Assembly (NCBI GenBank): GCA_945861275.1
Contig: CAMATZ010000013.1
Coordinates: forward strand, 2,302 to 66,301
DNA length: 64,000 bases
Source: Bordetella parapertussis
Lineage (GTDB): Bacteria > Pseudomonadota > Gammaproteobacteria > Burkholderiales > SG8-41
Direction: 5' to 3'
Program-made: the position numbers and the translations under genes
Notes under the pieces: generated by a model
Database searches by the model: none
What the model saw: only the letters and a program-made list of their open reading frames with translations
What the model was told of the DNA's origin: nothing
In this document: one piece after another, positions 1-64,000 of the stretch
Numbering within the stretch: the first letter of the stretch is position 1
Layout of the letters: each line of letters opens with the position of its first letter

Positions 1-1
1 T

Positions 2-1072
2 ATTCCCGCTGCGCTGGTGGCGGCAGAGGCATCGGGCGCGTCCGGCAAGGCGTACCTTACCGGCGTGGCTGCAGGTTATGAGGTGATGGAACGCATGGCG
101 GCGGAGTTTATTCCGACCGTGATGTCGCAAGGTTTTCACCCCGGCCCGGTGTTCGGCATTTTCGGCGCGGCAGTGGCCGCGGCGAAGGTGATGGGTTACA
201 GCGAAGATCAGGTCAACAGCACCATTGCGCTGTGCGCGAGTCTCGCCTCCGGCAACCTTGAAGCCGCGCGTGCCGGCGGCACGCCGCTGCGCGAGGGAGC
301 GGCTACGCGCAACGCCATGCTCGCGGTAGCGCTCGCGCAGCCGGGACATGTGGGCGGCGAAACCGTGCTCGAAGGCGATGCCGGTTTTTATCACGCGTAC
401 GCAGGCAACAACAAAGGCGCGCTCAGCTACAGTTTTACCGGCGACACGCGCGCGAGCCTCGATGCCATTACCGCCAACCTCGGCCGCGACTGGATGTTCC
501 TGGAGACGCTCTATCGCATCTACTTTATCGCCGGTTACAACATCGCGCATATCGATGTCAGCGCGAAACTGTGCGAGGAAAACAACATCCGTTACCAGGA
601 CGTTGCCCGCGTCGAAGCCGTGGTGAACTGGCTGGAAACGCAATACCCAAGTCCCGCATTTCCCAGCCGGCGCGAAGACGGCGCAGGGAAACAGGGCGGC
701 ACCGCTTATTTCACCGCCTACGGCGTGGTCAAGCGTGGTTACCCGGCGTTGCGAGGCCGCAAGCTCGACGCGCTGGACGATCCGCCCGACGTGCTCGAAC
801 TGATGAAACGTGTGACAATCATTCCGTCGCACCAGATGACACTGTTCGGTCCGCGCATTACCATTTTTACCAAGGACGGCAAGAGTTACACCAAACAATC
901 CAGCGGGCGCGAGTTCATCTGGGATTTCGACGAAGAGGCGCGCCGCCTGCAGGAAGTGATTCCCGGCCTGCCGATTGCGGCCGCGCAGTTTGATTCGATA
1001 ATTGCAACCTGCCGTGAGCTCGAGAAAAAAGAGCGTGCCGATGCATTGGTGAAGCTGACGGTGAAGGCGTAG
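2..1072 (+). CDS. MmgE/PrpD family protein, 5' end outside window
   Basis: Frame open from window edge. AAGYEV...GFHPGPVFGIFGAA and 'GETVLEGDAGFY' are typical of PrpD-fold proteins. Confidence 0.8.
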   Translation: MPAALVAAEASGASGKAYLTGVAAGYEVMERMAAEFIPTVMSQGFHPGPVFGIFGAAVAAAKVMGYSEDQVNSTIALCASLASGNLEAARAGGTPLREGAATRNAMLAVALAQPGHVGGETVLEGDAGFYHAYAGNNKGALSYSFTGDTRASLDAITANLGRDWMFLETLYRIYFIAGYNIAHIDVSAKLCEENNIRYQDVARVEAVVNWLETQYPSPAFPSRREDGAGKQGGTAYFTAYGVVKRGYPALRGRKLDALDDPPDVLELMKRVTIIPSHQMTLFGPRITIFTKDGKSYTKQSSGREFIWDFDEEARRLQEVIPGLPIAAAQFDSIIATCRELEKKERADALVKLTVKA

Positions 1073-1120
1073 TTGCGTGCGCATGTGTGCCAGTGAGCGG
1101 TATCTGCCAGGAGCATTAAC

Positions 1121-1504
1121 ATGACGGATGATCTCGGAAAGCTGATCTTGCGACTGATGTTGGGCATTTTCATGCTGTTTCACGGCTATGCAAAAATTGT
1201 CAAGGGCGTGAGCGGTATCGAGGCTTCGCTGATTGGCGCAGGCTGGCCGGCGTGGGTTGCGTATGGCGTCTACATCGGCGAAGTCATCGCGCCGCTATTG
1301 GTGATACTCGGGTTTTATGCGCGCCTCGGCGGGCTGATTATTGTGGTCAACATGATTTTTGCGATTGTGTTGTCGCATTCACAGCAGTTGACTGATCTGG
1401 GCAGAAGCGGTGGCTGGGCGCTGGAGTTGCAGGGCTTCTTTCTGTTCACGGGGCTGGTGGTGGCGCTGATTGGCGCCGGACGCTATGGTGTCAACAGGCG
1501 CTGA
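1121..1504 (+). CDS. DoxX family membrane protein
   Basis: 127 aa, 4 hydrophobic segments, LRLMLG..HG..K and GAGRY motifs; GGAG RBS upstream. Confidence 0.85.
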   Translation: MTDDLGKLILRLMLGIFMLFHGYAKIVKGVSGIEASLIGAGWPAWVAYGVYIGEVIAPLLVILGFYARLGGLIIVVNMIFAIVLSHSQQLTDLGRSGGWALELQGFFLFTGLVVALIGAGRYGVNRR

Positions 1505-1540
1505 GCGTTTAACATAATTTACGCATCACAGGAGAATGGC

Positions 1541-2524
1541 ATGGCCGCAAACGAACAACTCAAATATTCCGCCGTTGAAGGCTGGGAGCAACTGCCCAAA
1601 GGTTACGCGCATCGTGACGTGGCCGGGGTGGCGGTGGACGGCGAGGACCGCGTGTATCTGATGTGCCGCGGCGAACATCCGGTGATTGTGTATGACCAGA
1701 AAGGCAATTTCATACGCTCCTGGGGCACCGGTGATTTTACTTATCGCACGCACGGCATTTATGTCGCGCCCAACGGCACGCTGTTTTGCACCGATGACGG
1801 CAACCATACGGTGCGGCAATTTTCGCCTGAAGGCAAATTGTTGATGACGATGGGCACCATGAATACGCCGTCCGACACCGGCTATGACGGTTCAACCACG
1901 CCATCGGTTGCGCGCTCGGCGGGGCCGTTTAATCGACCGACCAATATTGCCATCGGACTCAAGGGCGACATTTATGTGTCGGACGGCTACGGCAACGCGC
2001 GTGTGCATGTATTTTCACCGACCGGGCAACTCAAGCACTCGTGGGGCACGCCGGGGCGAGGTCCAGGACAGTTTTATTTGCCGCACGGCATCGCGATAGA
2101 TGCCAACGGGCGCGTGTTCGTGTGCGACCGCGAGAGCGACCGCATCCAGATTTTCAGTCCCGACGGCGAATTTCTGGAAGAGTGGACGGACACCCAGCGC
2201 CCGACGCATGTGGTGTTCGATGCGCAGGGCCGTGCCTACGTCACCGAACTGTGGTGGCACGTTGGTGATCATTCGTTCACCCACGGCCCGATTACCAAGG
2301 CGCGTCATGCGCGTCTCAGTATTTTTGATAAAGACGGCAAGCTATTGTCGCGCCTGGGTACGCCGGAAGCCACCGCGCCCGGCAGCTTCGCCGCGCCGCA
2401 CGGGCTGGCGGTCGATTCGAAACACGACGTCTATGTGAGTGAAGTCACCTGGACCTTCGCGGTGAGCCGTGGCCGCGCCCCAGCGGATTGCCATACGTTT
2501 CAGAAGCTGACACTCACCTCTTGA
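1541..2524 (+). CDS. NHL-repeat beta-propeller protein (peptidyl-alpha-hydroxyglycine lyase-like)
   Basis: Repeated NHL motifs FNRPTNIAI, YVSDGYGNARV, FYLPHGIAID, FAAPHGLAVD. Confidence 0.85.
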   Translation: MAANEQLKYSAVEGWEQLPKGYAHRDVAGVAVDGEDRVYLMCRGEHPVIVYDQKGNFIRSWGTGDFTYRTHGIYVAPNGTLFCTDDGNHTVRQFSPEGKLLMTMGTMNTPSDTGYDGSTTPSVARSAGPFNRPTNIAIGLKGDIYVSDGYGNARVHVFSPTGQLKHSWGTPGRGPGQFYLPHGIAIDANGRVFVCDRESDRIQIFSPDGEFLEEWTDTQRPTHVVFDAQGRAYVTELWWHVGDHSFTHGPITKARHARLSIFDKDGKLLSRLGTPEATAPGSFAAPHGLAVDSKHDVYVSEVTWTFAVSRGRAPADCHTFQKLTLTS

Positions 2525-3525
2525 TTAGTCGTGCGTTGAACGCTGTCGCTCTGCATGTGCTCTGCAACAGGCTAGTGCTTGCGCTGCTTGCGGTGACGGG
2601 GATCGTGCCCGGCGCGCAGGCGCAAGTTTGGCCGCTGCGGCCGGTGCGCGTGGTGGTGCCGTTTCCGGCGGGCGGTCCGGCGGACGTGCTGGGGCGCGTC
2701 ATGTCAGCGCGGTTCACGCAAGCGCTCGGCCAGCAGTTCGTGGTGGACAATCGCTCCGGCGCCAATGGCAGCATCGGGGCGACCCTCGTCGCCAAAGCGC
2801 CGAACGACGGCTATACCATCATGTTCGCCACCACCGGCCCGCTGGCGTTGAACCCGCTCATGTACAAGAATACGCCTTACGATCCGCTGCGCGACTTTGC
2901 GCCCGTGATCCTGTTCGGCGACGTGCCGATGATCGTCGTCGCCAACCTGGGCGCGCCGGTAAAAACCCTGCATGAGGCGATTGCCCACGCGCGGGCGAAT
3001 CCGGGCAAGCTCACGTTCGCTTCCCCGGGCTTCGCGTCGATGGGACATCTGGTTGCGGAACTGATCCAGCGCAACGCCGGCGTCAAGCTTACCCATGTGC
3101 CGTACAAGGGTTCGGCACCGGCGATGACCGAGCTGCTGGGTGGCTCGGTCAATATCGCGTTTGATCTTGCGGCAGCCTACATCCAGCATATCAAGGCAGG
3201 CCGGGTGCGGGCGCTCGCCATCTCCACAGCCACGCGTTTTGCCGCATTGCCGGACGTTCCGACTATCAGTGAGGAAGGTATTCCCGGCTATCAGGCAGCA
3301 GGTTGGTTTGGCATTGTCGGGCCGGCCGGCATGCCGCCGCAACCGATAGCGGCATTGAACAAGCTGTCGAACGCATGGCTTGCGAGCCCCGAAGGCATCA
3401 ATCGCCTGCGTGATCTGGGATCACGCCCGCTTGGCGGCACGCCTGCCGATCTTTCAACCTTCGTGCGTGCCGAAATCACCAAGTGGCGGCCCATTGTTGA
3501 GCCCATCGCTGCAGCGATCGAATAG
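2521..3525 (+). CDS. Bug/TctC tripartite tricarboxylate transporter substrate-binding protein
   Basis: WPLRPVRVVVPFPAGGPAD, DNRSGANG, HVPYKGSAPA. Start uncertain (TTG at 2521 or 2536, GTG at 2557). Confidence 0.9.
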   Translation: MISRALNAVALHVLCNRLVLALLAVTGIVPGAQAQVWPLRPVRVVVPFPAGGPADVLGRVMSARFTQALGQQFVVDNRSGANGSIGATLVAKAPNDGYTIMFATTGPLALNPLMYKNTPYDPLRDFAPVILFGDVPMIVVANLGAPVKTLHEAIAHARANPGKLTFASPGFASMGHLVAELIQRNAGVKLTHVPYKGSAPAMTELLGGSVNIAFDLAAAYIQHIKAGRVRALAISTATRFAALPDVPTISEEGIPGYQAAGWFGIVGPAGMPPQPIAALNKLSNAWLASPEGINRLRDLGSRPLGGTPADLSTFVRAEITKWRPIVEPIAAAIE

Positions 3526-3556
3526 TGCTGCAGCGATCGAAGAGAAATAATCCGCC

Positions 3557-4378
3557 ATGCAAAATGATTCTGATTCAACCCACGACGCTCCACTCGTCGA
3601 TACACATGCCCATGTCTACACCACCGGCATGCCGTTGAGCGCCACGGCCTGGCACAAGCCGCCGCAAGACGCGACCATCGAGCAGTACATCGCCACACTC
3701 GATCAACATGGCGTGCGTTACGCGGTGCTGGCGGCGGCAAGCCTCTACGACGATTACAACGAGTATTCGCTCGAAGCCACACGCAAGCACCCGCGGCTGC
3801 GCACCACGGCCATCGTGCGGCCGGACATCGACCCGTACATCCTGCGCATGATGAAAGCGGATGGTGTTACCGGTGTGCGCTTGCAGTGGCGCAACGTCAG
3901 GAATCCGCCCGATATCACCACGCCCGAGTACCGCAAGTTTCTGCGCCGCGTTGCTGATCTCGATTGGCATGTGCATCTGAATCAATCGGGAGAGTTGATC
4001 GAAGCGCCGGTCGCCGCACTGGAATCTGCTGGCGTGAAAATAGTCATCGATCATTTTGGTCACCCGCAGCGCGGCAAGGGTGTCGCGTGTGCGGGCTTTC
4101 AAGCCGTGATGCGTTCGGTAGCGCGCGGCCGCACCTGGGTCAAACTGTCAGCCGGCTATCGCATGGAGTCACCTGAAGTCGCGGAAGCGTGTGCGCGTGA
4201 ACTGGTGAAACACTGCGGTGCGGAGCGTTTACTGTGGGGCAGCGACTGGCCGTTCGCGGCATTCGAAACCAAGGTGCGCTACAGCGACACCATCGCGGCA
4301 CTGAAACGCTGGGTACCCGATGCCGCGGTACGGCGCATCATCGGCGGCGAATCCGCGCTCAGGCTGTACTTCGGGTAA
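3557..4378 (+). CDS. Amidohydrolase_2 family protein (LigI/2-pyrone-4,6-dicarboxylate lactonase-like)
   Basis: DTHAHV, VIDHFGHP, WVKLSAGYR, LWGSDWP. Confidence 0.85.
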   Translation: MQNDSDSTHDAPLVDTHAHVYTTGMPLSATAWHKPPQDATIEQYIATLDQHGVRYAVLAAASLYDDYNEYSLEATRKHPRLRTTAIVRPDIDPYILRMMKADGVTGVRLQWRNVRNPPDITTPEYRKFLRRVADLDWHVHLNQSGELIEAPVAALESAGVKIVIDHFGHPQRGKGVACAGFQAVMRSVARGRTWVKLSAGYRMESPEVAEACARELVKHCGAERLLWGSDWPFAAFETKVRYSDTIAALKRWVPDAAVRRIIGGESALRLYFG

Positions 4379-4440
4379 TTAAGTCCATTTTAGCGCTGAC
4401 CAGCGTAGCGCTGAATCAGACGCACAACGGGCCGCGCGTG

Positions 4441-5313
4441 TTATTCCGCAGGCTGAGGTGTCGGCGCCGATGCCGCAATACGCGCGTCGTTGGTGCGGGC
4501 CGGAGACGGCGTAAGCAGCGCTACCGATTCCTGCAGCTCGCGCAGCCACTTGGTTGGCTGTGCTTTCGGGCAATCTGCCACGAATCCGGCGGGCACAGCT
4601 CTGGCTTCATAACCGGCCTGCGGCAGCAGCCGCAGCGCAACGCCGTCGGCTGTCATGCGCTGGCGTTGGCCGTAGGTCGCAATCACTGCACGCGAACTCG
4701 CGTAGGAGACCGCGCTGGAGACCGTGCTCGCCGCCGCCGCGCTGCTGGTGCCGGATGTGAGCAACGCCAGCAAGCGCGCCACGTTGAGCGCCGGCGCCAA
4801 TACCGTGGCTGCCACGGAAAAAGCGATGCTGGTGGCGGTGTTCTGTTCATGGTGCCGCGATATCACGTGGCCAAGCTCGCGCGCCATGACAAAGGCGAGC
4901 GCATCATCCGACAATGAAATTTCGCTCACCGGCCGCAGCACGACAATCAGTCCACCGGCAGTGGACGCAACACCCGCTTCCATCTTGTCGGAAACGGTGA
5001 ACACAAAGCGCGGGATGCGTTGCGAGAGGCCGGGATAGGTGCGGTAGGCCGCTTCAGCCAGTTTGGCGCCGATGCGCGCGACGCGTTCCTCGAACACGGT
5101 GGGGCCGGTGCATTCCAATTCGGGGTGCTCGAAGTGGTTTTTGTGCGGGTCTGGCATAAACGCCAGCATGATTCGCAGACTCGCTTGTGAATAGATCTCG
5201 CTCACCGGTGTGGGCGCGAACACCGAGTCGCCAACATCCGGGTCGGTGGAGGCGCATCCGCTCACCATAACGCAAGCGATGCAGGCGATTAACAGGGAAT
5301 GCAAGCGGTTCAT
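4441..5313 (-). CDS. M48 metallopeptidase-like lipoprotein with degenerate zinc motif
   Basis: Lipobox VSGC; 'SDDALAFVMARELGHV' has RELGH where HExxH is expected. Confidence 0.75.
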   Translation of the reverse strand: MNRLHSLLIACIACVMVSGCASTDPDVGDSVFAPTPVSEIYSQASLRIMLAFMPDPHKNHFEHPELECTGPTVFEERVARIGAKLAEAAYRTYPGLSQRIPRFVFTVSDKMEAGVASTAGGLIVVLRPVSEISLSDDALAFVMARELGHVISRHHEQNTATSIAFSVAATVLAPALNVARLLALLTSGTSSAAAASTVSSAVSYASSRAVIATYGQRQRMTADGVALRLLPQAGYEARAVPAGFVADCPKAQPTKWLRELQESVALLTPSPARTNDARIAASAPTPQPAE

Positions 5314-5497
5314 GGATGGTGAAATCGCGGGCTCATGGTTACGATGTCAATGCGCCGGGCAGGCGCTTGCCGCAGTTGTTAAATATACCCTTTTTTAGCG
5401 CGCGGGTGCTCATTATTCATGCAGTTACATCTGCCCAAAACCGCAAAAGGTGGCAACAATACGTTACCAGCGTATGTACTGCGCTTCCGGCGTGAGG

Positions 5498-6559
5498 CTA
5501 AAACTCCCAACTTACGTTAATGGACTGAAATTTTTGCATGCCACTATTGCCCAAGGGTGTGTCGAACTCGGGGCTGCGCTGGACGTGCGTGACGGACAGC
5601 CGCAGCGGCGGCAGGCGTACGGAAAAACCTGCTTTGAGATCAGTCACAAACACCCGGCGATCCACACTTGCGCTCTCGCGAAAGCTGTTGCCATCCAGAA
5701 AAATGTTGCGGCCAACAACGCGGCTGTCAAAGCCGGCGAATACATACCATTCCGGGCGCCTGTGCGCGCCATCGGCCAGGCGTGAGCTTTGCAATAAGGC
5801 GCCGCCGGGTTCGATGGTATCGGGGCCGAAGCCGCTCATGTTTTGTCCCACGCGCACTATGCCCCCCGCACGTGCGAGCGTCATTACATTTCCCACCGTG
5901 GCGCCTGCGTGCGGCACCACTTGCAGACCTGTCGCCGGGCCATAACGCCACTTGCTCAGGTAGGCGAGCAGCACGCCCGGCTCGTTGCGGATTTGATTGC
6001 CCCAGCCCAAAGGCTGTTCGGCACCGACCAGTTTGTGCCATTCGGTTTGTACTGGTTTTCCCAGAGCTGCGGGTCCCACCATGCCCAGATCGAGTTCCAC
6101 CGTTTGCAAGCGGTCGCTGCGCACGCTTTGCGCAACGCCGCCGATATAGAGCCACGCTGCCCATGGCCGGTCCAGCGGCTGCGCTGCCGCCACGGTGATG
6201 CGCCTGGGCGTGTAGAGGTTTTGTCCGGCAAATAATCCGAGTTGAATCGCGCCCGGATCAACATCGTCCAGATGCCTGGAGATTTTCCGCAACACTGTTT
6301 TGACAGGCTCGTGAAACAGAAAATTGACCACGGGTTCGGCGCCGACGCCACCGCCAATCTTGAACCCGTTGGTGTAATAGCGATCGGTGCCCGCGCCGAA
6401 ACTGTCGTTTTCGATGAATACCTGAAACTCACAGGCAGTTTTGGCACTACACCCGATGGCTGGACCTGGCGCTTGCGGCGGCGTCTGCGCGCCGGTGGCA
6501 TGTTCCGGAGCGAGCAGTAACACCACCGCAGGTAGAATGCGGTTGATAAATCTGCGCAT
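5498..6559 (-). CDS. lpxR: Lipid A deacylase LpxR family outer-membrane protein (DUF2219)
   Basis: ENDSFG..DRYYTNG, GQNLYTP, DRPWAAWLY, RNIFLDGN, C-terminal Phe. Start placed at MRRFIN (signal peptide). Confidence 0.8.
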   Translation of the reverse strand: MRRFINRILPAVVLLLAPEHATGAQTPPQAPGPAIGCSAKTACEFQVFIENDSFGAGTDRYYTNGFKIGGGVGAEPVVNFLFHEPVKTVLRKISRHLDDVDPGAIQLGLFAGQNLYTPRRITVAAAQPLDRPWAAWLYIGGVAQSVRSDRLQTVELDLGMVGPAALGKPVQTEWHKLVGAEQPLGWGNQIRNEPGVLLAYLSKWRYGPATGLQVVPHAGATVGNVMTLARAGGIVRVGQNMSGFGPDTIEPGGALLQSSRLADGAHRRPEWYVFAGFDSRVVGRNIFLDGNSFRESASVDRRVFVTDLKAGFSVRLPPLRLSVTHVQRSPEFDTPLGNSGMQKFQSINVSWEF

Positions 6560-6657
6560 GAAGCCATATCCTTTGTTTCGAGCGGCTACAATGAAGGCTG
6601 GAGCCGCCAGCAGTGTTGCGCAGGCGTCAATTTCAAGGTAGCGGAGTATATAAAAAA

Positions 6658-7650
6658 GTGTCCGTAAAAACAAACGCTTACACAGTATATAAAGCTGGGC
6701 TCACTGGTGCACTGGCATGTGCGCTTGGTGCTGTGAGCGCCGGCGCTCACGCCCAGGCGTACCCCACCCGCCCGGTGCGCACACTGGTGCCGCTGGCCGC
6801 GGGTGGCGGCATGGACACTGTTACGCGATCTCTTTCGGTGAAGCTCGGTGAAGCTTTCGGACACACGTTCGTGGTGGACAACCGGCCCGGCGCGGGCAGT
6901 CAAATCGCACTCGACATCACATCCGCGGCTGCGCCCGACGGGCATACGCTGCTGATGATCAGCGCGACCACGGTGGTGCACCCGCTGCTGTATAAATCGC
7001 GCTTCGACATCGCGCGTGATTTCGCGCCGATTGCGCAAGTGACCGCGCAAGGCTATGTGATGGTGGTGCATCCGTCGATACCGGTGAAGTCGGCACTGGA
7101 ATTCGCGCAATATTTAAAGGCGAATCCCGACAAAATAAATTTCAGCTCGTCGGGTATCGGCAGCCTCATTCACATGTGCGGCGAACTCTTCAAAATCGCC
7201 ACCGGCACGCGCATGACGCATGTGCCGTACAAGGGCATGGGCGCGGCGTACGCCGATCTGGTGGGCGGGCACGTGCAGTCGTCGTTCCCGACGATTATTT
7301 CATCGATCTCCCACATCAATTCCGGACGCCTGCGCGCACTGGCCGTCACACCCGGCAAACGCGTGCCGGCGCTGCCGAGCGTGCCCACCTTCGCCGAAGC
7401 GGGTGTCAAAGGCGTGGTGGTGGTGAACTGGTATGGTTTGATAGCGCCATTGAAAACCCCGGCAGTCATCATTAATCGCCTCGCCGCGGAGGTCAATAAA
7501 GCGATGCAATCGCCGGACATGATGAAAAGCCTGCTCGCCGAAGGCTCGGAGGCGGTAAGCGGCTCGCCCGCCGAGTTCGCAGCGCATATGAAGGCGGAGA
7601 ATGAACAGTGGGCGCGCGTGGTTAAGGCGGCGGGGATACGCGGGAACTAG
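6658..7650 (+). CDS. Bug/TctC substrate-binding protein
   Basis: AQAYPTRPVR..AAGGGMD, DNRPGAG, HVPYKG. Start approximate. Confidence 0.9.
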   Translation: MSVKTNAYTVYKAGLTGALACALGAVSAGAHAQAYPTRPVRTLVPLAAGGGMDTVTRSLSVKLGEAFGHTFVVDNRPGAGSQIALDITSAAAPDGHTLLMISATTVVHPLLYKSRFDIARDFAPIAQVTAQGYVMVVHPSIPVKSALEFAQYLKANPDKINFSSSGIGSLIHMCGELFKIATGTRMTHVPYKGMGAAYADLVGGHVQSSFPTIISSISHINSGRLRALAVTPGKRVPALPSVPTFAEAGVKGVVVVNWYGLIAPLKTPAVIINRLAAEVNKAMQSPDMMKSLLAEGSEAVSGSPAEFAAHMKAENEQWARVVKAAGIRGN

Positions 7651-7654
7651 CGGG

Positions 7655-7743
7655 CAGTGTTTAGTTTGGAGTGTTAAGTCGTGAGTTAAGCGTGCTGCTG
7701 CGTGCTGGACCACTCAAAACTCAGGACTCAGCACTCGGCACTG
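7655..7743. repeat. Degenerate inverted repeat built of 7-bp units between convergent genes
   Basis: Left cagtgtttagtttggagtgttaagtcgtgagt; right actcaaa-actcagg-actcagc-actcggc-actg. Confidence 0.65.
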
Positions 7744-7748
7744 TCGTC

Positions 7749-8480
7749 CTAAGCCTTCGCCGCCACCGTCAGTCCGCGCACCTGGTGTTTCTCGATGGTG
7801 CGTGCGACCCATCCGCTGGCTTTGACCTCTTCGATCAGTTCGCTTAGGTATTGCGCAGCGGCGGGGCGGCCTTTCGGCGTGCCGGCAGCTTGTTGCACGG
7901 CGGTGAAGTTGCCGTCGAGGATGCGTGAGCCGGGCAGATTGCCTTGATCGGTGATCAGCCGCGGACGCAGTCCGGCGAGCGCATCGAGTTTGCCGTCGAC
8001 GAATTTCTTGAACACGGTATCCGCGCCTTGCTCGCGGACGAGCTCGGCGTTTTTCAGGTTGCGCGTGAGATAAAGGTCGTAAGCGGACTTGCCCGAAATG
8101 GCAATGCGCATGCCTTTGGCGTCCACTTCGGCAACGGTCTTGAGAGGAGATCCCGGCGGCACCAGATAGGTCGCTTCGATTTCCACATAGGCGGCGGTGA
8201 AATCGATGGCGTTGGCGCGCTGCGGCTCCGCGCCGAGAAAGCCTACATCCCACTTGTTCTTGTCGGCGTCGTCGGCGAGCAAGCCCGGATTGGGATAGGG
8301 CACCAGTTCGACTTCAACACCAAGACGTTTGCCGAGTTCGCGGCCGAGGTCAGGCGCGAGTCCGATCGGCGCGCCTGCGGCATCTTTCGCGGTCAGTAAA
8401 AAGTTGCTCATGTTGAGGCCGACACGAAGCTTGCCGGTGGGGGTGAATTCGGTGCGCGCGGCGGCGGAGGGAGTAGTCAT
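7749..8480 (-). CDS. ABC transporter substrate-binding protein (polar amino acid family 3)
   Basis: PTGKLRVGLN, WDVGFLG, IDFTAAYVEIEATYLV, GKSAYDLYL. Confidence 0.85.
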   Translation of the reverse strand: MTTPSAAARTEFTPTGKLRVGLNMSNFLLTAKDAAGAPIGLAPDLGRELGKRLGVEVELVPYPNPGLLADDADKNKWDVGFLGAEPQRANAIDFTAAYVEIEATYLVPPGSPLKTVAEVDAKGMRIAISGKSAYDLYLTRNLKNAELVREQGADTVFKKFVDGKLDALAGLRPRLITDQGNLPGSRILDGNFTAVQQAAGTPKGRPAAAQYLSELIEEVKASGWVARTIEKHQVRGLTVAAKA

Positions 8481-8541
8481 GGTGGTGGCCTTTGAGGTTG
8501 GGGATTTTTGGATAATGCGTACGATCAATTCTTACAATAGC

Positions 8542-9942
8542 CTAGCGCTTACCCAGCAACTGCGCAATCCTGGCGGCATCGTCAAGTTTATCCAAACCAA
8601 GCATCGCATCGCGCAGCTGTTCGACCTGCGTTTGGGGCAATGCCTTAACTGCCAGCTTTTCGAATTTATCCACGATATCGGCTTCACTGGCGAATTTGTA
8701 TTCGCTGCCGCGTGCGGATTCGACCGTGCGCTCCATGCGTGTGCCGTCATGCAGAAACACTTCAACGCGCACTTTGTGACGGTACTTGGCGCCCAGACGG
8801 GTGATGGCGTCGTCGTGATGCACTTCGACGATTTCGGAAAGCTTCATGCGCGCCGGATCGGCCACCATTTTCTCGGTGAACTGATCGACAAAACAATCGC
8901 CGTCGAGCAGCCAGGTGGCGATGCAATACGGCAGATTCAACTGCGCCGAGGTCAGCCCCTGCGGCAGGTATTTCCAGCCCACATGATCCATCGTCACCTG
9001 TGAACCGTGCACGGAAATTTTTCGCACATCCTTCGCGCCGAAGGCTTTTTCGGCCTGCATTTCGCGTATAGCGTCGAGCGTGGTGTGGTTGCTGCCCACA
9101 CACGAATAAAACTTGAGCGCGACACCCATGGTCTGCCACACGCTGCCGAAACCGGCGGTGAGTTCCTTGAGATCGTAGCGATCGTGCGAGCGCGAAAAGG
9201 TGCTGCAAAAGCCGCCGTATTCGCTTTCCAGAACATTGACGATGCCGGTGAAGCCGGATGCGGCGAGCAGCGCACCATACAAACCGGATTGCGATGCGCG
9301 GCCGGCATGCATGCGTTTGACCATCGCGCCATATTGCGCGGCCATCAGCCCGGCGGCTTGCGTGCCGGCGATGCCCAGCGCGTGCACGGTTTTATCCACA
9401 TCCAGTTCGAGGGCGCGCGCAGCGCCGGCTGCGGAAGAAAACACGCCCAGTGTCGCGCCCGAATGCCAACCCTGCGCGATGTGATCGGGCCGCATGCACA
9501 GGCCCACGCGCGGACCGATTTCGTAACCGGCGACGGCGGCCGTCAAAAACGCCTTGCCGCTCATGCCCGGCTTCATTTCGCTAAGCGAAATCAGCGAGGG
9601 CAGCACCACCGCGCCCACGTGCAACACGCCCGCGCGATGCACGTCGTCGAGTTCAAAGCCCTGCACCTGCGTGCCGTTGACGAGTGCCGCATGCGGCGCG
9701 GACAGTTTCAGAGCGGTGCCCCACACGTTGCAGCGGCGTGAGTCATCCACGCGCGTCAGCGTGTCTTGCAGTATTTTGCTCCACTCAAGATCGGCGCCAT
9801 AAAGCGCACAGCCGAGCGCATCGAGCATCAGCAGTTTGATGCGCGCTTTGACCTCGGCGGGAATCGCGTCGTAGCTAAGGCCCGACACAAATTGCGCGAT
9901 GCCGCGGGTGTAAGGATTGTCGTTGGATGCTTCGTGGCTCAT
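8542..9942 (-). CDS. MmgE/PrpD family protein
   Basis: AALVNGT..GFELDDVH..VLHVG, KRMHAGRA, KFYSCVGSNH. Confidence 0.92.
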   Translation of the reverse strand: MSHEASNDNPYTRGIAQFVSGLSYDAIPAEVKARIKLLMLDALGCALYGADLEWSKILQDTLTRVDDSRRCNVWGTALKLSAPHAALVNGTQVQGFELDDVHRAGVLHVGAVVLPSLISLSEMKPGMSGKAFLTAAVAGYEIGPRVGLCMRPDHIAQGWHSGATLGVFSSAAGAARALELDVDKTVHALGIAGTQAAGLMAAQYGAMVKRMHAGRASQSGLYGALLAASGFTGIVNVLESEYGGFCSTFSRSHDRYDLKELTAGFGSVWQTMGVALKFYSCVGSNHTTLDAIREMQAEKAFGAKDVRKISVHGSQVTMDHVGWKYLPQGLTSAQLNLPYCIATWLLDGDCFVDQFTEKMVADPARMKLSEIVEVHHDDAITRLGAKYRHKVRVEVFLHDGTRMERTVESARGSEYKFASEADIVDKFEKLAVKALPQTQVEQLRDAMLGLDKLDDAARIAQLLGKR

Positions 9943-10093
9943 GAGTGCTTTCAGTGTAATCGGGGTGTAGTGCATTTTACGCTGCCCGAGCTGTGGGCCG
10001 CAGCATCCGTGCTCAATTCGCGATTGAGTTCCGGCATTGATTGTTCCACAATCGAAACTTTTGAATCTCTTTCCAACGATTAAGGCATTGCAC

Positions 10094-11068
10094 ATGACTT
10101 CAAATCTTAAATTGCGGGCAGCGGCCGCGGGCATGGTATTGGTGTTGGCGCCGGTAACGGTCTGCGCACAAGGCTATCCTTCGAAGCAACTGCGCATCGT
10201 GGTCGCGTTTCCGCCCGGTGGGCCGCTCGACATCGTTGCGCGCATGATCAGCGCGAAGTTTAGCGAGGCGATGGGTCAATCCGTGGTCATCGATAACCGT
10301 GGCGGCGCGGGGGGTACTATCGGAGTAGACCATGTCGCCAAGTCGCCGCCCGATGGTTATTCGATGGTGCTGTCGAGCACCTCGCTGGGCATCTATCCCC
10401 ATGTTTTTTTGAAACTGCCGTTTGACGCGCTGCGTGATCTGGCGCCGGTTTCGATGGTGACCACCACGCCGGAACTGATGGTGGTGCATCCCTCATTGCC
10501 GGTAAAGAATGTGAAAGAACTGATAGCGCTGGCAAAATCTCGGCCTGGCCAGATCAACGCGGCGTCCACCGGCAATGGCGGTCTGCCGCACCTGGTGCTG
10601 GAACTTTTCAAGACCGAAACAAAAACAGATATCGTGCATGTGCCCTATGGTGGCGCCGCGCCCGCGGTCACCAACACGCTCGGCGGCCACACCCAGATGC
10701 TGATCGCCGATCTGCCGGTGCTGCTGCCACATGTGCAGAGCGGTAAGCTGCGTGCGATTGCGATCACGGTAGCCAAGCGTTCTGCGCTGCTGCCCGACCT
10801 GCCGTCGATGGCGGAGCAGGGCGTGCCCAAGGTCGATGCGTCGAACTGGTACGGCATGCTGGTGGCCGGCAAGACGCCGCGCGACATCGTGGAGCGGATC
10901 AATGCGGGCATCCACAAGGCACTCGCCGACAAGGATCTGCGCGAACGTCTTACCGTGCGCGGGGCGGAGCCCGCGCCGGGCACGCCCGAGCAACTGGCGG
11001 CGCAGCTTAGGAACGATTACAACAAATGGGGCCCGATCGTGAAGGCGGCGGGGGTCAAGCTGGATTGA
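10094..11068 (+). CDS. Bug/TctC substrate-binding protein
   Basis: YPSKQLRIVVAFPPGGPLD, DNRGGAGG, HVPYGG. Confidence 0.92.
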   Translation: MTSNLKLRAAAAGMVLVLAPVTVCAQGYPSKQLRIVVAFPPGGPLDIVARMISAKFSEAMGQSVVIDNRGGAGGTIGVDHVAKSPPDGYSMVLSSTSLGIYPHVFLKLPFDALRDLAPVSMVTTTPELMVVHPSLPVKNVKELIALAKSRPGQINAASTGNGGLPHLVLELFKTETKTDIVHVPYGGAAPAVTNTLGGHTQMLIADLPVLLPHVQSGKLRAIAITVAKRSALLPDLPSMAEQGVPKVDASNWYGMLVAGKTPRDIVERINAGIHKALADKDLRERLTVRGAEPAPGTPEQLAAQLRNDYNKWGPIVKAAGVKLD

Positions 11069-11093
11069 GCGCGAAATCAACTTCAACAGCTTC

Positions 11094-11190
11094 ACCGCAA
11101 AGGCGCAAAAACGCAAAGGTGACGCAAAGAAATTCAAAACTGAAACCTGGTTTCCTTTGCGCTTGCTTTGCGTTTTTGCGCCTTTGCGGT
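11094..11190. repeat. Inverted repeat made of 9-11 bp CGCAAAG units
   Basis: accgcaaaggcgcaaaaacgcaaag...ctttgcgtttttgcgcctttgcggt; related copies at 37107-37205 and 57205-57294. Confidence 0.85.
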
Positions 11191-11245
11191 TGCAGTGTTG
11201 TGCAGCCTGGATTCCTTTGTTACCTCAATTACCCAGCGAGAATGT

Positions 11246-11332
11246 GTAGGGCGCAATCCTATTGCGCCGAATGCAATATCCAAACGGCGCAATGGGACAA
11301 GGGAACACTTGAAGCGAAGCATTGCGCCCTAC
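11246..11332. repeat. GTAG-type REP doublet (REPIN-like)
   Basis: gtagggcgcaatcctattgcgccg...attgcgccctac; inverted relative of 57336-57408. Confidence 0.8.
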
Positions 11333-11342
11333 GGTAACTGCG

Positions 11343-12323
11343 CTAGATCCGCAATAACTTCGCCGCATTGCCATGCAGGATGCGTTGCAGATCGGCAGCA
11401 GGCAGATTTAGCGACTCCACCAGCGCGTTGGGTTGATCCACATCCATCCTGGCGTAGTTGTCGGTGCCGATCACCACACGATCCGAGCCGACGAGTTCGA
11501 TCATGAAGCGCAGCGTTTCCGGGTAATACGCGAGCGAGTCGTAATGAAAGCGGCGTATGTAGTCGCGCACGGAGCCTTTTAATTTTGACGCTGCTTCGAC
11601 CGCACCTTTTTTGATGCTGTGTTCGAAGCGCCCTGCGATATAGGGAAAACAGCCGCCGGAATGCGGCAGCAGGACGTCCAACTTAGGGAATTTGTCGAGG
11701 TAGCCGCTGGTGATGAATTTGACAGCGAGGGTTGCGGTCTCGAACGGAAAGCCCAGGGTGTTGTAAATAAAGTTGGGGCCCGCAAGCCGCTCCGGGCCGC
11801 CGTAGTGATTGGGCTGGCCGTCGAGCGGGTGAAACAGTATCGGATAGCCGAGTTCCTCAAAGCGCGCGACCAGCGGCTCGTACGCGGGCGTGAACAGGTA
11901 ATCGATGCCTTCGACCGAATTGGGCAAATGCACCGCGCGCATGCCGGGCGCGCCAGCGATGCGATCGAGTTCGCGCAGCGCGGCTTTGGGGTCGCGCATC
12001 GGAATCGCGGCCGCTGCGACAAAGCGATCCGGAAAAGTTTTGTGCGCTTCGACGGCCGCATCGTTGACGATGCGCGCGAGTTTGTCCGCCGCGTCGAGCG
12101 AGGCCCATTGCCACGGCATGCCCCCCGACAGCGACAGCACATGCATCTTCACGCCGCGAGAATCCATCCATTTCATGCGCGCTTCAAGGTCATACATCAA
12201 CGGGCTGGGAACGCCGCCCGATACCTTGCCGCCCTGTTGTTCGGCGTATTCCATATAGGGACGCGGTGACCAGTGGGCGTGGGCGTCGATGGAGCCGGCC
12301 TGAGTTGTAGTGTTCTGTGACAT
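11343..12323 (-). CDS. Amidohydrolase_2 family protein (ACMSD/aromatic decarboxylase-like)
   Basis: IDAHAHW, ILFHP, PHSGGCFPY, VVIGTD. Confidence 0.85.
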   Translation of the reverse strand: MSQNTTTQAGSIDAHAHWSPRPYMEYAEQQGGKVSGGVPSPLMYDLEARMKWMDSRGVKMHVLSLSGGMPWQWASLDAADKLARIVNDAAVEAHKTFPDRFVAAAAIPMRDPKAALRELDRIAGAPGMRAVHLPNSVEGIDYLFTPAYEPLVARFEELGYPILFHPLDGQPNHYGGPERLAGPNFIYNTLGFPFETATLAVKFITSGYLDKFPKLDVLLPHSGGCFPYIAGRFEHSIKKGAVEAASKLKGSVRDYIRRFHYDSLAYYPETLRFMIELVGSDRVVIGTDNYARMDVDQPNALVESLNLPAADLQRILHGNAAKLLRI

Positions 12324-12368
12324 ACAATGCCTTTGCAAAAATATCAATAAAATCAAATACTTAAAATA

Positions 12369-13310
12369 TTACCCTGCAATGGCGTAACGCAGCGCCTTGC
12401 CCGAGAAATGCGCGCGCACATCGTGCAGCAATTTTTCGTTGCGCCCTTCGCGCACTTCGCGCGTGGAGGTGCCCATGTGCGGCGCGAGCACCACATTGTC
12501 CATGCGCATCAGTGCCGCGGGCACGTGCGGCTCGTCAATGAATACATCGAGTGCCGCGCCGGCAATGGTTTTATGCGCCAGTGCGTGGATCAGCGCCGGC
12601 TCATCGACTATCGCGCCGCGCGCGATGTTAACCAGAAAACCGTCCGCGCCGAGTGCGGCGAGTATGCGTGCATCGACAAGGTTGTGTGTCGCCGGCGTTA
12701 GCGCGCAGGTGACAATCAGGCAATCCACCGCACGCGCCATGTTTTCGAGATTGTCGAAGTAAGGATACGTCACATCGTCCTTGCGCCGCGGCCCGAAGTA
12801 ACAAATCGGCATGCCGAAGCTCGCCGCGCGCACGGCGATCTCGCGCCCTATTCTGCCCATGCCGACGATGCCGCAGGTCTTGCCGCGCACCTCCACGCCG
12901 GAAGGAAACACACGCGCGGGCCACGCGCCGGAACGCACAAAGCAATCCGCCTCGCAAATACGGCGCATCACGGCGACGATCATGCCCATCGCAAGATCAG
13001 CCACCGGCTCGGCGGTGGAATCAGGCGTGTGTGTCACCGCAATCTGGTGTTCCCGCGCGGCGGCCAGATCGATCAGTGTGAAATAGGGTCCGTAGCAGGC
13101 GAGCAGCTCCAGCTTGGGCAGTGCCGTGAAATGCGCGCGCGTCACTTCCGTGGTGGTGGTCGAAATCGCGGCACGCACCTTGCCGCAGTGCTGCCGGATA
13201 AAGGCCAGCGCATCCGTTGCCGCATACGATTTGTGTACGATGAAGTCGCGTTCCAACGCTGCCAGCGTCGGTTCGTAGATGGCTTTCAGTACAACGATCT
13301 CAGGTTTCAT
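12369..13310 (-). CDS. D-isomer-specific 2-hydroxyacid dehydrogenase
   Basis: GIVGMGRIG, VNIARGAIVDE, LDVFIDEP, APHMG. Confidence 0.9.
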   Translation of the reverse strand: MKPEIVVLKAIYEPTLAALERDFIVHKSYAATDALAFIRQHCGKVRAAISTTTTEVTRAHFTALPKLELLACYGPYFTLIDLAAAREHQIAVTHTPDSTAEPVADLAMGMIVAVMRRICEADCFVRSGAWPARVFPSGVEVRGKTCGIVGMGRIGREIAVRAASFGMPICYFGPRRKDDVTYPYFDNLENMARAVDCLIVTCALTPATHNLVDARILAALGADGFLVNIARGAIVDEPALIHALAHKTIAGAALDVFIDEPHVPAALMRMDNVVLAPHMGTSTREVREGRNEKLLHDVRAHFSGKALRYAIAG

Positions 13311-13332
13311 CAATTGATTTTTAAAATCAATA

Positions 13333-15096
13333 TCAGACCATCAGCGCTTGCTTCTTCAGGTAAACATCCTTGATGCCATCCGCCGCCCAGCACGCCAGCA
13401 TGCCGATGGTTTCGGTGGGCGGGCCGCCGGCGTTTTGCGGAAACGCGCTGCCGCCGACCACGAACACGTTGTGCACGTCCCACGATTGCAGATATTTGTT
13501 GACTACGCTGGTGGCCGGATCGGCGCCCATTGCCGCGCCGCCCATGTTGTGCGTGCTTTGATACGGCACGATGGTGTATTGGGACGGAATCGCGCTCGCG
13601 CCGATTTTCGACGGATTCATCGCCCTGGCGATTTCGATGCACTGGTCGCGCATGAACGCCGACATTTTTTGTTCATTTTGATGCCAGTCGAAGGTCATGC
13701 GCAGCAACGGCAGGCCGTTGGCGTCGCGGTAGGTCGGATCGAGATCGAGGTAGTGGCCGCGATAACTCTGGCAGGCGGCGTGATAGCTGATCGAGAATGA
13801 GCGGCGATAATATTTCGCAGTGGCCGTTTTCCACTCAGATCCCCAGCGCGGTGTGCCCGGCGGCGTGAGTTTGGATTTGATCGGCGTGGCGCCATTGTTT
13901 TGCACGGCAATGTAGGCGCCGCCGACAAAGCCCAGCCCCGACTGGTCGAAGTTGCCGAGGTTAAAGTCGTCGATGCAGGTGCCAATCATGCCGCCACCGA
14001 TGAACGGATTGAATTCCTGGTCGTCGAAGAACACCGACACTTTGCCGCCGGTTTGATACGAATAGTTTCTGCCGACCACACCGGTATTACTGATGGGATC
14101 GTAAGGCTTGCCTATGCCGGACAGCAGCAGCAGGCGGTTGTTGTTGAAAGTGTAAGTGGCGAGCACCACGATGTCTGCCGGTTGCTCCACCGTGCGTCCG
14201 CGCGCATCGATGTAGGTGACGCCGGTGGCGCGTTTGCCGCTGGAATCGAGATTGACTTTGATCACATTGCACAGCGGGCGCAGTTCGTAGTTTTCCTGCT
14301 TCAACAGCGCAGGAATCACCGTCGACAGCGGGCTGCCCTTGGCGCCTTGCGAGCACGCATGCGAGCCGCAAAATCCGCCGCGCAGGCATTCGCCCAGATG
14401 CTGTTTGTAGAGATTGACATAGGGCTGGCTCTGCGCCGCGGACGGATTTTGAAATGGCGTGTAGCCCAGCGACTCGGTTGCTTTTGCGAAGAGTTCACCC
14501 ATCGGCGTGCGCCTGGTTTGCGGATTGGGAAATTCGCGCGAGCGCGGACCTTCGAACGGATTGCCGCCCGCTTGCTTCACGCCTTCGATATTGCCGGCTT
14601 TGCCGCCGACGCCGTAAATTTGCTCGAACTGGTCGTAGTACGGCTCGAACTCGTCATAACCCACGCCCCAGTCCTGACTGGTGCAATCCCCGGGAAATGC
14701 CGCTTTGCCGTATTTCTCGGTGGTCTTGCTGCGCACGACGAAATCTTCCGGCAGCAGGCGCCGTGCGTGACAACCCCAGTGCGCCGCCGTGCCGCCGACG
14801 ATTTCGCCCGGTTTGAACGAACCGAGTTCGCGCATCGGCAACGCGGTCTCACTGCTGTTGTTGCGAAAGGTGAGGGTCTCGCGCGACAAGTCCTGAAAGA
14901 TGTCGCTGTGGCGCTCGTATTTCAGTTCGTCATGTACATAAGGCATGGCAAATTCATGCTGCGGCTCGATCATGCGGCCGCGTTCGAGGCCCACCACCTT
15001 GAGGCCGGCGTTGGCCAGTTCCATGGCGACAATCGAGCCGGTAACACCAGTGCCTACGACAACCGCGTCAACGGGTTTGAGCTTGGTGATGGTCAT
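13333..15096 (-). CDS. GMC oxidoreductase, gluconate 2-dehydrogenase flavoprotein-like
   Basis: VVGTGVTG FAD motif, VVGRNYSYQ, YLDLDPTYRD..GLPLLRMTFDW, YQSTHNMGG, VNKYLQSWDVHN. Confidence 0.88.
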   Translation of the reverse strand: MTITKLKPVDAVVVGTGVTGSIVAMELANAGLKVVGLERGRMIEPQHEFAMPYVHDELKYERHSDIFQDLSRETLTFRNNSSETALPMRELGSFKPGEIVGGTAAHWGCHARRLLPEDFVVRSKTTEKYGKAAFPGDCTSQDWGVGYDEFEPYYDQFEQIYGVGGKAGNIEGVKQAGGNPFEGPRSREFPNPQTRRTPMGELFAKATESLGYTPFQNPSAAQSQPYVNLYKQHLGECLRGGFCGSHACSQGAKGSPLSTVIPALLKQENYELRPLCNVIKVNLDSSGKRATGVTYIDARGRTVEQPADIVVLATYTFNNNRLLLLSGIGKPYDPISNTGVVGRNYSYQTGGKVSVFFDDQEFNPFIGGGMIGTCIDDFNLGNFDQSGLGFVGGAYIAVQNNGATPIKSKLTPPGTPRWGSEWKTATAKYYRRSFSISYHAACQSYRGHYLDLDPTYRDANGLPLLRMTFDWHQNEQKMSAFMRDQCIEIARAMNPSKIGASAIPSQYTIVPYQSTHNMGGAAMGADPATSVVNKYLQSWDVHNVFVVGGSAFPQNAGGPPTETIGMLACWAADGIKDVYLKKQALMV

Positions 15097-15112
15097 TTCA
15101 TATTCCGTACAA

Positions 15113-15224
15113 GTAGGTTGGGCTGAATGAAATGAAGCCCAACAACAACGTTCAGCCCGAAACGCGGGTAGCGTTGGATGACTGGTGTTGTGATGTTGGG
15201 CTTCGCAGGCTCAGCCCAACCTGC
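15113..15224. repeat. GTAG-type REP doublet
   Basis: gtaggttgggctgaatgaaatgaagcccaac...gttgggcttcgcaggctcagcccaacctgc; same family at 47755, 62022, 63137. Confidence 0.8.
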
Positions 15225-15255
15225 GCGGGCTACAAAGTCGACGGGTGTGCCGGCG

Positions 15256-16188
15256 TCACTTTACTTTGGCGTATTTTCCCGTCAACTGCGGCGTCAGTCC
15301 TTCGAGTTTTTTGTTCGCCCGATCCAGCCGCGTTTCGCGTCCCCAGGTGCGCTTTAGATCGTCTTTCACGTTAATGGTCAGCTTGCCGCACTTTTCAACT
15401 TCGAGTTCGATTTTGTCGCCGTCCTGAAAACCGCTCAAGCCCCGGTGATTGGTGCCGGTGGCTACGATGTCGCCGGGTTCCAGTGTGTGTATCGAGGAGA
15501 TCCACTCGATGCAGCGCGGTATGTTGTGCGCCATGTCGCTGGTGTTGAAGTTTTGTTTGACTTCGCCGTTGACCTTCAGTGTGATTTGCAGCTTGTGTGG
15601 ATCGGGAATTTCATCGGCGGTGACGATATACGGCCCGATAGGCGCGAAGGTGTCGCGCGATTTCATCTGGAAAAATACATTGTTGGGCGGCGGCAGGCCG
15701 CGCGCGGAACCGTCGATGAAACACATGTAACCGAAAATATAAGGCATCGCATCGGCGGCTTTGACGTTGGTGGCACGTTTGCCGATGACCAGTGCAATTT
15801 CGGCCTCACCCTCGAACAACGTCGCGGGCACGTCGGGCAGCACCATAGTGTCGCCGTTGCCGATGATGGCGCCCGGCGCTTTATTGAAGGCGTTGATGGG
15901 CGCGGGTTCCGCGCGCGTGCCGTCTTCCATGTAGTTCACCGCCATGCAATCGATGGTGGCGGGACGCAACAGCGGCGGACGGATGCGCACGCTGCTGATC
16001 GGCACGCCGCTGCCTTTGGCGACGGCGTCTTCGAGCTTCGCGCGCCAGGCGCCGAAGTTGGCGATCAGGCCGTTGATAAGATCGTGCGGGCCGGCGTGGG
16101 GTATCGACTGCACCACAGCGGTGACGTCGACCACATTGTCGCCCTTGACGATGCCCAATTTGAAGTCATCGAAATACATTATTTTCAT
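15256..16188 (-). CDS. Fumarylacetoacetate hydrolase family protein
   Basis: EGEAEIALVIG, DGSAR, KSRDTFAPIGP, LEPGDIVATGT. Confidence 0.9.
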   Translation of the reverse strand: MKIMYFDDFKLGIVKGDNVVDVTAVVQSIPHAGPHDLINGLIANFGAWRAKLEDAVAKGSGVPISSVRIRPPLLRPATIDCMAVNYMEDGTRAEPAPINAFNKAPGAIIGNGDTMVLPDVPATLFEGEAEIALVIGKRATNVKAADAMPYIFGYMCFIDGSARGLPPPNNVFFQMKSRDTFAPIGPYIVTADEIPDPHKLQITLKVNGEVKQNFNTSDMAHNIPRCIEWISSIHTLEPGDIVATGTNHRGLSGFQDGDKIELEVEKCGKLTINVKDDLKRTWGRETRLDRANKKLEGLTPQLTGKYAKVK

Positions 16189-16348
16189 GGCTGTTCCTTT
16201 GGTTGAGTGTAAAAAAGATTCAAGCAGCGACAGCGGCGCGCACCGCGCTTGAAGATATCTCGCGGTTATCGCGCTGGGGCAGGGTGATCAAAGCGGCTAA
16301 AATACAGCCCGAGTATATTCAAAAATCAGGTTGCCAGTCCAGTTACCC

Positions 16349-17557
16349 ATGAACGCGCCGAATCACACTACCCCCAGTTTCGCCGGCGTTTCCTGCGACG
16401 ACACCCTGCGTCGGGCCCGCGATCTGGTGCCCGCGCTGCGCAGCCGTGCCGCACAAGCCGAAGCCGCGCGCGTGATGCTGCCGGAAACGGTGAGCGACCT
16501 TCAGCGTATCGGCGCGCTGCGCATCCTCCAGCCCCAACGCTGGGGCGGCATGGAACTCGATTTCATCTCCTATATCGATGTGCCGATGGAACTGGCGCGC
16601 GGCTGCGCATCAACCAGCTGGAATGTGGTCAATCTCTCCATCCACAACTGGATGCTCGCGCTGTACGAGGAGCGCGCGCAAGCTGATGTGTGGGATGCCG
16701 ACCCACAGGCCCTGATCGCGGCGGGCATTGCGTTTCCGCAGGGGCGCGCGCGCAAGGCCGATGGGGGTTATGTGATCAGCGGCAAGTGGAATTTCTCCAG
16801 CGGCGTGAATATCGCCGAGTGGTGCATGCTGGCGGTCACTGTGCGGGACACGGATCAAGTGATCGATCACCGCATGTGCCTGCTCGACAAATCGCAGTAC
16901 CAGGTGGTGGACGACTGGCACACGCTGGGCATGCGCTCCACCGGCAGCATGACGGTGATCGCCAAAGACATTTTTGTGCCGGCATACCGCGCGCTGTGCA
17001 TGTACGACATCCGCGGCGGCGATGGGTTTCCCGGCGCCAGGGGCAACCCTAATCCGCTGTATCGCATGTCGCTCACCGCACTCGGCGGCCACGGCATCGC
17101 CGCCACGGCGGTGGGCAACGCCATGGCCGCGCTGGAACATACGCTGGCGCTGGTGAAGGAGCGCAGCACCAACTACACCGGCTTGAAAATGCGCGACCAG
17201 CAGATCGTGCAACATCGCGTAGCCATGGCCGGCGCGAAAATCGATTCCGCGCAGCTCATGCTGCGCAGCGATGCGCTTGAGGCGCAGGCACAAGCGAAAA
17301 AAAACGTGATTCCCGACCAGGAGAAAAAGCTGCGCTACCGGCGCAACGCCGCGTATGCCGCCACCCTGTGCACCGAAGCCGTGGATGCGCTGCACAGCGT
17401 CACCGGCGCCACCGGCATCTACCAGTCGTATCCGCTGGAGCGCATCTTCCGCGACGCGCATGCGCTGGGGGCGCATATCAGCCTTAATTTTGATGCACAG
17501 GCGCCGTCGTGGGGACTGGTGGCCTTGGGCGGGGAAGTTGAAAATCCCACGCTGTAG
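16349..17557 (+). CDS. ACAD-fold flavin-dependent monooxygenase (HsaA/DszC-like), paralog 1
   Basis: QPQRWGG, GKWNFSSG, DDWHTLGMRSTGS, ERIFRDAH. Confidence 0.85.
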   Translation: MNAPNHTTPSFAGVSCDDTLRRARDLVPALRSRAAQAEAARVMLPETVSDLQRIGALRILQPQRWGGMELDFISYIDVPMELARGCASTSWNVVNLSIHNWMLALYEERAQADVWDADPQALIAAGIAFPQGRARKADGGYVISGKWNFSSGVNIAEWCMLAVTVRDTDQVIDHRMCLLDKSQYQVVDDWHTLGMRSTGSMTVIAKDIFVPAYRALCMYDIRGGDGFPGARGNPNPLYRMSLTALGGHGIAATAVGNAMAALEHTLALVKERSTNYTGLKMRDQQIVQHRVAMAGAKIDSAQLMLRSDALEAQAQAKKNVIPDQEKKLRYRRNAAYAATLCTEAVDALHSVTGATGIYQSYPLERIFRDAHALGAHISLNFDAQAPSWGLVALGGEVENPTL

Positions 17558-17656
17558 GGCGGGTTAGGCGCCGCTGTACGGCATCGTAACCCGCCGTTCG
17601 GCCGTGGCGTGCGCGCGGCGGGTTACGGCGCAAAGGGCGCGCCTGACCTGCCCTAC
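17554..17656. repeat. GTAG-type REP doublet overlapping the TAG stop codon
   Basis: gtagggcgggttagg...taacccgcc...ggcgggttac...ctgacctgccctac between convergent genes. Confidence 0.8.
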
Positions 17657-17665
17657 GGATCGCGG

Positions 17666-19486
17666 TCAGGCGCCCGGTGCGGTTTTCTGATCCAGCGCTT
17701 CCCAGCGCTCATATTTCTTCGCCAGCCGCTGTCCGATTTCACCCGTGCGCTTGTTATCGGCTTTGATCGCTTCGGCGCCCTGCTTGTGGTAATCGGCGCT
17801 ACTCATGCGTGCGGTCAGGGCTTGTTGTTCCTGCTCCAGCGCTTCGATTTCGCCGGGCAGCGCGTCGAGTTCACGCTGTTCCTTGAAGCTCATTTTGGCT
17901 TTGGGTTTCTCGCGCGAGGCAGCCTGCGGCTTGATGTCAGATGATGCGGCAATAGCGGGCGGCGTCCGCTGCGCCAGCCAGTCGCTGTAGCCGCCGACGT
18001 ATTCCTTCCACTTGCCATTGCCTTCGGCTACCAGCGTTTGCGTGACGATGTTATCCAGAAACGCGCGGTCGTGGCTTACCAGCAGCAGCGTGCCGGCGTA
18101 GCTTTGCAGGGTATCTTCGAGAAGCTCGAGCGATTCGATGTCAAGATCATTGGTGGGTTCGTCGAGTACCAGCAGGTTGGCGGGCTGCGCGAACAATCGT
18201 GCCAGCAGCAGGCGGTTGCGTTCACCGCCGGAGAGCATTTTGACGGGCGCCTGCGCGCGTTGCGGCGGGAACAGAAAGTCGTTGAGGTAGCTCATGACGT
18301 GCTTGCGGCCATTGGCGGTTTCCACCCATTCGGAACCGGGGCTGATGGTTTCAACGAGTGTGCGCTCGGGATCGAGCTGCGCGCGCATTTGGTCGAAGTA
18401 AGCAATTTGCAGATTGGTGCCCAGGCGCACGCTGCCCGCCTCAGGCGTCAGCGTGCCGAGTATCAGCTTAATCAGTGTCGATTTGCCCGCGCCGTTGGGT
18501 CCGATGAAACCAAACCTGTCGCCGCGCATGATGCGTAACGACAGATGGCTGACCACGGTGTTGTCGGCAGAGTCACCGGCGTTGCGAAAGCGCTTGCTGA
18601 CATCGATGAGTTCGGCCACCAGTTTGCCGGAACGTTCTCCTGCATCCAGCGCGAGCTGCACTTTGCCCAGACGTTCGCGCCGCGCGGCGCGTTCATTGCG
18701 CAGCGCTTCCAGCCGGCGCACACGCCCTTCGTTGCGGGTGCGGCGTGCCTGGATGCCCTTGCGTATCCACACTTCCTCCTGCGCCCAGAATTTGTCGAAC
18801 TTGCGGTTCATCACTTCTTCCGCCGCGAGCTGATCAGCCTTGCGCGTCTCGTAGGCCGCGAAGTTGCCGGGGTAGGAACGCAGCAGCCCGCGATCGAGTT
18901 CGACGATGCGCGTGGCGACTCGATCCAGAAACGCGCGGTCATGGGTGATGATGATCATGGACTTGACCGGGCCCGACAGCAGCAGGTCTTCCAGCAGCGT
19001 AATGCCGTCGATGTCGAGGTGATTGGTCGGTTCATCGAGCAGCAGCAGATCGGGTTTTTTCGCCAGCGCGAGCGCCAGCATGGCGCGTTTGCGTTCGCCG
19101 CCGGAAGCGGTGGCGGTGGGCCGATTTTCATCGAGCTCGAAGCGATGCAAAAATTCGGTGAGCCGCGCCTCGGCGGCCCAGCGCTCGCGCTCGTCGTGCA
19201 GCGCTTCGAATCCGGCACACAGCGCGAGACTCTCGCGCAATGTGGGTGCCTCCGGCGGCGCGGATTCCTGTTCGACCATGGCGATGCGCAAGCCATCGTC
19301 GCCTCCCAACACGCCGTCGTCCAGCGCAAGCTGGCCGGCGATGATTTTCAGCAGTGATGATTTGCCGCTGCCGTTACGCCCGATGAGACCAATGCGTTCA
19401 TTGGGCTGCACGGTGAGGTTGGCGCGGTCGAGCAGCGGGGTAAGGCCGAAGGCGAGTTCGGCGTCTTGCAGGGTAAGCAGGGCCAT
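17666..19486 (-). CDS. uup: ABC-F family ATPase Uup
   Basis: Two ABC cassettes (GRNGSGKS, GPNGAGKS), WIRKGIQARRTRNEGRVRRL linker, C-terminal coiled coil. Confidence 0.9.
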   Translation of the reverse strand: MALLTLQDAELAFGLTPLLDRANLTVQPNERIGLIGRNGSGKSSLLKIIAGQLALDDGVLGGDDGLRIAMVEQESAPPEAPTLRESLALCAGFEALHDERERWAAEARLTEFLHRFELDENRPTATASGGERKRAMLALALAKKPDLLLLDEPTNHLDIDGITLLEDLLLSGPVKSMIIITHDRAFLDRVATRIVELDRGLLRSYPGNFAAYETRKADQLAAEEVMNRKFDKFWAQEEVWIRKGIQARRTRNEGRVRRLEALRNERAARRERLGKVQLALDAGERSGKLVAELIDVSKRFRNAGDSADNTVVSHLSLRIMRGDRFGFIGPNGAGKSTLIKLILGTLTPEAGSVRLGTNLQIAYFDQMRAQLDPERTLVETISPGSEWVETANGRKHVMSYLNDFLFPPQRAQAPVKMLSGGERNRLLLARLFAQPANLLVLDEPTNDLDIESLELLEDTLQSYAGTLLLVSHDRAFLDNIVTQTLVAEGNGKWKEYVGGYSDWLAQRTPPAIAASSDIKPQAASREKPKAKMSFKEQRELDALPGEIEALEQEQQALTARMSSADYHKQGAEAIKADNKRTGEIGQRLAKKYERWEALDQKTAPGA

Positions 19487-19505
19487 GGCGCTAAAAACCT
19501 TTTTT

Positions 19506-19727
19506 GCCACAGAGAGCACAGAGGAGCACAGAGGAAAACCCGCCAATCCCGTCATTCTGGCGAACGCCGGTATCCCCTTCCCTTGAGGGAAGGTAGGTTG
19601 GGTGCGCTAAGCCCAATCCGAAGGATCTCGATTCAAGATGCTTCGCATGATTGCACGCACTGGATACCGGCCTCCGCCGGAATGACGAGGAATTGTATGC
19701 TCTGCGATCCTCTGCTTCCTCTGTGGC
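19506..19727. repeat. Nested composite palindromic element
   Basis: Outer gccacagag.../...ctctgtggc arms enclose a CGTC-type pair (19550-19687), which encloses a ccttccc-ttga-gggaagg hairpin and a 33-bp core shared with 39192-39224. Confidence 0.8.
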
Positions 19728-19752
19728 TAATGTATTTTGTAACTTACTATTT

Positions 19753-22700
19753 TTACGAGGGCATCCAGCGCAAATCCAGCGTCAGCGGAAACCCTGGATT
19801 CAGCGCCTCCGGCTCCACGAGCATCGGCCCCGGCGTATGACCGTGATCCCAGAAGCGCGCCATGCGCCGTGCTTCTGCTTCATTGGCGTTGACCGGAAAG
19901 GTATCGTAGTTGCGCCCGCCGGGGTGAGACACGTGGTAAGTGCAACCGCCGATGGAACGCCTGCTCCAGGTGTCAACCACATCGAATACCAGCGGCGCCT
20001 GCACGGCTATACTGGGATGCAGAGCCGACGGTGGACTCCATGCGCGATAACGCACGCCGGCGACTGATTCGCCCGGCACGCCGGTGGGATGCAGCGGCAA
20101 TGCGCGTCCGTTGCATGCCACCAGGTGGCGTGACTCGGTAAGGCCATTGACTTTGACCTGCAGACGCTCGACCGACGAATCGACGTAGCGCGCAGTCGCG
20201 CCTGCGCGCACTTCTTCGCCCAGCACATTCCACGGTTCCATCGCCTGCCGCAGTTCGATGCGCACATTTTCGTAGGTGGCGGTGCCGTAACGCGGGAAAC
20301 GAAACTCGATGAAAGGCGCGAACCAGCTGAAATCAAAGGCATAGCCCGCGCGCTGCAGATCGCGCACCACGTCGAGCATGTCGGCGGCGACGAAATGCGG
20401 CAGCATGAAGCGGTCGTGCAGTTGCGTGCCCCAGCGGATCAGTTTGCCCTGGTACGGCGTCTTCCAGAAGCGCGCCACCAGCGTGCGCAGCAACAGCATT
20501 TGTGTCAGGCTCATCTGCGGATGCGGCGGCATTTCAAAGGCGCGAAACTCCAGCAAGCCCAGGCGCCCGGTGACGCTGTCCGGCGAGTAGAGCTTGTCGA
20601 TGCAGAACTCGGCGCGATGCGTGTTGCCGGTGAGATCGACCAGCAGATTGCGCAGCAGCCGGTCCACTAGCCAGGGCGTCAGTGATTCTTCACCCGCGAC
20701 TTGCTTCGCCGCCATTTGCTGAAAAGCGATTTCCAGCTCATACAGATTGTCGTCGCGCGCCTCATCCACGCGCGGCGCCTGGCTGGTGGGCCCGATGAAC
20801 GGCCCCGAAAACAGATACGAAAGCGCGGGATGATTCTGCCAATAGGTGATCAGGCTGCGCAGTAAATCGGGCCTGCGCAGCAGCGGACTATCCGCCGCCG
20901 TGGCGCCGCCGAGCGTGACATGGTTGCCGCCGCCGGTGCCGGTGTGGCGTCCGTCGAGCATGAATTTCTCGCTGCCCAGGCGCGTCAGGCGCGCTTCCTC
21001 ATACAGCGCAAAGGTGTTGGCGCTGAGGCTGTCCCAGTCCGCCGCAGGATGAATATTGACTTCAATCACGCCCGGATCCGGGGTGACATTGAGCACGCAC
21101 AGGCGCGGATCGGCCACCGGCCCATAACCTTCGATGCGCACCCGCAGCGCCAGCTTTTCGGCCACGCCCTCCAGCGCGGCGATCAGATTCAAATAATCCT
21201 CGGCGCGTTTGAAAGGAGGCAGGAATACATGCAGGCGCTGATCGCGAACTTCAATACACAGGGCGGTGCGCACCACTTCACGCGGCGTGGGTTTCTTCGC
21301 GTGGTTGCGTGCGTGGCGCTTTTTTTCGGCGAGCGTATGCGCATCGTGTAAATCACCGCGTTCCTCGAACGGATCGCGCTCGAATTCCGGTTCGATGTCC
21401 TCGGGCAGGCGTTCAGGCAGTGATGCGAGCGGCAGGCGATTGCCCAGCGCCGAATCGCCGAACAGCAGGTAGAGACGATCGCGCTTGAGTGGCCACGGCG
21501 AGCTTTGCCATTCTGTAGCTGCGCCGGGATGCGGCGTCTCATCGTGTGCCTTGAGCGGCAGTACAAATCCCGCGGGAATTTCCGCACCACGTTCCAGCGC
21601 ACGGCGCAGCCGCGTGCGTTCGTCGGCATCCTTGAACGGCACGGTGAGTGGGTCGATATTGACGGGCAGCCTGGCGTCGGTAGCGAGCAGCAGCAAGGGG
21701 TCCTCGTACGCGGCGATCACCAGTTCGCGCGCGATGCCGAGCGCATCCGCTACGGCGTGCGCGAAGTGCCGCGCGTCGTTGCTGGCGGCGGTGGCGGGTG
21801 CGCTGTCCGAGGCGATGAGAGCGGGATTCTTCCACACCGGTTTGCCATCTCGGCGCCAATGAAAGCCGATGGCCCAGCGTGGCAGCGGCTCGCCCGGATA
21901 CCACTTGCCCTGCCCGTAAAACACCAGTGCGCCAGGCGCGAAGCGTTGCTTCAGGCGCCACGCCAGTTGTTCCGCCAGCGTCCACTTTGCCGGCGATAGC
22001 GCGGTGTAGTTCCATTCCGCGCCATCCATGTCGTCGATCGACACGAAAGTCGGCTCGCCGCCCTGCGTCAGGCGCACATCGCCGTCCGCAAGTTCTGCGT
22101 CCACTTGTTTGCCGAGGCGGTCTATGTCCGTCCACTGCACCGGCGTATACGGCTGGGTGACACGCGGGTCTTCGTGGATGCGCGTAACCGACATCGCGAA
22201 ATCGAATTGCGTTTCACACGGATCGACCGCACCGATGATGGCCGCGGCGCTGGCCGGTGAGGGCGTGCAGGCGAGCGGAATATGGCCTTCGCCGGCGAGC
22301 AGTCCTGAAGTCGGGTCCAGGCCGATCCAACCGGCCCCGGGTATGTAAGCCTCGGCCCAGGCGTGCAGGTCGGTGAAATCATGCGCCGGGCCGGCGGGGC
22401 CATCGAGGGGCTTCACGTCGGCGGTGAGTTGAATCAGGTAGCCGGAGACAAAGCGCGCGGCAACTCCGCAGTGGCGCAGCAGTTGCACCAGCAGCCAGCC
22501 GCTGTCACGGCATGATCCGCTGCCCAGTGTGAGGGTATGTTCGCCAGTCTGCACGCCCGCTTCCATGCGCACCAGATATTTGATATTACCGGCTAATTTC
22601 TGGTTAATGGCGACCAGGAAATCAATCGTGTTATTGCCGTCGCGCCAGTGCCTGGCGCGAAAATCAGCGAGCCACCGTGTCAGCAGCGGGCCGCGTTCAG

Positions 22701-23061
22701 CGATCGCCAGATACGGTGTGAGGTCCTGCGCGAGGTCGGCGCGGTACGAGAATGGAAAGTGATCGGCGTAACTTTCCATGAAAAAATCGAAGGGATTCAC
22801 CACCGTCATGTCGGCCACCAGATCGACGGTGATTTCGAGCTCGCGCGCCTTTTCCGGAAACACGAAACGCGCAATGTAATTGCCGAAGATATCCTGCTGC
22901 CAGTTGATGAAATGCTGCTCCGGCTTGAGGTTGAGCGAGTACGACAACACCGGCGTGCGGCAGTGCGGCGCCGGACGCAGTCTCACTTCATGTGGCGACA
23001 GCGTGACCGGCCGCGCATAGCGGTAGCGGGTCTGGTGATGCAGCGTGATCTGGATGCTCAT
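19753..23061 (-). CDS. Transglutaminase N-terminal + transglutaminase core + DUF2126 (putative amidoligase) fusion
   Basis: GSCRDS, DLHAWAE, GLDPTSG (Cys-His-Asp triad), followed by GGEPTF, DPGVIEVN, TGGGNH, EFRAFEMPPH. Confidence 0.9.
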   Translation of the reverse strand: MSIQITLHHQTRYRYARPVTLSPHEVRLRPAPHCRTPVLSYSLNLKPEQHFINWQQDIFGNYIARFVFPEKARELEITVDLVADMTVVNPFDFFMESYADHFPFSYRADLAQDLTPYLAIAERGPLLTRWLADFRARHWRDGNNTIDFLVAINQKLAGNIKYLVRMEAGVQTGEHTLTLGSGSCRDSGWLLVQLLRHCGVAARFVSGYLIQLTADVKPLDGPAGPAHDFTDLHAWAEAYIPGAGWIGLDPTSGLLAGEGHIPLACTPSPASAAAIIGAVDPCETQFDFAMSVTRIHEDPRVTQPYTPVQWTDIDRLGKQVDAELADGDVRLTQGGEPTFVSIDDMDGAEWNYTALSPAKWTLAEQLAWRLKQRFAPGALVFYGQGKWYPGEPLPRWAIGFHWRRDGKPVWKNPALIASDSAPATAASNDARHFAHAVADALGIARELVIAAYEDPLLLLATDARLPVNIDPLTVPFKDADERTRLRRALERGAEIPAGFVLPLKAHDETPHPGAATEWQSSPWPLKRDRLYLLFGDSALGNRLPLASLPERLPEDIEPEFERDPFEERGDLHDAHTLAEKKRHARNHAKKPTPREVVRTALCIEVRDQRLHVFLPPFKRAEDYLNLIAALEGVAEKLALRVRIEGYGPVADPRLCVLNVTPDPGVIEVNIHPAADWDSLSANTFALYEEARLTRLGSEKFMLDGRHTGTGGGNHVTLGGATAADSPLLRRPDLLRSLITYWQNHPALSYLFSGPFIGPTSQAPRVDEARDDNLYELEIAFQQMAAKQVAGEESLTPWLVDRLLRNLLVDLTGNTHRAEFCIDKLYSPDSVTGRLGLLEFRAFEMPPHPQMSLTQMLLLRTLVARFWKTPYQGKLIRWGTQLHDRFMLPHFVAADMLDVVRDLQRAGYAFDFSWFAPFIEFRFPRYGTATYENVRIELRQAMEPWNVLGEEVRAGATARYVDSSVERLQVKVNGLTESRHLVACNGRALPLHPTGVPGESVAGVRYRAWSPPSALHPSIAVQAPLVFDVVDTWSRRSIGGCTYHVSHPGGRNYDTFPVNANEAEARRMARFWDHGHTPGPMLVEPEALNPGFPLTLDLRWMPS

Positions 23062-23077
23062 GGCGTGAAACTAAATA

Positions 23078-23217
23078 CGTGAAGAGTGAAGAGTGAAGAG
23101 TGAAGAGTGAAGGGTGACGCGGTGAGGGGTGAGGGGTGAAGGGTGAGGGGTCAACGGTGAACGGGTACTTCACGCATTCACGGATCACTCTTCACCCTTC
23201 ACTCTTCACCATTCACG
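23078..23217. repeat. 7-bp tandem array (GTGAAGA-like) with inverted counter-array
   Basis: About 12 units of gtgaaga/ggtgagg, then about 7 units of cttcact/attcacg. Confidence 0.9.
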
Positions 23218-23220
23218 CAA

Positions 23221-23976
23221 TTAGTCGGTATCGGGAACGCCATCGCCATTCCAGTCGGGGTTGGGCAGTTGTGCAAACACGCGGCGCAGTCCTTCGCCCC
23301 ACTCGGTGTGGATCATTTTGAAATAGGCGTCGGCTTCATCGATACGGCGCTGCAGGCGCAGCTTGAGGCTGTTGTTGTCGTAAATCACGATATCAATCGG
23401 CAGACCAACTGAAATATTGCTGCGCATGGTCGAGTCAAACGACACCAGCACGCACTTGGCGGCCTCCATTAAATGTGTGTGGCGCGTGATCACGCGGTCG
23501 ATCACCGGCTTGCCGTATTTGCTCTCGCCAATCTGGAAATATGGCGTTTCCGGCGCTGCCTCGATGAAATTGCCTTCGCTGTAAATTTTAAACAGGCGTT
23601 GCGGTTCGCCACGGATCTGTCCGCCGACCACGAACGATGCGCCGATGTTGATGTTGCTCTGCTGCAGGTAAGGTCCATCGCGGCGGTGCACTTCACGCAA
23701 GGCGTTGCCAACCAGATTGGCGATTTCGAACATCGATGACGCGTTATGCACCGTCTTGTTGGCGTCGCTCGCGCGCGACTGGTGCTCGAGCAGGTTGATT
23801 GCGCTCTGCGTGATCGACAGATTACCCGAGCTTAAGATCACGATCAGGCGCTCGCCCTCGTTTGCGATCACATGCATCTTGCGGAAGGTGGCGATGTTGT
23901 CAACGCCGGCGTTGGTGCGCGAGTCCGAGGCGAATACCATGCCGGCATCCAGCAGTACGGCGACACAGTAGGTCAT
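23221..23976 (-). CDS. Anbu proteasome-type protease, copy 1
   Basis: MTYCV..ASDSRTNAGVD..RK (Thr1/Asp17/Lys32 after Met removal), FQIGESKYGKP, STMRSNISVG. Confidence 0.92.
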   Translation of the reverse strand: MTYCVAVLLDAGMVFASDSRTNAGVDNIATFRKMHVIANEGERLIVILSSGNLSITQSAINLLEHQSRASDANKTVHNASSMFEIANLVGNALREVHRRDGPYLQQSNINIGASFVVGGQIRGEPQRLFKIYSEGNFIEAAPETPYFQIGESKYGKPVIDRVITRHTHLMEAAKCVLVSFDSTMRSNISVGLPIDIVIYDNNSLKLRLQRRIDEADAYFKMIHTEWGEGLRRVFAQLPNPDWNGDGVPDTD

Positions 23977-24036
23977 GCGGGTCCCATCATAGGTGTAGCG
24001 TCAGGCGCGAAGCTTAGTTTAACCTAGATTTAATCC

Positions 24037-25041
24037 TCAGGGCTTTACAACCGGACTTGCGGCGGACTGCATTTGCTGGGACGGATAAACCGGCGCCAGA
24101 AAATCACGGTTGATTTCGTCGGCCAGCGCCAACAGCTTGTCGAGAAATTCCATCAGATACTCATGCAAGCCGGCATTGAAGATGAGCGAGGTGCGTCCGT
24201 AATGCAGTTGCGCGTGCAGCTCACCCGCGAGCCGCTCAGCCTCGCGCGAGGCGTTGTCGCACAAATTCTGCAGGATGACATAGATGTCGTTCATGCAGGC
24301 ATGCAGCGAACGCGGCACGTCGTCGCGCAGGATCAGCAGTTCCGCCACCTTCACCGGCGTGATCAAATCGCGGTACACCTTGCGGTAGGAATCGAACGCG
24401 GAGAGCGATCGCAGCAGTGCGCCCCACTGGTAGTAATCGACGGCACCCCCGACATCGGCGGCGCTTGGCAGCAGCGTGTGGTACTTCACGTCGAGCAGGC
24501 GCGCGGTGTTGTCGGCGCGCTCCATGAAGGTGCCGAGCCGGATGAAACTGTAACCCTCGTCGCGCAGCATGGTGCCGAAGGTTACGCCACGGAACTGGTG
24601 CGAGCGTATTTTCACCCAGTCGAAAAACTCACCCAGTCCCTCGGCCTGCAATCGCACGTAATCCTTATTGCGCATTTCCAGCCACAAGCCGTTGATATCC
24701 TCGTACATTTCAGAGGTGATGGCGCCGCGCACGGTGCGCGCGTTCTCGCGCGCCGCCTGCACGCAGGAATACAGACTCGAGGGATTCGCCGGGTCCAGCA
24801 CCATGAAGCGCAAGACATTATCGGAGGTTATCGGGCCGGGATAACGGTCGTAGTAGGCGCTGGCAAGTCCGTGGATCACCAGCGGCAGTGCCCACGGCTC
24901 CGCCCACGATTGGCCGGATTCCTGAACGCGGTAGGGCAGCAGGGACATGCGATAGGTCACATCGAGCAGGCGCGCAGTGTTCTCGGCGCGCTCGATGTGG
25001 CGCGACATCCAGTAGAGATTGTTGGCGGCGCGGCTTAGCAT
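24037..25041 (-). CDS. Alpha-E domain protein (DUF403)
   Basis: MLSRAA..YWMSRHIERAEN, ARENAR, second ERADNTAR motif. Confidence 0.92.
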   Translation of the reverse strand: MLSRAANNLYWMSRHIERAENTARLLDVTYRMSLLPYRVQESGQSWAEPWALPLVIHGLASAYYDRYPGPITSDNVLRFMVLDPANPSSLYSCVQAARENARTVRGAITSEMYEDINGLWLEMRNKDYVRLQAEGLGEFFDWVKIRSHQFRGVTFGTMLRDEGYSFIRLGTFMERADNTARLLDVKYHTLLPSAADVGGAVDYYQWGALLRSLSAFDSYRKVYRDLITPVKVAELLILRDDVPRSLHACMNDIYVILQNLCDNASREAERLAGELHAQLHYGRTSLIFNAGLHEYLMEFLDKLLALADEINRDFLAPVYPSQQMQSAASPVVKP

Positions 25042-25050
25042 GGTGGGTTC

Positions 25051-25124
25051 AGTGAAAAGTGAAGAGTGAAGAGTGAAGAGTGAGCCGTGATGGCGTGAAG
25101 GGGTGAATGCTCTTCACTCTTCAC
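25051..25124. repeat. 7-bp tandem array (GTGAAGA-like) overlapping the 3' end of the ATP-grasp gene
   Basis: agtgaaa-agtgaag-agtgaag-agtgaag...ctcttcactcttcacg. Confidence 0.85.
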
Positions 25125-26550
25125 GGTCTACATCGCCTTCAAGCACCCAAGTATCCTTGGTGCCGCCGCCTTGCGACGAGTTCACCACCAGTGAACCCTC
25201 GCGCAGCGCCACGCGGGTGAGACCCCCTGGCACCAGCGACACGGTTTTTCCCGACAGCACGTAGGGGCGCAGATCAACGTGACGCGGCGCAATGCCCGTG
25301 TCGCAGAACGTGGGACAGGTAGACAGCGCCAGCGTCGGTTGCGCGATGTAGTTGGCGGGATTGTGCAGGATGCGCTCGCGGAAATCGGCAATCTGCTGCA
25401 CGCTCGACGCCGGGCCCACCAGCATGCCAAAGCCGCCCGAACCCTGAACCTCCTTCACCACCAGCTCCGGCAGATGGCCGAGCACGTACTTCAGATCGTC
25501 AGCGCGATCGAGGCGCCAGGTCGGCACGTTGGGAATGATCGGTTCCTCGCCCAGATAAAAACGGATCATCTCCGGCACGTAGATGTAGGTCGACTTGTCA
25601 TCAGCGACGCCGCTGCCGATGGCGTTGGCGAGTGTTACGCGGCCGGCGCGATAGGCGGCAAACAGTCCCGGCACGCCGAGTGTGGAATCGGCGCGGAATG
25701 CCAGCGGATCGAGATAATCGTCGTCGATGCGGCGGTATATGACATCCACTTTTTGCGGGCCGCGGGTGGTACGCATGTAGACGGTGTTGTCGGCGACCGA
25801 CAAGTCCTGCCCCTCGACCAGTTCCACGCCCATTTGCTGCGCGAGGAAGGCATGCTCGAAATAGGCGCTGTTATAGGCGCCCGGCGTCAGCACCACCACC
25901 ATCGGATTGGTGACGCCTGCGGGCGCCACCGCCCGCAGGTTATCGAGCAGGACATCGGTGTAGTGGTCGATTGGCGCCACCGGCATGAGCGAAAACAGCT
26001 GGGGAAACAGCCGCATCATCATTCTGCGGTTCTCCAGCATGTACGAAACGCCGGACGGCGTGCGCAGGTTGTCCTCGAGCACGTAGAACTCGTCCTGGCC
26101 GGTCTTGACGATATCAACGCCGGCGACATGCACGTAAACATCGCCGGGCACGTCGACGCCGCGCATTTCCGGGCGGTAAAGTTTATTGCCCAGTACTTGC
26201 TGCTCGGGTATCAATCCGGCCTTGATGATTTCCTGCCCATGATAGATGTCCTTGAGAAAAGCGTTGAGCGCGCGCACGCGCTGGCAGGCGCCGTCATTGA
26301 TGGTTTTCCACGCGTCCGCACGCACCACGCGCGGAATGATGTCGAACGGGATCGAGCGCTCCATGCCACCTTCGTCACCGTAGACCGCGAAGGTGATGCC
26401 CAGCCGCGTGAACAGGGTGTCGGCTTCACGCTGCTTTTGCAACAGAAAATCGAGCGGCTTCGCGTTCAGCCATCCGGCGTACGAGTGGTAGTGCGCACGT
26501 ACCGCGCCGCCCTCCTCGTACATCTCGTTATAGATTGCTGGCCTGCTCAC
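25114..26550 (-). CDS. Circularly permuted type 2 ATP-grasp protein (DUF404/407)
   Basis: VLEDNLRTPSGVSY, YRRIDDDYLDP, GVADDK, RHVDLRP, VNSSQGGGTKDTWV. Confidence 0.92.
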   Translation of the reverse strand: MSRPAIYNEMYEEGGAVRAHYHSYAGWLNAKPLDFLLQKQREADTLFTRLGITFAVYGDEGGMERSIPFDIIPRVVRADAWKTINDGACQRVRALNAFLKDIYHGQEIIKAGLIPEQQVLGNKLYRPEMRGVDVPGDVYVHVAGVDIVKTGQDEFYVLEDNLRTPSGVSYMLENRRMMMRLFPQLFSLMPVAPIDHYTDVLLDNLRAVAPAGVTNPMVVVLTPGAYNSAYFEHAFLAQQMGVELVEGQDLSVADNTVYMRTTRGPQKVDVIYRRIDDDYLDPLAFRADSTLGVPGLFAAYRAGRVTLANAIGSGVADDKSTYIYVPEMIRFYLGEEPIIPNVPTWRLDRADDLKYVLGHLPELVVKEVQGSGGFGMLVGPASSVQQIADFRERILHNPANYIAQPTLALSTCPTFCDTGIAPRHVDLRPYVLSGKTVSLVPGGLTRVALREGSLVVNSSQGGGTKDTWVLEGDVDREE

Positions 26551-26596
26551 GGCATTGCCCCGGATTTGAGCCTAATTACCTTCCAGCCGCAGAAGG

Positions 26597-26612
26597 TGCA
26601 ATCACCGTGCCA
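26597..26612 (-). promoter_or_regulatory. Sigma54 -24/-12 promoter for the ATP-grasp/alpha-E/Anbu/transglutaminase operon
   Basis: Minus strand reads TGGCACG-GTGA-TTGCA, matching TGGCACG-N4-TTGCW, 46 bp upstream of the start codon. Confidence 0.85.
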
Positions 26613-26675
26613 GTACCGGCAGGTTATGCGGAATTATTATATAGCTCATTGTTTTCAAATATCATTCTTATGAAC

Positions 26676-26767
26676 GCCGGCTAAATGGTGTACCCCATCG
26701 CGGACACCACTATACCGGTATGCACCGCTTTGGACAGCGCTCAAACGATACACCCGAAATGAGTGCA
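26676..26767. promoter_or_regulatory. Putative NtrC-type enhancer sites
   Basis: TGCACCgcttTGGacag (26721-26737), ...gaGTGCA (26751-26767) and ...TGGTGtA (26676-26692) partly match TGCACCA-N3-TGGTGCA. An IHF-like site lies at 26642-26654. Confidence 0.5.
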
Positions 26768-26920
26768 CAGCCATAGATGTTCGCGGGCGCTGTTACGCCA
26801 GGGCCGGGGCTAACACCCGGCGCGTTGCCCCCGCGAGACACGGGAAGCGCGCACTCAACGTGGCGGACACGAGGGCATGGTGCGGTAAGATGCGCCTTTT
26901 GTCACTCTGGTTTTTTGTCC

Positions 26921-27661
26921 ATGACTTATTGCGTCGCAGCCCTGACTGATCGCGGCATCGTGTTCGCCTCCGATTCCCGCACCAATGCCGGCGTGGACCA
27001 ATTGGCGACATTCAGCAAGATGACAGTGTTCGAGGTTTCGGGCGAGCGCGTGGTGGTGCTGTTGTCGGCGGGCAATCTGGCATCGACGCAAAGCGTGATC
27101 AGCCTGCTCAAGCTGCGCATGAGAAGCGAACAGGGCGAAATCAACGCCGGGGGAATGCTTGGGCTGCGCAGCCTCTACGACACTGCCGCGCTGGTCGGCG
27201 ATACCGTGCGCGAAGTGGTGGCGCGCGACGGGCCGGCGCTGACGCAGGAGAGCATCGATCCGGGCTGCACCTTCATTCTCGGCGGGCAGATAGCAGGCAA
27301 ATCGCAACGCCTGTTTCATATTTATCCGCAGGGCAATTTCATCGAGTCGAGCACCGACACCACCTATTTTCAGATTGGCGAGAGCAAGTACGGCAAACCC
27401 GTGATCGACCGTGTGGTCAAGTACGATACGTCGCTGAAGGATGTCGCAAAATGCCTGCTGGTGTCTTTCAACTCCACCATGCGCAGCAATCTGTCGGTGG
27501 GACTGCCTATCGATCTCGTGGTGTATGAGAAAGGCGCGCTGCGGGTCACGCTGCGGCGGCGCTTCGCGGAAGACGATGCCTATTTCTCCGAGATCGGGCG
27601 CTTCTGGTCGACCGGGTTGCGGCGGGTGTTTGCGGAAGCGCCGGACGTGCCGTGGGACTGA
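26921..27661 (+). CDS. Anbu proteasome-type protease, copy 2
   Basis: True start is MTYCVAALTDRGIVFASDSRTNAGVD..SK; FQIGESKYGKP. The ORF track start at 26777 is too far upstream. Confidence 0.9.
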   Translation: MTYCVAALTDRGIVFASDSRTNAGVDQLATFSKMTVFEVSGERVVVLLSAGNLASTQSVISLLKLRMRSEQGEINAGGMLGLRSLYDTAALVGDTVREVVARDGPALTQESIDPGCTFILGGQIAGKSQRLFHIYPQGNFIESSTDTTYFQIGESKYGKPVIDRVVKYDTSLKDVAKCLLVSFNSTMRSNLSVGLPIDLVVYEKGALRVTLRRRFAEDDAYFSEIGRFWSTGLRRVFAEAPDVPWD

Positions 27662-28875
27662 CGGTGGACGATATCCAGGTGCGTCCGCGCCGTTCCTTTG
27701 CCGATGTGGATTACCCCGAGGCGCTGCGCCGCGCGCGCGCCATGATTCCCTTCCTGAAAGCGCGTGCTGAAGCGCAGGAGGAAGCCACGCGCATGACCGA
27801 TGATGTGCTGGAGGCGTTTCATGAAAACGGCCTGCTGCGCTATATGCAACCCAAAGCCTGGGGCGGCATGGAATTGCCTTATGTGTCGATGGTGGATTTG
27901 ACCGATCTGCTGGGGCAGGGCGACGCGTCATCGGCGTGGACGTTTACCAACTTGAGCGCGCATCACCGGCTGCTTGCGATGTGGGAACCCAAGGCACAGG
28001 AAGAAGTGTGGGGCGCAAATCCCGACGCCGGTATTGCCTCGGGCATTGCCTATATACAAGGCCGCGGGCGGCGCGTGGATGGCGGGCTGGAACTGTCGGG
28101 CCAGTGGGGATTCTCGTCGGGTGTGGATGTGAGCGAGTGGAACATGCTGGCGTGCGTGGTGCGCGACGGCGACACGCCGGTGGACTGGTGCATGTGTCTG
28201 GTGCCGAAATCCGATTACGAAATCATCGACGACTGGCAGACGCTGGGTATGCGCGGCACCGGCAGCCGTTCAGTGCGCTGCAAGGAAATTTTTGTGCCGG
28301 CGCATCGTGCGTTGTCGATGCAGGTGGCCAAGCCGGGGCACGAATTTCCCGGCTTGAAAGTGCATACCAATCCCATCTACAAAATTCCGCTATCGGGTTT
28401 TGGCGGCTATGGCATCGGCGGCTCGATGATCGGCAATGCGCAAGCCGCGCTCGACGCCACCATCGAAAATGTGAGGGCGCGCAGCACCAGCTACACCGGC
28501 GCAAAAATGCGTGATTTTCAGGCAGTGCAGCAGCGGGTTGCGCATGCGGCGGGCAAGATCGAAGCCGCTCGCGTGTGGCTGCGCAACGATTGCATCGAGG
28601 CACATGCGGTGGCGAAGGCCGGCGGCACCTTTGACACCCTGACCAAGCTCAAATACCGTCGCAACAGCGCGCTGGCAACGCGGATGGCGACCGAGGCCGT
28701 GGATATCCTGCATGAGATGGCGGGCGCCAATGGCATTTACGACAGCTTTCCGATTCAACGCTATTTTCGTGATGCGCACGCGGCGGCGGGCCACATTAAT
28801 TTCAGTGTCGATGCGCAATTGCCGGCGTGGGGGCTGGTGGCGTTGGGCGGGGAGTTCAAGAGTCCGACGTTTTAG
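27652..28875 (+). CDS. ACAD-fold flavin-dependent monooxygenase, paralog 2
   Basis: QPKAWGG, GQWGFSSG, DDWQTLGMRGTGS, QRYFRDAH; overlaps the Anbu copy 2 stop. Confidence 0.85.
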   Translation: MGLTVDDIQVRPRRSFADVDYPEALRRARAMIPFLKARAEAQEEATRMTDDVLEAFHENGLLRYMQPKAWGGMELPYVSMVDLTDLLGQGDASSAWTFTNLSAHHRLLAMWEPKAQEEVWGANPDAGIASGIAYIQGRGRRVDGGLELSGQWGFSSGVDVSEWNMLACVVRDGDTPVDWCMCLVPKSDYEIIDDWQTLGMRGTGSRSVRCKEIFVPAHRALSMQVAKPGHEFPGLKVHTNPIYKIPLSGFGGYGIGGSMIGNAQAALDATIENVRARSTSYTGAKMRDFQAVQQRVAHAAGKIEAARVWLRNDCIEAHAVAKAGGTFDTLTKLKYRRNSALATRMATEAVDILHEMAGANGIYDSFPIQRYFRDAHAAAGHINFSVDAQLPAWGLVALGGEFKSPTF

Positions 28876-28934
28876 GCTTGAGGTGTTGAAAAAACGATTC
28901 TCGTTCCCTAAGCGGCGCACCCAATCCATACGGT

Positions 28935-29100
28935 GTCTCATGTGGCACGGCGTTATGGGTTCCCGCCGGCGCGGGAACGACAAGGTTGGTTTTGATCCAC
29001 CTGAGCGCCGGTTGAAGCGCTATAGGCAAAGGAGCAACCCATGACCGCCAGCATCCTTCTCTACGACCCCACCGCCCCGCGCGCGAAAGTGCCGGCCCAG
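28935..29100 (+). repeat. 166-bp direct repeat, copy 1 (REP arm, RBS and first 20 codons of the selenoprotein gene)
   Basis: Aligns without gaps to 29828-29993; 11 mismatches by manual count (about 93% identical). Confidence 0.92.
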
Positions 29101-29127
29101 ACTCGCAAGCCGCATCTGCCTGCTTGA
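29041..29127 (+). pseudogene. Truncated duplicate of the selenoprotein N-terminus (28 aa)
   Basis: AAGGAG RBS then MTASILLYDPTAPRAKVPAQ-TRKPHLPA*; the first 20 aa are identical to the ORF at 29934. Confidence 0.8.
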
Positions 29128-29152
29128 AGTTTATCGTTGACCGATATACAAT
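29124..29152 (+). promoter_or_regulatory. Sigma70 promoter of higBA with operator-like palindrome in the spacer
   Basis: TTGAAG-17 bp-TACAAT; spacer contains TATCG-ttgac-CGATA; higB ATG starts 7 nt after the -10 box. Confidence 0.75.
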
Positions 29153-29158
29153 CAGTTA

Positions 29159-29434
29159 ATGATCAGGACCTTCCGCTGCACCGACACCCAAAGTCTGTTC
29201 AACGGCGCACGGGTGCGGCGATTCGTGAACATCGAGGCGGTAGCGCGCCGAAAACTGGAAATGGTGGCGGCTGCCAAGAAGCTGGAAGACTTACGGTTCC
29301 CACCTGGCAACCGGCTGGAAGCTCTGAAAGGCGACCGCGCTGGGCAGCACTGCATCCGCGTGAATGATAAGTTCCGCGTTTGCTTTCGCTGGAATGACGG
29401 CGCGGAGAATGTTGAGATCGTAGACTATCACTGA
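29159..29434 (+). CDS. higB: HigB/RelE-family toxin (plasmid maintenance killer type)
   Basis: PPGNRLEALKGDRAGQHCIRVNDKFRVCFRW...VEIVDYH. Confidence 0.93.
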   Translation: MIRTFRCTDTQSLFNGARVRRFVNIEAVARRKLEMVAAAKKLEDLRFPPGNRLEALKGDRAGQHCIRVNDKFRVCFRWNDGAENVEIVDYH

Positions 29435-29446
29435 AGGAGAACTGTC

Positions 29447-29776
29447 ATGTCCAAGAAGCTGCTGCCACCTATCCACCCGGGCGAAATCCTGCGCGAAGAG
29501 TTCTTAAAGCCACTGGGTCTGTCCGCCAACGCGCTTGCGCAACGTCTTGGTGTGACGGCCGCGCGTGTCAACGAGATCGCAAACGAGCAGCGCGGCATCA
29601 CGGCAGACACCGCGCTGCGACTGGGGCGCTGCTTTTCCACTACACCAGAATTCTGGATGAACCTCCAGCAGCGGTATGAGTTGGAGGTTGCCCGCCGAGA
29701 AGTCGGCGTGGCGGTGGAACGTGAAGTTGCGGCACTCGTCTTGGTGGGCGGGAACGTTCATGCTGCTCATGCCTAA
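29447..29776 (+). CDS. higA: HigA family antitoxin (HTH)
   Basis: PIHPGEILREEFLKP, ITADTALRL, FWMNLQ; toxin-first gene order. Confidence 0.93.
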   Translation: MSKKLLPPIHPGEILREEFLKPLGLSANALAQRLGVTAARVNEIANEQRGITADTALRLGRCFSTTPEFWMNLQQRYELEVARREVGVAVEREVAALVLVGGNVHAAHA

Positions 29777-29827
29777 CTTTAGCTGCACCGGACGCGCTGA
29801 AGCACGTCGGTGAGCATGACGTTAGGC

Positions 29828-29993
29828 GTCTCATGTGCCATGGCCTTATGGGTTCCCGCCGGCGCGGGAACGACAAGGTTGGTTTTGATCCACCTGAGCG
29901 CCAGTTGAAGCACACTATGCAAAGGAGCAACTTATGACCGCCAGCATCCTCCTCTACGACCCCACCGCCCCGCGCGCGAAAGTGCCGGCCCAG
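29828..29993 (+). repeat. 166-bp direct repeat, copy 2
   Basis: Partner of 28935-29100; contains the functional start of the selenoprotein gene. Confidence 0.92.
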
Positions 29994-30485
29994 GTGGAAA
30001 CCGCCCGGCCAACGCTCGAATCGCTCGCCGGCATGGTGGTGGGATTCATCGATAATGCGAAACCCAACTTTAACCATCTCGCGGACGACATCGGCGAATT
30101 GCTGATCAGCAAGTACGGCGTGAAGCAGGTATTGAAACGCCGCAAACGCGCGGCTTCGGTGCCCGCGCCAGATGACGTCTACAAGGAATTTACCGAGCAT
30201 TGTGACCTGGTAATCACCGGGTCGGGTGACTGAGGCTCCTGCACGTCGTGGAGTATCCACGACAGTGTAGAGATGACCAAACGCGGTAAGGCGGCGTTGA
30301 CGATTTGCTCGACGGCTTTCAAAACGCTGGGTCACGCGCAGGCGTCGGCGCTGGGCAAAAAAGATTTGCCGATTGCCGTGATGCCGCATCCTTTCGGGCT
30401 GCGCAAGCGTGATGAGGTGCGCGCGATCGCTGAAAAATGCGCGGACGACATTGCGCAGATGATGACCAGGGCGGGGGCGAAATGA
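29934..30485 (+). CDS. UGSC-family selenoprotein, 183 aa, Sec at codon 100 (TGA 30231-30233)
   Basis: ORFs 29934-30233 and 30273-30485 are in the same frame. Readthrough gives LVITGSGD-U-GSCTSWSIHDSVEMTKRG (UxxC motif), and a SECIS-like hairpin follows the TGA. Confidence 0.88.
30239..30270 (+). promoter_or_regulatory. Putative bacterial SECIS hairpin
   Basis: CTGCAC-GTCGTGGA-[GTA]-TCCACGAC-A-GTGTAG: perfect 8-bp upper stem, G first in the loop, 19 nt between UGA and loop. Confidence 0.8.
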
Positions 30486-31519
30486 GCAGCGCAGTCACCT
30501 TCGAAGCCCTCGATGATCTCGACGCCATTAACCAGCTCTACCGCGAACGCCGCTGGAGCGACGGCCTGCCCATCGTGCCGCCGACGCGTGAGCGCGTGGC
30601 GCGTATGCTGGCTGGCACGCAGCGCAAGCCCGCTGAGCTCATCGCGATGTTGCCGCCCGGATTCGGCGAGGCGACGGTGGAGCGCATCGCGATTAACGCG
30701 GTAATGGCGGGTTGCGATCCCGCATACCTGCCGGTGTTGATAGCGGCCACCGATGCCGTGGCGCAGGCGCAGTTTAATATTCAGGGTATCGAGGCGACCA
30801 CCAATTCGGCGGCCGTGTGGCTGGTGCTGAATGGCCCGATAGTGCAGCAGCTCGAAGTTAACGCCGCGTTTAATTGTCTCGGTCAGGGCACGTGGGCGAA
30901 CGCGACTATGGGGCGCGCAATGCGGCTGATACTGCAAAACATCGGCGGCGCATTACCCGGCGACATGGACCGTGCGACGCAGGGGCAGCCCGGCAAGTAC
31001 ACGTTCTGCTGTGGCGAAAACGAGGCGCACAGCCCGTGGGAGCCGCTGCATGTGGAACGCGGCTTCGCGCGCGACGTGAGCACAGTGACGGTGGTGGCGG
31101 CCGAAGGCACACTCAACATGAACACGCACTCGAAGGAGGCCGGCGAGTTGTTGCGCGTGATCGCCGAATCAATGGTGCATCCCACCAGCAACGAATATTG
31201 TCATGGCGGCGAACCGTGGCTGGTATTTGCGCCGGAACATGCGGACATCCTCAAAGCGGGTGGCTTTAGTAAACGCGATGTTAAGCAGCGCTTGTGGGAA
31301 CTCACCAAAATGCCGGCGCGCTGTTTGTCAGCGAATGAAATTTTGCGCGCGCAGGCCTCTCGTTCTGATGAGTATGGCGAAATCAAACCGGACACGTTGT
31401 TAAGCATTTCGCGCACGCCCGACGACATCTGGTTTATCGTCGCCGGTGGGCCGGGTACGCATTCGGTGTATGTGCCGTGTTTTGGCAACTCGCTAGCGGT
31501 GACTCGGGAAATATTATAA
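30482..31519 (+). CDS. Uncharacterised UGSC-associated partner protein
   Basis: ATGA overlap with the selenoprotein stop. Motifs WSDGLPIVPPT, IAINAVMAGC, ANATMGRA, GQPGKY, PEHA, GGPGTHS. Confidence 0.8.
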   Translation: MSSAVTFEALDDLDAINQLYRERRWSDGLPIVPPTRERVARMLAGTQRKPAELIAMLPPGFGEATVERIAINAVMAGCDPAYLPVLIAATDAVAQAQFNIQGIEATTNSAAVWLVLNGPIVQQLEVNAAFNCLGQGTWANATMGRAMRLILQNIGGALPGDMDRATQGQPGKYTFCCGENEAHSPWEPLHVERGFARDVSTVTVVAAEGTLNMNTHSKEAGELLRVIAESMVHPTSNEYCHGGEPWLVFAPEHADILKAGGFSKRDVKQRLWELTKMPARCLSANEILRAQASRSDEYGEIKPDTLLSISRTPDDIWFIVAGGPGTHSVYVPCFGNSLAVTREIL

Positions 31520-31542
31520 CTTATTGTTTTTAAAGGAAATTT

Positions 31543-32517
31543 ATGTTTAGCAGGAAACTCGCCTTCGGGATTACCGCAGTGCTTGCCGCACTGTGCATGG
31601 CACAGGGCTATGCACAAACCGGCGACTATCCCAATCGTCCGATACGCCTGATTACACCGGCGCAACCGGGCGGCACCACCGATATTCTCGCGCGGGTGTT
31701 CGGCGCGCGGCTCGCCGAAACGTACAAGCAGCAGATCGTGGTTGACAATCGCGCAAGCGCCGCGGGTGTGATCGCAGGCGAGCTCACGGCGAGAGCTGCG
31801 CCGGACGGCTACACACTGTTCATGGCCTATCATCAGCACACCGTCACCGCGGCGCTGAATCCCAAACTGCCGTATCACGCGGTCAACGACTTCACGCCGA
31901 TTTCGCAACTGACGCGGGCAGGATTAATACTCGTCATCAATCCCTCGTCGCCGCCGAAGAACCTCAAGGAATTCATCGACTGGACCAAAAACTTCAAAGG
32001 CGCGCTGAACTTCGGCTCGGCGGGCACCGGCAGCGGTGGTCACCTTGCCGGCGAACTCTACAACCTTGCGACAGGCATCAAGGCCGCGCATATTCCGTAC
32101 AAGGGCTCGGCGCCGTCGCTGATCGACCTGGCCGCCGGGCAATACCACTACAATTTCGTCGGCATGCAAGCCGCGCAGGCGCTGGTACGTGGCGGCAAGC
32201 TGCGCGCGCTGGCGGTGACCGCGCCGCGGCGTGTGGGCGCATACAAAGACCTGCCTGCGGTAGCGGAATCGCTGCCCGGCTTTGAGGTTGTCGGCTGGTA
32301 CGGTGTCATGGGGCCGGCAAAACTACCGAAGCCCATCGTCGGTAAGCTGCACGGCGACCTGGTCAAATTTCTAAATGCGCCGGATATCCGCGACCGCATC
32401 GTCGCCGATGGCTCCGAGCCGGTAGGATCGGAACCGGAAGCGTTCCGGCTGTACCTGTTGGCCGATATGGCGAAATGGGCGAAGCTGGTGAAGGAGAGCG
32501 GGGCCAAGCTGGATTGA
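31543..32517 (+). CDS. Bug/TctC substrate-binding protein
   Basis: YPNRPIRLITPAQPGGTTD, HIPYKGS. Confidence 0.92.
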   Translation: MFSRKLAFGITAVLAALCMAQGYAQTGDYPNRPIRLITPAQPGGTTDILARVFGARLAETYKQQIVVDNRASAAGVIAGELTARAAPDGYTLFMAYHQHTVTAALNPKLPYHAVNDFTPISQLTRAGLILVINPSSPPKNLKEFIDWTKNFKGALNFGSAGTGSGGHLAGELYNLATGIKAAHIPYKGSAPSLIDLAAGQYHYNFVGMQAAQALVRGGKLRALAVTAPRRVGAYKDLPAVAESLPGFEVVGWYGVMGPAKLPKPIVGKLHGDLVKFLNAPDIRDRIVADGSEPVGSEPEAFRLYLLADMAKWAKLVKESGAKLD

Positions 32518-32529
32518 TTGACTGCAACG

Positions 32530-32626
32530 GCGTGAAGGGGTGAATGAGTGAACGGGTAACCTCGCGCTGTGATCCTTCGCCTCCGGTAAGGGGAGAGCGG
32601 GATTTCACTCGTTCACTTATTCACGC
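32530..32626. repeat. 7-bp GTGAA-type inverted array
   Basis: gcgtgaaggggtgaatgagtgaacg...ttcactcgttcacttattcacgc. Confidence 0.75.
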
Positions 32627-32657
32627 AGTTATCAAAATTTTGTGGCGGAAGAAACCT

Positions 32658-33626
32658 ATGTGGTCAAATTTTCTTAAGGTATGGACGTGTGTTGGCGCAT
32701 TGGCGTTGGTGTCCGGTTTATCCAGCGCTTACGCACAGGCGCCCGCCGATGGCTCGGTGCGCGAGAAAGATATCCCGCTCACGGTGACTGAAGTCGCGCC
32801 GGGGTTGTTTTTTCAGTATCACCATCAGGAGTCGAACAATGCCTGGCTGGTGACCAGCGACGGTGTGCTGGTGATCGACACGCGCCAGCATCCCAGGCGC
32901 GGCGAGGAACTGCTGGCCGCGATCCGCAAGACCACGGACCAGCCGATAAAGTACGTGATCAACACGCATGCGCACGGCGACCATTATTTTGGCAACCCGG
33001 TATTCAAGCGTGAAGGCGCAATATTCATCGCACATCGCGATACCCAGCGCATGATGCAGGCCCATCACGGCGTGGAAATGAAACGCCGCCAGGGCTACTT
33101 TAAGCAGACGAAATTTGATCCGGCCGAGGTGCAGTTGGTGCTGCCGGACATGACTTTCGATTCGAAGCTGACGCTTACCCTCGGCGGGCGCAGCGTAGAG
33201 CTGCTGTATTTCGGCGCGGGGCAGAATCCCGGCGACACGCTGGTGTACTTCCCGCAGGAACGCGTGATGTTTTCCGGCGGTCCGTTCTCGAAAAACAGCT
33301 GGCCTAATCCGCAGTTCACGCCCTCGATGGGTAACTGGGTGGCGTTGCTGCGCAGGATTGCAGCGATGGATGTAGACAAATTTCTCGGCGGGCATGGCGA
33401 CATAGGCGCCAAAGCGGATGTGTTGAACGAAGCGCAGATGCTGTCGGACTTTGACGCGGGCATGCGTGATGCGGTGAAAAAGGGTATGAGCCGCGACGAA
33501 ATACTCAAGAGTGAGCCGTTCGCGAAATACAAAGACATACGCAATTACTACCGCATGAATTTGTTTATTAACAGTTATTATCATTTTCTGATCACCGGCA
33601 AGCCGCAAGTGCCTCTGCCGGAATAA
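32658..33626 (+). CDS. Secreted MBL-fold protein with degenerate metal ligands
   Basis: Signal peptide ending AYA; NTHAHGDH; GAGQNPGD; FSGGP; GGHG. Confidence 0.8.
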   Translation: MWSNFLKVWTCVGALALVSGLSSAYAQAPADGSVREKDIPLTVTEVAPGLFFQYHHQESNNAWLVTSDGVLVIDTRQHPRRGEELLAAIRKTTDQPIKYVINTHAHGDHYFGNPVFKREGAIFIAHRDTQRMMQAHHGVEMKRRQGYFKQTKFDPAEVQLVLPDMTFDSKLTLTLGGRSVELLYFGAGQNPGDTLVYFPQERVMFSGGPFSKNSWPNPQFTPSMGNWVALLRRIAAMDVDKFLGGHGDIGAKADVLNEAQMLSDFDAGMRDAVKKGMSRDEILKSEPFAKYKDIRNYYRMNLFINSYYHFLITGKPQVPLPE

Positions 33627-33645
33627 TACGAATGAAGAAAGCGCA

Positions 33646-34851
33646 ATGACAGCAACCAGCAACACCAATAATTTCGCTGATGTTACGTATGACCAGGCCA
33701 TGCAGCGTGCGCAGGACCTGCTTCCCTTTCTGCGCGAGCACGCTGCGGCAGGCGAACGCGCCACGCGCATGCTGCCGCAAGTCGAGGCCGAACTGCATCG
33801 GGCAGGGCTGTTCCGTTATCACCAGCCGAAATCATGGGGCGGCATGGAGCTCGAGTTCATCGCCTATTTTGATATCCCCGAAATGCTCGCGCGCGGCGAC
33901 TGCTCGGTGGGCTGGAACATCGCCAACTTGAGTTCGCACCATCGCAATGTGGCGATGTTCTGTGAACAGGCGCAGCAGGAAATGTGGGGCGAAAACCGCG
34001 ACTGCCTGGTGGCCTCGGGGATAGCCTTCGCGCAGGGCCGCGGGCAGCCGGTGGAGGGCGGCCTGCTGTTGAGCGGCCGCTGGTCGTTTTGTTCGGGGGT
34101 CGATATTGCGCATTGGAACATGCTCGGTTGTCAGGTGCGCGAGAATGATCAGATCATCGACTATCGCTATTGCATGGTGCCGCGCGCCCAGTACGAGATC
34201 ATCGACGACTGGCAGACCCTCGGCATGCGTGGCACCGGCAGCCGTTCGGTACGCTGCGACAACGTGTTCATACCCGAGCACCGCACACAGTCGATGTATG
34301 CGGCGAAACCGGGGCATGAGTTCCCGGGGCTGCGCATCAATACCCACCCGGCGTTCAAAGTGCCGACATCATCGCTGGGCGGGCATTGCATCGCCGGCGC
34401 CATTGTCGGCAATGCGCAGGCCGCAGTTGACGCCACGATAGAGATGGTCAGGTCGCGCAGCACCAGTTACACGGGTGCTGCGATGCGTGATTTTCAGAGC
34501 GTGCAACTACGCGTCGGCGCCGCGGCCGCCAAGGTTGATGCCGCGCGGGTGGTGCTGCGTAATGATTGCCTGGTGGCCGATGCCGCCGTCAAAGCGGGAA
34601 AAACGCTCGACCTGGAGGAGAAATTGCGCAACAAGCGCAACTGCGCGGCAGCGGTGAAGCTGTGCACCGAAGCGGTGGATACACTGATGGAAATGTCCGG
34701 CGCCAACGGCATATACGACACTGCGCCGTTGCAGCGCATGTTTCGTGATGCGCACGCCGCCGCCGCGCATATCAACTTCAACGCCGACGTGCAGTTAGCG
34801 CCGTGGGCGCTGGTGCAGTTTGGCGGCGAGTTCAAATCGCCGGTGATGTAA
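33646..34851 (+). CDS. ACAD-fold flavin-dependent monooxygenase, paralog 3
   Basis: QPKSWGG, GRWSFCSG, DDWQTLGMRGTGS, QRMFRDAH; closest to paralog 2. Confidence 0.85.
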   Translation: MTATSNTNNFADVTYDQAMQRAQDLLPFLREHAAAGERATRMLPQVEAELHRAGLFRYHQPKSWGGMELEFIAYFDIPEMLARGDCSVGWNIANLSSHHRNVAMFCEQAQQEMWGENRDCLVASGIAFAQGRGQPVEGGLLLSGRWSFCSGVDIAHWNMLGCQVRENDQIIDYRYCMVPRAQYEIIDDWQTLGMRGTGSRSVRCDNVFIPEHRTQSMYAAKPGHEFPGLRINTHPAFKVPTSSLGGHCIAGAIVGNAQAAVDATIEMVRSRSTSYTGAAMRDFQSVQLRVGAAAAKVDAARVVLRNDCLVADAAVKAGKTLDLEEKLRNKRNCAAAVKLCTEAVDTLMEMSGANGIYDTAPLQRMFRDAHAAAAHINFNADVQLAPWALVQFGGEFKSPVM

Positions 34852-34901
34852 ATTTTTAAATAATGAATAAAAACAAATACTTATGATACTGCCCCTGTTG
34901 C

Positions 34902-36077
34902 TTAGGTCGCCGCTGCCGCAGCCGGTGGCTCCGGCTCCTCATGCAGGGACAAACTTGAACTGATGGTGGATGCCGGTTCACCACGTTTGCTTTTGAGTTT
35001 GATGTTCAGGCGCAATTCATTAGCCGAGTCTGAATTGCGTATGGCTTCTTCATAACTGATGTGGCTCTCGGAATACAAATCGAACAGCGCCCAGTCGAAG
35101 GTTCGCATCCCGAGTTCGCGCGACTTGGTCATGAGGGATTTGATTTCAGTGAACTCGCCTTTAAAAATGCGTTCGGCAATCGAGGGCGTGTTGAGCAGGA
35201 TTTCAATGGCGGCCTTGCGCCCGGTGTTGTCTTCCATGCGCACCAGTCGCTGTGCGACGATCGCGCGCAGGTTGGCCGCGAGATCCATCAGCAGCTGCGT
35301 ACGCCGTTCTTCGGGAAAGAAATTGATGACACGCTCGATGGTCTGATTGGCGCTGTTCGCATGCAGCGTGCCCAGGCACAGATGTCCGGTTTCGGCGAAT
35401 GCGATGGCATGCTCCATGGTTTCCGCATCACGAATTTCACCGATCAGAATCACATCTGGCGCCTGACGCAGCGTGTTTTTCAGGGCGTGATGCCAGCTGT
35501 GGGTGTCGATGCCGACCTCGCGGTGCGTGATCAGCGACATCTTCGATTCATGCACATACTCCACCGGATCTTCGACCGTAATGATGTGGCCCGCCGAGGT
35601 GCGGTTACGCTGATCAATCATCGCCGCCAGCGTGGTTGATTTGCCCGAACCGGTGCCGCCGACCACCAGTACCAGGCCGCGCTTGTTCATGATGACTTCT
35701 TTGAGCACCACCGGCAGACCCAGTTTTTCGAAATTGGGAATTTCGGCGGCGATGGTGCGGATCACCATCCCGACGTGGCGCTGTTGCACAAACACGTTCA
35801 CGCGAAAGCGCGATATGCCGGGAATGGCAATCGCGAAATTGCATTCCATTTCCTTCTGGAACTCCGCGCGTTGCTCGCCGTTCATCAGCGCGTGCGCGAG
35901 CACCCGGGTGATTTCTCCGCTGAGTTTTTGAGAGGCCAGCGGCTGCATGGTGCCGTGCGCTTTCATGCTGGGCGGAAAATCAGCCGCGATAAAAAGATCC
36001 GACCCGTTTTGCGCGCTCATCACACCCAGCAACTTGTGCATATAAGCGCGCGCTTGCTCTTCGCTCAAACCCGACAT
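34902..36077 (-). CDS. pilU: Type IV pilus retraction ATPase PilU
   Basis: GGTGSGKST, TVEDPVE, LRQAPDVILIGEIRD, GHLCLGTLHANSANQ, DSANELRL. Confidence 0.9.
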   Translation of the reverse strand: MSGLSEEQARAYMHKLLGVMSAQNGSDLFIAADFPPSMKAHGTMQPLASQKLSGEITRVLAHALMNGEQRAEFQKEMECNFAIAIPGISRFRVNVFVQQRHVGMVIRTIAAEIPNFEKLGLPVVLKEVIMNKRGLVLVVGGTGSGKSTTLAAMIDQRNRTSAGHIITVEDPVEYVHESKMSLITHREVGIDTHSWHHALKNTLRQAPDVILIGEIRDAETMEHAIAFAETGHLCLGTLHANSANQTIERVINFFPEERRTQLLMDLAANLRAIVAQRLVRMEDNTGRKAAIEILLNTPSIAERIFKGEFTEIKSLMTKSRELGMRTFDWALFDLYSESHISYEEAIRNSDSANELRLNIKLKSKRGEPASTISSSLSLHEEPEPPAAAAAT

Positions 36078-36140
36078 GACGTTTTTCTCTGAGGTGAGTG
36101 AACAGGATAGTGCATTTTACGGGAAGACAGGGCGCTGCCG

Positions 36141-37070
36141 TTAACCGTCGCGATCCAGCACTTTCTGTATCGCCTCGGCAGACACTTTGATCTCCACGCC
36201 GGCGCGCTCTTTTTGCAGCATCAGGAACGAGCGTGAATCGAGGTGGCCCCAGCCGCGATTGAGCGCTTCGGTCATTTCGGCGTGCGTGATGTTGGCGATT
36301 TTCATCGGCACGCCGATTTCGCGCGCGAATTCGGTGGCCAGCGTCACGTCCTTGTGCGCGAGCTTCAGCGCAAAATCGGGCGGCTCGAACTTGTGTTGCA
36401 TGAACTGGTTGCCCATGCGGTCAAAGGTGCGCACACGGCCCATTGCGCACTGGCGCATCGCCGTCCACAGTTCCACCGGATCAACACCGCCTTTGACACC
36501 CATCGTCATCAATTCCGCGATGGCTGCCTGCACCGCGTAACCCGCGCAGTTATGCACCAGCTTGGCGATGGTGCCTGCGCCGCTGGCGCCGACGTAAAAA
36601 ATTTGATCGCCAATGGCCTCGAGCACCTTGCGATATTTGTCGAATACGGCGCGATCACCACCGACCAGCAGCGCCATCTTGCCGGACTGGGCGCCCTTGG
36701 GGCCGCCGCTGACCGGCGCGTCGAGCATGTGCAAGCCCTTTTTTGCAAACGCGGCGTGCAGCGCGCGCACCACGGTGACCGAGTTGGTGGAGAGATCAAA
36801 CCACACCGCGCCCGGCTTCATGTGGCTCAAAATGCCGTCCGCGCGCAGCGCGACATCCTGCACTTCTTTCGGACCCGGCAGCGAGGTCATGATGACGTCG
36901 CTGTCCTCAGCGATCTGCTTCACGTTGTCGGCCCACGTCGCGCCGACTTCAAGGTGGCGCCGGGAGAGGTCGCGATTGAGATCGTGAACGGTGACCTCGT
37001 ATTCCGCCTTGCACAGGTTGTAAGCCATGTGACCGCCCATGGTGCCGATGCCGATGAATCCGATTTTCAT
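36141..37070 (-). CDS. NAD(P)-dependent beta-hydroxyacid dehydrogenase (3-hydroxyisobutyrate dehydrogenase family)
   Basis: GFIGIGTMG, LDAPVSGG, AKLVHN, LAHKD. Confidence 0.9.
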   Translation of the reverse strand: MKIGFIGIGTMGGHMAYNLCKAEYEVTVHDLNRDLSRRHLEVGATWADNVKQIAEDSDVIMTSLPGPKEVQDVALRADGILSHMKPGAVWFDLSTNSVTVVRALHAAFAKKGLHMLDAPVSGGPKGAQSGKMALLVGGDRAVFDKYRKVLEAIGDQIFYVGASGAGTIAKLVHNCAGYAVQAAIAELMTMGVKGGVDPVELWTAMRQCAMGRVRTFDRMGNQFMQHKFEPPDFALKLAHKDVTLATEFAREIGVPMKIANITHAEMTEALNRGWGHLDSRSFLMLQKERAGVEIKVSAEAIQKVLDRDG

Positions 37071-37106
37071 GTTGCGGGGCCTCCAGTGGATGATGCTGAA
37101 AAAATC

Positions 37107-37205
37107 TCACCGCAAAGACGCAAAGACGCAAAGAAAAACCCGCAAAGGAAAAACAAAATATGCCTTTCTTTGCGTTTCCTTTGCGTTTTTGCGTCTTTGC
37201 GGTGA
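37107..37205. repeat. CGCAAAG-unit inverted repeat
   Basis: tcaccgcaaagacgcaaagacgcaaag...ctttgcgtttttgcgtctttgcggtga. Confidence 0.85.
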
Positions 37206-37234
37206 AGAATTTGAATTTGTGTTTCCTCCACCAC

Positions 37235-37681
37235 TCAAGCTGCCTGCGCCGCCTCAGCTGCCGGGTAATTCAGTTCGATGGTGACCTGACTGGGGTCTTC
37301 GAAAAACACCTGGTGTATGCCCAGCGACGGTATGGTGCGCTCGCGAAACGCGACGTTGTGTTGGGTGAGGCGCGCGCGCATATCGGGGAGATTGGTGGCG
37401 GCAAACGCCATGTGGTCAACCGTGCCGGTGCCGTTGAGCGTCGACAGATCGCGGTCGCCGAGATATTCCTTGAGGCCTTCCGGGTTTTTGAGATCGACGC
37501 CGATGATATGCACCACGCCATTGGTTTCGGGATACTGCGGGCCGTTATACATCCACAGCCCGGGGAAATTAAACGGCGGGCGAAAGCCCTCGCTGAAGCC
37601 CATGATATCGGTATAGAAACGGCGCGAGGCTTCAACGTCGAGCGTGCGGATGGAAAAGTGATCGAGTTTGCCGATGGGCAT
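37235..37681 (-). CDS. VOC/glyoxalase family protein
   Basis: LDHFSIRT, VDHMAF, FFEDP..IELN. Confidence 0.88.
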   Translation of the reverse strand: MPIGKLDHFSIRTLDVEASRRFYTDIMGFSEGFRPPFNFPGLWMYNGPQYPETNGVVHIIGVDLKNPEGLKEYLGDRDLSTLNGTGTVDHMAFAATNLPDMRARLTQHNVAFRERTIPSLGIHQVFFEDPSQVTIELNYPAAEAAQAA

Positions 37682-37827
37682 GGACGTTCCTGAACGTGAT
37701 GAAAGCGGGATGCTGGAATTCTAGCATTCAATCCGCGCGCGAAACGTTGTGGTTGCGACAGACCATCAAATGGGCTAACGTGAAAGTGTCGGCACTGCAG
37801 CGCTTACGAGACAAGGGCTTTACCGCA

Positions 37828-39045
37828 ATGGCAACGACAAAAGACAGGCGCGCCTACTGGATACTGGTGCTGTGCGCTTCGGCCATACTGATGATTACCA
37901 TGGGCGTGCGCCAGTCGCTCGGCCTGTTTGTATCGCCGCTCAATACTTCCACCGGGCTGGGTATCGTGACCATCAGTTTCGCGCTGGCGGTGGGGCAGTT
38001 TGTATGGGGCGCGGCGCAACCGATTTTCGGCGCGCTGCTGGATCGTGCGGGCACCGTGCGCATTATCGTCAGCGGCGCATTGATGATGGCGGTGGGGCTG
38101 GCGGCTACGCCGTTCATGGACAGCGGCTTTGGCCTGGTGCTGATGCTGGGTATTTTGACCGCGGCGGGCGCGGGTGCGGGCAGCTTCTCGATACTCATAG
38201 GCTCCGCGGCGCAGCGGCTGCCGGTGGAGCGCCGCGCGTTTGCGTCGGGCTTCATCAACGCCGGCGGCTCGTTCGGACAGTTTGTGTTTGCACCCTTGTC
38301 GCAGGCGGTGATCGCAGCATTCGGCTGGGTAACGGCGTTGTGGACATTGGCGGTAGCGTGCCTTGCGACGATACCGTTGGCATTCAAGCTGGGCAACAAG
38401 CCGCAGGCGGCGCCGGTGGCGGGCGCGCCTCTGGAAATCACGCTCAAGGCGCAAATCGGCGTCGCATTTCAGGATCGCAGCTACTGGTGTTTGCACGCCG
38501 GATTTTTCACCTGTGGATTTCACATCGCGTTTCTGGTGACGCATCTGCCGGGCGAAGTGGGGCTGTGCGGCTTGCCCGCAGCGGTGTCGGCAGGCGCATT
38601 GGCGGTCATCGGCATTGCCAATATCGCGGGCAGTCTCGGCGTGGGCTGGCTGGCGCAAAAGCATCGCATGAAAATGTTGTTGTTCTGGGTCTACGGCGCG
38701 CGCGCAGTGGCGGTGGCCTGTTATCTCGCCGCCCCGAAAACCGCGCTCACGTTCTATATTTTTGCCGCGGTGCTGGGGCTGACCTGGCTCGCGACGGTGC
38801 CGCCGACCGCCGGACTCGTGGGTAAACTTTTCGGCACGCGCTATCTAGCCACGCTGTTTGGTTTTACGCTGTTGTCGCACCAGATCGGCGGATTTTTCGG
38901 CGCATGGCTGGGCGGCCTTGCTGTCGACAGCACCGGCAACTATCAGTGGATGTGGTACGCCGATATTGCGTTAGCGGCTATGGCGGCATTGGTGAATCTG
39001 CCGATACGCGAGGGGCATCCGCGCGCGCTTGCAGCGGCTGCGTAA
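37828..39045 (+). CDS. MFS transporter
   Basis: About 12 TM segments; GVRQSLGLF, GFFTCGFH, WLATVPPT, HQIGGFFG. Confidence 0.9.
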   Translation: MATTKDRRAYWILVLCASAILMITMGVRQSLGLFVSPLNTSTGLGIVTISFALAVGQFVWGAAQPIFGALLDRAGTVRIIVSGALMMAVGLAATPFMDSGFGLVLMLGILTAAGAGAGSFSILIGSAAQRLPVERRAFASGFINAGGSFGQFVFAPLSQAVIAAFGWVTALWTLAVACLATIPLAFKLGNKPQAAPVAGAPLEITLKAQIGVAFQDRSYWCLHAGFFTCGFHIAFLVTHLPGEVGLCGLPAAVSAGALAVIGIANIAGSLGVGWLAQKHRMKMLLFWVYGARAVAVACYLAAPKTALTFYIFAAVLGLTWLATVPPTAGLVGKLFGTRYLATLFGFTLLSHQIGGFFGAWLGGLAVDSTGNYQWMWYADIALAAMAALVNLPIREGHPRALAAAA

Positions 39046-39151
39046 TATGACATAACTTATTGTTTTTAATTGTTTGTTTTAACTGACGTGCTGCGCACCC
39101 AATGCAGTGTTGCATACTATCGGGTACCTAAAACTGACCATTTCCCACACC

Positions 39152-39291
39152 CGTCATTCCGGTGAAAACCGGAATCCAGTACGTAAATCCGATCCGAAGG
39201 ATCCTGATTCGAGATGCTTCGCATAAAGATTGCCCGCCCCTAACCTACCTTCCCCCAAGGGAAGGGGATACCGGCTTGCGCCGGAATGACG
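39152..39291. repeat. CGTC-type REP doublet with shared core (MITE/REPIN-like)
   Basis: cgtcattccggtgaaaaccggaatcc...ggataccggcttgcgccggaatgacg; core 30/33 identical to 19616-19648. Confidence 0.82.
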
Positions 39292-39432
39292 AGGTTGGTG
39301 TTGACGCACGTGCGCTTGACGCCACGGTCTTAAATGTTCTACTAAGAGCGCAACGCTGCACTGGCGTCATGCAATTCACACATTGCGTCGCTAGACTCGG
39401 CGCTTGATCGAATGGTTAGCAAGGAGCCCCGC

Positions 39433-41046
39433 ATGTTTTCCCGCTTTCTAAAACATCTGAACGTTGATGACTTTGCCACCATCAATCGCCGCAGCGTGCT
39501 GCGCAGTCTCGGCGCAAGCGCGCTGCTGACCGCAACCGGCAGCCTGTTCTCGCGCGCCGTCTGGAGCAATCCGGTGTTTACGGGCTACCCATTTTCGCTC
39601 GGCGTTGCATCGGGCGACCCCGCGCCCGACGGCTTTGTACTGTGGACCAAGATCGCACCCAAGCCGCTGGAGCGCGGCAGCGGCATGCCGAAAAGTCCCG
39701 TTGAGGTCGAATGGGCAGTCGCCAGTGACGAGCGCATGCAAAAGACGGTGCAAAAGGGCAAGGCGGTTGCGCATCCCGAACAGGGGCACGCGGTGCATGT
39801 GGAGGTTGCAGGACTCGAACCTGCGCGCGATTATTTTTATCAATTCACCGTGGGCACTGAGCGCAGCGCCATTGGCAGCTCGCGCACTTTTCCGCGTGCA
39901 GGCGAGCCGTGGGCCCAACTGCGCTTCGCGGTTGCCGGTTGTCAGCGCTACGAGGCGGGTCTTTTCACCGCCTACCGTCGCATCGCCGCCGAGCGATTTG
40001 ATTTTGTTTTTCACTACGGCGATTACATTTACGAGTATGCGGCGCTGCGGCCGGGTGGAAAAACGCCGTGGCCGGTCATGCGCGTAATGCCCGATGAGCC
40101 GGGCGAGTGTTTTACGCTGGATGATTACCGTCATCGTTATGCGCTGTATCAGCTCGACGCCGATTTGCAGGCCGCGCACGCATCAGCGCCTTTCATCATG
40201 AGCTTCGACGATCACGAAGTCGTCAATGACTGGGCGGGCGAAACCACGGTCAAGCAGTTTCCGCGCGAACAGTTTCTGCGGCGGCGGGCAGCGGCATTCC
40301 AGGCGTGGTATGAACATCTGCCGCTGCGCCGCGCGCAGATGCCGCGCGGGCCCGACGTACTCGCCTACCGGCGGCTCATCATCGGTGATCTTCTGGACGT
40401 GAACGTGCTCGATACGCGCCAGTATCGTACGGGAACCTCCTGTGGCGCCAGGGTCATGGCGGACTGCGCCGATGCGCTGGACCCGTATCGCACCATGCTG
40501 GGCGAGACGCAGGAGCGCTGGCTGTACGAGAGTTTTCGCAAGCCCGCGCGCTGGACCCTGCTGGCGCAGCAGATTCCCATCATGCGTCAGGATCGCAACC
40601 CCGATCCCGGCATCTTCGGGCCCAGCATGGACAAGTGGGACGGCGCGGTGGCGGCGCGTGACCGGCTGTTTGCCGCGGTCGAGAGTGCCAGGCTGCGCAA
40701 TCTGGTGGTTGTCGACGGCGATGTGCATTTCAACTGCGCGGGTGAACTCAAAAAGGACTTCGCCGACGAAAAATCCGCCGCGCTGGGTGTGGAGTTTGTG
40801 ACGACCTCGATCTCGTCGCTCGGCGACGGCTACGACACCAACAAACGCCACCAGGCCCTGATGCAGCAAGACCCGCACATCAAGTTCTACAACGGCCAGC
40901 GCGGCTATGTGCGGCATGTGGTGACCCCGCAGCGCTGGCAGGCGGATTATCAGGTGCTCGACAAGGTGAGCGTGCCCGACGGGCGCATGAGCACGCGCAG
41001 AAGTTTTGTGATTGAGAATGGTGTGAGCCGGCTGGTGGATGCCTGA
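39433..41046 (+). CDS. phoD: Alkaline phosphatase D family protein, Tat-exported
   Basis: NRRSVL Tat motif, FSLGVASGDP, GDYIYE, DDHEVVND, LDTRQYR, GDVH. Confidence 0.9.
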   Translation: MFSRFLKHLNVDDFATINRRSVLRSLGASALLTATGSLFSRAVWSNPVFTGYPFSLGVASGDPAPDGFVLWTKIAPKPLERGSGMPKSPVEVEWAVASDERMQKTVQKGKAVAHPEQGHAVHVEVAGLEPARDYFYQFTVGTERSAIGSSRTFPRAGEPWAQLRFAVAGCQRYEAGLFTAYRRIAAERFDFVFHYGDYIYEYAALRPGGKTPWPVMRVMPDEPGECFTLDDYRHRYALYQLDADLQAAHASAPFIMSFDDHEVVNDWAGETTVKQFPREQFLRRRAAAFQAWYEHLPLRRAQMPRGPDVLAYRRLIIGDLLDVNVLDTRQYRTGTSCGARVMADCADALDPYRTMLGETQERWLYESFRKPARWTLLAQQIPIMRQDRNPDPGIFGPSMDKWDGAVAARDRLFAAVESARLRNLVVVDGDVHFNCAGELKKDFADEKSAALGVEFVTTSISSLGDGYDTNKRHQALMQQDPHIKFYNGQRGYVRHVVTPQRWQADYQVLDKVSVPDGRMSTRRSFVIENGVSRLVDA

Positions 41047-41136
41047 GCTATAATTCTTGCGGCATTGGTCTCGCCCCGCGGTATTGTGCAACGCGCGCTT
41101 ACGCCCTATTCCACTTGGAACCCTCAGGGAGGCATC

Positions 41137-42339
41137 TTGGACTTACGCTACACACCGGAAGAAATAACGTTTCGCGACGAGGTCAGGGCGTTTTTCCGCA
41201 CCGCGCTGCCCGCGCCCATCCGCCGCAAGATGGAATTGGGCCAGCGCCTGGCGAAAGAGGACATCGTAACCTGGCAGCGCATACTCAATGCCAAGGGCTG
41301 GGCGGTTCCGAGCTGGTCGCGCGAATGGGGCGGCACGGATTGGGGCCCGGTCAAGACCTATATTTTCAAGGAAGAGATGCAGCTTGCCCCGGCGCCGGAT
41401 ACTTTGGGCTTTAACGTCAGCATGATCGGCCCGGTGCTCATCGCCTTCGGCTCGGAGGCGCAAAAGCGCCACTTCCTGCCGCGCGTTGCTAACCTCGATT
41501 ACTGGTTCTGCCAGGGTTTCTCTGAGCCGGGCGCGGGTTCCGATCTTGCTTCGCTCAGGACTTCGGCACGGCTAGATGGTCACGAGTATGTTGTGAATGG
41601 GCAGAAGATATGGACCTCTCAGGCACACCGGGCGGACTGGATGTTTTGCCTGGTGCGCACCGGCACGAACCTGAAGCAGCAGAGCGGCATTTCCTATTTG
41701 CTGATCGATGTCAAAACGCCGGGCCTCACCATCCGTCCGATTCCCACCATCGATGGCGAGCATCACTTTAACGAAGTGTTTTTTGATAACGTGCGTGTGC
41801 CGGCCGAAAATATCGTCGGCGAAGAAAACAAGGGCTGGACCTATGCCAAATACCTGCTCGGCCACGAGCGTGTCGGCATCGCCCGCATCGGCGCCTCAAA
41901 ATTCCGCATACAGCGTGCCAAGGCGCTGGCCGAAAGCGTCTATGTAGGCGACATACCGCTGGCGCAAACCGAACGTTTCCGCGAAAAAGTTGCGGCGATT
42001 GAAGTTGAACTCAAGGCGCTGGAAATTACGCAGATGAGAGTCGTCGCCAACGCGCGCCATCTGCCGCCCGGCGCACCCGATCCCGCCTCGTCGATCCTCA
42101 AACTCAAAGGCACCGAGTTGCAGCAGGCCACCACGGAAATTCTGATGGAAGTGGCGGGCCCGTACGCGATGATTCGCCAGCCGGAACACCTGTGGGGCAC
42201 GGCCACCGAACCGCCGATAGGGCCGGAATGGGCGGCCACCAGCGCGGCAGATTATTTTTATACCCGCGCCGCGTCGATCTACGGCGGCTCCAACGAAATT
42301 CAGAAAAACGTCATCGCCAAACGCATACTCGGGCTGTAA
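41137..42339 (+). CDS. pimC: Acyl-CoA dehydrogenase, pimeloyl-CoA dehydrogenase large subunit-like
   Basis: TTG start after GGAGG; CQGFSEPGAGSDLASL, GWTYAKYLLGHER, SIYGGSNEIQKN. Confidence 0.78.
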   Translation: MDLRYTPEEITFRDEVRAFFRTALPAPIRRKMELGQRLAKEDIVTWQRILNAKGWAVPSWSREWGGTDWGPVKTYIFKEEMQLAPAPDTLGFNVSMIGPVLIAFGSEAQKRHFLPRVANLDYWFCQGFSEPGAGSDLASLRTSARLDGHEYVVNGQKIWTSQAHRADWMFCLVRTGTNLKQQSGISYLLIDVKTPGLTIRPIPTIDGEHHFNEVFFDNVRVPAENIVGEENKGWTYAKYLLGHERVGIARIGASKFRIQRAKALAESVYVGDIPLAQTERFREKVAAIEVELKALEITQMRVVANARHLPPGAPDPASSILKLKGTELQQATTEILMEVAGPYAMIRQPEHLWGTATEPPIGPEWAATSAADYFYTRAASIYGGSNEIQKNVIAKRILGL

Positions 42340-42370
42340 AACGCACCGCGGATAACACGGAACCACACCC

Positions 42371-43525
42371 ATGGACTTTGATTTCACCGACGAACAGCGC
42401 ATGCTTAAAGACAGCGTGGAGCAGCTGATTACCGATCGCTACGATTTTGAGCAACGCAAAAAATACCTGAAAGAGGAAGCCGGCTTCAGCCGCTCGCAAT
42501 GGGCGCAGTATGCCGAGATGGGCCTGCTGGGGATGCCGTTTGAAGAGCGCTTTGGCGGTGTCGGCGGCGGTGCGGTTGAAACCATGATCGTGATGGAATC
42601 CTTTGGCCGCGGTCTTGTGCTCGAGCCGTACCTCGCCACCGTGGTGCTGGGCGGTGGTCTGGTCAATCTCGGCGGCAACGACGCGCAGCGCGCGGCCATT
42701 CTGCCGCGCATCGCCGACGGCAGCCTGCTGCTGGCCTATGCGCATTCCGAAGCGCAGTCGCGCTATGACCTGGCGGATGTCGCCACCACCGCCAGGCGCG
42801 ACGCCGATGGCTGGATACTCGATGGCGAAAAAAGTTTTGTCGCGCACGGCAACTGCGCCGACACGCTGGTGGTTTCTGCGCGCATCTCGGGGCAGCGCAA
42901 CAGCCGCGACGGTATCGGCCTGTTTCTGGTGGATGCAAAAGCGCCGGGCGTATCGCGCAAAAGCTACGAAACCCAGGACGGGCTGCGCGCTGCCCAGATC
43001 ACGCTGTCGGGCGTAAAAGTCAGCTCCAATGACGCCATTGGCGACCCTGGCAAGGCGCTGCCACTGATCGAGCGCGTCGCCGACAACGCGCTGGCGGCAG
43101 TGGCGGCGGAAGCGGTGGGGGCGATGGCCGCGGCGCAGGAAATCACCATGGAATACCTGCGCACACGCAAGCAATTCGGCGTAGCCATCGGCAGTTTTCA
43201 GGCGTTGCAGCACCGCGCCGTGGATATACTGGTCAATCTGGAGCAGGCGCGCAGCATGGCGCTTTACGCCACCATGATGGTGAACGATCCCGATCCGGCG
43301 GAACGCAGCAAGGCCATATCCGCGGCCACGGTGCAGATACGCCGTTCCGGAAAGTTTATCGGACAGCAAGTGGTGCAGTTGCACGGCGGTATCGGCATGA
43401 CCCTCGAATACAAGATCGGCCACTATTTCAAGCGCCTCACCGCCATGGAGTCACTGCTGGGCGATACCGATCATCACCTCACGGCGCTGGCCCGTGCCGG
43501 CGGACTGATTGCCGCGAGCGCCTGA
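42371..43525 (+). CDS. pimD: Acyl-CoA dehydrogenase, pimeloyl-CoA dehydrogenase small subunit-like
   Basis: MDFDFTDEQRML, RKQFGVAIGSFQALQHR, QLHGGIGMT; tandem with the pimC-like gene. Confidence 0.78.
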   Translation: MDFDFTDEQRMLKDSVEQLITDRYDFEQRKKYLKEEAGFSRSQWAQYAEMGLLGMPFEERFGGVGGGAVETMIVMESFGRGLVLEPYLATVVLGGGLVNLGGNDAQRAAILPRIADGSLLLAYAHSEAQSRYDLADVATTARRDADGWILDGEKSFVAHGNCADTLVVSARISGQRNSRDGIGLFLVDAKAPGVSRKSYETQDGLRAAQITLSGVKVSSNDAIGDPGKALPLIERVADNALAAVAAEAVGAMAAAQEITMEYLRTRKQFGVAIGSFQALQHRAVDILVNLEQARSMALYATMMVNDPDPAERSKAISAATVQIRRSGKFIGQQVVQLHGGIGMTLEYKIGHYFKRLTAMESLLGDTDHHLTALARAGGLIAASA

Positions 43526-43571
43526 CACCCACGGCTCTAATTCAAATCCAAATCGCGAAAAACTTTCCTTA

Positions 43572-43681
43572 CTGTCGTTCCCGCGCAGGCGGGAACCCAT
43601 AACACAGTGGCATATGAGACACCGTATGGGTTCCCACTGCAGCCTGTCCTCGAATGATTTAATCGGGTGCGGGAATGACAG
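43572..43681. repeat. GTC-type REP doublet (REPIN-like)
   Basis: gtcgttcccgcgcaggcgggaacccataacacagtggcatatgagacaccgtatgg is a near-identical inverted copy of about 28925-28981. Confidence 0.82.
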
Positions 43682-43756
43682 GGTTTATTTTTATCCACAC
43701 CAAAGTCGGATAATCCAACTTACAATATTTGACAACCATCCACACTGCACGCAACC

Positions 43757-44638
43757 ATGAAATCAAGTGAATCCGTATTTCTCCGCGTGCGCGGGCTGAA
43801 TTACCACTGCCGCACCTGGGGATCGCAAGGCGCGCCCAGGCTGTTCATGCTGCACGGCTTTCAGGATGTCTCTGCGTCGTGGCAGTTCACGGTGGATGCA
43901 CTCAGCAACGACTGGCATGTGATCGCGCCCGACTGGCGTGGTTACGGTCTCACCGATTGGGGCGGGCAGGACACCTATTGGTATCCCGATTTCCTTGCCG
44001 ATCTCGATGCCATCCTCGATCATTTCGAACCCGATCAGCCGGCAGCACTCGTCGCACACAGCATGGGCGCCAGCGTGGCTGGGCTGTATACGGGCGCGAT
44101 GCCGAAACGGATACGCAAGCTGGTCAGTGTTGAGGGCTTCGGCGGGCCGCCCGCGACCGCGGAAGATGCGCCGCGCCGCTATGCCAAGTGGCTGCGGCAG
44201 ATTGTCAACGGCGAGCAGCAGCGTCCGTATGCGGATTTCGCGGATTTTGCCGAACGCATGATGGCGGAAAATCCGCGCCTGACGCCCGAGCGCGCGGTAT
44301 TCCTGGTGCAGCACTGGGGCAAGGAAGAGGCCGACGGCACGGTGGTGCGGCGTGCCGACCCTGCGCACAAAGTGGTGCGGCCCACGCCGTCACGCGCGGA
44401 TGAAACCATCGCCTGCTGGCGCCAGATCAGTGCACCGGTGCTGCTGATCGAGGGCGCCAACTCGCGCGCGGTGGCGGCGCAGCGCAGCCAGCCGGAAGAA
44501 TATCAGGAAAAGCTGGCGGCCTTTCAAACACTCGCCAGCGTTGAGCGCATCGCAGACGCAGGGCACAACATCCACCACGACCAGCCCGAAGCGCTGGCGA
44601 AAGTGATCGAGCCATTCCTGCTGGACGGCTTATCATAA
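43757..44638 (+). CDS. Alpha/beta fold hydrolase
   Basis: LHGFQD, APDWRGYG, AHSMGA nucleophile elbow, AGHNIHHDQP. Confidence 0.9.
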   Translation: MKSSESVFLRVRGLNYHCRTWGSQGAPRLFMLHGFQDVSASWQFTVDALSNDWHVIAPDWRGYGLTDWGGQDTYWYPDFLADLDAILDHFEPDQPAALVAHSMGASVAGLYTGAMPKRIRKLVSVEGFGGPPATAEDAPRRYAKWLRQIVNGEQQRPYADFADFAERMMAENPRLTPERAVFLVQHWGKEEADGTVVRRADPAHKVVRPTPSRADETIACWRQISAPVLLIEGANSRAVAAQRSQPEEYQEKLAAFQTLASVERIADAGHNIHHDQPEALAKVIEPFLLDGLS

Positions 44639-44641
44639 TAT

Positions 44642-44734
44642 GGGGTCAGACTCGATTTAAATTTCCTGCTTCCTATTTATTATAAAAAATACAATAAAAA
44701 CAAATAGTTACATATATAAATCGTGTCTGACCCC
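44642..44734. repeat. 93-bp MITE-like element with 18-bp terminal inverted repeats and AT-rich interior
   Basis: GGGGTCAGACTCGATTTA ... TAAATCGTGTCTGACCCC (17/18 complementary). Confidence 0.8.
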
Positions 44735-44751
44735 TTTTTAATGTTGAGGAA

Positions 44752-45750
44752 GTGAGCGCAGTGAACGCGCATCCCATTTCACCGCTGGGCGCGGTAAAGG
44801 TCGCCATCACCATGGACGACATGCTGATGTGGCGTGGCGCGCCGGTGCCGAAGAACTACAGTTCGCTCGGCATTGCCCGCGCCATGACGCAGGCGCTGAC
44901 GCACCATGGGGCGAGCGATGTATACGCGTTCTCCAATACCGCGCCGGCCGAGGACGACCCCGAGCTGCTGCGCGTGTTCGATCACTGGGTTGAACAGGGC
45001 CACCACGTGGCCAACCATACTCACCATCACGCCAGCATCAACTGGGTCGACGCCGCAACCTATATCGGCGACATCGAGCGCACCGAAGAAATCATCGGGC
45101 GCTGGGCGTCGCGGGCGCCGCGGCGCTACTTTCGCTACTGCAACGATATGTGGGGCGACACCGCGGAGAAGCAGGCTGCCGTTGGCGCCTATCTCGCGCA
45201 ACACGGCTATACGCCGGTGCCGGTGAGTGTGGGCTTTCGCGATTCCCGATTCCTGGCAGCCTACTGGCGCACTTTAAAGGCCGACGACCGCGAGGGCATC
45301 GCCTTTCTGCGGCGCGCGTTTGTCGACACCGCAATGCACGAACTGCGGCTGCATGCCGCCAACGGGCGCGCGGTCTACGGGCGCGATCCCGCGCATATCT
45401 GGCTCATCCACGGCACGCCGCTCGGCGGCGACTGCCTCGATGAAATCCTCGATCAATTCGAGGCGGCCGGCGTGCAGTTCATTTCTCTGGAGGAGGCGAT
45501 GGCCGATCCGATGAACGCATTGGTGCCGCCGCGCGTGTCGCCGGAGTTCATCCATCAGGTCGAGAAATGGGCCTTGGTGCACGGCGTGCCGGTGGACGAT
45601 CGCCCGCCGTCGATCCTCGAAGAGATCGAGCGGCTCAACCCGGCGCCGGGCGAAAGTGCCGCGGAAATCCGTGCCCTGCAGCAGGCCAGCATCGCCAGGC
45701 ATCTCGGCGCGCGGCCGGCGCCGTTCCCGATCGCAGCGATCCAACGTTAA
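44752..45750 (+). CDS. Polysaccharide deacetylase (CE4/NodB) family protein
   Basis: ITMDD, ANHTHHH, YFRY, WLIHG. Confidence 0.8.
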   Translation: MSAVNAHPISPLGAVKVAITMDDMLMWRGAPVPKNYSSLGIARAMTQALTHHGASDVYAFSNTAPAEDDPELLRVFDHWVEQGHHVANHTHHHASINWVDAATYIGDIERTEEIIGRWASRAPRRYFRYCNDMWGDTAEKQAAVGAYLAQHGYTPVPVSVGFRDSRFLAAYWRTLKADDREGIAFLRRAFVDTAMHELRLHAANGRAVYGRDPAHIWLIHGTPLGGDCLDEILDQFEAAGVQFISLEEAMADPMNALVPPRVSPEFIHQVEKWALVHGVPVDDRPPSILEEIERLNPAPGESAAEIRALQQASIARHLGARPAPFPIAAIQR

Positions 45751-45949
45751 TTTGCGGCGTTGCCGGCGGCCGAACCGCAAAAGAAAATCTACTCCGGTAC
45801 CATTGGCAATATTGGTAAAAAAGGGACTTTTAAGGTCGGATATACCGAGTGGCTATAGACAAGTTGGGTCTGTGCTACGTGGGAACTGCTGTAGTATGTA
45901 AGTAAGCGGTTCAAATCGAGGTTGACTGTAACCTAGAAGGAGAACGTAA

Positions 45950-46489
45950 ATGATCAAAGCCTCCGTTGTTGCAGCCCTTATCGGTTTTCCGCTATTCACC
46001 GCATGCGCCGGGCCGAGCTATCGAGATGCGAAGATCAGTGAATTTACCCAAGCCAACTATGCAGCGGTAGATAGGCTCGTGGCCTCCACGATAGTGTCCA
46101 TCGAGAAAGACGTGCCCTTGTTGGTGGCCACGATTGTTAACATCGACTCGCTGAATGAGTCTTCACGGCTTGGGCGCTTGATTTCCGAGCAGATATCCGC
46201 ACGGCTAGCCCAGAAGGGGTTCAGCGTTGTAGAGATGAAGTTGCGAAGTAATGTCTATATTCGCCAGGAGACAGGCGAACTGCTGTTGTCCCGAAATGTG
46301 CGCGATCTGTCACAAAACTACGATGCGCAGACGGTGATAGTTGGGAACTACGCGGTTGCCTCGGACTACGTGTATCTAACCTTGAAGGCAGTCACCGTTA
46401 CGGACAACCGAGTCATTGGCGCCGTCAATTACGAGCTGCCAATTACTGAGAACAACCGGGCAATGCTGCCACAGCCAAGACGGCAGTAA
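45950..46489 (+). CDS. FlgO-family outer-membrane lipoprotein
   Basis: Lipobox FTAC; LLVATIVNIDSLNESSRLGRLISEQ, GELLLSR; visibly lower GC. Confidence 0.75.
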   Translation: MIKASVVAALIGFPLFTACAGPSYRDAKISEFTQANYAAVDRLVASTIVSIEKDVPLLVATIVNIDSLNESSRLGRLISEQISARLAQKGFSVVEMKLRSNVYIRQETGELLLSRNVRDLSQNYDAQTVIVGNYAVASDYVYLTLKAVTVTDNRVIGAVNYELPITENNRAMLPQPRRQ

Positions 46490-46763
46490 GCGTGGATTGT
46501 CGTGACGGCGGTGTTGGGCGAACACTCAGAGCTATCGGTGTATTGTTCAGCCTTTCAGGCAAGATATCGTCCAGGGAATCCTTGTGCGCTAGGGTGAAGT
46601 GGTGCGCGGCCGGGCAGATGCGGTTGAACGATTGCGACCGGCGGCGATCAGTTTTTCAATGACCAAACTCATAGCCTGACCTGAGCAGCACGCGTACGGC
46701 TGGGCCTGTGAATGCCAGCACTTCAGTGTTTCGCTGCACATGTCAGCGCATAGGAGTCGATTG

Positions 46764-47714
46764 ATGACCGCCCAACAGCACTTCCTCGATGCCAGCGTTG
46801 TACATTACGAATGGAACAACGCGATTCCTGCGCGTCTTGAGATCAATGCGGGCGATAGCGTGGTCTTCGAGACGCGCGATGCGTCCGATGAATTTTATTC
46901 TCCGCACTCGACGCATGAAGACGTGATGCGGCGCGTGTTCAAGGGCCATCCGCTGACCGGCCCGGTGCGCATACGCGGCGCGCGGCCGGGCGACGTGCTT
47001 GCGGTGGAGATCATCGACGTGGCGCCGCGCGCTGCGTTCGGCTGGACCAATGTGCGGCCCGGGCGCGGGCTGTTGCCCGAGAGCGAATTCAGCCGGCCTT
47101 TTCTGCAGCTATGGGATGTGTCGGACGGCCGGTTCGCGCGCGGCATGCGCACCATGCGTGATATTGCGGTGCCGCTGGAGCCGTTTCCGGGCGTGATGGG
47201 CGTGGCACTCGACGACGCGGGCAGTCACAACACCGCGCCGCCGCGCAAGAATGGCGGCAACATGGACATCAAGCAGCTCACCGCCGGCGCCACGGTGTAT
47301 TTGCCGGTATGGGTGGACGGTGCGCTGTTCAGCATCGGTGACGCGCATGGCGCGCAGGGCGACGGCGAGGTGTGCATCACCGCGGTGGAGATGAACGCAC
47401 GCATCACGCTCAGGTTCGAGCTGCAGCCGGGCCGCAATCTGACCGAGCCGCAGTTGCGCACGAGCGGGCCCATCGCGCGCGCGACCGGCGGCCCGCACTA
47501 CGCCACCACCGCGCATGGACCGGACCTTTACCAGTGCGCGCGCCAGGCGGTGCGCCACATGATCGATCACCTGGTGCGCAACCACGGTCTGACGCGCGAG
47601 GAAGCCTACATACTGTGCAGCGTCGCCGTCGATCTCAAGGTGAGCGAAATCGTGGATGCGCCGAACTGGATCGTGTCGGCGTTTTTGCCGGAGAGGGTGT
47701 TTGACGGGAAGTAG
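46764..47714 (+). CDS. Acetamidase/formamidase family protein
   Basis: HPLTGP, PFPGVMGV, GGNMD, GDAHGAQGDGEVCITAVE. Confidence 0.9.
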   Translation: MTAQQHFLDASVVHYEWNNAIPARLEINAGDSVVFETRDASDEFYSPHSTHEDVMRRVFKGHPLTGPVRIRGARPGDVLAVEIIDVAPRAAFGWTNVRPGRGLLPESEFSRPFLQLWDVSDGRFARGMRTMRDIAVPLEPFPGVMGVALDDAGSHNTAPPRKNGGNMDIKQLTAGATVYLPVWVDGALFSIGDAHGAQGDGEVCITAVEMNARITLRFELQPGRNLTEPQLRTSGPIARATGGPHYATTAHGPDLYQCARQAVRHMIDHLVRNHGLTREEAYILCSVAVDLKVSEIVDAPNWIVSAFLPERVFDGK

Positions 47715-47754
47715 GGAAGCGCGAATTTCTCGTGCACTGCTTGTGCCACCACAT

Positions 47755-47945
47755 GTAGGTTGGGCTGAGCCTGCGAAGCCCAACACCACAGTGTTCGCCA
47801 TACACGCCAACTCAGTCATTCCTGCTCCCGACTAAAGCATTCGAGGGCCGGCTGCAGCGGGAACCCATGCGGTGGCGGCAATAGCGCGCGTGTTATGGAT
47901 TCCCGCCCCCGGATCGTAGTCCGGGGCAGGCTTCACGGGAACGAC
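47755..47945. repeat. GTAG-type REP (47755-47785) plus GTC-type doublet (47815-47945)
   Basis: gtaggttgggctgagcctgcgaagcccaac; gtcattcctgc...gggaacccat...atggattcccg...cgggaacgac. Confidence 0.75.
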
Positions 47946-48122
47946 AAAGGTGGGATTGTTAGCGTTTCGGTGTTGCCACGCGGATGCCCGGCCACCATGA
48001 GGTTCCACGCCGACGGGTAGCCTTCCTGATACGCGAGACCTTTGGCGACATGTGTCGCGGCATTGCAGCCACGAATAAGCGCGGTTGCGACCCACTGCAG
48101 GATCGTCTACGATCCAAACACC

Positions 48123-48929
48123 ATGACCACGCCCAACTACGAAATCTATTGTGTCAAATACGCCGAGCGTCCAGGCCAGCGCCCTGCGCATTTTCTCGGC
48201 GGCGATCCGCATGATGCGCCGATGCCGATGGATTACTACGTGTGGCTGGTGCGCAACAGTGAACGTACCGTGTTGGTGGATACCGGCTTCGACGCCAGTA
48301 TGGCGATAAACGGGCGTGTGCTGCTGCGCAAGCCGGTGGAAGGCCTGGCGCTGGTCGGTACGCAAGGCGAAGACATCAAGGATGTGATCATCACCCATCT
48401 GCACAATGACCACGTAGGCACGTTTTACGATTTCCCCAATGCGCGCTTTCATCTGCAAGACAAGGAAATGCAGTACGTGACGGGCCGTCACATGCGCCAT
48501 CATATTTTCCGGCGGCCGTATGAACTCGATCACGTCGCCGGGATGATCCGGCTGGTCTATCAAAACCGGGTGGTGTTTCACAGCGGCGAGAACGGTAACG
48601 CAAGCGAGATCGCACCGGGCATCAGCGTGCATCACATTGGCGGGCACACCATGGGCCTGCAATCGGTGCGCGTGCATACGCAGCGCGGCTGGGTGGTGCT
48701 GGCATCCGATGCGAGCCACTACTACGAGCACTTCGAGAACGACCGCTGCTTTCCGCTGGTGTATCACGTGGGCGAGATGATCGAAGGCTTTGCCACCTTA
48801 AGGCGGCTGGCGGATTCGCTGCAACACATCGTGCCGGGACATGATCCGCTGGTGTTTCAGCGCTATCCGGCGGCGTCGCCTGAGTTGGCGGGTATCGTCG
48901 CGCGGCTGGATTTGCCGCCGAAACCATAA
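48123..48929 (+). CDS. N-acyl homoserine lactonase family MBL hydrolase, paralog 1
   Basis: THLHNDHVG, GGHTMG, LASDASH, VPGHDP. Confidence 0.85.
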   Translation: MTTPNYEIYCVKYAERPGQRPAHFLGGDPHDAPMPMDYYVWLVRNSERTVLVDTGFDASMAINGRVLLRKPVEGLALVGTQGEDIKDVIITHLHNDHVGTFYDFPNARFHLQDKEMQYVTGRHMRHHIFRRPYELDHVAGMIRLVYQNRVVFHSGENGNASEIAPGISVHHIGGHTMGLQSVRVHTQRGWVVLASDASHYYEHFENDRCFPLVYHVGEMIEGFATLRRLADSLQHIVPGHDPLVFQRYPAASPELAGIVARLDLPPKP

Positions 48930-48947
48930 ATTTTTAGGAGAGTATCG

Positions 48948-50030
48948 GTGACACCATTTCTCAGTCCGTCATTCCGGCGCACGCCGGAATCCAGTACGTT
49001 AACTGGTTGGAACAACCTGGATTCCGGCGTGCGCCGGAATGACGGCGTGGTGAGGGTTGTGCTGGAAATCCTCGTACCGGCAATGTTTTGTGCGGGCATT
49101 TTGGCAGCAGGTCAAGCCGCCGCACAGTCGTATCCCACCAAGCCCATCCGCCTGATTATTGGATTCCCGCCGGGCGGCTCGAACGATATCGTCGCGCGCA
49201 TCGTCGCGCCGAAGCTGGGTGAACTTCTCGGCGCGCAGGTCATCGTCGAAAACCGCGCAGGGGCCAATGCCACGATCGCCGCGGATCTGGTGGCGAAGTC
49301 CGCGCCCGACGGCTATGTCCTGATGCTGGGCAGCACCAGTTCACTGGTGATCAGCCCGCACACCTACAGCAAACTGCCCTACGACACCCTACGCGATTTT
49401 GCGCCGGTGACCAACGTCGCCATGACGCCGGAAGCGGTAGCCGTGCATCCCGCGCTGCCGGTCAAGGATCTGAAAACGCTGATCGCGCTCGCGAAGCAAC
49501 ATCCGGGCAAACTCGATTTCGCTTCGGCAGGCAACGGCGGCCTGCCGCATCTGGCGATCGAGCTTTTAAAGACCATGGCGAACATCAATCTGCAGCACGT
49601 GCCGTTCAAGGGTGCGGGGCCGGCGGTCGTCGATCTGATGGGCGGTCATGTGCACGGGATCATCATGGATTTCCCGGCGATCTATGCGCAAATGAAGGCC
49701 GGCAAACTGAAGGGCCTGGCGCTGGCCGCCGAAAAACGCATTGCGCTGATGCCCGATCTGCCGACCTCCGGCGAGCAGGGCCTGCCGGGACTGCTCGCGG
49801 TCAACTGGTTCGCGGTGGTGGCGCCGGCGAAGACACCGGCGACGATAGTGACGCGGCTGCACACCGCGCTGCTGAAAGCCATCGGCGGATCAGACGTGAA
49901 AGAGCGGCTGGCGGCGGTGGGCGTCGAAACATTCACGCAGAACTCACCCGAAGCGTTCGCGGGATTCCTCAAAGATGAGCTGGTGCGCTGGGGCAAAGTG
50001 GCGAAAGCTTCGGGCGCGCGTGCGGACTAG
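48948..50030 (+). CDS. Bug/TctC substrate-binding protein (start 48948 or 49050)
   Basis: YPTKPIRLIIGFPPGGSND, ENRAGAN, HVPFKG; AGGAG precedes GTG 48948. Confidence 0.88.
   Translation: MTPFLSPSFRRTPESSTLTGWNNLDSGVRRNDGVVRVVLEILVPAMFCAGILAAGQAAAQSYPTKPIRLIIGFPPGGSNDIVARIVAPKLGELLGAQVIVENRAGANATIAADLVAKSAPDGYVLMLGSTSSLVISPHTYSKLPYDTLRDFAPVTNVAMTPEAVAVHPALPVKDLKTLIALAKQHPGKLDFASAGNGGLPHLAIELLKTMANINLQHVPFKGAGPAVVDLMGGHVHGIIMDFPAIYAQMKAGKLKGLALAAEKRIALMPDLPTSGEQGLPGLLAVNWFAVVAPAKTPATIVTRLHTALLKAIGGSDVKERLAAVGVETFTQNSPEAFAGFLKDELVRWGKVAKASGARAD
48966..49045. repeat. Perfect CGTC-type REP doublet
   Basis: ccgtcattccggcgcacgccggaatccag ... ctggattccggcgtgcgccggaatgacgg. Confidence 0.9.
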
Positions 50031-50042
50031 GGCGAAATGCAA

Positions 50043-50217
50043 TTAACCACAGATGGACACAGATGAACACAGATAACTTCAAAAAAAATCAGTCACAGAG
50101 ATTACACAGAGACGCACAGAGCACTTCATGATATTTACCCGGTGACTCTCTGTGTACTGTGGCTCAAGCTTTTGAACCTGATCTCATCTGTGTTCATCTG
50201 TGTTCATCTGTGGTTAA
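50043..50217. repeat. Nested inverted repeats of 10-bp ACACAGATGA and CACAGAG units
   Basis: ttaaccacagatggacacagatgaacacagat...atctgtgttcatctgtgttcatctgtggttaa enclosing a cacagag/ctctgtg pair at 50091-50164. Confidence 0.88.
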
Positions 50218-50247
50218 AGAGTTTTTGACCTTTAGTCTTTGACGTTA

Positions 50248-52263
50248 ATGCTCCTAGCCCAACCCGGCCACATCGGCCCGCTCAAGCTGCGCAATCGCGT
50301 GGTGATGGCGCCGATGGGCACCAACTACAGCACCACCGACGGGCTGTCGACCGAGCGCGACCGCTTGTATTACGCCGAGCGCGCGCGCGGCGGTGTCGGC
50401 ATGATCATGACCGAAGCGATGGTGGTGACCGAGTTCGCACGGCCGCATCACAACTCGCTGTGCGTGTATCACGACCGTTTTATTCCCGGCCTGGCGAGCC
50501 TTGTCGAGGCCATCCATGCGCACGGCGCATTGGTGTGCGGCCAGCTCAATCATCGCGGCGCATTGCTGCGGCGGCACGTGCTCAACATGGAGCCGGTGGG
50601 GCCATCGCCATGGAAAAACCCGAACACCGGCGATGCGGTGCGCGCGCTGGCGGTGGCGGAGATTATCGACATACAGAAGCTGTTTGTCGCAGCGACACGG
50701 CGGCTGTATCAGGCGGGCTACGACGGGGTTGAGATCCACGCCGGCAACGGGTATTTGTTGCAGCAGTTTTTTACGCCACGTTTGAATCATCGCACCGATC
50801 AATACGGCGGCTCGTTCGCTAATCGCGCGCGGTTTTTGTTGGAGACGCTGGATCGTGTAAAGCAGGTGCTGCCGGATTTCCCGTTGATCGTGCGACTGTC
50901 GGCGAGCGAATTTACCGCCGGCGGTTATACTGAAGCGGACAGTATAAAGTTATCAATAATCCTTGAAAAACAAGGTGTTGCAGCGCTTGATCTGTCTGGC
51001 GGCAGCAATGAGAGTCCGCAGTTGTCGAAATACTGCATCCAGCCGCCCTCGTTCGCGCGCGGCTGTCTCGGTCCGTATGCAAAGCCGATCAAACTGGCGG
51101 TTAAGATTCCGGTGCTGGTCGCGGGACGGGTGGTTGATCCCGATGACGCGGAAAAATTGCTGGCCGAGGGCTGCGCGGATTTCATCTCGGTGGGCCGCGC
51201 GCTGTATGCCGATCCCCATTGGTGTGCGAAAGCATTGGGTGTGGTGCAAGCGCCGATACGCAAGTGCATTGCGTGTAATGTGTGCTTCGAGCGGCTGACG
51301 CTGGAGAAAGATGTCGCGTGTGTGCACAACCCGGTGATCGGCACCGAGTTCGAGACGCTGGAGCACGCCGAGCCGCAGTTGTTTCCCGCGCGCAGAACCA
51401 CAACACCCAGGCGCGTGCTGGTGATCGGCGCGGGTATCACCGGACTTGAAGCGGCACGGGCTGCCGCGGCGCGCGGGCATCAGGTTGAGGTGTGGGAAAA
51501 GGCCGCGCAGCCCGGCGGACAGATGCCGCTGGCGATGGCGGCGCCCGACAAGATGGAAGTGGAGCCGGTGTTGAGCTATCGGCTGACGATGCTGCAGGAC
51601 TTGCGCGTACCGATACGCACCGCAATGGCCGCGACGCTCGTGGCGCTGCGCAACTATGCGCCGGATTTCGCGATAGTCGCCACCGGTGCTGCGCCGCGCG
51701 CGCATCCATTCGATGTGTCGCAACTGGCGACTACGGTGAAGGTGATGCATGCGTGGGACGCACTGCGCGATCCGGCGCAACTGGCGCTGGCAAAGCGCAT
51801 CACGATCATCGGCGGCGGCATGGTCGGCGCGGAGACCGCCGATCTGTTCTCGGCGCAGGGCAAACATTGCACCATCGTTGAAATGCTCGGCACGATCGCC
51901 TCTGGCATGGCGCGCAACAACCGCATGGAACTGGTTGAGCGTCTCGCCGCGCGCGGCGCCGAAATGCTGACAAGGGTGAAGGTTGAGCGTGCGTACGGAA
52001 CTACACTTGCCGTGCGTTTCGACGACGGGACAACGCGAGATATTGTGGACGGCGATGCACTGATCTTTGCCACCGGCCCCGCGCCAGTACGTGATGTGGT
52101 GCCGCTGCTGGAAGAAGCCGGCATTGAATACGAACTCGCCGGCGACTGCTACCGTCCGGGTGACTTTCTATCGTGCCTGCGCGACGGCTGGCTGGCGGCG
52201 CTGAGCGTGGATCATCGGTTTCGTGGTGTGGGCCAATCAGTGCAAAAACTTTTGACAGGATGA
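50248..52263 (+). CDS. NADH:flavin oxidoreductase (OYE domain + Fe-S + FAD domain; 2,4-dienoyl-CoA reductase/BaiCD-like)
   Basis: NRVVMAPM, EIHAGNGYL, NHRTDQYGGS, CIACNVC..C, VIGAGITG, IGGGMVG. Confidence 0.88.
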   Translation: MLLAQPGHIGPLKLRNRVVMAPMGTNYSTTDGLSTERDRLYYAERARGGVGMIMTEAMVVTEFARPHHNSLCVYHDRFIPGLASLVEAIHAHGALVCGQLNHRGALLRRHVLNMEPVGPSPWKNPNTGDAVRALAVAEIIDIQKLFVAATRRLYQAGYDGVEIHAGNGYLLQQFFTPRLNHRTDQYGGSFANRARFLLETLDRVKQVLPDFPLIVRLSASEFTAGGYTEADSIKLSIILEKQGVAALDLSGGSNESPQLSKYCIQPPSFARGCLGPYAKPIKLAVKIPVLVAGRVVDPDDAEKLLAEGCADFISVGRALYADPHWCAKALGVVQAPIRKCIACNVCFERLTLEKDVACVHNPVIGTEFETLEHAEPQLFPARRTTTPRRVLVIGAGITGLEAARAAAARGHQVEVWEKAAQPGGQMPLAMAAPDKMEVEPVLSYRLTMLQDLRVPIRTAMAATLVALRNYAPDFAIVATGAAPRAHPFDVSQLATTVKVMHAWDALRDPAQLALAKRITIIGGGMVGAETADLFSAQGKHCTIVEMLGTIASGMARNNRMELVERLAARGAEMLTRVKVERAYGTTLAVRFDDGTTRDIVDGDALIFATGPAPVRDVVPLLEEAGIEYELAGDCYRPGDFLSCLRDGWLAALSVDHRFRGVGQSVQKLLTG

Positions 52264-52320
52264 CAGGATTAACAGGATTAACCGCTTGGTTTTTATCCTG
52301 TTCATCCTGTAAATCCTGTC
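52254..52320. repeat. Inverted repeat of 8-9 bp ACAGGAT units overlapping the stop codon
   Basis: gacaggatgacaggattaacaggatt...atcctgttcatcctgtaaatcctgtc. Confidence 0.85.
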
Positions 52321-52371
52321 TGCCCATATTAGTATCTGTTTTTTCTGTGGTGAATTGACGCGAGGAACTCC

Positions 52372-53169
52372 ATGACACTTCCCAACTACGAAATCTACGC
52401 CATCAAGTATGCCTGGCGCGACGCCAGGCGCGCCGTGCATTTTGTCGGTGGTGATCCGCACGACGCTCCAATGCCGATGGATTATTTTGTGTGGCTGGTG
52501 CGCAATGCCGAGCGCACGATAGTGATCGACACCGGCTTTACCCAGGCCATGGCCGATCAAAGAAAGCGCGTGTTCCTGCGTTCGCCCGCCGCCGGCCTTG
52601 CGCTGATGGGGGTCAACGCGGCCGAGGTAAAAAACGTGGTAATCACGCATCTGCATTACGATCACGTCGGCACGTTTCAGGATTTTCCGGCGGCGCAGTT
52701 TCATTTGCAGGACGCCGAAATGGCCTATGCCACCGGCCGTCACATGCGCCACCGCCAGTTCAATCACGGCTACGAAGTCGAAGAGGTTATCGGCATGGTG
52801 CGGTTGGTGTACAAGGATCGCGTCACGTTTTACAAAGGCGATGCGGAACTCGCGCCCGGCATCAGCCTGCATCATATCGGCGGGCACACCGCGGGCCTGC
52901 AATGTGTGCGCGTGCATACCGCGCGCGGCTGGGTGGTCGTGGCCTCCGACACCAGCCACTACTATGAGCATTTTGAAAAAGGCCGCGTGTTCACGACGAC
53001 TTTTCATTTGGGCGACACACTGGACGGCTACGCGCGCCTGCATCAACTCGCCGACTCGCCCAAGCACATTGTGCCGGGCCACGACCCGCTGGTGATGCAG
53101 CGCTATCCGGCGGCGTCGGCGGCGTTGAAGGACATCGTGGTGCGCCTGGATGCTGTTCCAACTTATTGA
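52372..53169 (+). CDS. N-acyl homoserine lactonase family MBL hydrolase, paralog 2
   Basis: THLHYDHVG, GGHTAG, ASDTSH, VPGHDP; close paralog of 48123-48929. Confidence 0.85.
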   Translation: MTLPNYEIYAIKYAWRDARRAVHFVGGDPHDAPMPMDYFVWLVRNAERTIVIDTGFTQAMADQRKRVFLRSPAAGLALMGVNAAEVKNVVITHLHYDHVGTFQDFPAAQFHLQDAEMAYATGRHMRHRQFNHGYEVEEVIGMVRLVYKDRVTFYKGDAELAPGISLHHIGGHTAGLQCVRVHTARGWVVVASDTSHYYEHFEKGRVFTTTFHLGDTLDGYARLHQLADSPKHIVPGHDPLVMQRYPAASAALKDIVVRLDAVPTY

Positions 53170-53196
53170 TTTTATTAAATATTCTGGATTTTACCC

Positions 53197-54600
53197 ATGA
53201 GCAGTTCCAAGCCCCCGTTACTCGAACATGCCACGCGCGATCTGGCGCGCTTCGCCTCCGCCATTCAGTTCAGCGATCTGCCCAAAGAGGTGATCGAGCG
53301 CATCAAGCTGTCGGTGCTTGATCATATCGGTTGCGTACTCTACGGCGCCACCTTGCCATGGACGCAAAAGGTTGCCGCGCTGGCGATGGCCGAGGGTGCG
53401 AAACCAGTGGCGTCGCTGTTCGGTATGGGTAAAAAAACATCGGTGGCGCTGGCGGCGCTGGTGAATGGCACCTCCGGCCACGCGTTCGAGCTCGACGATA
53501 TCCACAAGGAATCCATCGTCCATATCGGTTCCCTCGCGCCGCCGGTGGCGTTTGGTTTTGCCGAAGCCGCAGGCAGTGCATCAGGGCGCGACGTCATCAC
53601 CGCAATGGTGGCGGGTTATGAAATCGGCGCGCGTGTGGGCAACGCCGCAACCATGGGCTTGTTCTTTCGCGGCTTTCATCCGCAGGGCACATCGGGCGTG
53701 TTTGCGGCCACCGCCGCCGCGGCACGCATGCTGAATCTCGATGCCGGGCAGTTCCAGCACGCGCTCGGCATGTCCGGATCGCAGGCCGGTGGTTTAATGG
53801 CGGCACAGGAAGGCGCGATGGTGAAGCGTTTCCATTCCGGCCGCGCGGCGCAGAGCGGCGTGTATTCGGCGTTGTTGGCGCAGCAGGGCTTTACCGGCAT
53901 CACTGATGTGCTGGAGGCCGCGTACGGCGGTTATCTCACGGTGTATTCCGATACGCCGAATGCGGCACGGCTGACCGATGGTCTGGGCCAGGAATGGGAA
54001 ACGCTGAATGTCGGCTACAAGCCGCATGCCAGTGTCACCAGCATCCACACCGCACTCGACGGCCTCGCGCAAATCATGCGCGAGAACAATCTCAAGGCCG
54101 GCGACATTGCCAAGCTCGAAACCGGGCTAAGCCCGATGACGCATGTGCATTGCGCGTGGGAATACAAGGCGCAGGGCGTCACCGCGGCGCAAATGAACCT
54201 GTATTACGGCCTTGCCGTGACCGCGCTGGATGGCATGGCGTTCACCGAGCAGTACAAGGAATCACGGCTCCACGATCCGGCGATATTCGATTTCATCACG
54301 CGCATCACCGCGACGGTGGATGCAGAAATCGAAAAAATGGGGCCGCCGTTCCGTCACGCCGCACGCGTGCGCGTCACTACGAAGGATGGGCGTGTGAGCG
54401 AGAAATTCCTGCATCACCGGCGCGGCAGTCCGGAAAATCCATTGCAGCCCGAAGACATCGAATACAAATTCCGTCATGTGGTGAGCGGATGCCTGTCGAA
54501 GGCGAATATCGACAAGGCAGTGAAGCTCGCGGCTGGATTGGATAAGATGGAAAATGTATCGCAGTTGCTGGCGCTGATGGCGGCGCCGGTGCAAGTGTAG
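53197..54600 (+). CDS. MmgE/PrpD family protein
   Basis: GHAFELDDIH..IVHIG, KRFHSGRA, YKPHAS. Confidence 0.92.
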   Translation: MSSSKPPLLEHATRDLARFASAIQFSDLPKEVIERIKLSVLDHIGCVLYGATLPWTQKVAALAMAEGAKPVASLFGMGKKTSVALAALVNGTSGHAFELDDIHKESIVHIGSLAPPVAFGFAEAAGSASGRDVITAMVAGYEIGARVGNAATMGLFFRGFHPQGTSGVFAATAAAARMLNLDAGQFQHALGMSGSQAGGLMAAQEGAMVKRFHSGRAAQSGVYSALLAQQGFTGITDVLEAAYGGYLTVYSDTPNAARLTDGLGQEWETLNVGYKPHASVTSIHTALDGLAQIMRENNLKAGDIAKLETGLSPMTHVHCAWEYKAQGVTAAQMNLYYGLAVTALDGMAFTEQYKESRLHDPAIFDFITRITATVDAEIEKMGPPFRHAARVRVTTKDGRVSEKFLHHRRGSPENPLQPEDIEYKFRHVVSGCLSKANIDKAVKLAAGLDKMENVSQLLALMAAPVQV

Positions 54601-54615
54601 TCGCGTTATTTTTTA

Positions 54616-54728
54616 CCCCACCCCCATCCCGGCCTTCCCCCTGAAAGGGAAGGAGTCAAGCGATTCCCTCGCCCCGTTTACGGGGAGAGCCTGCGAAAGC
54701 AGGCGAGGGGCCGGGTTAGGGTGAGGGG
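54616..54728. repeat. C-rich/G-rich palindromic repeat pair
   Basis: ccccacccccatcccggccttccccctgaaagggaagg...ggggagag...gggttagggtgagggg. Confidence 0.75.
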
Positions 54729-54762
54729 AAATCAACCCAACCCCAAAACCAAATCGAAAATC

Positions 54763-56121
54763 ATGACCCAACAAACCTACGCCCAACAACTGGCAGCCCG
54801 CTTCGCCAAACTCGGTTACAACGATATAACCCCCGCCTCACGCCACGCCGTCAAGCGCCTGCTGCTCGATTATCTCGGCGTGGCACTGGCCGGCAGCCAG
54901 AGCGAAAGCGGTCACATTGCGCGGCGCTTTGCGCGCGAGCAGAGCGTAACAGGCGGCAAGAGTGGCGCGCAACTCATCGGCGACAAGGCCAGGTCATCGA
55001 TGGCGACCACCGCTTTCGCCAATGCGATTTCCTCGCACAGCATCGAGCTCGATGATATCGACGTGCTGGCGCTGTTTCATTTCAGCCCGCCGGTGTATTC
55101 GTCGGCGCTGGCAGTGGCGGATGCAAAAAATGCCAGCGGCAAGCAACTGGTTGTTGCGCTGGCTGCCGGCTGCGAGATGATGGAGCGCGCCAGCCGTGCT
55201 GCGAACAACTCGCTGCGCAATCGCAGTTTTCACACCACACCGACCTGCGGCGTGTTTGGCGCGACCATCGCCGCCGCGAAAATACTCAAACTGCCGCCGG
55301 CAAAAATCACCCACGCGCTCGGCATGGCAGGTGCGCAGGCATCGGGTTTGATGGAGATGTACGGGCCGTCGATGCAAAAGCGTTTTAATCCGGGGCCGAC
55401 CGCGCGCAATGGCGTGACCGCCGCGCTGATGGCGCAGTTGGGATTCACCGGTGCCGACACGATATTTGAAGGCGAACGCGGTTTCCTCAAAGCGTTTACC
55501 GACAAGAACTTTCCCGAGGCGCTGATCGAAGGCATCGACAAATCCTATGAATTGCTGATCGAGTTCAAGCCGTACTCGTGCGCGCGGCCGATACACAATG
55601 CGATTGACTGTGCGCTGGATGTGAGACAGCAGCCCGGTTTCGATGTGGCAGCCGTGACGGCGATACATTTCACGCGCCATCCGGATTGGGCGCTCTACCA
55701 TCAGAACAAAGCGCCGCGCACCTATCACGAAGCGCAGGTGTCGCTGCCGTTCTCGGTGGCGGTGGCGTTGCTCGAAGGCCAGGCGCTGTTAAAGCAATAC
55801 AGCGACCGCAACATCCGCAATGCCAGAGTCAGGCACTTGAGCGAGGCGACCCGCATCGCGGTGGATGCCTCGTTGCCGCGTGGCGTGTCGTGCAAAATGA
55901 CAGCGACCCTGAACGACGGGCGCACCTTCACCTCGCAGATCGATTACCCCAAAGGCTCGATCCAGAATCCGATGAATGATCAGGAGTTGCTGGCTAAATT
56001 CACCAGTCTTGCCGCGCCGGTGATTGGTGCGAAGCGCGCCGCGACGCTTGCGGACGCGGTGATGACCATCGAAAAATCTCCGGATGTGTCACAGGTCCTC
56101 AAGCTTGCCGCCACTAAATAA
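54763..56121 (+). CDS. MmgE/PrpD family protein
   Basis: SHSIELDDID..LFH, KRFNPG, FKPYSCARPIH, YPKGS. Confidence 0.92.
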   Translation: MTQQTYAQQLAARFAKLGYNDITPASRHAVKRLLLDYLGVALAGSQSESGHIARRFAREQSVTGGKSGAQLIGDKARSSMATTAFANAISSHSIELDDIDVLALFHFSPPVYSSALAVADAKNASGKQLVVALAAGCEMMERASRAANNSLRNRSFHTTPTCGVFGATIAAAKILKLPPAKITHALGMAGAQASGLMEMYGPSMQKRFNPGPTARNGVTAALMAQLGFTGADTIFEGERGFLKAFTDKNFPEALIEGIDKSYELLIEFKPYSCARPIHNAIDCALDVRQQPGFDVAAVTAIHFTRHPDWALYHQNKAPRTYHEAQVSLPFSVAVALLEGQALLKQYSDRNIRNARVRHLSEATRIAVDASLPRGVSCKMTATLNDGRTFTSQIDYPKGSIQNPMNDQELLAKFTSLAAPVIGAKRAATLADAVMTIEKSPDVSQVLKLAATK

Positions 56122-56134
56122 AGGTTGAATCAGC

Positions 56135-57148
56135 ATGAAAATTCTGGTCTATGGCGCGGGCTCGGTCGGCGGGTATCTGGGTGCGATTTTGTCGGCGGCG
56201 GGCGAGGATGTAACGCTGGTGGCGCGTGGCGCGGCGTATGAGGCGTACGCCACGCGCGGCATTATTCTCGAAAGTCCCAAGAGAGGGAGGCCCGATCCGA
56301 TCAAGGTGCACGCGGTGCGCCCCGGCGAAGAAAAGCCGCCGTACGAGCTGATATTTGTCACCCTGAAATCACATCAGCTGATGTCCGCCGCGCAACATGT
56401 GCGCGCACTGGGCGGCAAAGACGCGATGTTCGTGTTTCCGCAGAACGGCATACCGTGGTGGTATTTCGACGGCATCGAGTCGCGTTTTAAGGGCACGCAA
56501 CTGAAGACACTCGATCCCGACGGCGTGTTGTCGCGCACATTTGACGCGTCCAATATTATTGGCGGCATTGCGTTCAAGCCCACCGATCTGCTGGCGCCGG
56601 GCCATATTCGTCTGGCGGATTCCGATGGGGATGCCCTCGCGCTGGGTGAAATCGACAATCGCATGACGGCGCGCCTGGAGCAAATCGCAAAAATCACCAC
56701 CCATGCCGGATGGCGCGGCACGCCGGTGGCGGATATACGCAAAGCCAAATGGACCAAGCTGTTGTCGAATGCGGTGTGGAACACCCTGGGCGTGGTCACG
56801 CAGGCGACGCCCAAAGAAGCCGCCGGCTTCGAGCCGATGGCGCGGCTGGCGGTGGCAATGACGCGTGAAGTGATTGCGCTGGCCGCTGCGGTGGGCAGTC
56901 CACTGGAAGCTGATGCCGAAGCGCTGGTGGCGGCGGCGGCCAGACGCGTGTCGCTGGCGACTTCGACATTGCAGGACGTGCGCGCGGGCCGCTCGCTGGA
57001 ACTCGACGCCATCCTCAACGTGCTGCTGGAAATCGGCGAACTCACCGCTGTGGCAACGCCGAATCTGGCGGTGATCGCGGCGTGCGCGAATCTGGTGAAT
57101 CAGCGCATCATGATGGATGGCGTGGCGATCAGGCCGGTCAAGCCGTAG
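56135..57148 (+). CDS. Ketopantoate reductase (PanE/ApbA) family protein
   Basis: YGAGSVGG, QNGIPWWYF, WTKLLSN, STLQD..AGRSLE. Confidence 0.88.
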   Translation: MKILVYGAGSVGGYLGAILSAAGEDVTLVARGAAYEAYATRGIILESPKRGRPDPIKVHAVRPGEEKPPYELIFVTLKSHQLMSAAQHVRALGGKDAMFVFPQNGIPWWYFDGIESRFKGTQLKTLDPDGVLSRTFDASNIIGGIAFKPTDLLAPGHIRLADSDGDALALGEIDNRMTARLEQIAKITTHAGWRGTPVADIRKAKWTKLLSNAVWNTLGVVTQATPKEAAGFEPMARLAVAMTREVIALAAAVGSPLEADAEALVAAAARRVSLATSTLQDVRAGRSLELDAILNVLLEIGELTAVATPNLAVIAACANLVNQRIMMDGVAIRPVKP

Positions 57149-57204
57149 AAGCCCATCATAAATACTATGCACGAAAAACTGGCAACAACCTCAAATTCAA
57201 AACA

Positions 57205-57705
57205 TCACCGCAGAGGCGCGAAGGCGCAGAGGAAACGCAGAGAAAACCTTGAACTGATTTTCTCTGCGTATTGTTCTCTGCGCCTCCGCGGTGAGGCTTC
57301 TTGAGTTTGCATTGGTTTTACGTTGGGGTGAGTACGTAGGGCGCAATCCCTATTGCGCCGCATGGCTGCTTTGCAAATAGCATTCGGCGCAATGGGATTG
57401 CGCCCTACGCGGGCTATCGCGGATCACCCGTCTAGTGAGTGTCGCGCGCCGATGCAACCTCTTGAATCAATGGCACTAATTTACGCAACGCCCGTAGGAT
57501 GTCGGTGACGAAGGAACCGCATCGGTCGAGTGGCTCACTCTACGCGAGCGTGATTCCAATTGATGCGGTTCGCTATGCTCACCGGCATCCTACGGTCCGT
57601 TTTTTTCGGTGGCCCATGGCAGTACGTAGGGCGCAATCCCTATTGCGCCGCATGGCTGCTTTGCAAATAGCATTCGGCGCAATGGGATTGCGCCCTACGC
57701 GGGCT
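57205..57705. repeat. Cluster of palindromic repeats including an exact 85-bp direct repeat
   Basis: CGCAGAG-unit IR at 57205-57294; identical GTAG doublets at 57331-57415 and 57621-57705; a different GTAG doublet at 57494-57593. Confidence 0.9.
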
Positions 57706-57776
57706 GCGTGCTGTTCTTTGCCCTCTGTGGTGAGGCTTTTTGGGTTTGCACTGTGTTCTCCGTGGCCAATAGCTGT

Positions 57777-58817
57777 TTATAGCGCCACCTCGGTACGCCG
57801 CGCGGTTTCGGTGGCGACCTCCGCATCCAACAGTTCGATCAGGCTGCGCACCCAGGATTCTCGCAGGTTGCGGCCGATGAACACCAGGCGCGTGCTGCGC
57901 TCCGTCGAGGGCCAGCGCGGCAACCACACCGGCGCGTGATACACATGCTGCACGCCGTGGATTACGGCAGGGCGCTCCGGCGCTTCAAGCACGTTCACGA
58001 TACCTTTCATGCGCCATAAATCGGCGCCGCAGTTTTCTGCCAGCGCCGACAGCAGCAGCGGCAGCGTCACTGCACGTAGCGGCGCTTCGCGCACGATGCA
58101 AAAACTGGTGATGGATTCGGTATGTTGATGCCGATGCGGTACGTGTCCGCGTGCGGCATCGACGGATTCATGGGCGAGCCACGCGCCCACGTCGGGATGC
58201 TTACCTTCAACCGCATAAAAACCGCTATCGAACAATACCGACGGCGCGATCGCGCCGCGCACCGCGGCAATGAGCGGTGCGCCCGGATTGATGGCGGCTA
58301 GCTGCTGCCGGATGGCGTCCGTTTGCGCATCGTCAAGATCGGTCTTGGTCATCACGATACGGTCGGCAACCGCCACTTGGCGACGCGCTTCTTCGTGATT
58401 GTCGAGTGTCGCCATGCCCAGCAGTGCATCGACGGTGGTAATCACACCGTCGAGCGCGTAGATGCCAATGAGATCGCGGTCGGTCATCAGCGCGTGCAGT
58501 ATGGGCGCGGGGTCGGCGAGACCGCTGGTTTCGATGACCACGCGCTCGAATGGCGGCAGCGTGCCCTGCGCGCGCCGCGCTGCAAGATCACCGAGTGTGA
58601 GCGTGAGATCGCTGCGCACGTTGCAGCACAGGCATCCGTTAGTGAGCTGGACAAAACTCTCGTTGCTGGTCTCGATCAGATCGTGGTCGAGCGCAATCGC
58701 GCCGAACTCATTGATGATGACCGCGGTACGCCCCATTGCCGGATCACGTAGCAGGCGCCCCAGCAAGGTGGTTTTGCCGCTGCCGAGAAAGCCGGTGATG
58801 ACTGAGACAGGGATCAT
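57777..58817 (-). CDS. CobW/COG0523 family GTPase metallochaperone
   Basis: ITGFLGSGKTT, NEFG, NGCLCC, ETSGLADP, TKTD, His-rich HVPHRHQH, RMKG. Confidence 0.92.
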   Translation of the reverse strand: MIPVSVITGFLGSGKTTLLGRLLRDPAMGRTAVIINEFGAIALDHDLIETSNESFVQLTNGCLCCNVRSDLTLTLGDLAARRAQGTLPPFERVVIETSGLADPAPILHALMTDRDLIGIYALDGVITTVDALLGMATLDNHEEARRQVAVADRIVMTKTDLDDAQTDAIRQQLAAINPGAPLIAAVRGAIAPSVLFDSGFYAVEGKHPDVGAWLAHESVDAARGHVPHRHQHTESITSFCIVREAPLRAVTLPLLLSALAENCGADLWRMKGIVNVLEAPERPAVIHGVQHVYHAPVWLPRWPSTERSTRLVFIGRNLRESWVRSLIELLDAEVATETARRTEVAL

Positions 58818-59164
58818 GTCTGCTCCGGCGCCGGCACGATGCGCACCGCGGCTCCGCGCTCCACGCCCAGCGCATCGCGCACCGCAGCAAGCAACCCCAC
58901 CAGAGAACCACAAGCGCGCGGCCGCAGTTCGCGTACGCCGCCGGGCGCATCACCCGCGGCGCGCCAGCGTGCGAACCAGCGGAACGGCGTGTCATCGGCG
59001 GCGCGCTCGATCCACACGATGGCGCCGTTGCTGGCGCGGATCTCCGCGACGACCGGCGCTTCACCTGTCTGCACGGTGCCGGCAACGTGCCATAACGCAA
59101 GACTGTCGGCGAGAAACGCGCGCAGCCGTTCTGCTTCGTCTCCCGCAGCCGGAAGTACGCTCAC
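58814..59164 (-). CDS. Hypothetical protein, 116 aa, translationally coupled to both neighbours
   Basis: 4-nt overlaps with the upstream stop and the downstream ATG; fills the gap exactly. Confidence 0.65.
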   Translation of the reverse strand: MSVLPAAGDEAERLRAFLADSLALWHVAGTVQTGEAPVVAEIRASNGAIVWIERAADDTPFRWFARWRAAGDAPGGVRELRPRACGSLVGLLAAVRDALGVERGAAVRIVPAPEQT

Positions 59165-60588
59165 AGCATGGCGCCGCTGCGGATTTCTTCAGAAATTTTG
59201 CGTGGGAGAAACCTGCCATCCTTCAGATCGCCGAAGAACCGGCCGCCGTCAACCACCACCTTGCCGCGCAGCACCGTGGTCGAGGGCCATGCCAGCATTT
59301 CGTGTCCTTCCCACGGTGAATAATCGGATTCGTGCAGCATCTCTTTGGTCAGCGTGAAGCGCCGCGACGTATCCAGCACGGTGATATCGGCGTCGGAACC
59401 CACCGCGAGCGCACCCTTGCGCGGGTATAGCCCCATGATTTTCGCCGCATTGCTGGAGATGAGATCGACGAAACGCTCGAGCGAGTAACCGCGCCGGCCC
59501 ACCATCTCGGAATACATCAGCGACACGCGCGGTTCCACGCCGACGTTGCCGCCGGTGGTATCGTCGATGCGCTTGCCCAGGGTCTTGTCTTTCAGCGAAC
59601 AGCACACCTCGTCGGTCGCCACTGTCTGAATGGTGTGGTCGAGCGTGCCGGCCCACAGCGCGTTCTGATCCGCCTGCGCCTTGATCGACGGATAGGTGTG
59701 ATACATCTGTCCGTTCGGGCGCTTGTAATCTTCCGAGGTATACATCAGGTATTGGTGCAGTGTTTCGCCGTAGACCGGCATGCCGCGTGCGCGCGCTTCG
59801 CGTATCGCCTCGACGCCGAACGCAGCACTGACATGCATGAAGTAGAGCGCGATGCCCGGCACATTTTTAGCCAGCCCCAACACGCGGCGAAACGACAGGT
59901 CTTCGGACATGGCGTTATGCACCTCGGCCATGTTCTCGAACCCGGTGCGGTTTTCGCGTATCAGCTTGTCGTACATGTGCATCACGATATCGTTGTCTTC
60001 GCCGTGGATGACGCACAGGCCATGTTCCTGCGCGACCACCTTGAACACCTCCCAGATGTCGCCGAAATCAACCATGCGGCCGCGCCGGCTCGGCGTGATG
60101 TCGGTGGTAAACATCTTCACCGTCGGATAACCGGACCGCAGCACTTCGGCAAGCTGCCCGAAAATTTCCGGCGGCAGCGCACCTTCGACCATCACGTGAA
60201 AACTGTAGTCGCATTGGCACTGCCCGGTCCAGTCCTTATGCCGGTCTTCGATTGCCTGCTGCAGGGTCTTGCCATGCGTCCAGCGCACGAAGTCGATCAT
60301 GGTGGTGGTGCCGCCATAAAGCGCGGCGCGGCCCACCACCGACGGCGGATCGGTATAAGTCACGCTTCCGTCGGGATGCGGCGAGTACCATTTCAGATGC
60401 ACGTGCGGATCAATGCCGCCGGGCATGACGATTTTGCCGGTGGCGTCGATCACACGCCTGGCACTCTCGGCGCCGAATGAACCGGCTGCGCCCAGCGCCA
60501 CAATCTTCTCGCCCTGAATCGCCAGGTCACACGCGGTGACGCCTGCGGGCGTCACTACTTTGTCACTGCGAATTATCAGATCAAACAT
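59161..60588 (-). CDS. Dihydropyrimidinase/hydantoinase-like cyclic amidohydrolase
   Basis: PGGIDPHVH, GGTTT, VKMF, HGED, MHVS, ATD, KGALAVGSDAD; AAGGAG RBS. Confidence 0.85.
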   Translation of the reverse strand: MFDLIIRSDKVVTPAGVTACDLAIQGEKIVALGAAGSFGAESARRVIDATGKIVMPGGIDPHVHLKWYSPHPDGSVTYTDPPSVVGRAALYGGTTTMIDFVRWTHGKTLQQAIEDRHKDWTGQCQCDYSFHVMVEGALPPEIFGQLAEVLRSGYPTVKMFTTDITPSRRGRMVDFGDIWEVFKVVAQEHGLCVIHGEDNDIVMHMYDKLIRENRTGFENMAEVHNAMSEDLSFRRVLGLAKNVPGIALYFMHVSAAFGVEAIREARARGMPVYGETLHQYLMYTSEDYKRPNGQMYHTYPSIKAQADQNALWAGTLDHTIQTVATDEVCCSLKDKTLGKRIDDTTGGNVGVEPRVSLMYSEMVGRRGYSLERFVDLISSNAAKIMGLYPRKGALAVGSDADITVLDTSRRFTLTKEMLHESDYSPWEGHEMLAWPSTTVLRGKVVVDGGRFFGDLKDGRFLPRKISEEIRSGAML

Positions 60589-60616
60589 ATGCAACTCCTT
60601 GTTTTTTTAAATGTTT

Positions 60617-61963
60617 TTATACCTTGTGCAGCAGTGCCGTGAAATCGGCAACGCTGCTCCATTCCTCGCAACGATCCACCGCTTGCTCGACCTGCGCGAC
60701 ACCCTCAGGCGTAAGCACGTGGCCGGCAAGCAGACGAAACTTGCCGCGCAGCACCGATTCCGCGTACGGCCGATTGAAGTCGCCTTTATGACTCTCGCAC
60801 GCATGTGTGGCCGAGCGTCCATCCTTCAACGTCACGGTAACGCGCGCGGGCCGCAGGCGCGGCGCCAGAGCACTCATCGCTGGATCTTCGGCGACATGCA
60901 CGCGCTGTCGCAGCGCGCTTATCGCCGGGTCGAGCAACGCACTGTCGTCGATGTCACTATGCTCCGCCTTGCCTCTGACTGCCATCACCGCCGCCGCGTG
61001 CGGCAACGAATACTTGGAGGCAAAATAATTCGGCGGATGCGGGTTGCGCATTACCGAGGCAAAGCGATAGGTCGCAAATTCGATGCGCTCGATCTCCTCT
61101 GCGCGCGGACGCAATTCCGCGAGTGCGGCTTTCAACACGTCGAGCGCGGGATGGATCGGATTGCAGCACGCATACAGACGAAAGTAGTTGCGCATGATTT
61201 CCCAGCGCGTGCCGAGTGCGTCGAGTAGGTGCTCGGGATTGAAGCCGTCACCGACCAGCTGGCTCAGCGCTTCTTCAATCGCATCTTCCTGCGCCTCGAT
61301 GCCGGCCAGCGCAAGATCGGGCGCCAGCGCACCGGCAAATCCGCTCATGCCGCCGGCGACATTGAGCGCCGTCGCCCCGGCGCCGGTATTCATATAACTG
61401 GGCGTCATCAGCAACACAGCCGCAATACGCATGGCGCGGCTTACGCCCGCCGCGTCGAGTCCGCGCATGCGCGCGCCCGCTGCTGCAGCGGCGAGCAGCA
61501 TGGCCTGGCCATTCTGGTGCGCCAGCGGTCGCGGCGTAAAGGCCATTCCCAGCCGCGCGGCGACATCGTAGCCGAGCACCAGCGCCGTGAGCAACGCCTT
61601 GCCGCTCGCTCCCGCATGCTCGCCCACGGCAAGTATGCCGGGCAGAATTTGCATCGCGGCCTGACCGCTAACCAGACGCAGTCCTTCGCACAATTCGATG
61701 GCGCGGCCGGCAATGCCGTTGAGCAGCGCCGCGGTGCGCGGGTCATGCGCAGGCCAGCCGCGCGCATACACGGTAGCACCCGTGCCTGCAGTGGCCGACA
61801 AACGTTCGCGCACCTGTGCGACTTCAGGCCGCACTGAACCCGCAAGAATGACGCCGAGCGTGTCGAGCAACACCAGTTTGGTTTGCCGTTGCACCGGCGC
61901 AGGAATGTCTTCCCAGTGTGTTTCTGCTGCGAACTTCGCCAGTGCTTCTATGTGTTGTCCCAT
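60617..61963 (-). CDS. MmgE/PrpD family protein (divergent)
   Basis: LLDTLGVILAG, AALLNG, GYDVAARLG, YACCNPIH, KYSLP. Confidence 0.85.
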   Translation of the reverse strand: MGQHIEALAKFAAETHWEDIPAPVQRQTKLVLLDTLGVILAGSVRPEVAQVRERLSATAGTGATVYARGWPAHDPRTAALLNGIAGRAIELCEGLRLVSGQAAMQILPGILAVGEHAGASGKALLTALVLGYDVAARLGMAFTPRPLAHQNGQAMLLAAAAAGARMRGLDAAGVSRAMRIAAVLLMTPSYMNTGAGATALNVAGGMSGFAGALAPDLALAGIEAQEDAIEEALSQLVGDGFNPEHLLDALGTRWEIMRNYFRLYACCNPIHPALDVLKAALAELRPRAEEIERIEFATYRFASVMRNPHPPNYFASKYSLPHAAAVMAVRGKAEHSDIDDSALLDPAISALRQRVHVAEDPAMSALAPRLRPARVTVTLKDGRSATHACESHKGDFNRPYAESVLRGKFRLLAGHVLTPEGVAQVEQAVDRCEEWSSVADFTALLHKV

Positions 61964-62021
61964 ACTACCGATCCTGAAAACCGCATTCCGGCACTAAAAG
62001 TACGTGCAATTTCAAGCAACT

Positions 62022-62127
62022 GTAGGTTGGCGCTGAGCCTGCGAAGCCCAACACAAACGCTCGTGATAATGCAAAGGCCATTGCCTATCGCCGAGCGTGT
62101 GATGTTGGGCTTTGCAGCCCAACCTAC
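62022..62127. repeat. GTAG-type REP doublet
   Basis: gtaggttggcgctgagcctgcgaagcccaac...gttgggctttgcagcccaacctac. Confidence 0.8.
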
Positions 62128-62138
62128 GAACAATTTGG

Positions 62139-63107
62139 CTATTCCAGTTTGATACCTGCGTCGCGGATGATACGCGTCCACTTGGCGATTTCGTCGCGCA
62201 CGAAGCGGTCGAACTGGGCCGGCGTATTGCCGACCGGCGTCGCACCCTCCTGCATGGCGCGCTCGCGTATCGCTGGCATCGCCATCGCCTTCGCAATATC
62301 ACCGCTCAACTGTTCAATAATTACAGCGGGCGTGTTGGAGGGCGCGAACATGCCGAACCAGCCGACGGCTTCGTAATCCCTGAACCCGGCTTCAATGGCT
62401 GTCGGCACTTCGGGCAACGCCGCCGCGCGTTCGCGCGTCGATACGGCAAGTGCCCGCAGCCGTTTGGCGCGTATCAGGCCCAACACGGTTTCAGGGGTGT
62501 TGAACGCGGTGGTGACCTCGCCGCTCATCACCGCCGTCGCGGTCTGCGGGCCGCCCTTGTACGGCACGTGGCCAAGTTGTGTTTTGGTTACCACGGCAAA
62601 CAGCGCGCCGGCCAGATGCATGGCGCTCCCCGGCCCGGCTGAGGCGTAGAGCACCTGCCCAGGCCGCTCGCGCGCGAGACGGACGAAATCCTGAATGTCT
62701 TTCACCGGCAGCGACGGCAGCACTGTGATCACATGCGGCACGCGCACCACCTGCGACACCGCGGCGAAATCCTTGAGCGAGTCGTAGCGCAGCTTCGGAT
62801 AAAGTCCGGGCGTGAACGAAAACGAAGCCGAGGTCATCAGCAGCGTGTAGCCGTCGCCCGCGGCGCGCGCGACGAACTCGGTGCCGATGGTTGAACCCGC
62901 GCCGGGACGGTTATCGACAATGAATTGCTGGCCGTAGACTTCGGACAGGCGCTGTCCGAGGATGCGTGCAAACACATCGGTGCCGCCACCCGGCGTGAAC
63001 GGCACGACGATGCGCACGGTTTTCTCCGGGTATTTTTGCGCGGCAGCGTTTGGCGATGTGATGAAACTGATGGCGAGCGCTGCGGCGACGAAATGAAATA
63101 GTTTCAT
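62139..63107 (-). CDS. Bug/TctC substrate-binding protein
   Basis: YPEKTVRIVVPFTPGGGTD, DNRPGAG, HVPYKGG. Confidence 0.92.
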   Translation of the reverse strand: MKLFHFVAAALAISFITSPNAAAQKYPEKTVRIVVPFTPGGGTDVFARILGQRLSEVYGQQFIVDNRPGAGSTIGTEFVARAAGDGYTLLMTSASFSFTPGLYPKLRYDSLKDFAAVSQVVRVPHVITVLPSLPVKDIQDFVRLARERPGQVLYASAGPGSAMHLAGALFAVVTKTQLGHVPYKGGPQTATAVMSGEVTTAFNTPETVLGLIRAKRLRALAVSTRERAAALPEVPTAIEAGFRDYEAVGWFGMFAPSNTPAVIIEQLSGDIAKAMAMPAIRERAMQEGATPVGNTPAQFDRFVRDEIAKWTRIIRDAGIKLE

Positions 63108-63136
63108 GGAATTCACCTTTGCTTGCATCGTTTGAT

Positions 63137-63230
63137 GTTGGGGTTCCTTCGTCACCCCAACCTACCCAGACTGAATCTCACAATGACTGTGCAAATCATA
63201 GCGCATGTCGCCTCACGCCTCACGCCTTCA
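63137..63230. repeat. Single GTAG-type REP (63137-63165, minus) and short 7-bp array (63211-63230)
   Basis: gttggggttccttcgtcaccccaacctac; cctcacg-cctcacg-ccttca. Confidence 0.6.
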
Positions 63231-64000
63231 CAAGGTCATCTCGCCGGCCAAGGCGCGAAAATCGCGGATGTCTTCCAGCTTCATCAGCCGGTCAAAGAGA
63301 TTTTGCGTTGCGGGCCTGCCCCATACGGGCTCGCCCAGTTCGAAAAACTTGCCGGTCAGGTCCGCGGGGGTGTGCGGGTTCGCCGGTTCACCCTTGGTGA
63401 TGGTGCAGCGCCCGTCATACACGGCGCCGTTTTTCATCACAATGCGCACGGTGACCGGTTGCTCCTGCGGATAACGCGCGGTAAACGACGGCTCTTCGCG
63501 CAGATCGACCCGTTGTACCAGCGCCTGCACCCTTGCATTGGCGACAGCAGCGTCATCAAAACTCTTTAATCCCGAGCGGCCGTGATAAAGAATGCTTGCC
63601 AGTGCAAACGGCACTGAAAAGCGCGCGCCAAAACTCGAGACGATGTTTTTGCCGGCAAGGCTCGCCGCCAGCCTATAGGCCCTGACCTCGATACGCTCGA
63701 TCTCGTCCACGCCAAGCCGGCCGCCGGGCGCTTTCGCGAGCAGGTCTTCAAGCGCGTCGATGGCAGAGTGCGCATAACGTCCTATCGGGTGCAGCTTGAA
63801 GTAGCTTTGTGCGATCAGCCACTCGGACCCAAGCCCTGCGACCACTTGCGCCGGATCGAATTTATCCGAGTACACGCCCTTGCCGTAGACATTGCCCACG
63901 CTGTCGATTTCACCGGTGAAGCCGCACTCGACCAGCCGTGCCGCGGTGAGCCCCATGTATCCCGAATGTCCGGTGAAGATGTTGCGCACGGTCGCGCCAT
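63228..64000 (-). CDS. MmgE/PrpD family protein, 5' end outside window
   Basis: YFKLHPIGRYAHSAIDA, ARFSVPF, KGEPANP. Confidence 0.85.
   Translation of the reverse strand, partial: GATVRNIFTGHSGYMGLTAARLVECGFTGEIDSVGNVYGKGVYSDKFDPAQVVAGLGSEWLIAQSYFKLHPIGRYAHSAIDALEDLLAKAPGGRLGVDEIERIEVRAYRLAASLAGKNIVSSFGARFSVPFALASILYHGRSGLKSFDDAAVANARVQALVQRVDLREEPSFTARYPQEQPVTVRIVMKNGAVYDGRCTITKGEPANPHTPADLTGKFFELGEPVWGRPATQNLFDRLMKLEDIRDFRALAGEMTL

Follow-up and report, generated by a model that had tools for sequence, protein, structure and literature searches.

UGSC-containing selenoproteins were described as a family by Zhang and Gladyshev in 2007 (PMC1976440) and 2008 (PMC2398784). In the ocean-sampling (GOS) metagenome survey of 2008 the selenocysteine (Sec) forms stood at 255 and the Cys forms at 21, and a thioredoxin-like fold was guessed for the family (PMC2398784). 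The same report describes a fusion of UGSC to 'Unknown_1', a conserved domain of unknown function with a conserved Cys (PMC2398784, Figure S1A). A 2016 survey counted 33 UGSC genes in 26 organisms (PMC5029168).

We analysed a UGSC locus in a 64,000-nt stretch of DNA (the window) from a lake-dwelling bacterium whose genome has about two dozen copies of a module composed of a UGSC gene and the gene for a partner protein. The features of the locus are collected in Table 1.

Table 1. Features of the UGSC locus (positions are those of the window)
Feature	Position	Strand	Evidence or remark
Monooxygenase 1, HsaA/HpaH-like flavin-dependent, oxygenase component, ACAD fold	27652..28875	+	NF045629, PF08028
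169-nt direct repeat, upstream copy	28932..29100	+	93% identity to 29825-29993
HigB-like toxin, type II toxin-antitoxin	29159..29434	+	PF05015, 61.1 bits
HigA antitoxin	29447..29776	+	TIGR02607, 115.8 bits (cut-off 47.7)
169-nt direct repeat, downstream copy	29825..29993	+	carries the live UGSC gene start
UGSC-family selenoprotein, 183 aa, predicted flavodoxin-like fold	29934..30485	+	PF24696, NF041046
In-frame TGA, selenocysteine codon 100	30231..30233	+	motif GSGD-U-GSC
SECIS-like hairpin	30245..30263	+	folding energy, covariation
Partner protein, 345 aa	30482..31519	+	open reading frame; no Pfam or NCBIfam family
Bug/TctC periplasmic solute receptor with signal peptide	31543..32517	+	PF03401, 202.3 bits (cut-off 27)
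MBL-fold protein, SoxH-related	32544..33626	+	PF00753, 69.8 bits; TIGR04559, 121 bits (cut-off 280)
Monooxygenase 2, HsaA-like, paralog of monooxygenase 1	33646..34851	+	profile matches

The UGSC selenoprotein

The UGSC protein scores 162.3 bits against PF24696 (cut-off 25) and 125.6 bits against NF041046, barely above the cut-off of 125, and its domain continues past an in-frame TGA that encodes the U in U-G-S-C. A hairpin with an 8-bp stem (30245-30252 with 30256-30263) and a GUA loop begins 11 nt after the TGA, with a folding energy of -24.2 kcal/mol (z = -6.3). In the covariation analysis 79.7% of cells are paired, compared with 67.6% in shuffles (0/500 shuffles reach the value), and compensatory changes occur in seven of the eight stem pairs. 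The genome also encodes selA, selB, selD and tRNA-Sec. The TGA in the UGSC motif, the scores against both family models, the covariation of the hairpin and the Sec machinery together establish that the gene product is a genuine selenoprotein.

TGA occupies the Sec position in 24/24 UGSC paralogs of the genome, and Sec is kept in 76/78 alignable UGSC domains from other genomes (100/102 in total), so Sec forms dominate as they do in the described family. The Cys at +3 (U-x-x-C) is kept in 97/102 domains and missing in five. The predicted model (pLDDT 94.7) has the element order b-a-b-a-b-a-b-a-b-a, with Sec100 at the N-terminus of helix 101-116. Its best Foldseek and VIA matches are flavodoxin-like or Rossmann-like, and no thioredoxin fold appears among the best 50 Foldseek and 50 VIA matches listed. 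The fold is predicted to be a generic flavodoxin-like alpha/beta sandwich, unlike the thioredoxin-like fold guessed in 2008 (PMC2398784).

The UGSC protein and its partner

The UGSC stop codon and the partner start codon overlap in an ATGA at 30482-30485, the coupling noted in the first-pass annotation. The genome contains 24 UGSC genes and 25 partner paralogs, which form 21 adjacent pairs: 11 natural in-frame fusions and 10 split pairs, the split forms occurring in both gene orders. Across loci from other genomes, spread over many phyla, UGSC adjoins the partner on the same strand in 69/80. The identity matrices of the UGSC and partner halves are correlated (r = 0.82 over 90 pairs, Mantel 0/999; r = 0.80 for 19 pairs within the genome). 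The in-frame fusions, split pairs, adjacency and co-diversification all indicate one functional unit. Judged from these sequence relationships, the UGSC protein and its 345-aa partner are two halves of one enzyme that elsewhere is a single fused polypeptide. The first-pass annotation had proposed such a two-part enzyme, and the gene neighbourhoods of other genomes bear out the co-occurrence on which that proposal depended. The 11 in-frame fusions in one genome, together with split forms in both orders, resemble the UGSC/'Unknown_1' fusion; Unknown_1 is likely the partner family, the two being matched by the text description of the fusion (PMC2398784).

The partner belongs to a family of 5368 clusters at 50% identity, distributed over many phyla. 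It gave no match in a Pfam scan at E<=1e-3, no NCBIfam family and no match when all PDB chains were searched with a profile, and its predicted model, for all its pLDDT of 96.5, has no counterpart among PDB folds. The best resemblance is to the alpha subunit or N-terminal domain of class I (Fe-S) fumarate hydratase. It is weak in both Foldseek (E = 1.8e-3, TM 0.24) and VIA (Z 4.5, rmsd 4.7 over 175 residues); these values are no evidence of a shared fold, and there is no sequence relation.

Conservation was scored over 128 partner domains, with per-site denominators of 112-116. The conserved residues are Asp27, Cys78, Asn140, Arg145, Glu179 and Gly322, of which Asp27, Arg145 and Glu179 are invariant. 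Cys78 (AVMAGC) is kept in 113/116 domains and missing in three, Glu179 (FCCGENE) is kept in 116/116, and Gly322 (GGPG) in 112/112. The Cys/His motifs that had been singled out earlier are all present in the partner sequence; the conserved residues among them are only Cys78, Glu179 and Gly322, and Cys176 (FCC) is kept in just 13/116. The majority of these motifs are not conserved, and conservation lends no support to reading them as metal or redox sites of the family. Neither Cys103 nor Cys78 is strictly required, given the five UGSC domains (of 102) without the +3 Cys and the three partners (of 116) without Cys78.

The thiol or selenol groups that are conserved number exactly three, which raises the possibility of a hydro-lyase-like enzyme with Sec100, Cys103 and Cys78 as ligands of a metal or Fe-S cluster; in class I fumarate hydratase and in the Fe-S type of serine dehydratase, three Cys play this part. 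Class I fumarate hydratases are the only recurring, if weak, fold matches of the partner, Fe-S L-serine dehydratase is also among them (Z 2.5-2.6), and dehydratase-type neighbours are common. Such a site is nevertheless very unlikely: the Z and TM values lie under the usual level of unrelated models, the profile search of PDB chains was empty, and the hosts carry many O2-dependent enzymes, whereas Fe-S hydro-lyases of the fumarate hydratase and serine dehydratase kind are oxygen-labile. We know of no Sec-ligated Fe-S cluster.

Neighbours of the module

The Bug/TctC receptor has an N-terminus, MFSRKLAFGITAVLAALCMAQGYAQ, that reads as a signal peptide; the selenoenzyme sequence has neither a signal peptide nor a membrane segment. 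With Bug genes accounting for 11% of the crude gene set (526 of 4623), a Bug neighbour by itself says little, and only enrichment counts. Bug is the immediate neighbour of 13/21 pairs against a background of 17.8% (p = 8.9e-6), and it lies within 300 nt in 14/23 betaproteobacterial loci, so the Bug link that had been proposed is a recurrent one. Among loci of other phyla, 7/41 have components of different transporters next to the module, six being solute-binding proteins and one a TRAP permease (NMT1, SBP_bac_1, SBP_bac_5 or TRAP families). The module is therefore accompanied by a periplasmic solute-binding protein, which is Bug/TctC in Betaproteobacteria and belongs to other families in other phyla. 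As in TctABC systems and the Burkholderiales Bug expansion, the adjacent gene encodes a TctC-family receptor, and a paralogous locus on contig C62 has the full order fusion-TctC-TctB-TctA. A complete tripartite tricarboxylate (TTT) transporter is not encoded at the locus itself, where the 13 proteins scanned include neither TctA nor TctB; the genome has eight TctA matches, all on other contigs, against its 526 Bug genes.

The tight linkage to binding proteins might also be expected of a general antioxidant or regulatory accessory of Bug/TTT uptake, such as a peroxidase-like scavenger or a redox sensor, with no catabolic role, and published reviews place most orphan prokaryotic selenoproteins among redox or antioxidant proteins. 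We regard this as extremely improbable. The 24 diverged paralogs (16-63% identity) in different catabolic neighbourhoods fit substrate specialisation better, the invariant Asp, Arg and Glu of the partner look like those of a substrate-binding catalytic domain, and the module also lies beside transporter families other than TTT.

Monooxygenase 1 scores 295 bits against the HsaA model NF045629 and monooxygenase 2 scores 297 bits, both below the cut-off of 450; monooxygenase 1 also scores 116.9 bits against PF08028. The two proteins (407 and 401 aa) share 234 identical residues and, on these profile scores, are related to HsaA/HpaH-type two-component flavin monooxygenases, not equivalogs of them. 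No flavin reductase was found among the 13 proteins scanned at the locus. The N-terminus of the MBL protein resembles a signal peptide. The HxHxDH motif of the protein (THAHGDH) is intact, which leaves its earlier description as 'degenerate' only partly valid.

All genes of the run lie on one strand, as the first-pass annotation had it, and the intergenic gaps are short from partner to Bug (23 nt), Bug to MBL (26 nt) and MBL to monooxygenase 2 (19 nt). Between monooxygenase 1 and the UGSC gene sits a higBA cassette, with HigB and HigA separated by a 12-nt gap and both matched by their family models. The cassette is bracketed by two copies of a 169-nt repeat that contains a REP-like palindrome, a ribosome-binding region and the first 20 UGSC codons; the full span is found in these two copies only. 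Comparison of the repeats places monooxygenase 1 directly upstream of UGSC prior to the higBA insertion.

This arrangement would suit an operon-level pathway of this organism in which monooxygenase 1, UGSC, partner, Bug, MBL and monooxygenase 2 would act together on one substrate, such as an organosulfur or aromatic acid, with the selenoenzyme handling the oxygenase product. The monooxygenases have weak SfnB and DszC matches, and at other loci, too, the pair has oxygenases nearby, though of different families (luciferase-like in 4/41 loci, plus TauD, HpaB and P450; TauD, luciferase-like and FMO near other module copies of the same genome). Against such a pathway, which we consider unlikely, monooxygenase or MBL homologs occur in 0/80 related loci (E<1e-10), and the genome's 27 further UGSC or partner sites all lack them as neighbours; in the closest orthologous loci (L054-L060, L114) Bug genes occupy the corresponding positions. 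The conserved pathway with two monooxygenases and an MBL protein envisaged earlier is thus not borne out, and of the flanking genes once linked to the pair Bug recurs while the monooxygenases and MBL do not. The latter are probably co-transcribed with the module at this locus, yet are local neighbours outside the conserved module. Neighbours of the module are in general very diverse, with many O2-dependent oxygenases and enzymes of acid and CoA-ester catabolism, and name no single substrate class.

A candidate reductive chemistry

We lean towards the view that the module is a thioredoxin-fed selenol/thiol reductase for an imported organic acid. The redox part draws on the conservation of the +3 Cys and of Cys78 and on the reductase genes beside the module. 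A TrxB-like flavoprotein of about 300 aa adjoins 3/41 loci of other phyla (L076, L091, L097), a TrxB-like gene overlaps the fusion on contig C37 of the same genome, and flavin reductases adjoin the module at L085 and L088, although a dedicated reductase stands beside the module at a few loci only. The imported-acid part draws on the enrichment of Bug, the C62 locus, the other transporters and the acid and CoA-ester catabolism genes. In the proposed mechanism, the flavodoxin-like UGSC domain would present a Sec100-x-x-Cys103 redox pair to a partner active site comprising Cys78, Asp27, Asn140, Arg145 and Glu179. Arg145 would bind the substrate through a carboxylate group, and attack by the selenolate would give an adduct that Cys103, Cys78 or both would resolve to a selenenylsulfide. 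Overall, a small organic acid imported via the adjacent binding protein would undergo a two-electron reduction, after which a donor of the thioredoxin or thioredoxin-reductase type would re-reduce the enzyme.

Paired thiols also act as acid/base or nucleophile in two-thiol racemases and maleate isomerase, and Sec100 and Cys78 could form such a pair in a redox-neutral enzyme with a carboxylate substrate (isomerase, racemase, epimerase or lyase). The conserved partner Cys could face Sec, the +3 Cys is absent from a few members, reductase genes are missing from the surroundings of most loci, and some neighbours, MmgE/PrpD and enoyl-CoA hydratases among them, run redox-neutral chemistry. We find this reading quite improbable: U-x-x-C spacing, typical of redox pairs, is kept in nearly all UGSC domains, and TrxB-like and flavin-reductase genes adjoin the module in several independent phyla.

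The reductase that we favour has counterparts among known enzymes. In D-proline reductase (PrdA/PrdB) and glycine reductase (GrdB/GrdE), selenolate attack is followed by selenenylsulfide resolution. In these Stickland reductases, as apparently here, a selenoprotein of the U-x-x-C type acts together with another catalytic polypeptide, and by analogy the same logic is plausible for the module. Neither UGSC nor partner matched GRDB (PF07355) or Gly_reductase in the Pfam scan at E<=1e-3, in which UGSC matched PF24696 only, no sign of a pyruvoyl proenzyme was seen, and, unlike Stickland reductases, the module belongs to hosts rich in O2-dependent enzymes. The module may work like Stickland reductases, but by the Pfam scan it does not belong to their family. 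Methionine sulfoxide reductases and ArsC are thioredoxin-regenerated thiol/selenol reductases. They have no sequence or fold relation to the module; by analogy, its three conserved thiol/selenol groups suggest a similar catalytic-plus-resolving relay, and the TrxB-like genes that adjoin it at a few loci are in keeping with regeneration of this kind.

The module is a widespread two-part selenium-containing enzyme, represented at this locus by one copy among about two dozen. The UGSC family and the UGSC fusion have been known since 2007-2008. The novelty lies in the expansion of UGSC and its partner: compared with the 33 UGSC genes in 26 organisms of the 2016 survey (PMC5029168), there are 24 UGSC genes in this genome alone and 13-36 copies per genome across the host genus.

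Gene run and selenocysteine decoding

We used ORF lists, translations and family scans to examine the genes around the UGSC selenoprotein and its 345-aa partner, and these confirmed the same-strand run described in the first-pass annotation. The MBL protein of the run had been called degenerate; full degeneracy is ruled out, as its HxHxDH motif is intact. The partner had no match among Pfam and NCBIfam models at E ≤ 1e-3.

Genes of the run that contains the UGSC selenoprotein gene (positions in the window)
Feature	Position	Strand	Basis
HsaA-like monooxygenase	27652-28875	+	ORF lists, translations, family scans
higB	29159-29434	+	ORF lists, translations, family scans
higA	29447-29776	+	ORF lists, translations, family scans
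UGSC protein	29934-30485	+	ORF lists, translations, family scans
345-aa partner	30482-31519	+	ORF lists, translations; ATG overlaps UGSC stop as ATGA
Bug/TctC	31543-32517	+	ORF lists, translations, family scans
MBL	32544-33626	+	ORF lists, translations, family scans
Second monooxygenase	33646-34851	+	ORF lists, translations, family scans

Upstream of the run, an Alpha-E protein, a circularly permuted ATP-grasp protein and a proteasome-like peptidase are encoded at 24037-27661, a set that we take to be an Anbu-type operon unrelated to the UGSC run; the final gene of the set runs 10 nt past the called start of the first monooxygenase. A PilT-type ATPase is encoded downstream on the opposite strand.

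The higBA cassette is flanked by a 169-nt direct repeat (28932-29100 and 29825-29993, 93% identical), each copy of which holds a REP-like palindrome, a ribosome-binding region and the first 20 UGSC codons. Since the repeat brackets higBA and holds the UGSC start, higBA was inserted at the 5' end of UGSC with a long duplication, leaving a UGSC 5' remnant from 29041 onward. The palindrome, GTTCCCGC-N4-GCGGGAAC, occurs 41 times in the whole source genome (G000) when 2-8 bases are allowed between the arms (for example at C5:133826, C27:52070 and C66:21692), and several copies are intergenic and adjoin other UGSC units. Metagenome contig depth rises about ten-fold at 28820-29063, and in contigs from four DNA runs the assemblies break at repeats. 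Toxin-antitoxin genes (YhaV/PrlF, Phd, HigB_toxin, PIN) adjoin other UGSC units of G000 as well, in the extracted loci L026 (4491-5329), L034 (8314-8685), L039 (7060-7533) and L041 (8890-9312).

The UGSC gene encodes a genuine selenoprotein. Its frame is open only with the TGA at 30231-30233 read as a residue, and this codon is the exact U of GSGD-U-GSC. G000 (5.5 Mb, 95 contigs) carries selA and selB on contig C6, where a tRNA-Sec detected with aragorn adjoins them, and selD at C21:19971-20891 (locus L053). An in-frame TGA lies inside selD, and to judge from this sequence SelD is probably a selenoprotein itself. The UGSC TGA is followed by an 8-bp hairpin with a GUA loop (-24.2 kcal/mol, z = -6.3), separated from it by an 11-nt spacer; the E. 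coli fdhF element has this geometry. Across 48 UGSC genes (23 from G000 and 25 from other phyla), 79.7% of cells in the hairpin were paired vs 67.6% in shuffles (0/500 as high) and 23-47% in slid registers. Compensatory changes were found at 7/8 pairs; at pair 21-27, for example, 23 sequences have G-C and 21 have C-G. In a minority of paralogs the register is offset by one base, and because two registers coexist, RNAalifold returned no consensus structure for the 48 sequences. Gene callers break every UGSC gene at the TGA.

UGSC and partner as a two-domain unit

The definition of the UGSC family is reportedly also owed to an earlier (2007) paper by Zhang and Gladyshev. In their 2008 survey (PMC2398784), which defines the 'UGSC-containing protein', 255 Sec and 21 Cys forms are counted in ocean-sampling (GOS) metagenomes and UGSC is found fused to a conserved 'Unknown_1' domain; since 2007-2008 the family has ranked among the most abundant orphan selenoprotein families of aquatic metagenomes (PMC2398784). 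Across more than 5200 genomes, a 2016 survey counted 33 UGSC genes, spread over 26 organisms (PMC5029168). Reviews published in 2022 and 2026 have yet to assign the family a function (PMC9312934, PMC13188914), and our full-text search, which covered journals other than subscription titles, found no functional study of UGSC.

UGSC and partner form one two-domain unit, which we call obligate. A search of G000 with the UGSC family model (PF24696) gave 24 sites, each with exactly one in-frame TGA, and a partner search gave 25. Together these make up 21 pairs: 11 are in-frame fusions of UGSC and partner, and the other 10 are split, with UGSC first in 5 (1 truncated at a contig end) and the partner first in the remaining 5. 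Three UGSC genes and 4 partner genes have no mate.

The association extends far beyond G000. A scan of species-representative genomes for the partner yielded at least 613 stretches; 605 of them were confirmed, and we kept 80 loci. Their hosts are Beta-, Alpha- and Deltaproteobacteria, Methylomirabilota, Chloroflexota, Poribacteria, Binatia, Acidobacteriota, Actinomycetota and one Bacillota isolate. A UGSC domain lies on the same strand within 1.3 kb of the partner at 66/80 loci under a strict rule, and at 69/80 when three loci (L062, L072 and L131) are added by inspection, in agreement with the co-occurrence expected in the first-pass annotation. Several of the 11 loci without UGSC are short contigs, or Poribacteria matches covering ~280 of ~350 model positions. 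Sec is strongly retained: among 81 UGSC domains at the 80 loci, 76 have TGA, 1 has Cys, 1 has Ser and 3 are cut.

Pairwise identities of UGSC and partner correlate with r = 0.82 over 90 pairs (Mantel 0/999), a value inflated by shared descent; the fairer figure is that within G000 (r = 0.80, 19 pairs). Because the identities of the halves correlate, the duplications must have copied the whole unit. The earlier idea of a two-subunit enzyme is supported by the fusions and pairs of G000, the co-occurrence in other genomes and the correlation of identities.

The partner family comprises 5368 clusters at 50% identity (E ≤ 1e-3), with many entries in the length ranges 410-460 aa and 530-570 aa. The shorter range would fit the UGSC half behind the TGA joined to the partner, the longer one a full fusion, and many of the 410-460 aa database entries appear to be the UGSC back half fused to the partner.

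The sites without a mate (partners at L032 on C15, L040 on C33, L044 on C51 and L037 on C31; UGSC at L039, L049 and L050) lie partly in housekeeping settings (holA, lptE, leuS, RNase E), and several adjoin ORFs without a Pfam family. Two near-identical UGSC-partner copies are present on separate contigs of G000, one copy at a contig end (L047 on C66, L036 on C28); the C66 copy has a two-partner-secretion pair (TPS/ShlB) on one side and an HTH_38 protein on the other. This suggests recent duplication or a mobile context.

Solute-binding neighbors and lineage expansion

The pair is linked to solute-binding proteins. Bug genes account for 526 of the 4623 crude gene calls of G000 (11%), against only 8 TctA matches. 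A Bug gene immediately adjoins 13/21 pairs, vs 17.8% for non-Bug genes generally (binomial p = 8.9e-6), and lies within two genes of 15/21 pairs, vs a background of 30.6%, which upholds the Bug link of the first-pass annotation. Downstream of the fusion on C62 come TctC, TctB and TctA, in that order. Among the 80 foreign loci, a Bug gene lies within 300 nt at 14/23 betaproteobacterial loci and 0/57 others. Outside the Betaproteobacteria the scan took in the 91 nearest of 214 candidate neighbor ORFs, drawn from 41 loci, and non-Bug transporter components adjoined the pair in 7/41 (NMT1 in four, SBP_bac_1/6, SBP_bac_5 and TRAP DctM).

Other neighbors vary: Amidohydro_2, MmgE/PrpD, family III CoA-transferases, short-chain dehydrogenases, enoyl-CoA hydratases, TPP enzymes and NHL-repeat proteins. 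Oxygenases near pairs are likewise of varied kinds (luciferase-like, TauD, GMC, HpaB, P450). Homologs of the two monooxygenases and the MBL protein of the window were found at 0/80 loci (phmmer, E < 1e-10) and are missing next to the 27 remaining UGSC or partner sites of G000, so the seven-gene pathway proposed at first is not conserved. A pathway specific to this locus that includes the monooxygenases, with which their place in the same-strand run would be consistent, we regard as unlikely.

A TrxB-like flavoprotein of ~300 aa adjoins the pair in three foreign loci (L076, L091, L097). The most divergent fusion (L041, G000:C37:49995-61867, at 4809-8546) has the motif H-U-STCAP and a partner without Cys78; a DctP (TRAP) receptor is encoded upstream, and a 307-aa thioredoxin-reductase-like flavoprotein overlaps its end. 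In the cultured Bacillota isolate, Robertmurraya sp. (L077, 37-12641 of the chromosomal locus), the pair lies inside a PrpR-type, sigma-54-controlled operon that also encodes a thiolase, enoyl-CoA hydratase, MmgE/PrpD, TRAP permease, DUF6282, Ldh_2, thioesterase and MaoC.

The UGSC expansion is a lineage trait. All 20 other genomes of the genus had 13-36 UGSC matches each, and four other genera of the family had 7-12; in other families of the order UGSC was found in only 2/16 (19 and 6 matches). Every UGSC match listed in this comparison has one TGA. G000 has at least 25 selenoprotein genes counting selD, nearly all of one family, and many O2-dependent enzymes besides. UGSC was already catalogued; what stands out here is how far its paralogs have expanded, together with the quantified tie to binding proteins.

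Fold, conserved residues and a possible reaction

The predicted partner structure (pLDDT 96.5, pTM 0.94) had no Foldseek match at E ≤ 1e-3 (best E = 1.8e-3, TM 0.24) and no VIA match at Z ≥ 5 (best Z 4.5, rmsd 4.7 Å over 175 residues). The best matches in both fold searches were class I fumarate hydratases, with values below those noted for unrelated models. PDB sequence searches gave no match with the partner profile and only chance ribosomal-protein matches with UGSC; the ESM Atlas gave only the family's own unnamed clusters, one auto-named 'Thioredoxin family protein'.

The UGSC model (pLDDT 94.7) is a five-stranded α/β sandwich that places Sec100 where helix 101-116 begins and matches generic flavodoxin-like and Rossmann-like folds. 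The predicted fold thereby appears to differ from the thioredoxin fold guessed in the 2008 survey (PMC2398784). A resemblance of UGSC to DsrE-type or thioredoxin-type carriers found no specific support, as the 472 chains at Z ≥ 8 were all generic α/β folds.

The partner has a conserved Asp/Cys/Asn/Arg/Glu set. Scored over 128 partner domains, with the number aligned differing by position, Asp27 (118/118), Arg145 (116/116), Glu179 (116/116) and Gly322 (112/112) are always kept, as nearly always are Asn140 (114/116) and Cys78 (113/116); Cys176 is kept in 13/116. This count rejects the FCC, EYCH and PEHA motifs, previously singled out, as conserved sites. Among 49 UGSC sequences the Sec position, Gly118 and Phe129 never vary, and the Cys at +3 is kept in 97/102 domains.

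D-proline reductase and methionine sulfoxide reductases provide a logic of selenolate attack and resolution; UGSC and partner differ in lying outside those families in a family scan. By analogy, we infer that the UGSC domain would bring its Sec-x-x-Cys redox pair to a carboxylate held by partner Arg145. Selenolate attack, then resolution to a selenenylsulfide, would amount to a two-electron reductive step, and a thioredoxin-type donor would recycle the enzyme. The conserved Sec and Cys might instead serve a redox-neutral two-thiol isomerase or lyase, which we think improbable, or ligate a metal, a Sec/Cys site of this kind being less probable still. A bolder reading, which we consider less likely than not, is a new Sec enzyme class with an unsolved catalytic-domain fold, one that a single freshwater Burkholderiales genus may have expanded to 13-36 copies per genome in parallel with a radiation of its Bug receptors to more than 500. 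Each copy would then catalyze a substrate-specific, selenium-dependent reductive (or lyase) step on a different imported carboxylate.

The 2016 survey applies the term 'selenoprotein-rich' to organisms with at least six selenoprotein genes, reports that most of these are anaerobic, and gives Syntrophobacter fumaroxidans the largest selenoproteome, at least 39 (PMC5029168). The G000 data call into question the idea that bacteria rich in selenoproteins are mostly anaerobic. The partner is a very large family without a name or a solved fold, and the pair has multiplied beside solute-binding proteins in one lineage, so that testable pairs of binding protein and enzyme now replace an open question. 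If the radiation reading is true, oxygen-using hosts would be among the most selenoprotein-rich organisms known, and the pairs would offer the first functional handle on 'orphan' Bug receptors.

Follow-up and report, generated by a model that had tools for sequence, protein, structure and literature searches.

A UGSC-family selenoprotein gene and its overlapping partner gene, candidates for a two-part reductase expanded in a Burkholderiales-like lineage

In a 64,000-nucleotide stretch of bacterial DNA, hereafter referred to as the window, two short open reading frames (ORFs), 29934–30233 (99 residues) and 30273–30485 (70 residues), lie in the same frame, and the first of them ends in a TGA codon at 30231–30233. 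This arrangement raises the question of whether the TGA terminates a protein or specifies selenocysteine (Sec) within a single longer one and, if the latter, what such a selenoprotein would do together with the product of the gene that overlaps its 3′ end. The genome assembly to which the window belongs (G000) consists of 95 contigs and is 96.65% complete. The features of the locus are as follows.

29922–29927, + strand: ribosome-binding site AAGGAG, 6 nt upstream of the ATG, by direct reading of the sequence
29934–30485, + strand: UGSC-family selenoprotein gene, 183 codons followed by the stop TGA at 30483–30485, matched by the models NF041046 and PF24696
30231–30233, + strand: Sec codon TGA, residue 100, in a D-U-G-S-C motif
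30239–30270, + strand: SECIS hairpin, with an outer stem (30239–30244/30265–30270), an inner stem (30245–30252/30256–30263) and a GUA loop (30253–30255)
30482–31519, + strand: partner gene, 345 residues, of a large unannotated family; its ATG overlaps the UGSC stop codon (ATGA)
31543–32517, + strand: TctC/Bug-type periplasmic solute receptor (PF03401, 202 bits), 23 bp after the partner gene
32544–33626, + strand: metallo-β-lactamase-fold hydrolase, SoxH-related, after a 26 bp gap; below every NCBIfam cut-off
33646–34851, + strand: HsaA/HpaB-like flavin-dependent monooxygenase with an acyl-CoA-dehydrogenase fold, after a 19 bp gap

Under translation table 11, the region is called as two separate ORFs. 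When the TGA is translated as U, the frame yields one product of 183 residues that reads ...VITGSGD-U-GSCTSWSIHD... around this codon. A sequence-only reading of the DNA had proposed two in-frame ORFs split by a TGA and a U-x-x-C motif on readthrough, and both its coordinates and the 183-residue product were reproduced. The product passes the curated model NF041046 narrowly (125.6 bits against a cut-off of 125) and scores 162.3 bits against a cut-off of 25 with PF24696, where residues 8–178 align to positions 3–171 of the 172-position model in a single stretch that runs over the UGA. The expectation of the earlier reading that homologs would align across the UGA, some with a Cys at position 100, is likewise borne out by the database relatives. 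Within the searched length range, 63 of 70 relatives span just 36–54% of the query, and the remaining seven are full length with Cys at position 100. The 63 partial relatives result from gene calling that broke the frame at the UGA, a truncation that had been anticipated from standard gene callers. In an alignment of 31 sequences, comprising the 24 paralogs of this genome and the seven full-length Cys homologs, all 31 have Sec or Cys at this position, and G101 and C103 are conserved in at least 90%.

The hairpin that follows the UGA is composed of an 8-bp inner stem, a GUA loop and a 6-bp outer stem, with A30264 bulged. The bacterial SECIS model sets spacing rules for such hairpins, and in this gene 19 nt separate the UGA from the loop G. 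The stems, loop and spacing agree with those described in the earlier reading, and RNAfold assigns 66 nt of this region a free energy of −24.7 kcal/mol (z −2.98), a stability matched by 0 of 200 shuffles. Thirteen orthologs, namely this gene and twelve likely orthologs from sister genomes with 79–94.5% DNA identity, were compared at third codon positions, of which 3 of 12 are variable in the hairpin segment as opposed to 143 of 159 in the rest of the gene (Fisher p 1.2e-6). Since synonymous sites are frozen inside the hairpin and variable outside it, the hairpin is, as judged from the substitution pattern, under RNA-level selection, and conservation in orthologs, which the earlier reading had named as a check on the hairpin, is thereby found. 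In all 13 orthologs, a TGA occupies the same codon, and the partner gene is directly 3′ in each ortholog that was fetched.

The stems of the 24 paralogs differ in sequence. In each of the 24, the segment from +9 to +45 after the UGA folds with a stability above the control median (Mann–Whitney p 7e-11 against 3000 random segments of the same genome), and control segments taken from elsewhere in these genes give a similar outcome. When the hairpin is imposed as a fixed structure on the 24 paralogs, 66.1% of cells pair, compared with 57.2% after shuffling (0 of 500 shuffles reach the observed value) and 27–47% when the structure is slid along the sequence. RNAalifold gives no hairpin consensus for the ungapped 24-paralog alignment, because the stem register shifts among the divergent paralogs. 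A search of the whole window against Rfam at gathering thresholds gave no match.

The genome also contains the machinery for Sec insertion, the presence of which had been left for checking: selA (586 bits), selB (455 bits), selD (427 bits) and a tRNA-Sec with the anticodon TCA were all found. The selA and selB genes lie side by side with the tRNA-Sec gene adjoining, and selD has one TGA of its own. Two further selenoprotein genes are a formate dehydrogenase alpha subunit (FdhA) gene with one TGA and a PrdB-like gene (L071:1201–1962, minus strand) with U157 in the sequence ...VDAVLLSPV-U-PNC-T.... Together with 24 UGSC genes and selD, these bring the selenoprotein genes of the genome to at least 27.

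A misread TGC or TGT at the TGA, which the sequence-only reading had allowed for, is excluded by contigs from four other studies, which are deepest at this site and show no listed difference there. Over 29900–30600, the depth of these contigs peaks exactly at 30212–30283, where the summed depth is 389–5759 against 4–209 in thirteen upstream bins, and none of the 40 listed differences (112 more exist) falls between 30177 and 30286. The region 29934–30485 is, on the sequence evidence, almost certainly one Sec-protein gene, in which the UGA at 30231–30233 would be recoded by SelB and tRNA-Sec with the aid of the hairpin at 30239–30270. The contrary explanation, that the region encodes no selenoprotein, whether because the short ORFs are unrelated, because a pseudogene has acquired a nonsense mutation or because the TGA was misread, draws on the separate 99- and 70-residue ORFs of table 11 and is refuted as far as sequence can go, leaving it a vanishingly small probability, by the single HMM stretch over the TGA, the retention of the TGA in all 13 orthologs, all 24 paralogs and all 150 listed matches in relatives (357 more are unlisted), the hairpin under selection, the complete Sec machinery and the contigs of the other studies.

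The gene belongs to the catalogued and functionally uncharacterised UGSC family, and the family itself is not new. The earlier reading had placed the gene in a recognised family without a known function, which the matches to NF041046 and PF24696 confirm; its description of a hidden selenoprotein holds for the selenoprotein and is overstated for the hiding, as a curated NCBI model names the family. A "UGSC-containing protein" was reported in 2007 by Zhang and Gladyshev (PMC1976440). In 2008, UGSC was placed with the major selenoprotein families in the Global Ocean Sampling data, with 255 Sec and 21 Cys sequences in 37 samples, was described as commoner in non-marine samples, and was considered "likely" to be thioredoxin-like and sometimes fused to a domain termed Unknown_1 ("UGSC/Unknown_1") (PMC2398784). 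Unknown_1 is probably the partner family described below. A survey from 2016 gives figures of 26 and 33 for UGSC, which we read as organisms and genes (PMC5029168), and in what the reviews of 2022 and 2026 say of UGSC, it is still listed without a function, being uncharacterised in 2026. No experimental work on any UGSC member was found in the literature searched. The gene itself shows no difference from its family: it passes both models, has the U-G-S-C Sec at the invariant position and, like the family, has Cys homologs and forms fused to a second domain. What sets this genome apart is the presence of 24 copies, compared with the 26 and 33 given in the survey of 2016 (PMC5029168), and a modelled flavodoxin-like fold as opposed to the thioredoxin-like one suggested in 2008 (PMC2398784).

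The 24 UGSC genes were identified with the Pfam model, and each has exactly one in-frame TGA and a U-G-x-C-type motif. Two copies have Ser for Cys three residues past the Sec, and one of these two has a Cys one residue later. The copies are, by sequence comparison, old and diverged, since paralogous UGSC sequences share a median pairwise identity of 28% and those of the partner 33%. The expansion extends to related genomes. UGSC matches are present in 20 of 20 genomes of the same genus (13–36 per genome), in four of four genomes from four other genera of the family (7–12 per genome) and in two of 16 genomes from 16 other families of the order (19 and 6 matches); none was found in the 14 genomes that represent the remaining 14 families. 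One TGA is present in each of the 150 listed matches from relatives. No report of this expansion was found in the literature on UGSC or selenoproteomes, supplements aside.

The gene that overlaps the UGSC stop codon is the second constituent of the module. For 11 of the 24 paralogs, one open frame encodes both UGSC and the partner domain, an example being C39:36196–37788 (531 codons). Counting neighbours within 400 bp together with the fusions raises the total to 20 of 24, and a 21st partner lies at a distance of 480 bp, so at least 21 of 24 UGSC genes are paired. Exceptions occur on both sides: within 2.5 kb, a partner is missing beside three UGSC genes, and UGSC is missing beside four partner genes. 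Of 41 genomes, 27 contain both families, and the remaining 14 yielded no match to either. Their copy numbers correlate with r 0.99 over the 41 genomes and 0.97 among the 27, although the genomes are kin and not independent. The divergence of UGSC is also correlated with that of the partner over 17 modules (Mantel r 0.82, reached by 0 of 2000 permutations). On the basis of natural fusions, co-occurrence and co-divergence, UGSC and its partner very probably constitute a physical and functional pair.

The partner family is large. Searches yielded 6981 of 8000 scored candidates at E 0.001 in a collection of 90% clusters, and 5368 representatives at E 0.001 and 1324 at E 1e-30 among 50% clusters. 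The partner itself has no Pfam or NCBIfam match, and when 46 of its relatives were compared with Pfam at E values up to 1, no family was matched by more than one of the 46. The ESM Atlas returned just unnamed clusters and a single entry automatically named "Thioredoxin family protein". Seven residues, D27, A76, G77, G118, R145, E179 and G194, are present in all 24 genomic copies; C78 is present in 22 (two copies are without Cys78) and C176 in 16. An AlphaFold model of the partner (pLDDT 94.2, pTM 0.93) places Cys78 between two helices.

Comparisons of this model with solved structures gave little. Foldseek found no PDB match at E ≤0.001 (best E 2.8e-3, TM 0.26), with ranks 1 to 20 as listed occupied by class I fumarate hydratases. 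In a wide fold search, 0 of 48,161 chains reached Z ≥5; the best was again a class I fumarate hydratase, 7xky_A (Z 4.5, 177 residues aligned, rmsd 4.9), with L-serine dehydratase (Z 2.7–2.8) and CyuA (Z 2.2) among the lower matches. A profile of the partner matched one PDB sequence, an unrelated PTS protein, at E 1.1. As modelled, the partner fold is apparently without a counterpart among solved structures.

The UGSC protein is also modelled with confidence (pLDDT 92.4), with the order (βα)5 and with Sec100 located between a strand (residues 92–98) and a helix (residues 101–116). Fold searches return flavodoxin-like, receiver, binding-protein and Rossmann domains without a clear leader, at TM 0.3–0.5, with Z falling from 11.5 to 9.6 over the best 50 rows and 467 chains at Z ≥8. 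A UGSC profile gives weak matches to glycine-rich nucleotide-binding loops among PDB sequences (best E 0.0015). UGSC is thus predicted to be a small flavodoxin/Rossmann-like (βα)5 domain, in which Sec100 and Cys103 would lie behind a strand and at the N terminus of the next helix, where reactive selenol/thiol pairs are usually found.

The sequence-only reading had noted a resemblance of the Sec region to the selenoproteins GrdB and PrdB of glycine and D-proline reductases, and this claim holds in part. Membership at the HMM level is not seen: the UGSC product has no match to the GrdB/PrdB models PF07355 and TIGR01918 (Pfam at E up to 1, NCBIfam at E up to 0.01), whereas the PrdB-like gene of the same genome does match GrdB/PrdB models. 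GrdB and PrdB do not occur among the listed UGSC fold matches, an absence that is uninformative because the PDB copy holds no solved structure of that family (0 matches at E up to 1). In direct profile comparison, UGSC aligns with the single PrdB-like protein over 35 columns (E 1.8e-4, HHalign probability 48%) and with a profile of 19 PrdB-like sequences over 69 columns (E 6.6e-4, HHalign probability 27%, score 32.9). The alignment superimposes Sec on Sec and Cys on Cys and runs through a strand, U-x-x-C-T, a helix, a strand and PHPxG in one family or FPLGxPLG in the other. Control scores are 14.1 ± 2.4 for 60 column shuffles (maximum 22.6), 17.6 ± 2.0 for 60 block shuffles (maximum 23.9) and 10.1 for the reversed alignment, such that the score of 32.9 is reached by 0 of 120 shuffles. 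At the level of the Sec site, the aligned sequences indicate that the resemblance is real, although the HHalign probabilities rate the link as weak; it may reflect common descent, or the two families may have converged on the same strand-loop-helix type of redox site.

The two systems share further features. In PrdB and in GrdB/F/H, a U-x-x-C Sec site lies after a strand and before a helix, with a further strand and a P-x-G motif beyond it, as in UGSC, and these selenoproteins act with a second, substrate-binding protein on small carboxylates, as UGSC would. The UGSC partner differs in having no HMM-level relation to PrdA or GrdE, and the location of Cys78 between two helices in the model would be unlike a pyruvoyl self-cleavage site of the PrdA/GrdE type. 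The hosts differ as well: known PrdB/GrdB reductases serve anaerobic Stickland fermentation, whereas the genome with UGSC has two heme-copper oxidase genes.

The gene that follows the partner encodes a TctC/Bug-type receptor, and such genes are abundant in this genome, with 536 detected by tblastn (about 536–585). A TctC-like gene within 7 kb, observed for 18 of 24 loci, was therefore dropped as evidence, being at about the chance rate, and with mere proximity meaning little, direct adjacency alone was used. A TctC-like gene lies no more than 450 bp from 12 of 24 modules (10 on the same strand), compared with 8.4% and 4.3% of random segments. A gene-aligned expectation, roughly estimated, is about 20%, and the observed value is about 2.5 times that. 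The enrichment of TctC adjacency is real but modest. Orphan Bug/TctC expansions of the Burkholderiales are known, and the 536 TctC-like genes here resemble them, with UGSC modules standing among these genes and half of the modules directly adjacent to one; a parallel expansion of a selenoprotein module was not found in the literature searched.

Other recurrent neighbours of the modules are short-chain dehydrogenases (SDR), family III CoA-transferases, acyl-CoA dehydrogenases, TPP enzymes, MmgE/PrpD proteins, luciferase-like monooxygenases and cupins, a set typical of catabolic islands for organic acids. A thioredoxin-reductase-like gene adjoins just one of the 24 modules (C37), directly behind it. 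In the window, a higBA-like toxin-antitoxin pair lies upstream of the UGSC gene. A scan of 29700–35100 for promoters and terminators gave counts no higher than the shuffle level.

The best overall explanation, which we consider somewhat better than even, is that the recoded UGSC gene and its partner encode a two-part selenol/thiol reductase for imported carboxylates. In this proposal, UGSC and the translationally coupled partner product would form a two-part enzyme. The partner would carry the probable substrate site, with D27, C78, R145 and E179, and would bind a carboxylate imported via the adjacent TctC receptor. The Sec/Cys pair would give or take two electrons by cycling between the selenol/thiol and the selenenylsulfide, and the electrons could pass to the substrate directly or via Cys78 of the partner. 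This mode of action would follow that of selenoprotein B (PrdB or GrdB) in the D-proline and glycine reductases, whose mechanism serves as the template. On this view, the 24 old paralogous modules of the genome would be variants that handle different substrates. The reductase mechanism on imported carboxylates, taken by itself, is argued by analogy and is put forward tentatively, at rather less than an even chance.

The weak structural matches of the partner bring a different chemistry into consideration, in which Sec100, Cys103 and the partner Cys78 would hold a metal or an iron-sulfur cluster, and the pair would be a carboxylate enzyme of the hydro-lyase type whose Sec would be a ligand and not a redox nucleophile. 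The sole structural matches of the partner, the fumarate hydratases, L-serine dehydratase and CyuA, are [4Fe-4S] hydro-lyases, and exactly three (seleno)cysteines are conserved over the UGSC-partner pair. Three cysteine ligands are the count of an aconitase-type cluster. In addition, UGSC and its partner exist in two-subunit and fused forms, as do class I fumarases. The best Z of 4.5, however, is below the level that unrelated models usually reach in the wide fold search, and at the sequence level the best match to a solved protein is the unrelated PTS protein at E 1.1. Two partner copies also lack Cys78, which would be one of the three ligands, and where PMC2398784 and the 2026 review describe U-x-x-C selenoproteins, they regard them as redox proteins. 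We consider the metal-binding explanation improbable, at around one chance in eight.

Slightly less probable still is the function suggested in 2008, that of a general thioredoxin-like thiol-disulfide antioxidant that acts on many targets and has no dedicated partner. UGSC does resemble thioredoxin-fold selenoproteins with U-x-x-C or C-x-x-C motifs in having a Sec/Cys pair spaced by two residues at a helix N terminus. The order of the UGSC model is (βα)5, however, and thioredoxin is absent from the rows listed by either fold search, the top of which consists of flavodoxin-like, receiver, binding-protein and Rossmann domains, although a family that such a list does not show is not thereby ruled out. 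Moreover, 24 diverged paralogs with their own co-diverging partners in catabolic clusters are unlike one housekeeping antioxidant.

The two-part reductase remains the reading that we prefer, and a broader proposal may be built on it, to which we give clearly less credence, at well under an even chance. UGSC and its partner could represent an undescribed class of selenium-dependent two-part reductases, in which the Sec domain would share a remote ancestor with the GrdB/PrdB Sec site, the partner would have a fold unseen in solved structures, and 13–36 substrate-specific, TctC-wired modules per genome would be deployed in a freshwater Burkholderiales-like lineage. Three observations were not found reported: the 24-copy expansion, the pairing with a partner in at least 21 of 24 modules, and the co-occurrence and co-divergence of the two halves. 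The lineage-wide expansion to 13–36 modules per genome and the apparently unseen partner fold are worth taking further. The genome offers 24 natural variants of the module, 11 of which are natural fusions, and many modules adjoin a dedicated solute receptor, the ligand of which could reveal the substrate.

UGSC is among the commonest selenoproteins of aquatic metagenomes (PMC2398784) and has been without a function for almost twenty years. An annotation pipeline that is unaware of Sec cuts all 24 UGSC genes of this genome in two, and most database copies are such halves. In the 2016 survey of more than 5200 genomes, organisms with at least six selenoprotein genes were termed "selenoprotein-rich", and 78.3% of these organisms were anaerobes (PMC5029168); the largest bacterial selenoproteomes cited in the 2026 review comprise 57 and 63 genes, the figure of 63 being credited to a Methylomirabilota MAG (PMC13188914). 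The present genome indicates that a lineage with genes for aerobic respiration can carry about 27 selenoprotein genes. If the broader proposal is true, an oxygen-respiring genus would be among the most selenoprotein-rich bacteria known, with at least 27 such genes in this member, which would contradict the view of large selenoproteomes as a property of anaerobes.

In the source genome, G000, three UGSC genes are more than 2.5 kb from any partner gene; conversely, four partner genes are found without a UGSC gene inside the same distance:
G000:C32:67460-67966, UGSC gene without partner
G000:C82:6693-7181, UGSC gene without partner
G000:C81:3350-3844, UGSC gene without partner
G000:C15:62839-63873, partner gene without UGSC
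G000:C33:46803-47813, partner gene without UGSC
G000:C51:1359-2345, partner gene without UGSC
G000:C31:2881-3870, partner gene without UGSC

All conserved partner residues are kept in the four lone partner genes. Variability is observed at conserved Cys positions of other family members: one UGSC paralog (G000:C39:25969-26466) carries U-G-S-S, with no Cys at the position three residues after Sec, and a second (G000:C5:132169-132672) carries U-G-T-S-C, in which the Cys is displaced by one residue. Cys78 is replaced by Gly or Ala in two fused partner domains (G000 contigs C20 and C37). In the window, the conserved R-W-S-D-G-L-P-I-V-P-P-T region of the partner lies under a second peak of metagenome-contig depth at 30548-30595 (172-793 versus ~30-160 in the preceding bins), which shows that many paralogs in other communities have this stretch in common at the DNA level.

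Upstream of the UGSC gene, the window contains the following features:
24037-26550, reverse strand, circularly permuted ATP-grasp gene and, adjoining it, an alpha-E domain gene
26777-27661, forward strand, proteasome/Ntn-like ORF (weak match, 23.3 bits)
29159-29434, forward strand, HigB-like toxin (PF05015, 61 bits)
29447-29776, forward strand, antitoxin-like ORF with an HTH_3 domain

At its end, the proteasome/Ntn-like ORF overlaps the beginning of an HsaA-like monooxygenase gene that lies upstream of the UGSC gene. The HigB-like and HTH_3 ORFs, wedged between that monooxygenase gene and the UGSC gene, make up a toxin-antitoxin pair.

Elsewhere in G000, a thioredoxin-reductase-sized Pyr_redox_2 gene (C6:29738-30616, reverse strand; 125.7 bits, 309-aa frame) is located inside the sel gene cluster, flanked by selB (30779-32662) and tRNA-Sec (29544-29638). 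SelD (C21:19971-20891) and the formate dehydrogenase alpha subunit (C22:66493-69555) are probably also selenoproteins, because each gene contains one in-frame TGA. The PrdB-like selenoprotein (L071:1201-1962, a sequence from contig C1; reverse strand), with U157 in a U-P-N-C motif, scores 100.5 bits against TIGR04483, far under the cut-off of 300. Whereas its full-length Cys relatives comprise ~430 residues and an extra conserved C-terminal domain, the G000 protein is short (254 residues) and lacks this domain.

The TctC/Bug receptor family is extremely expanded in G000, with 536 genes identified by tblastn in a genome of 5.5 Mb. A first look had yielded 585 candidates, and all 150 of the 150 that were scored reached at least 231 bits. 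By our estimate, TctC/Bug genes account for approximately one in ten genes of this organism.
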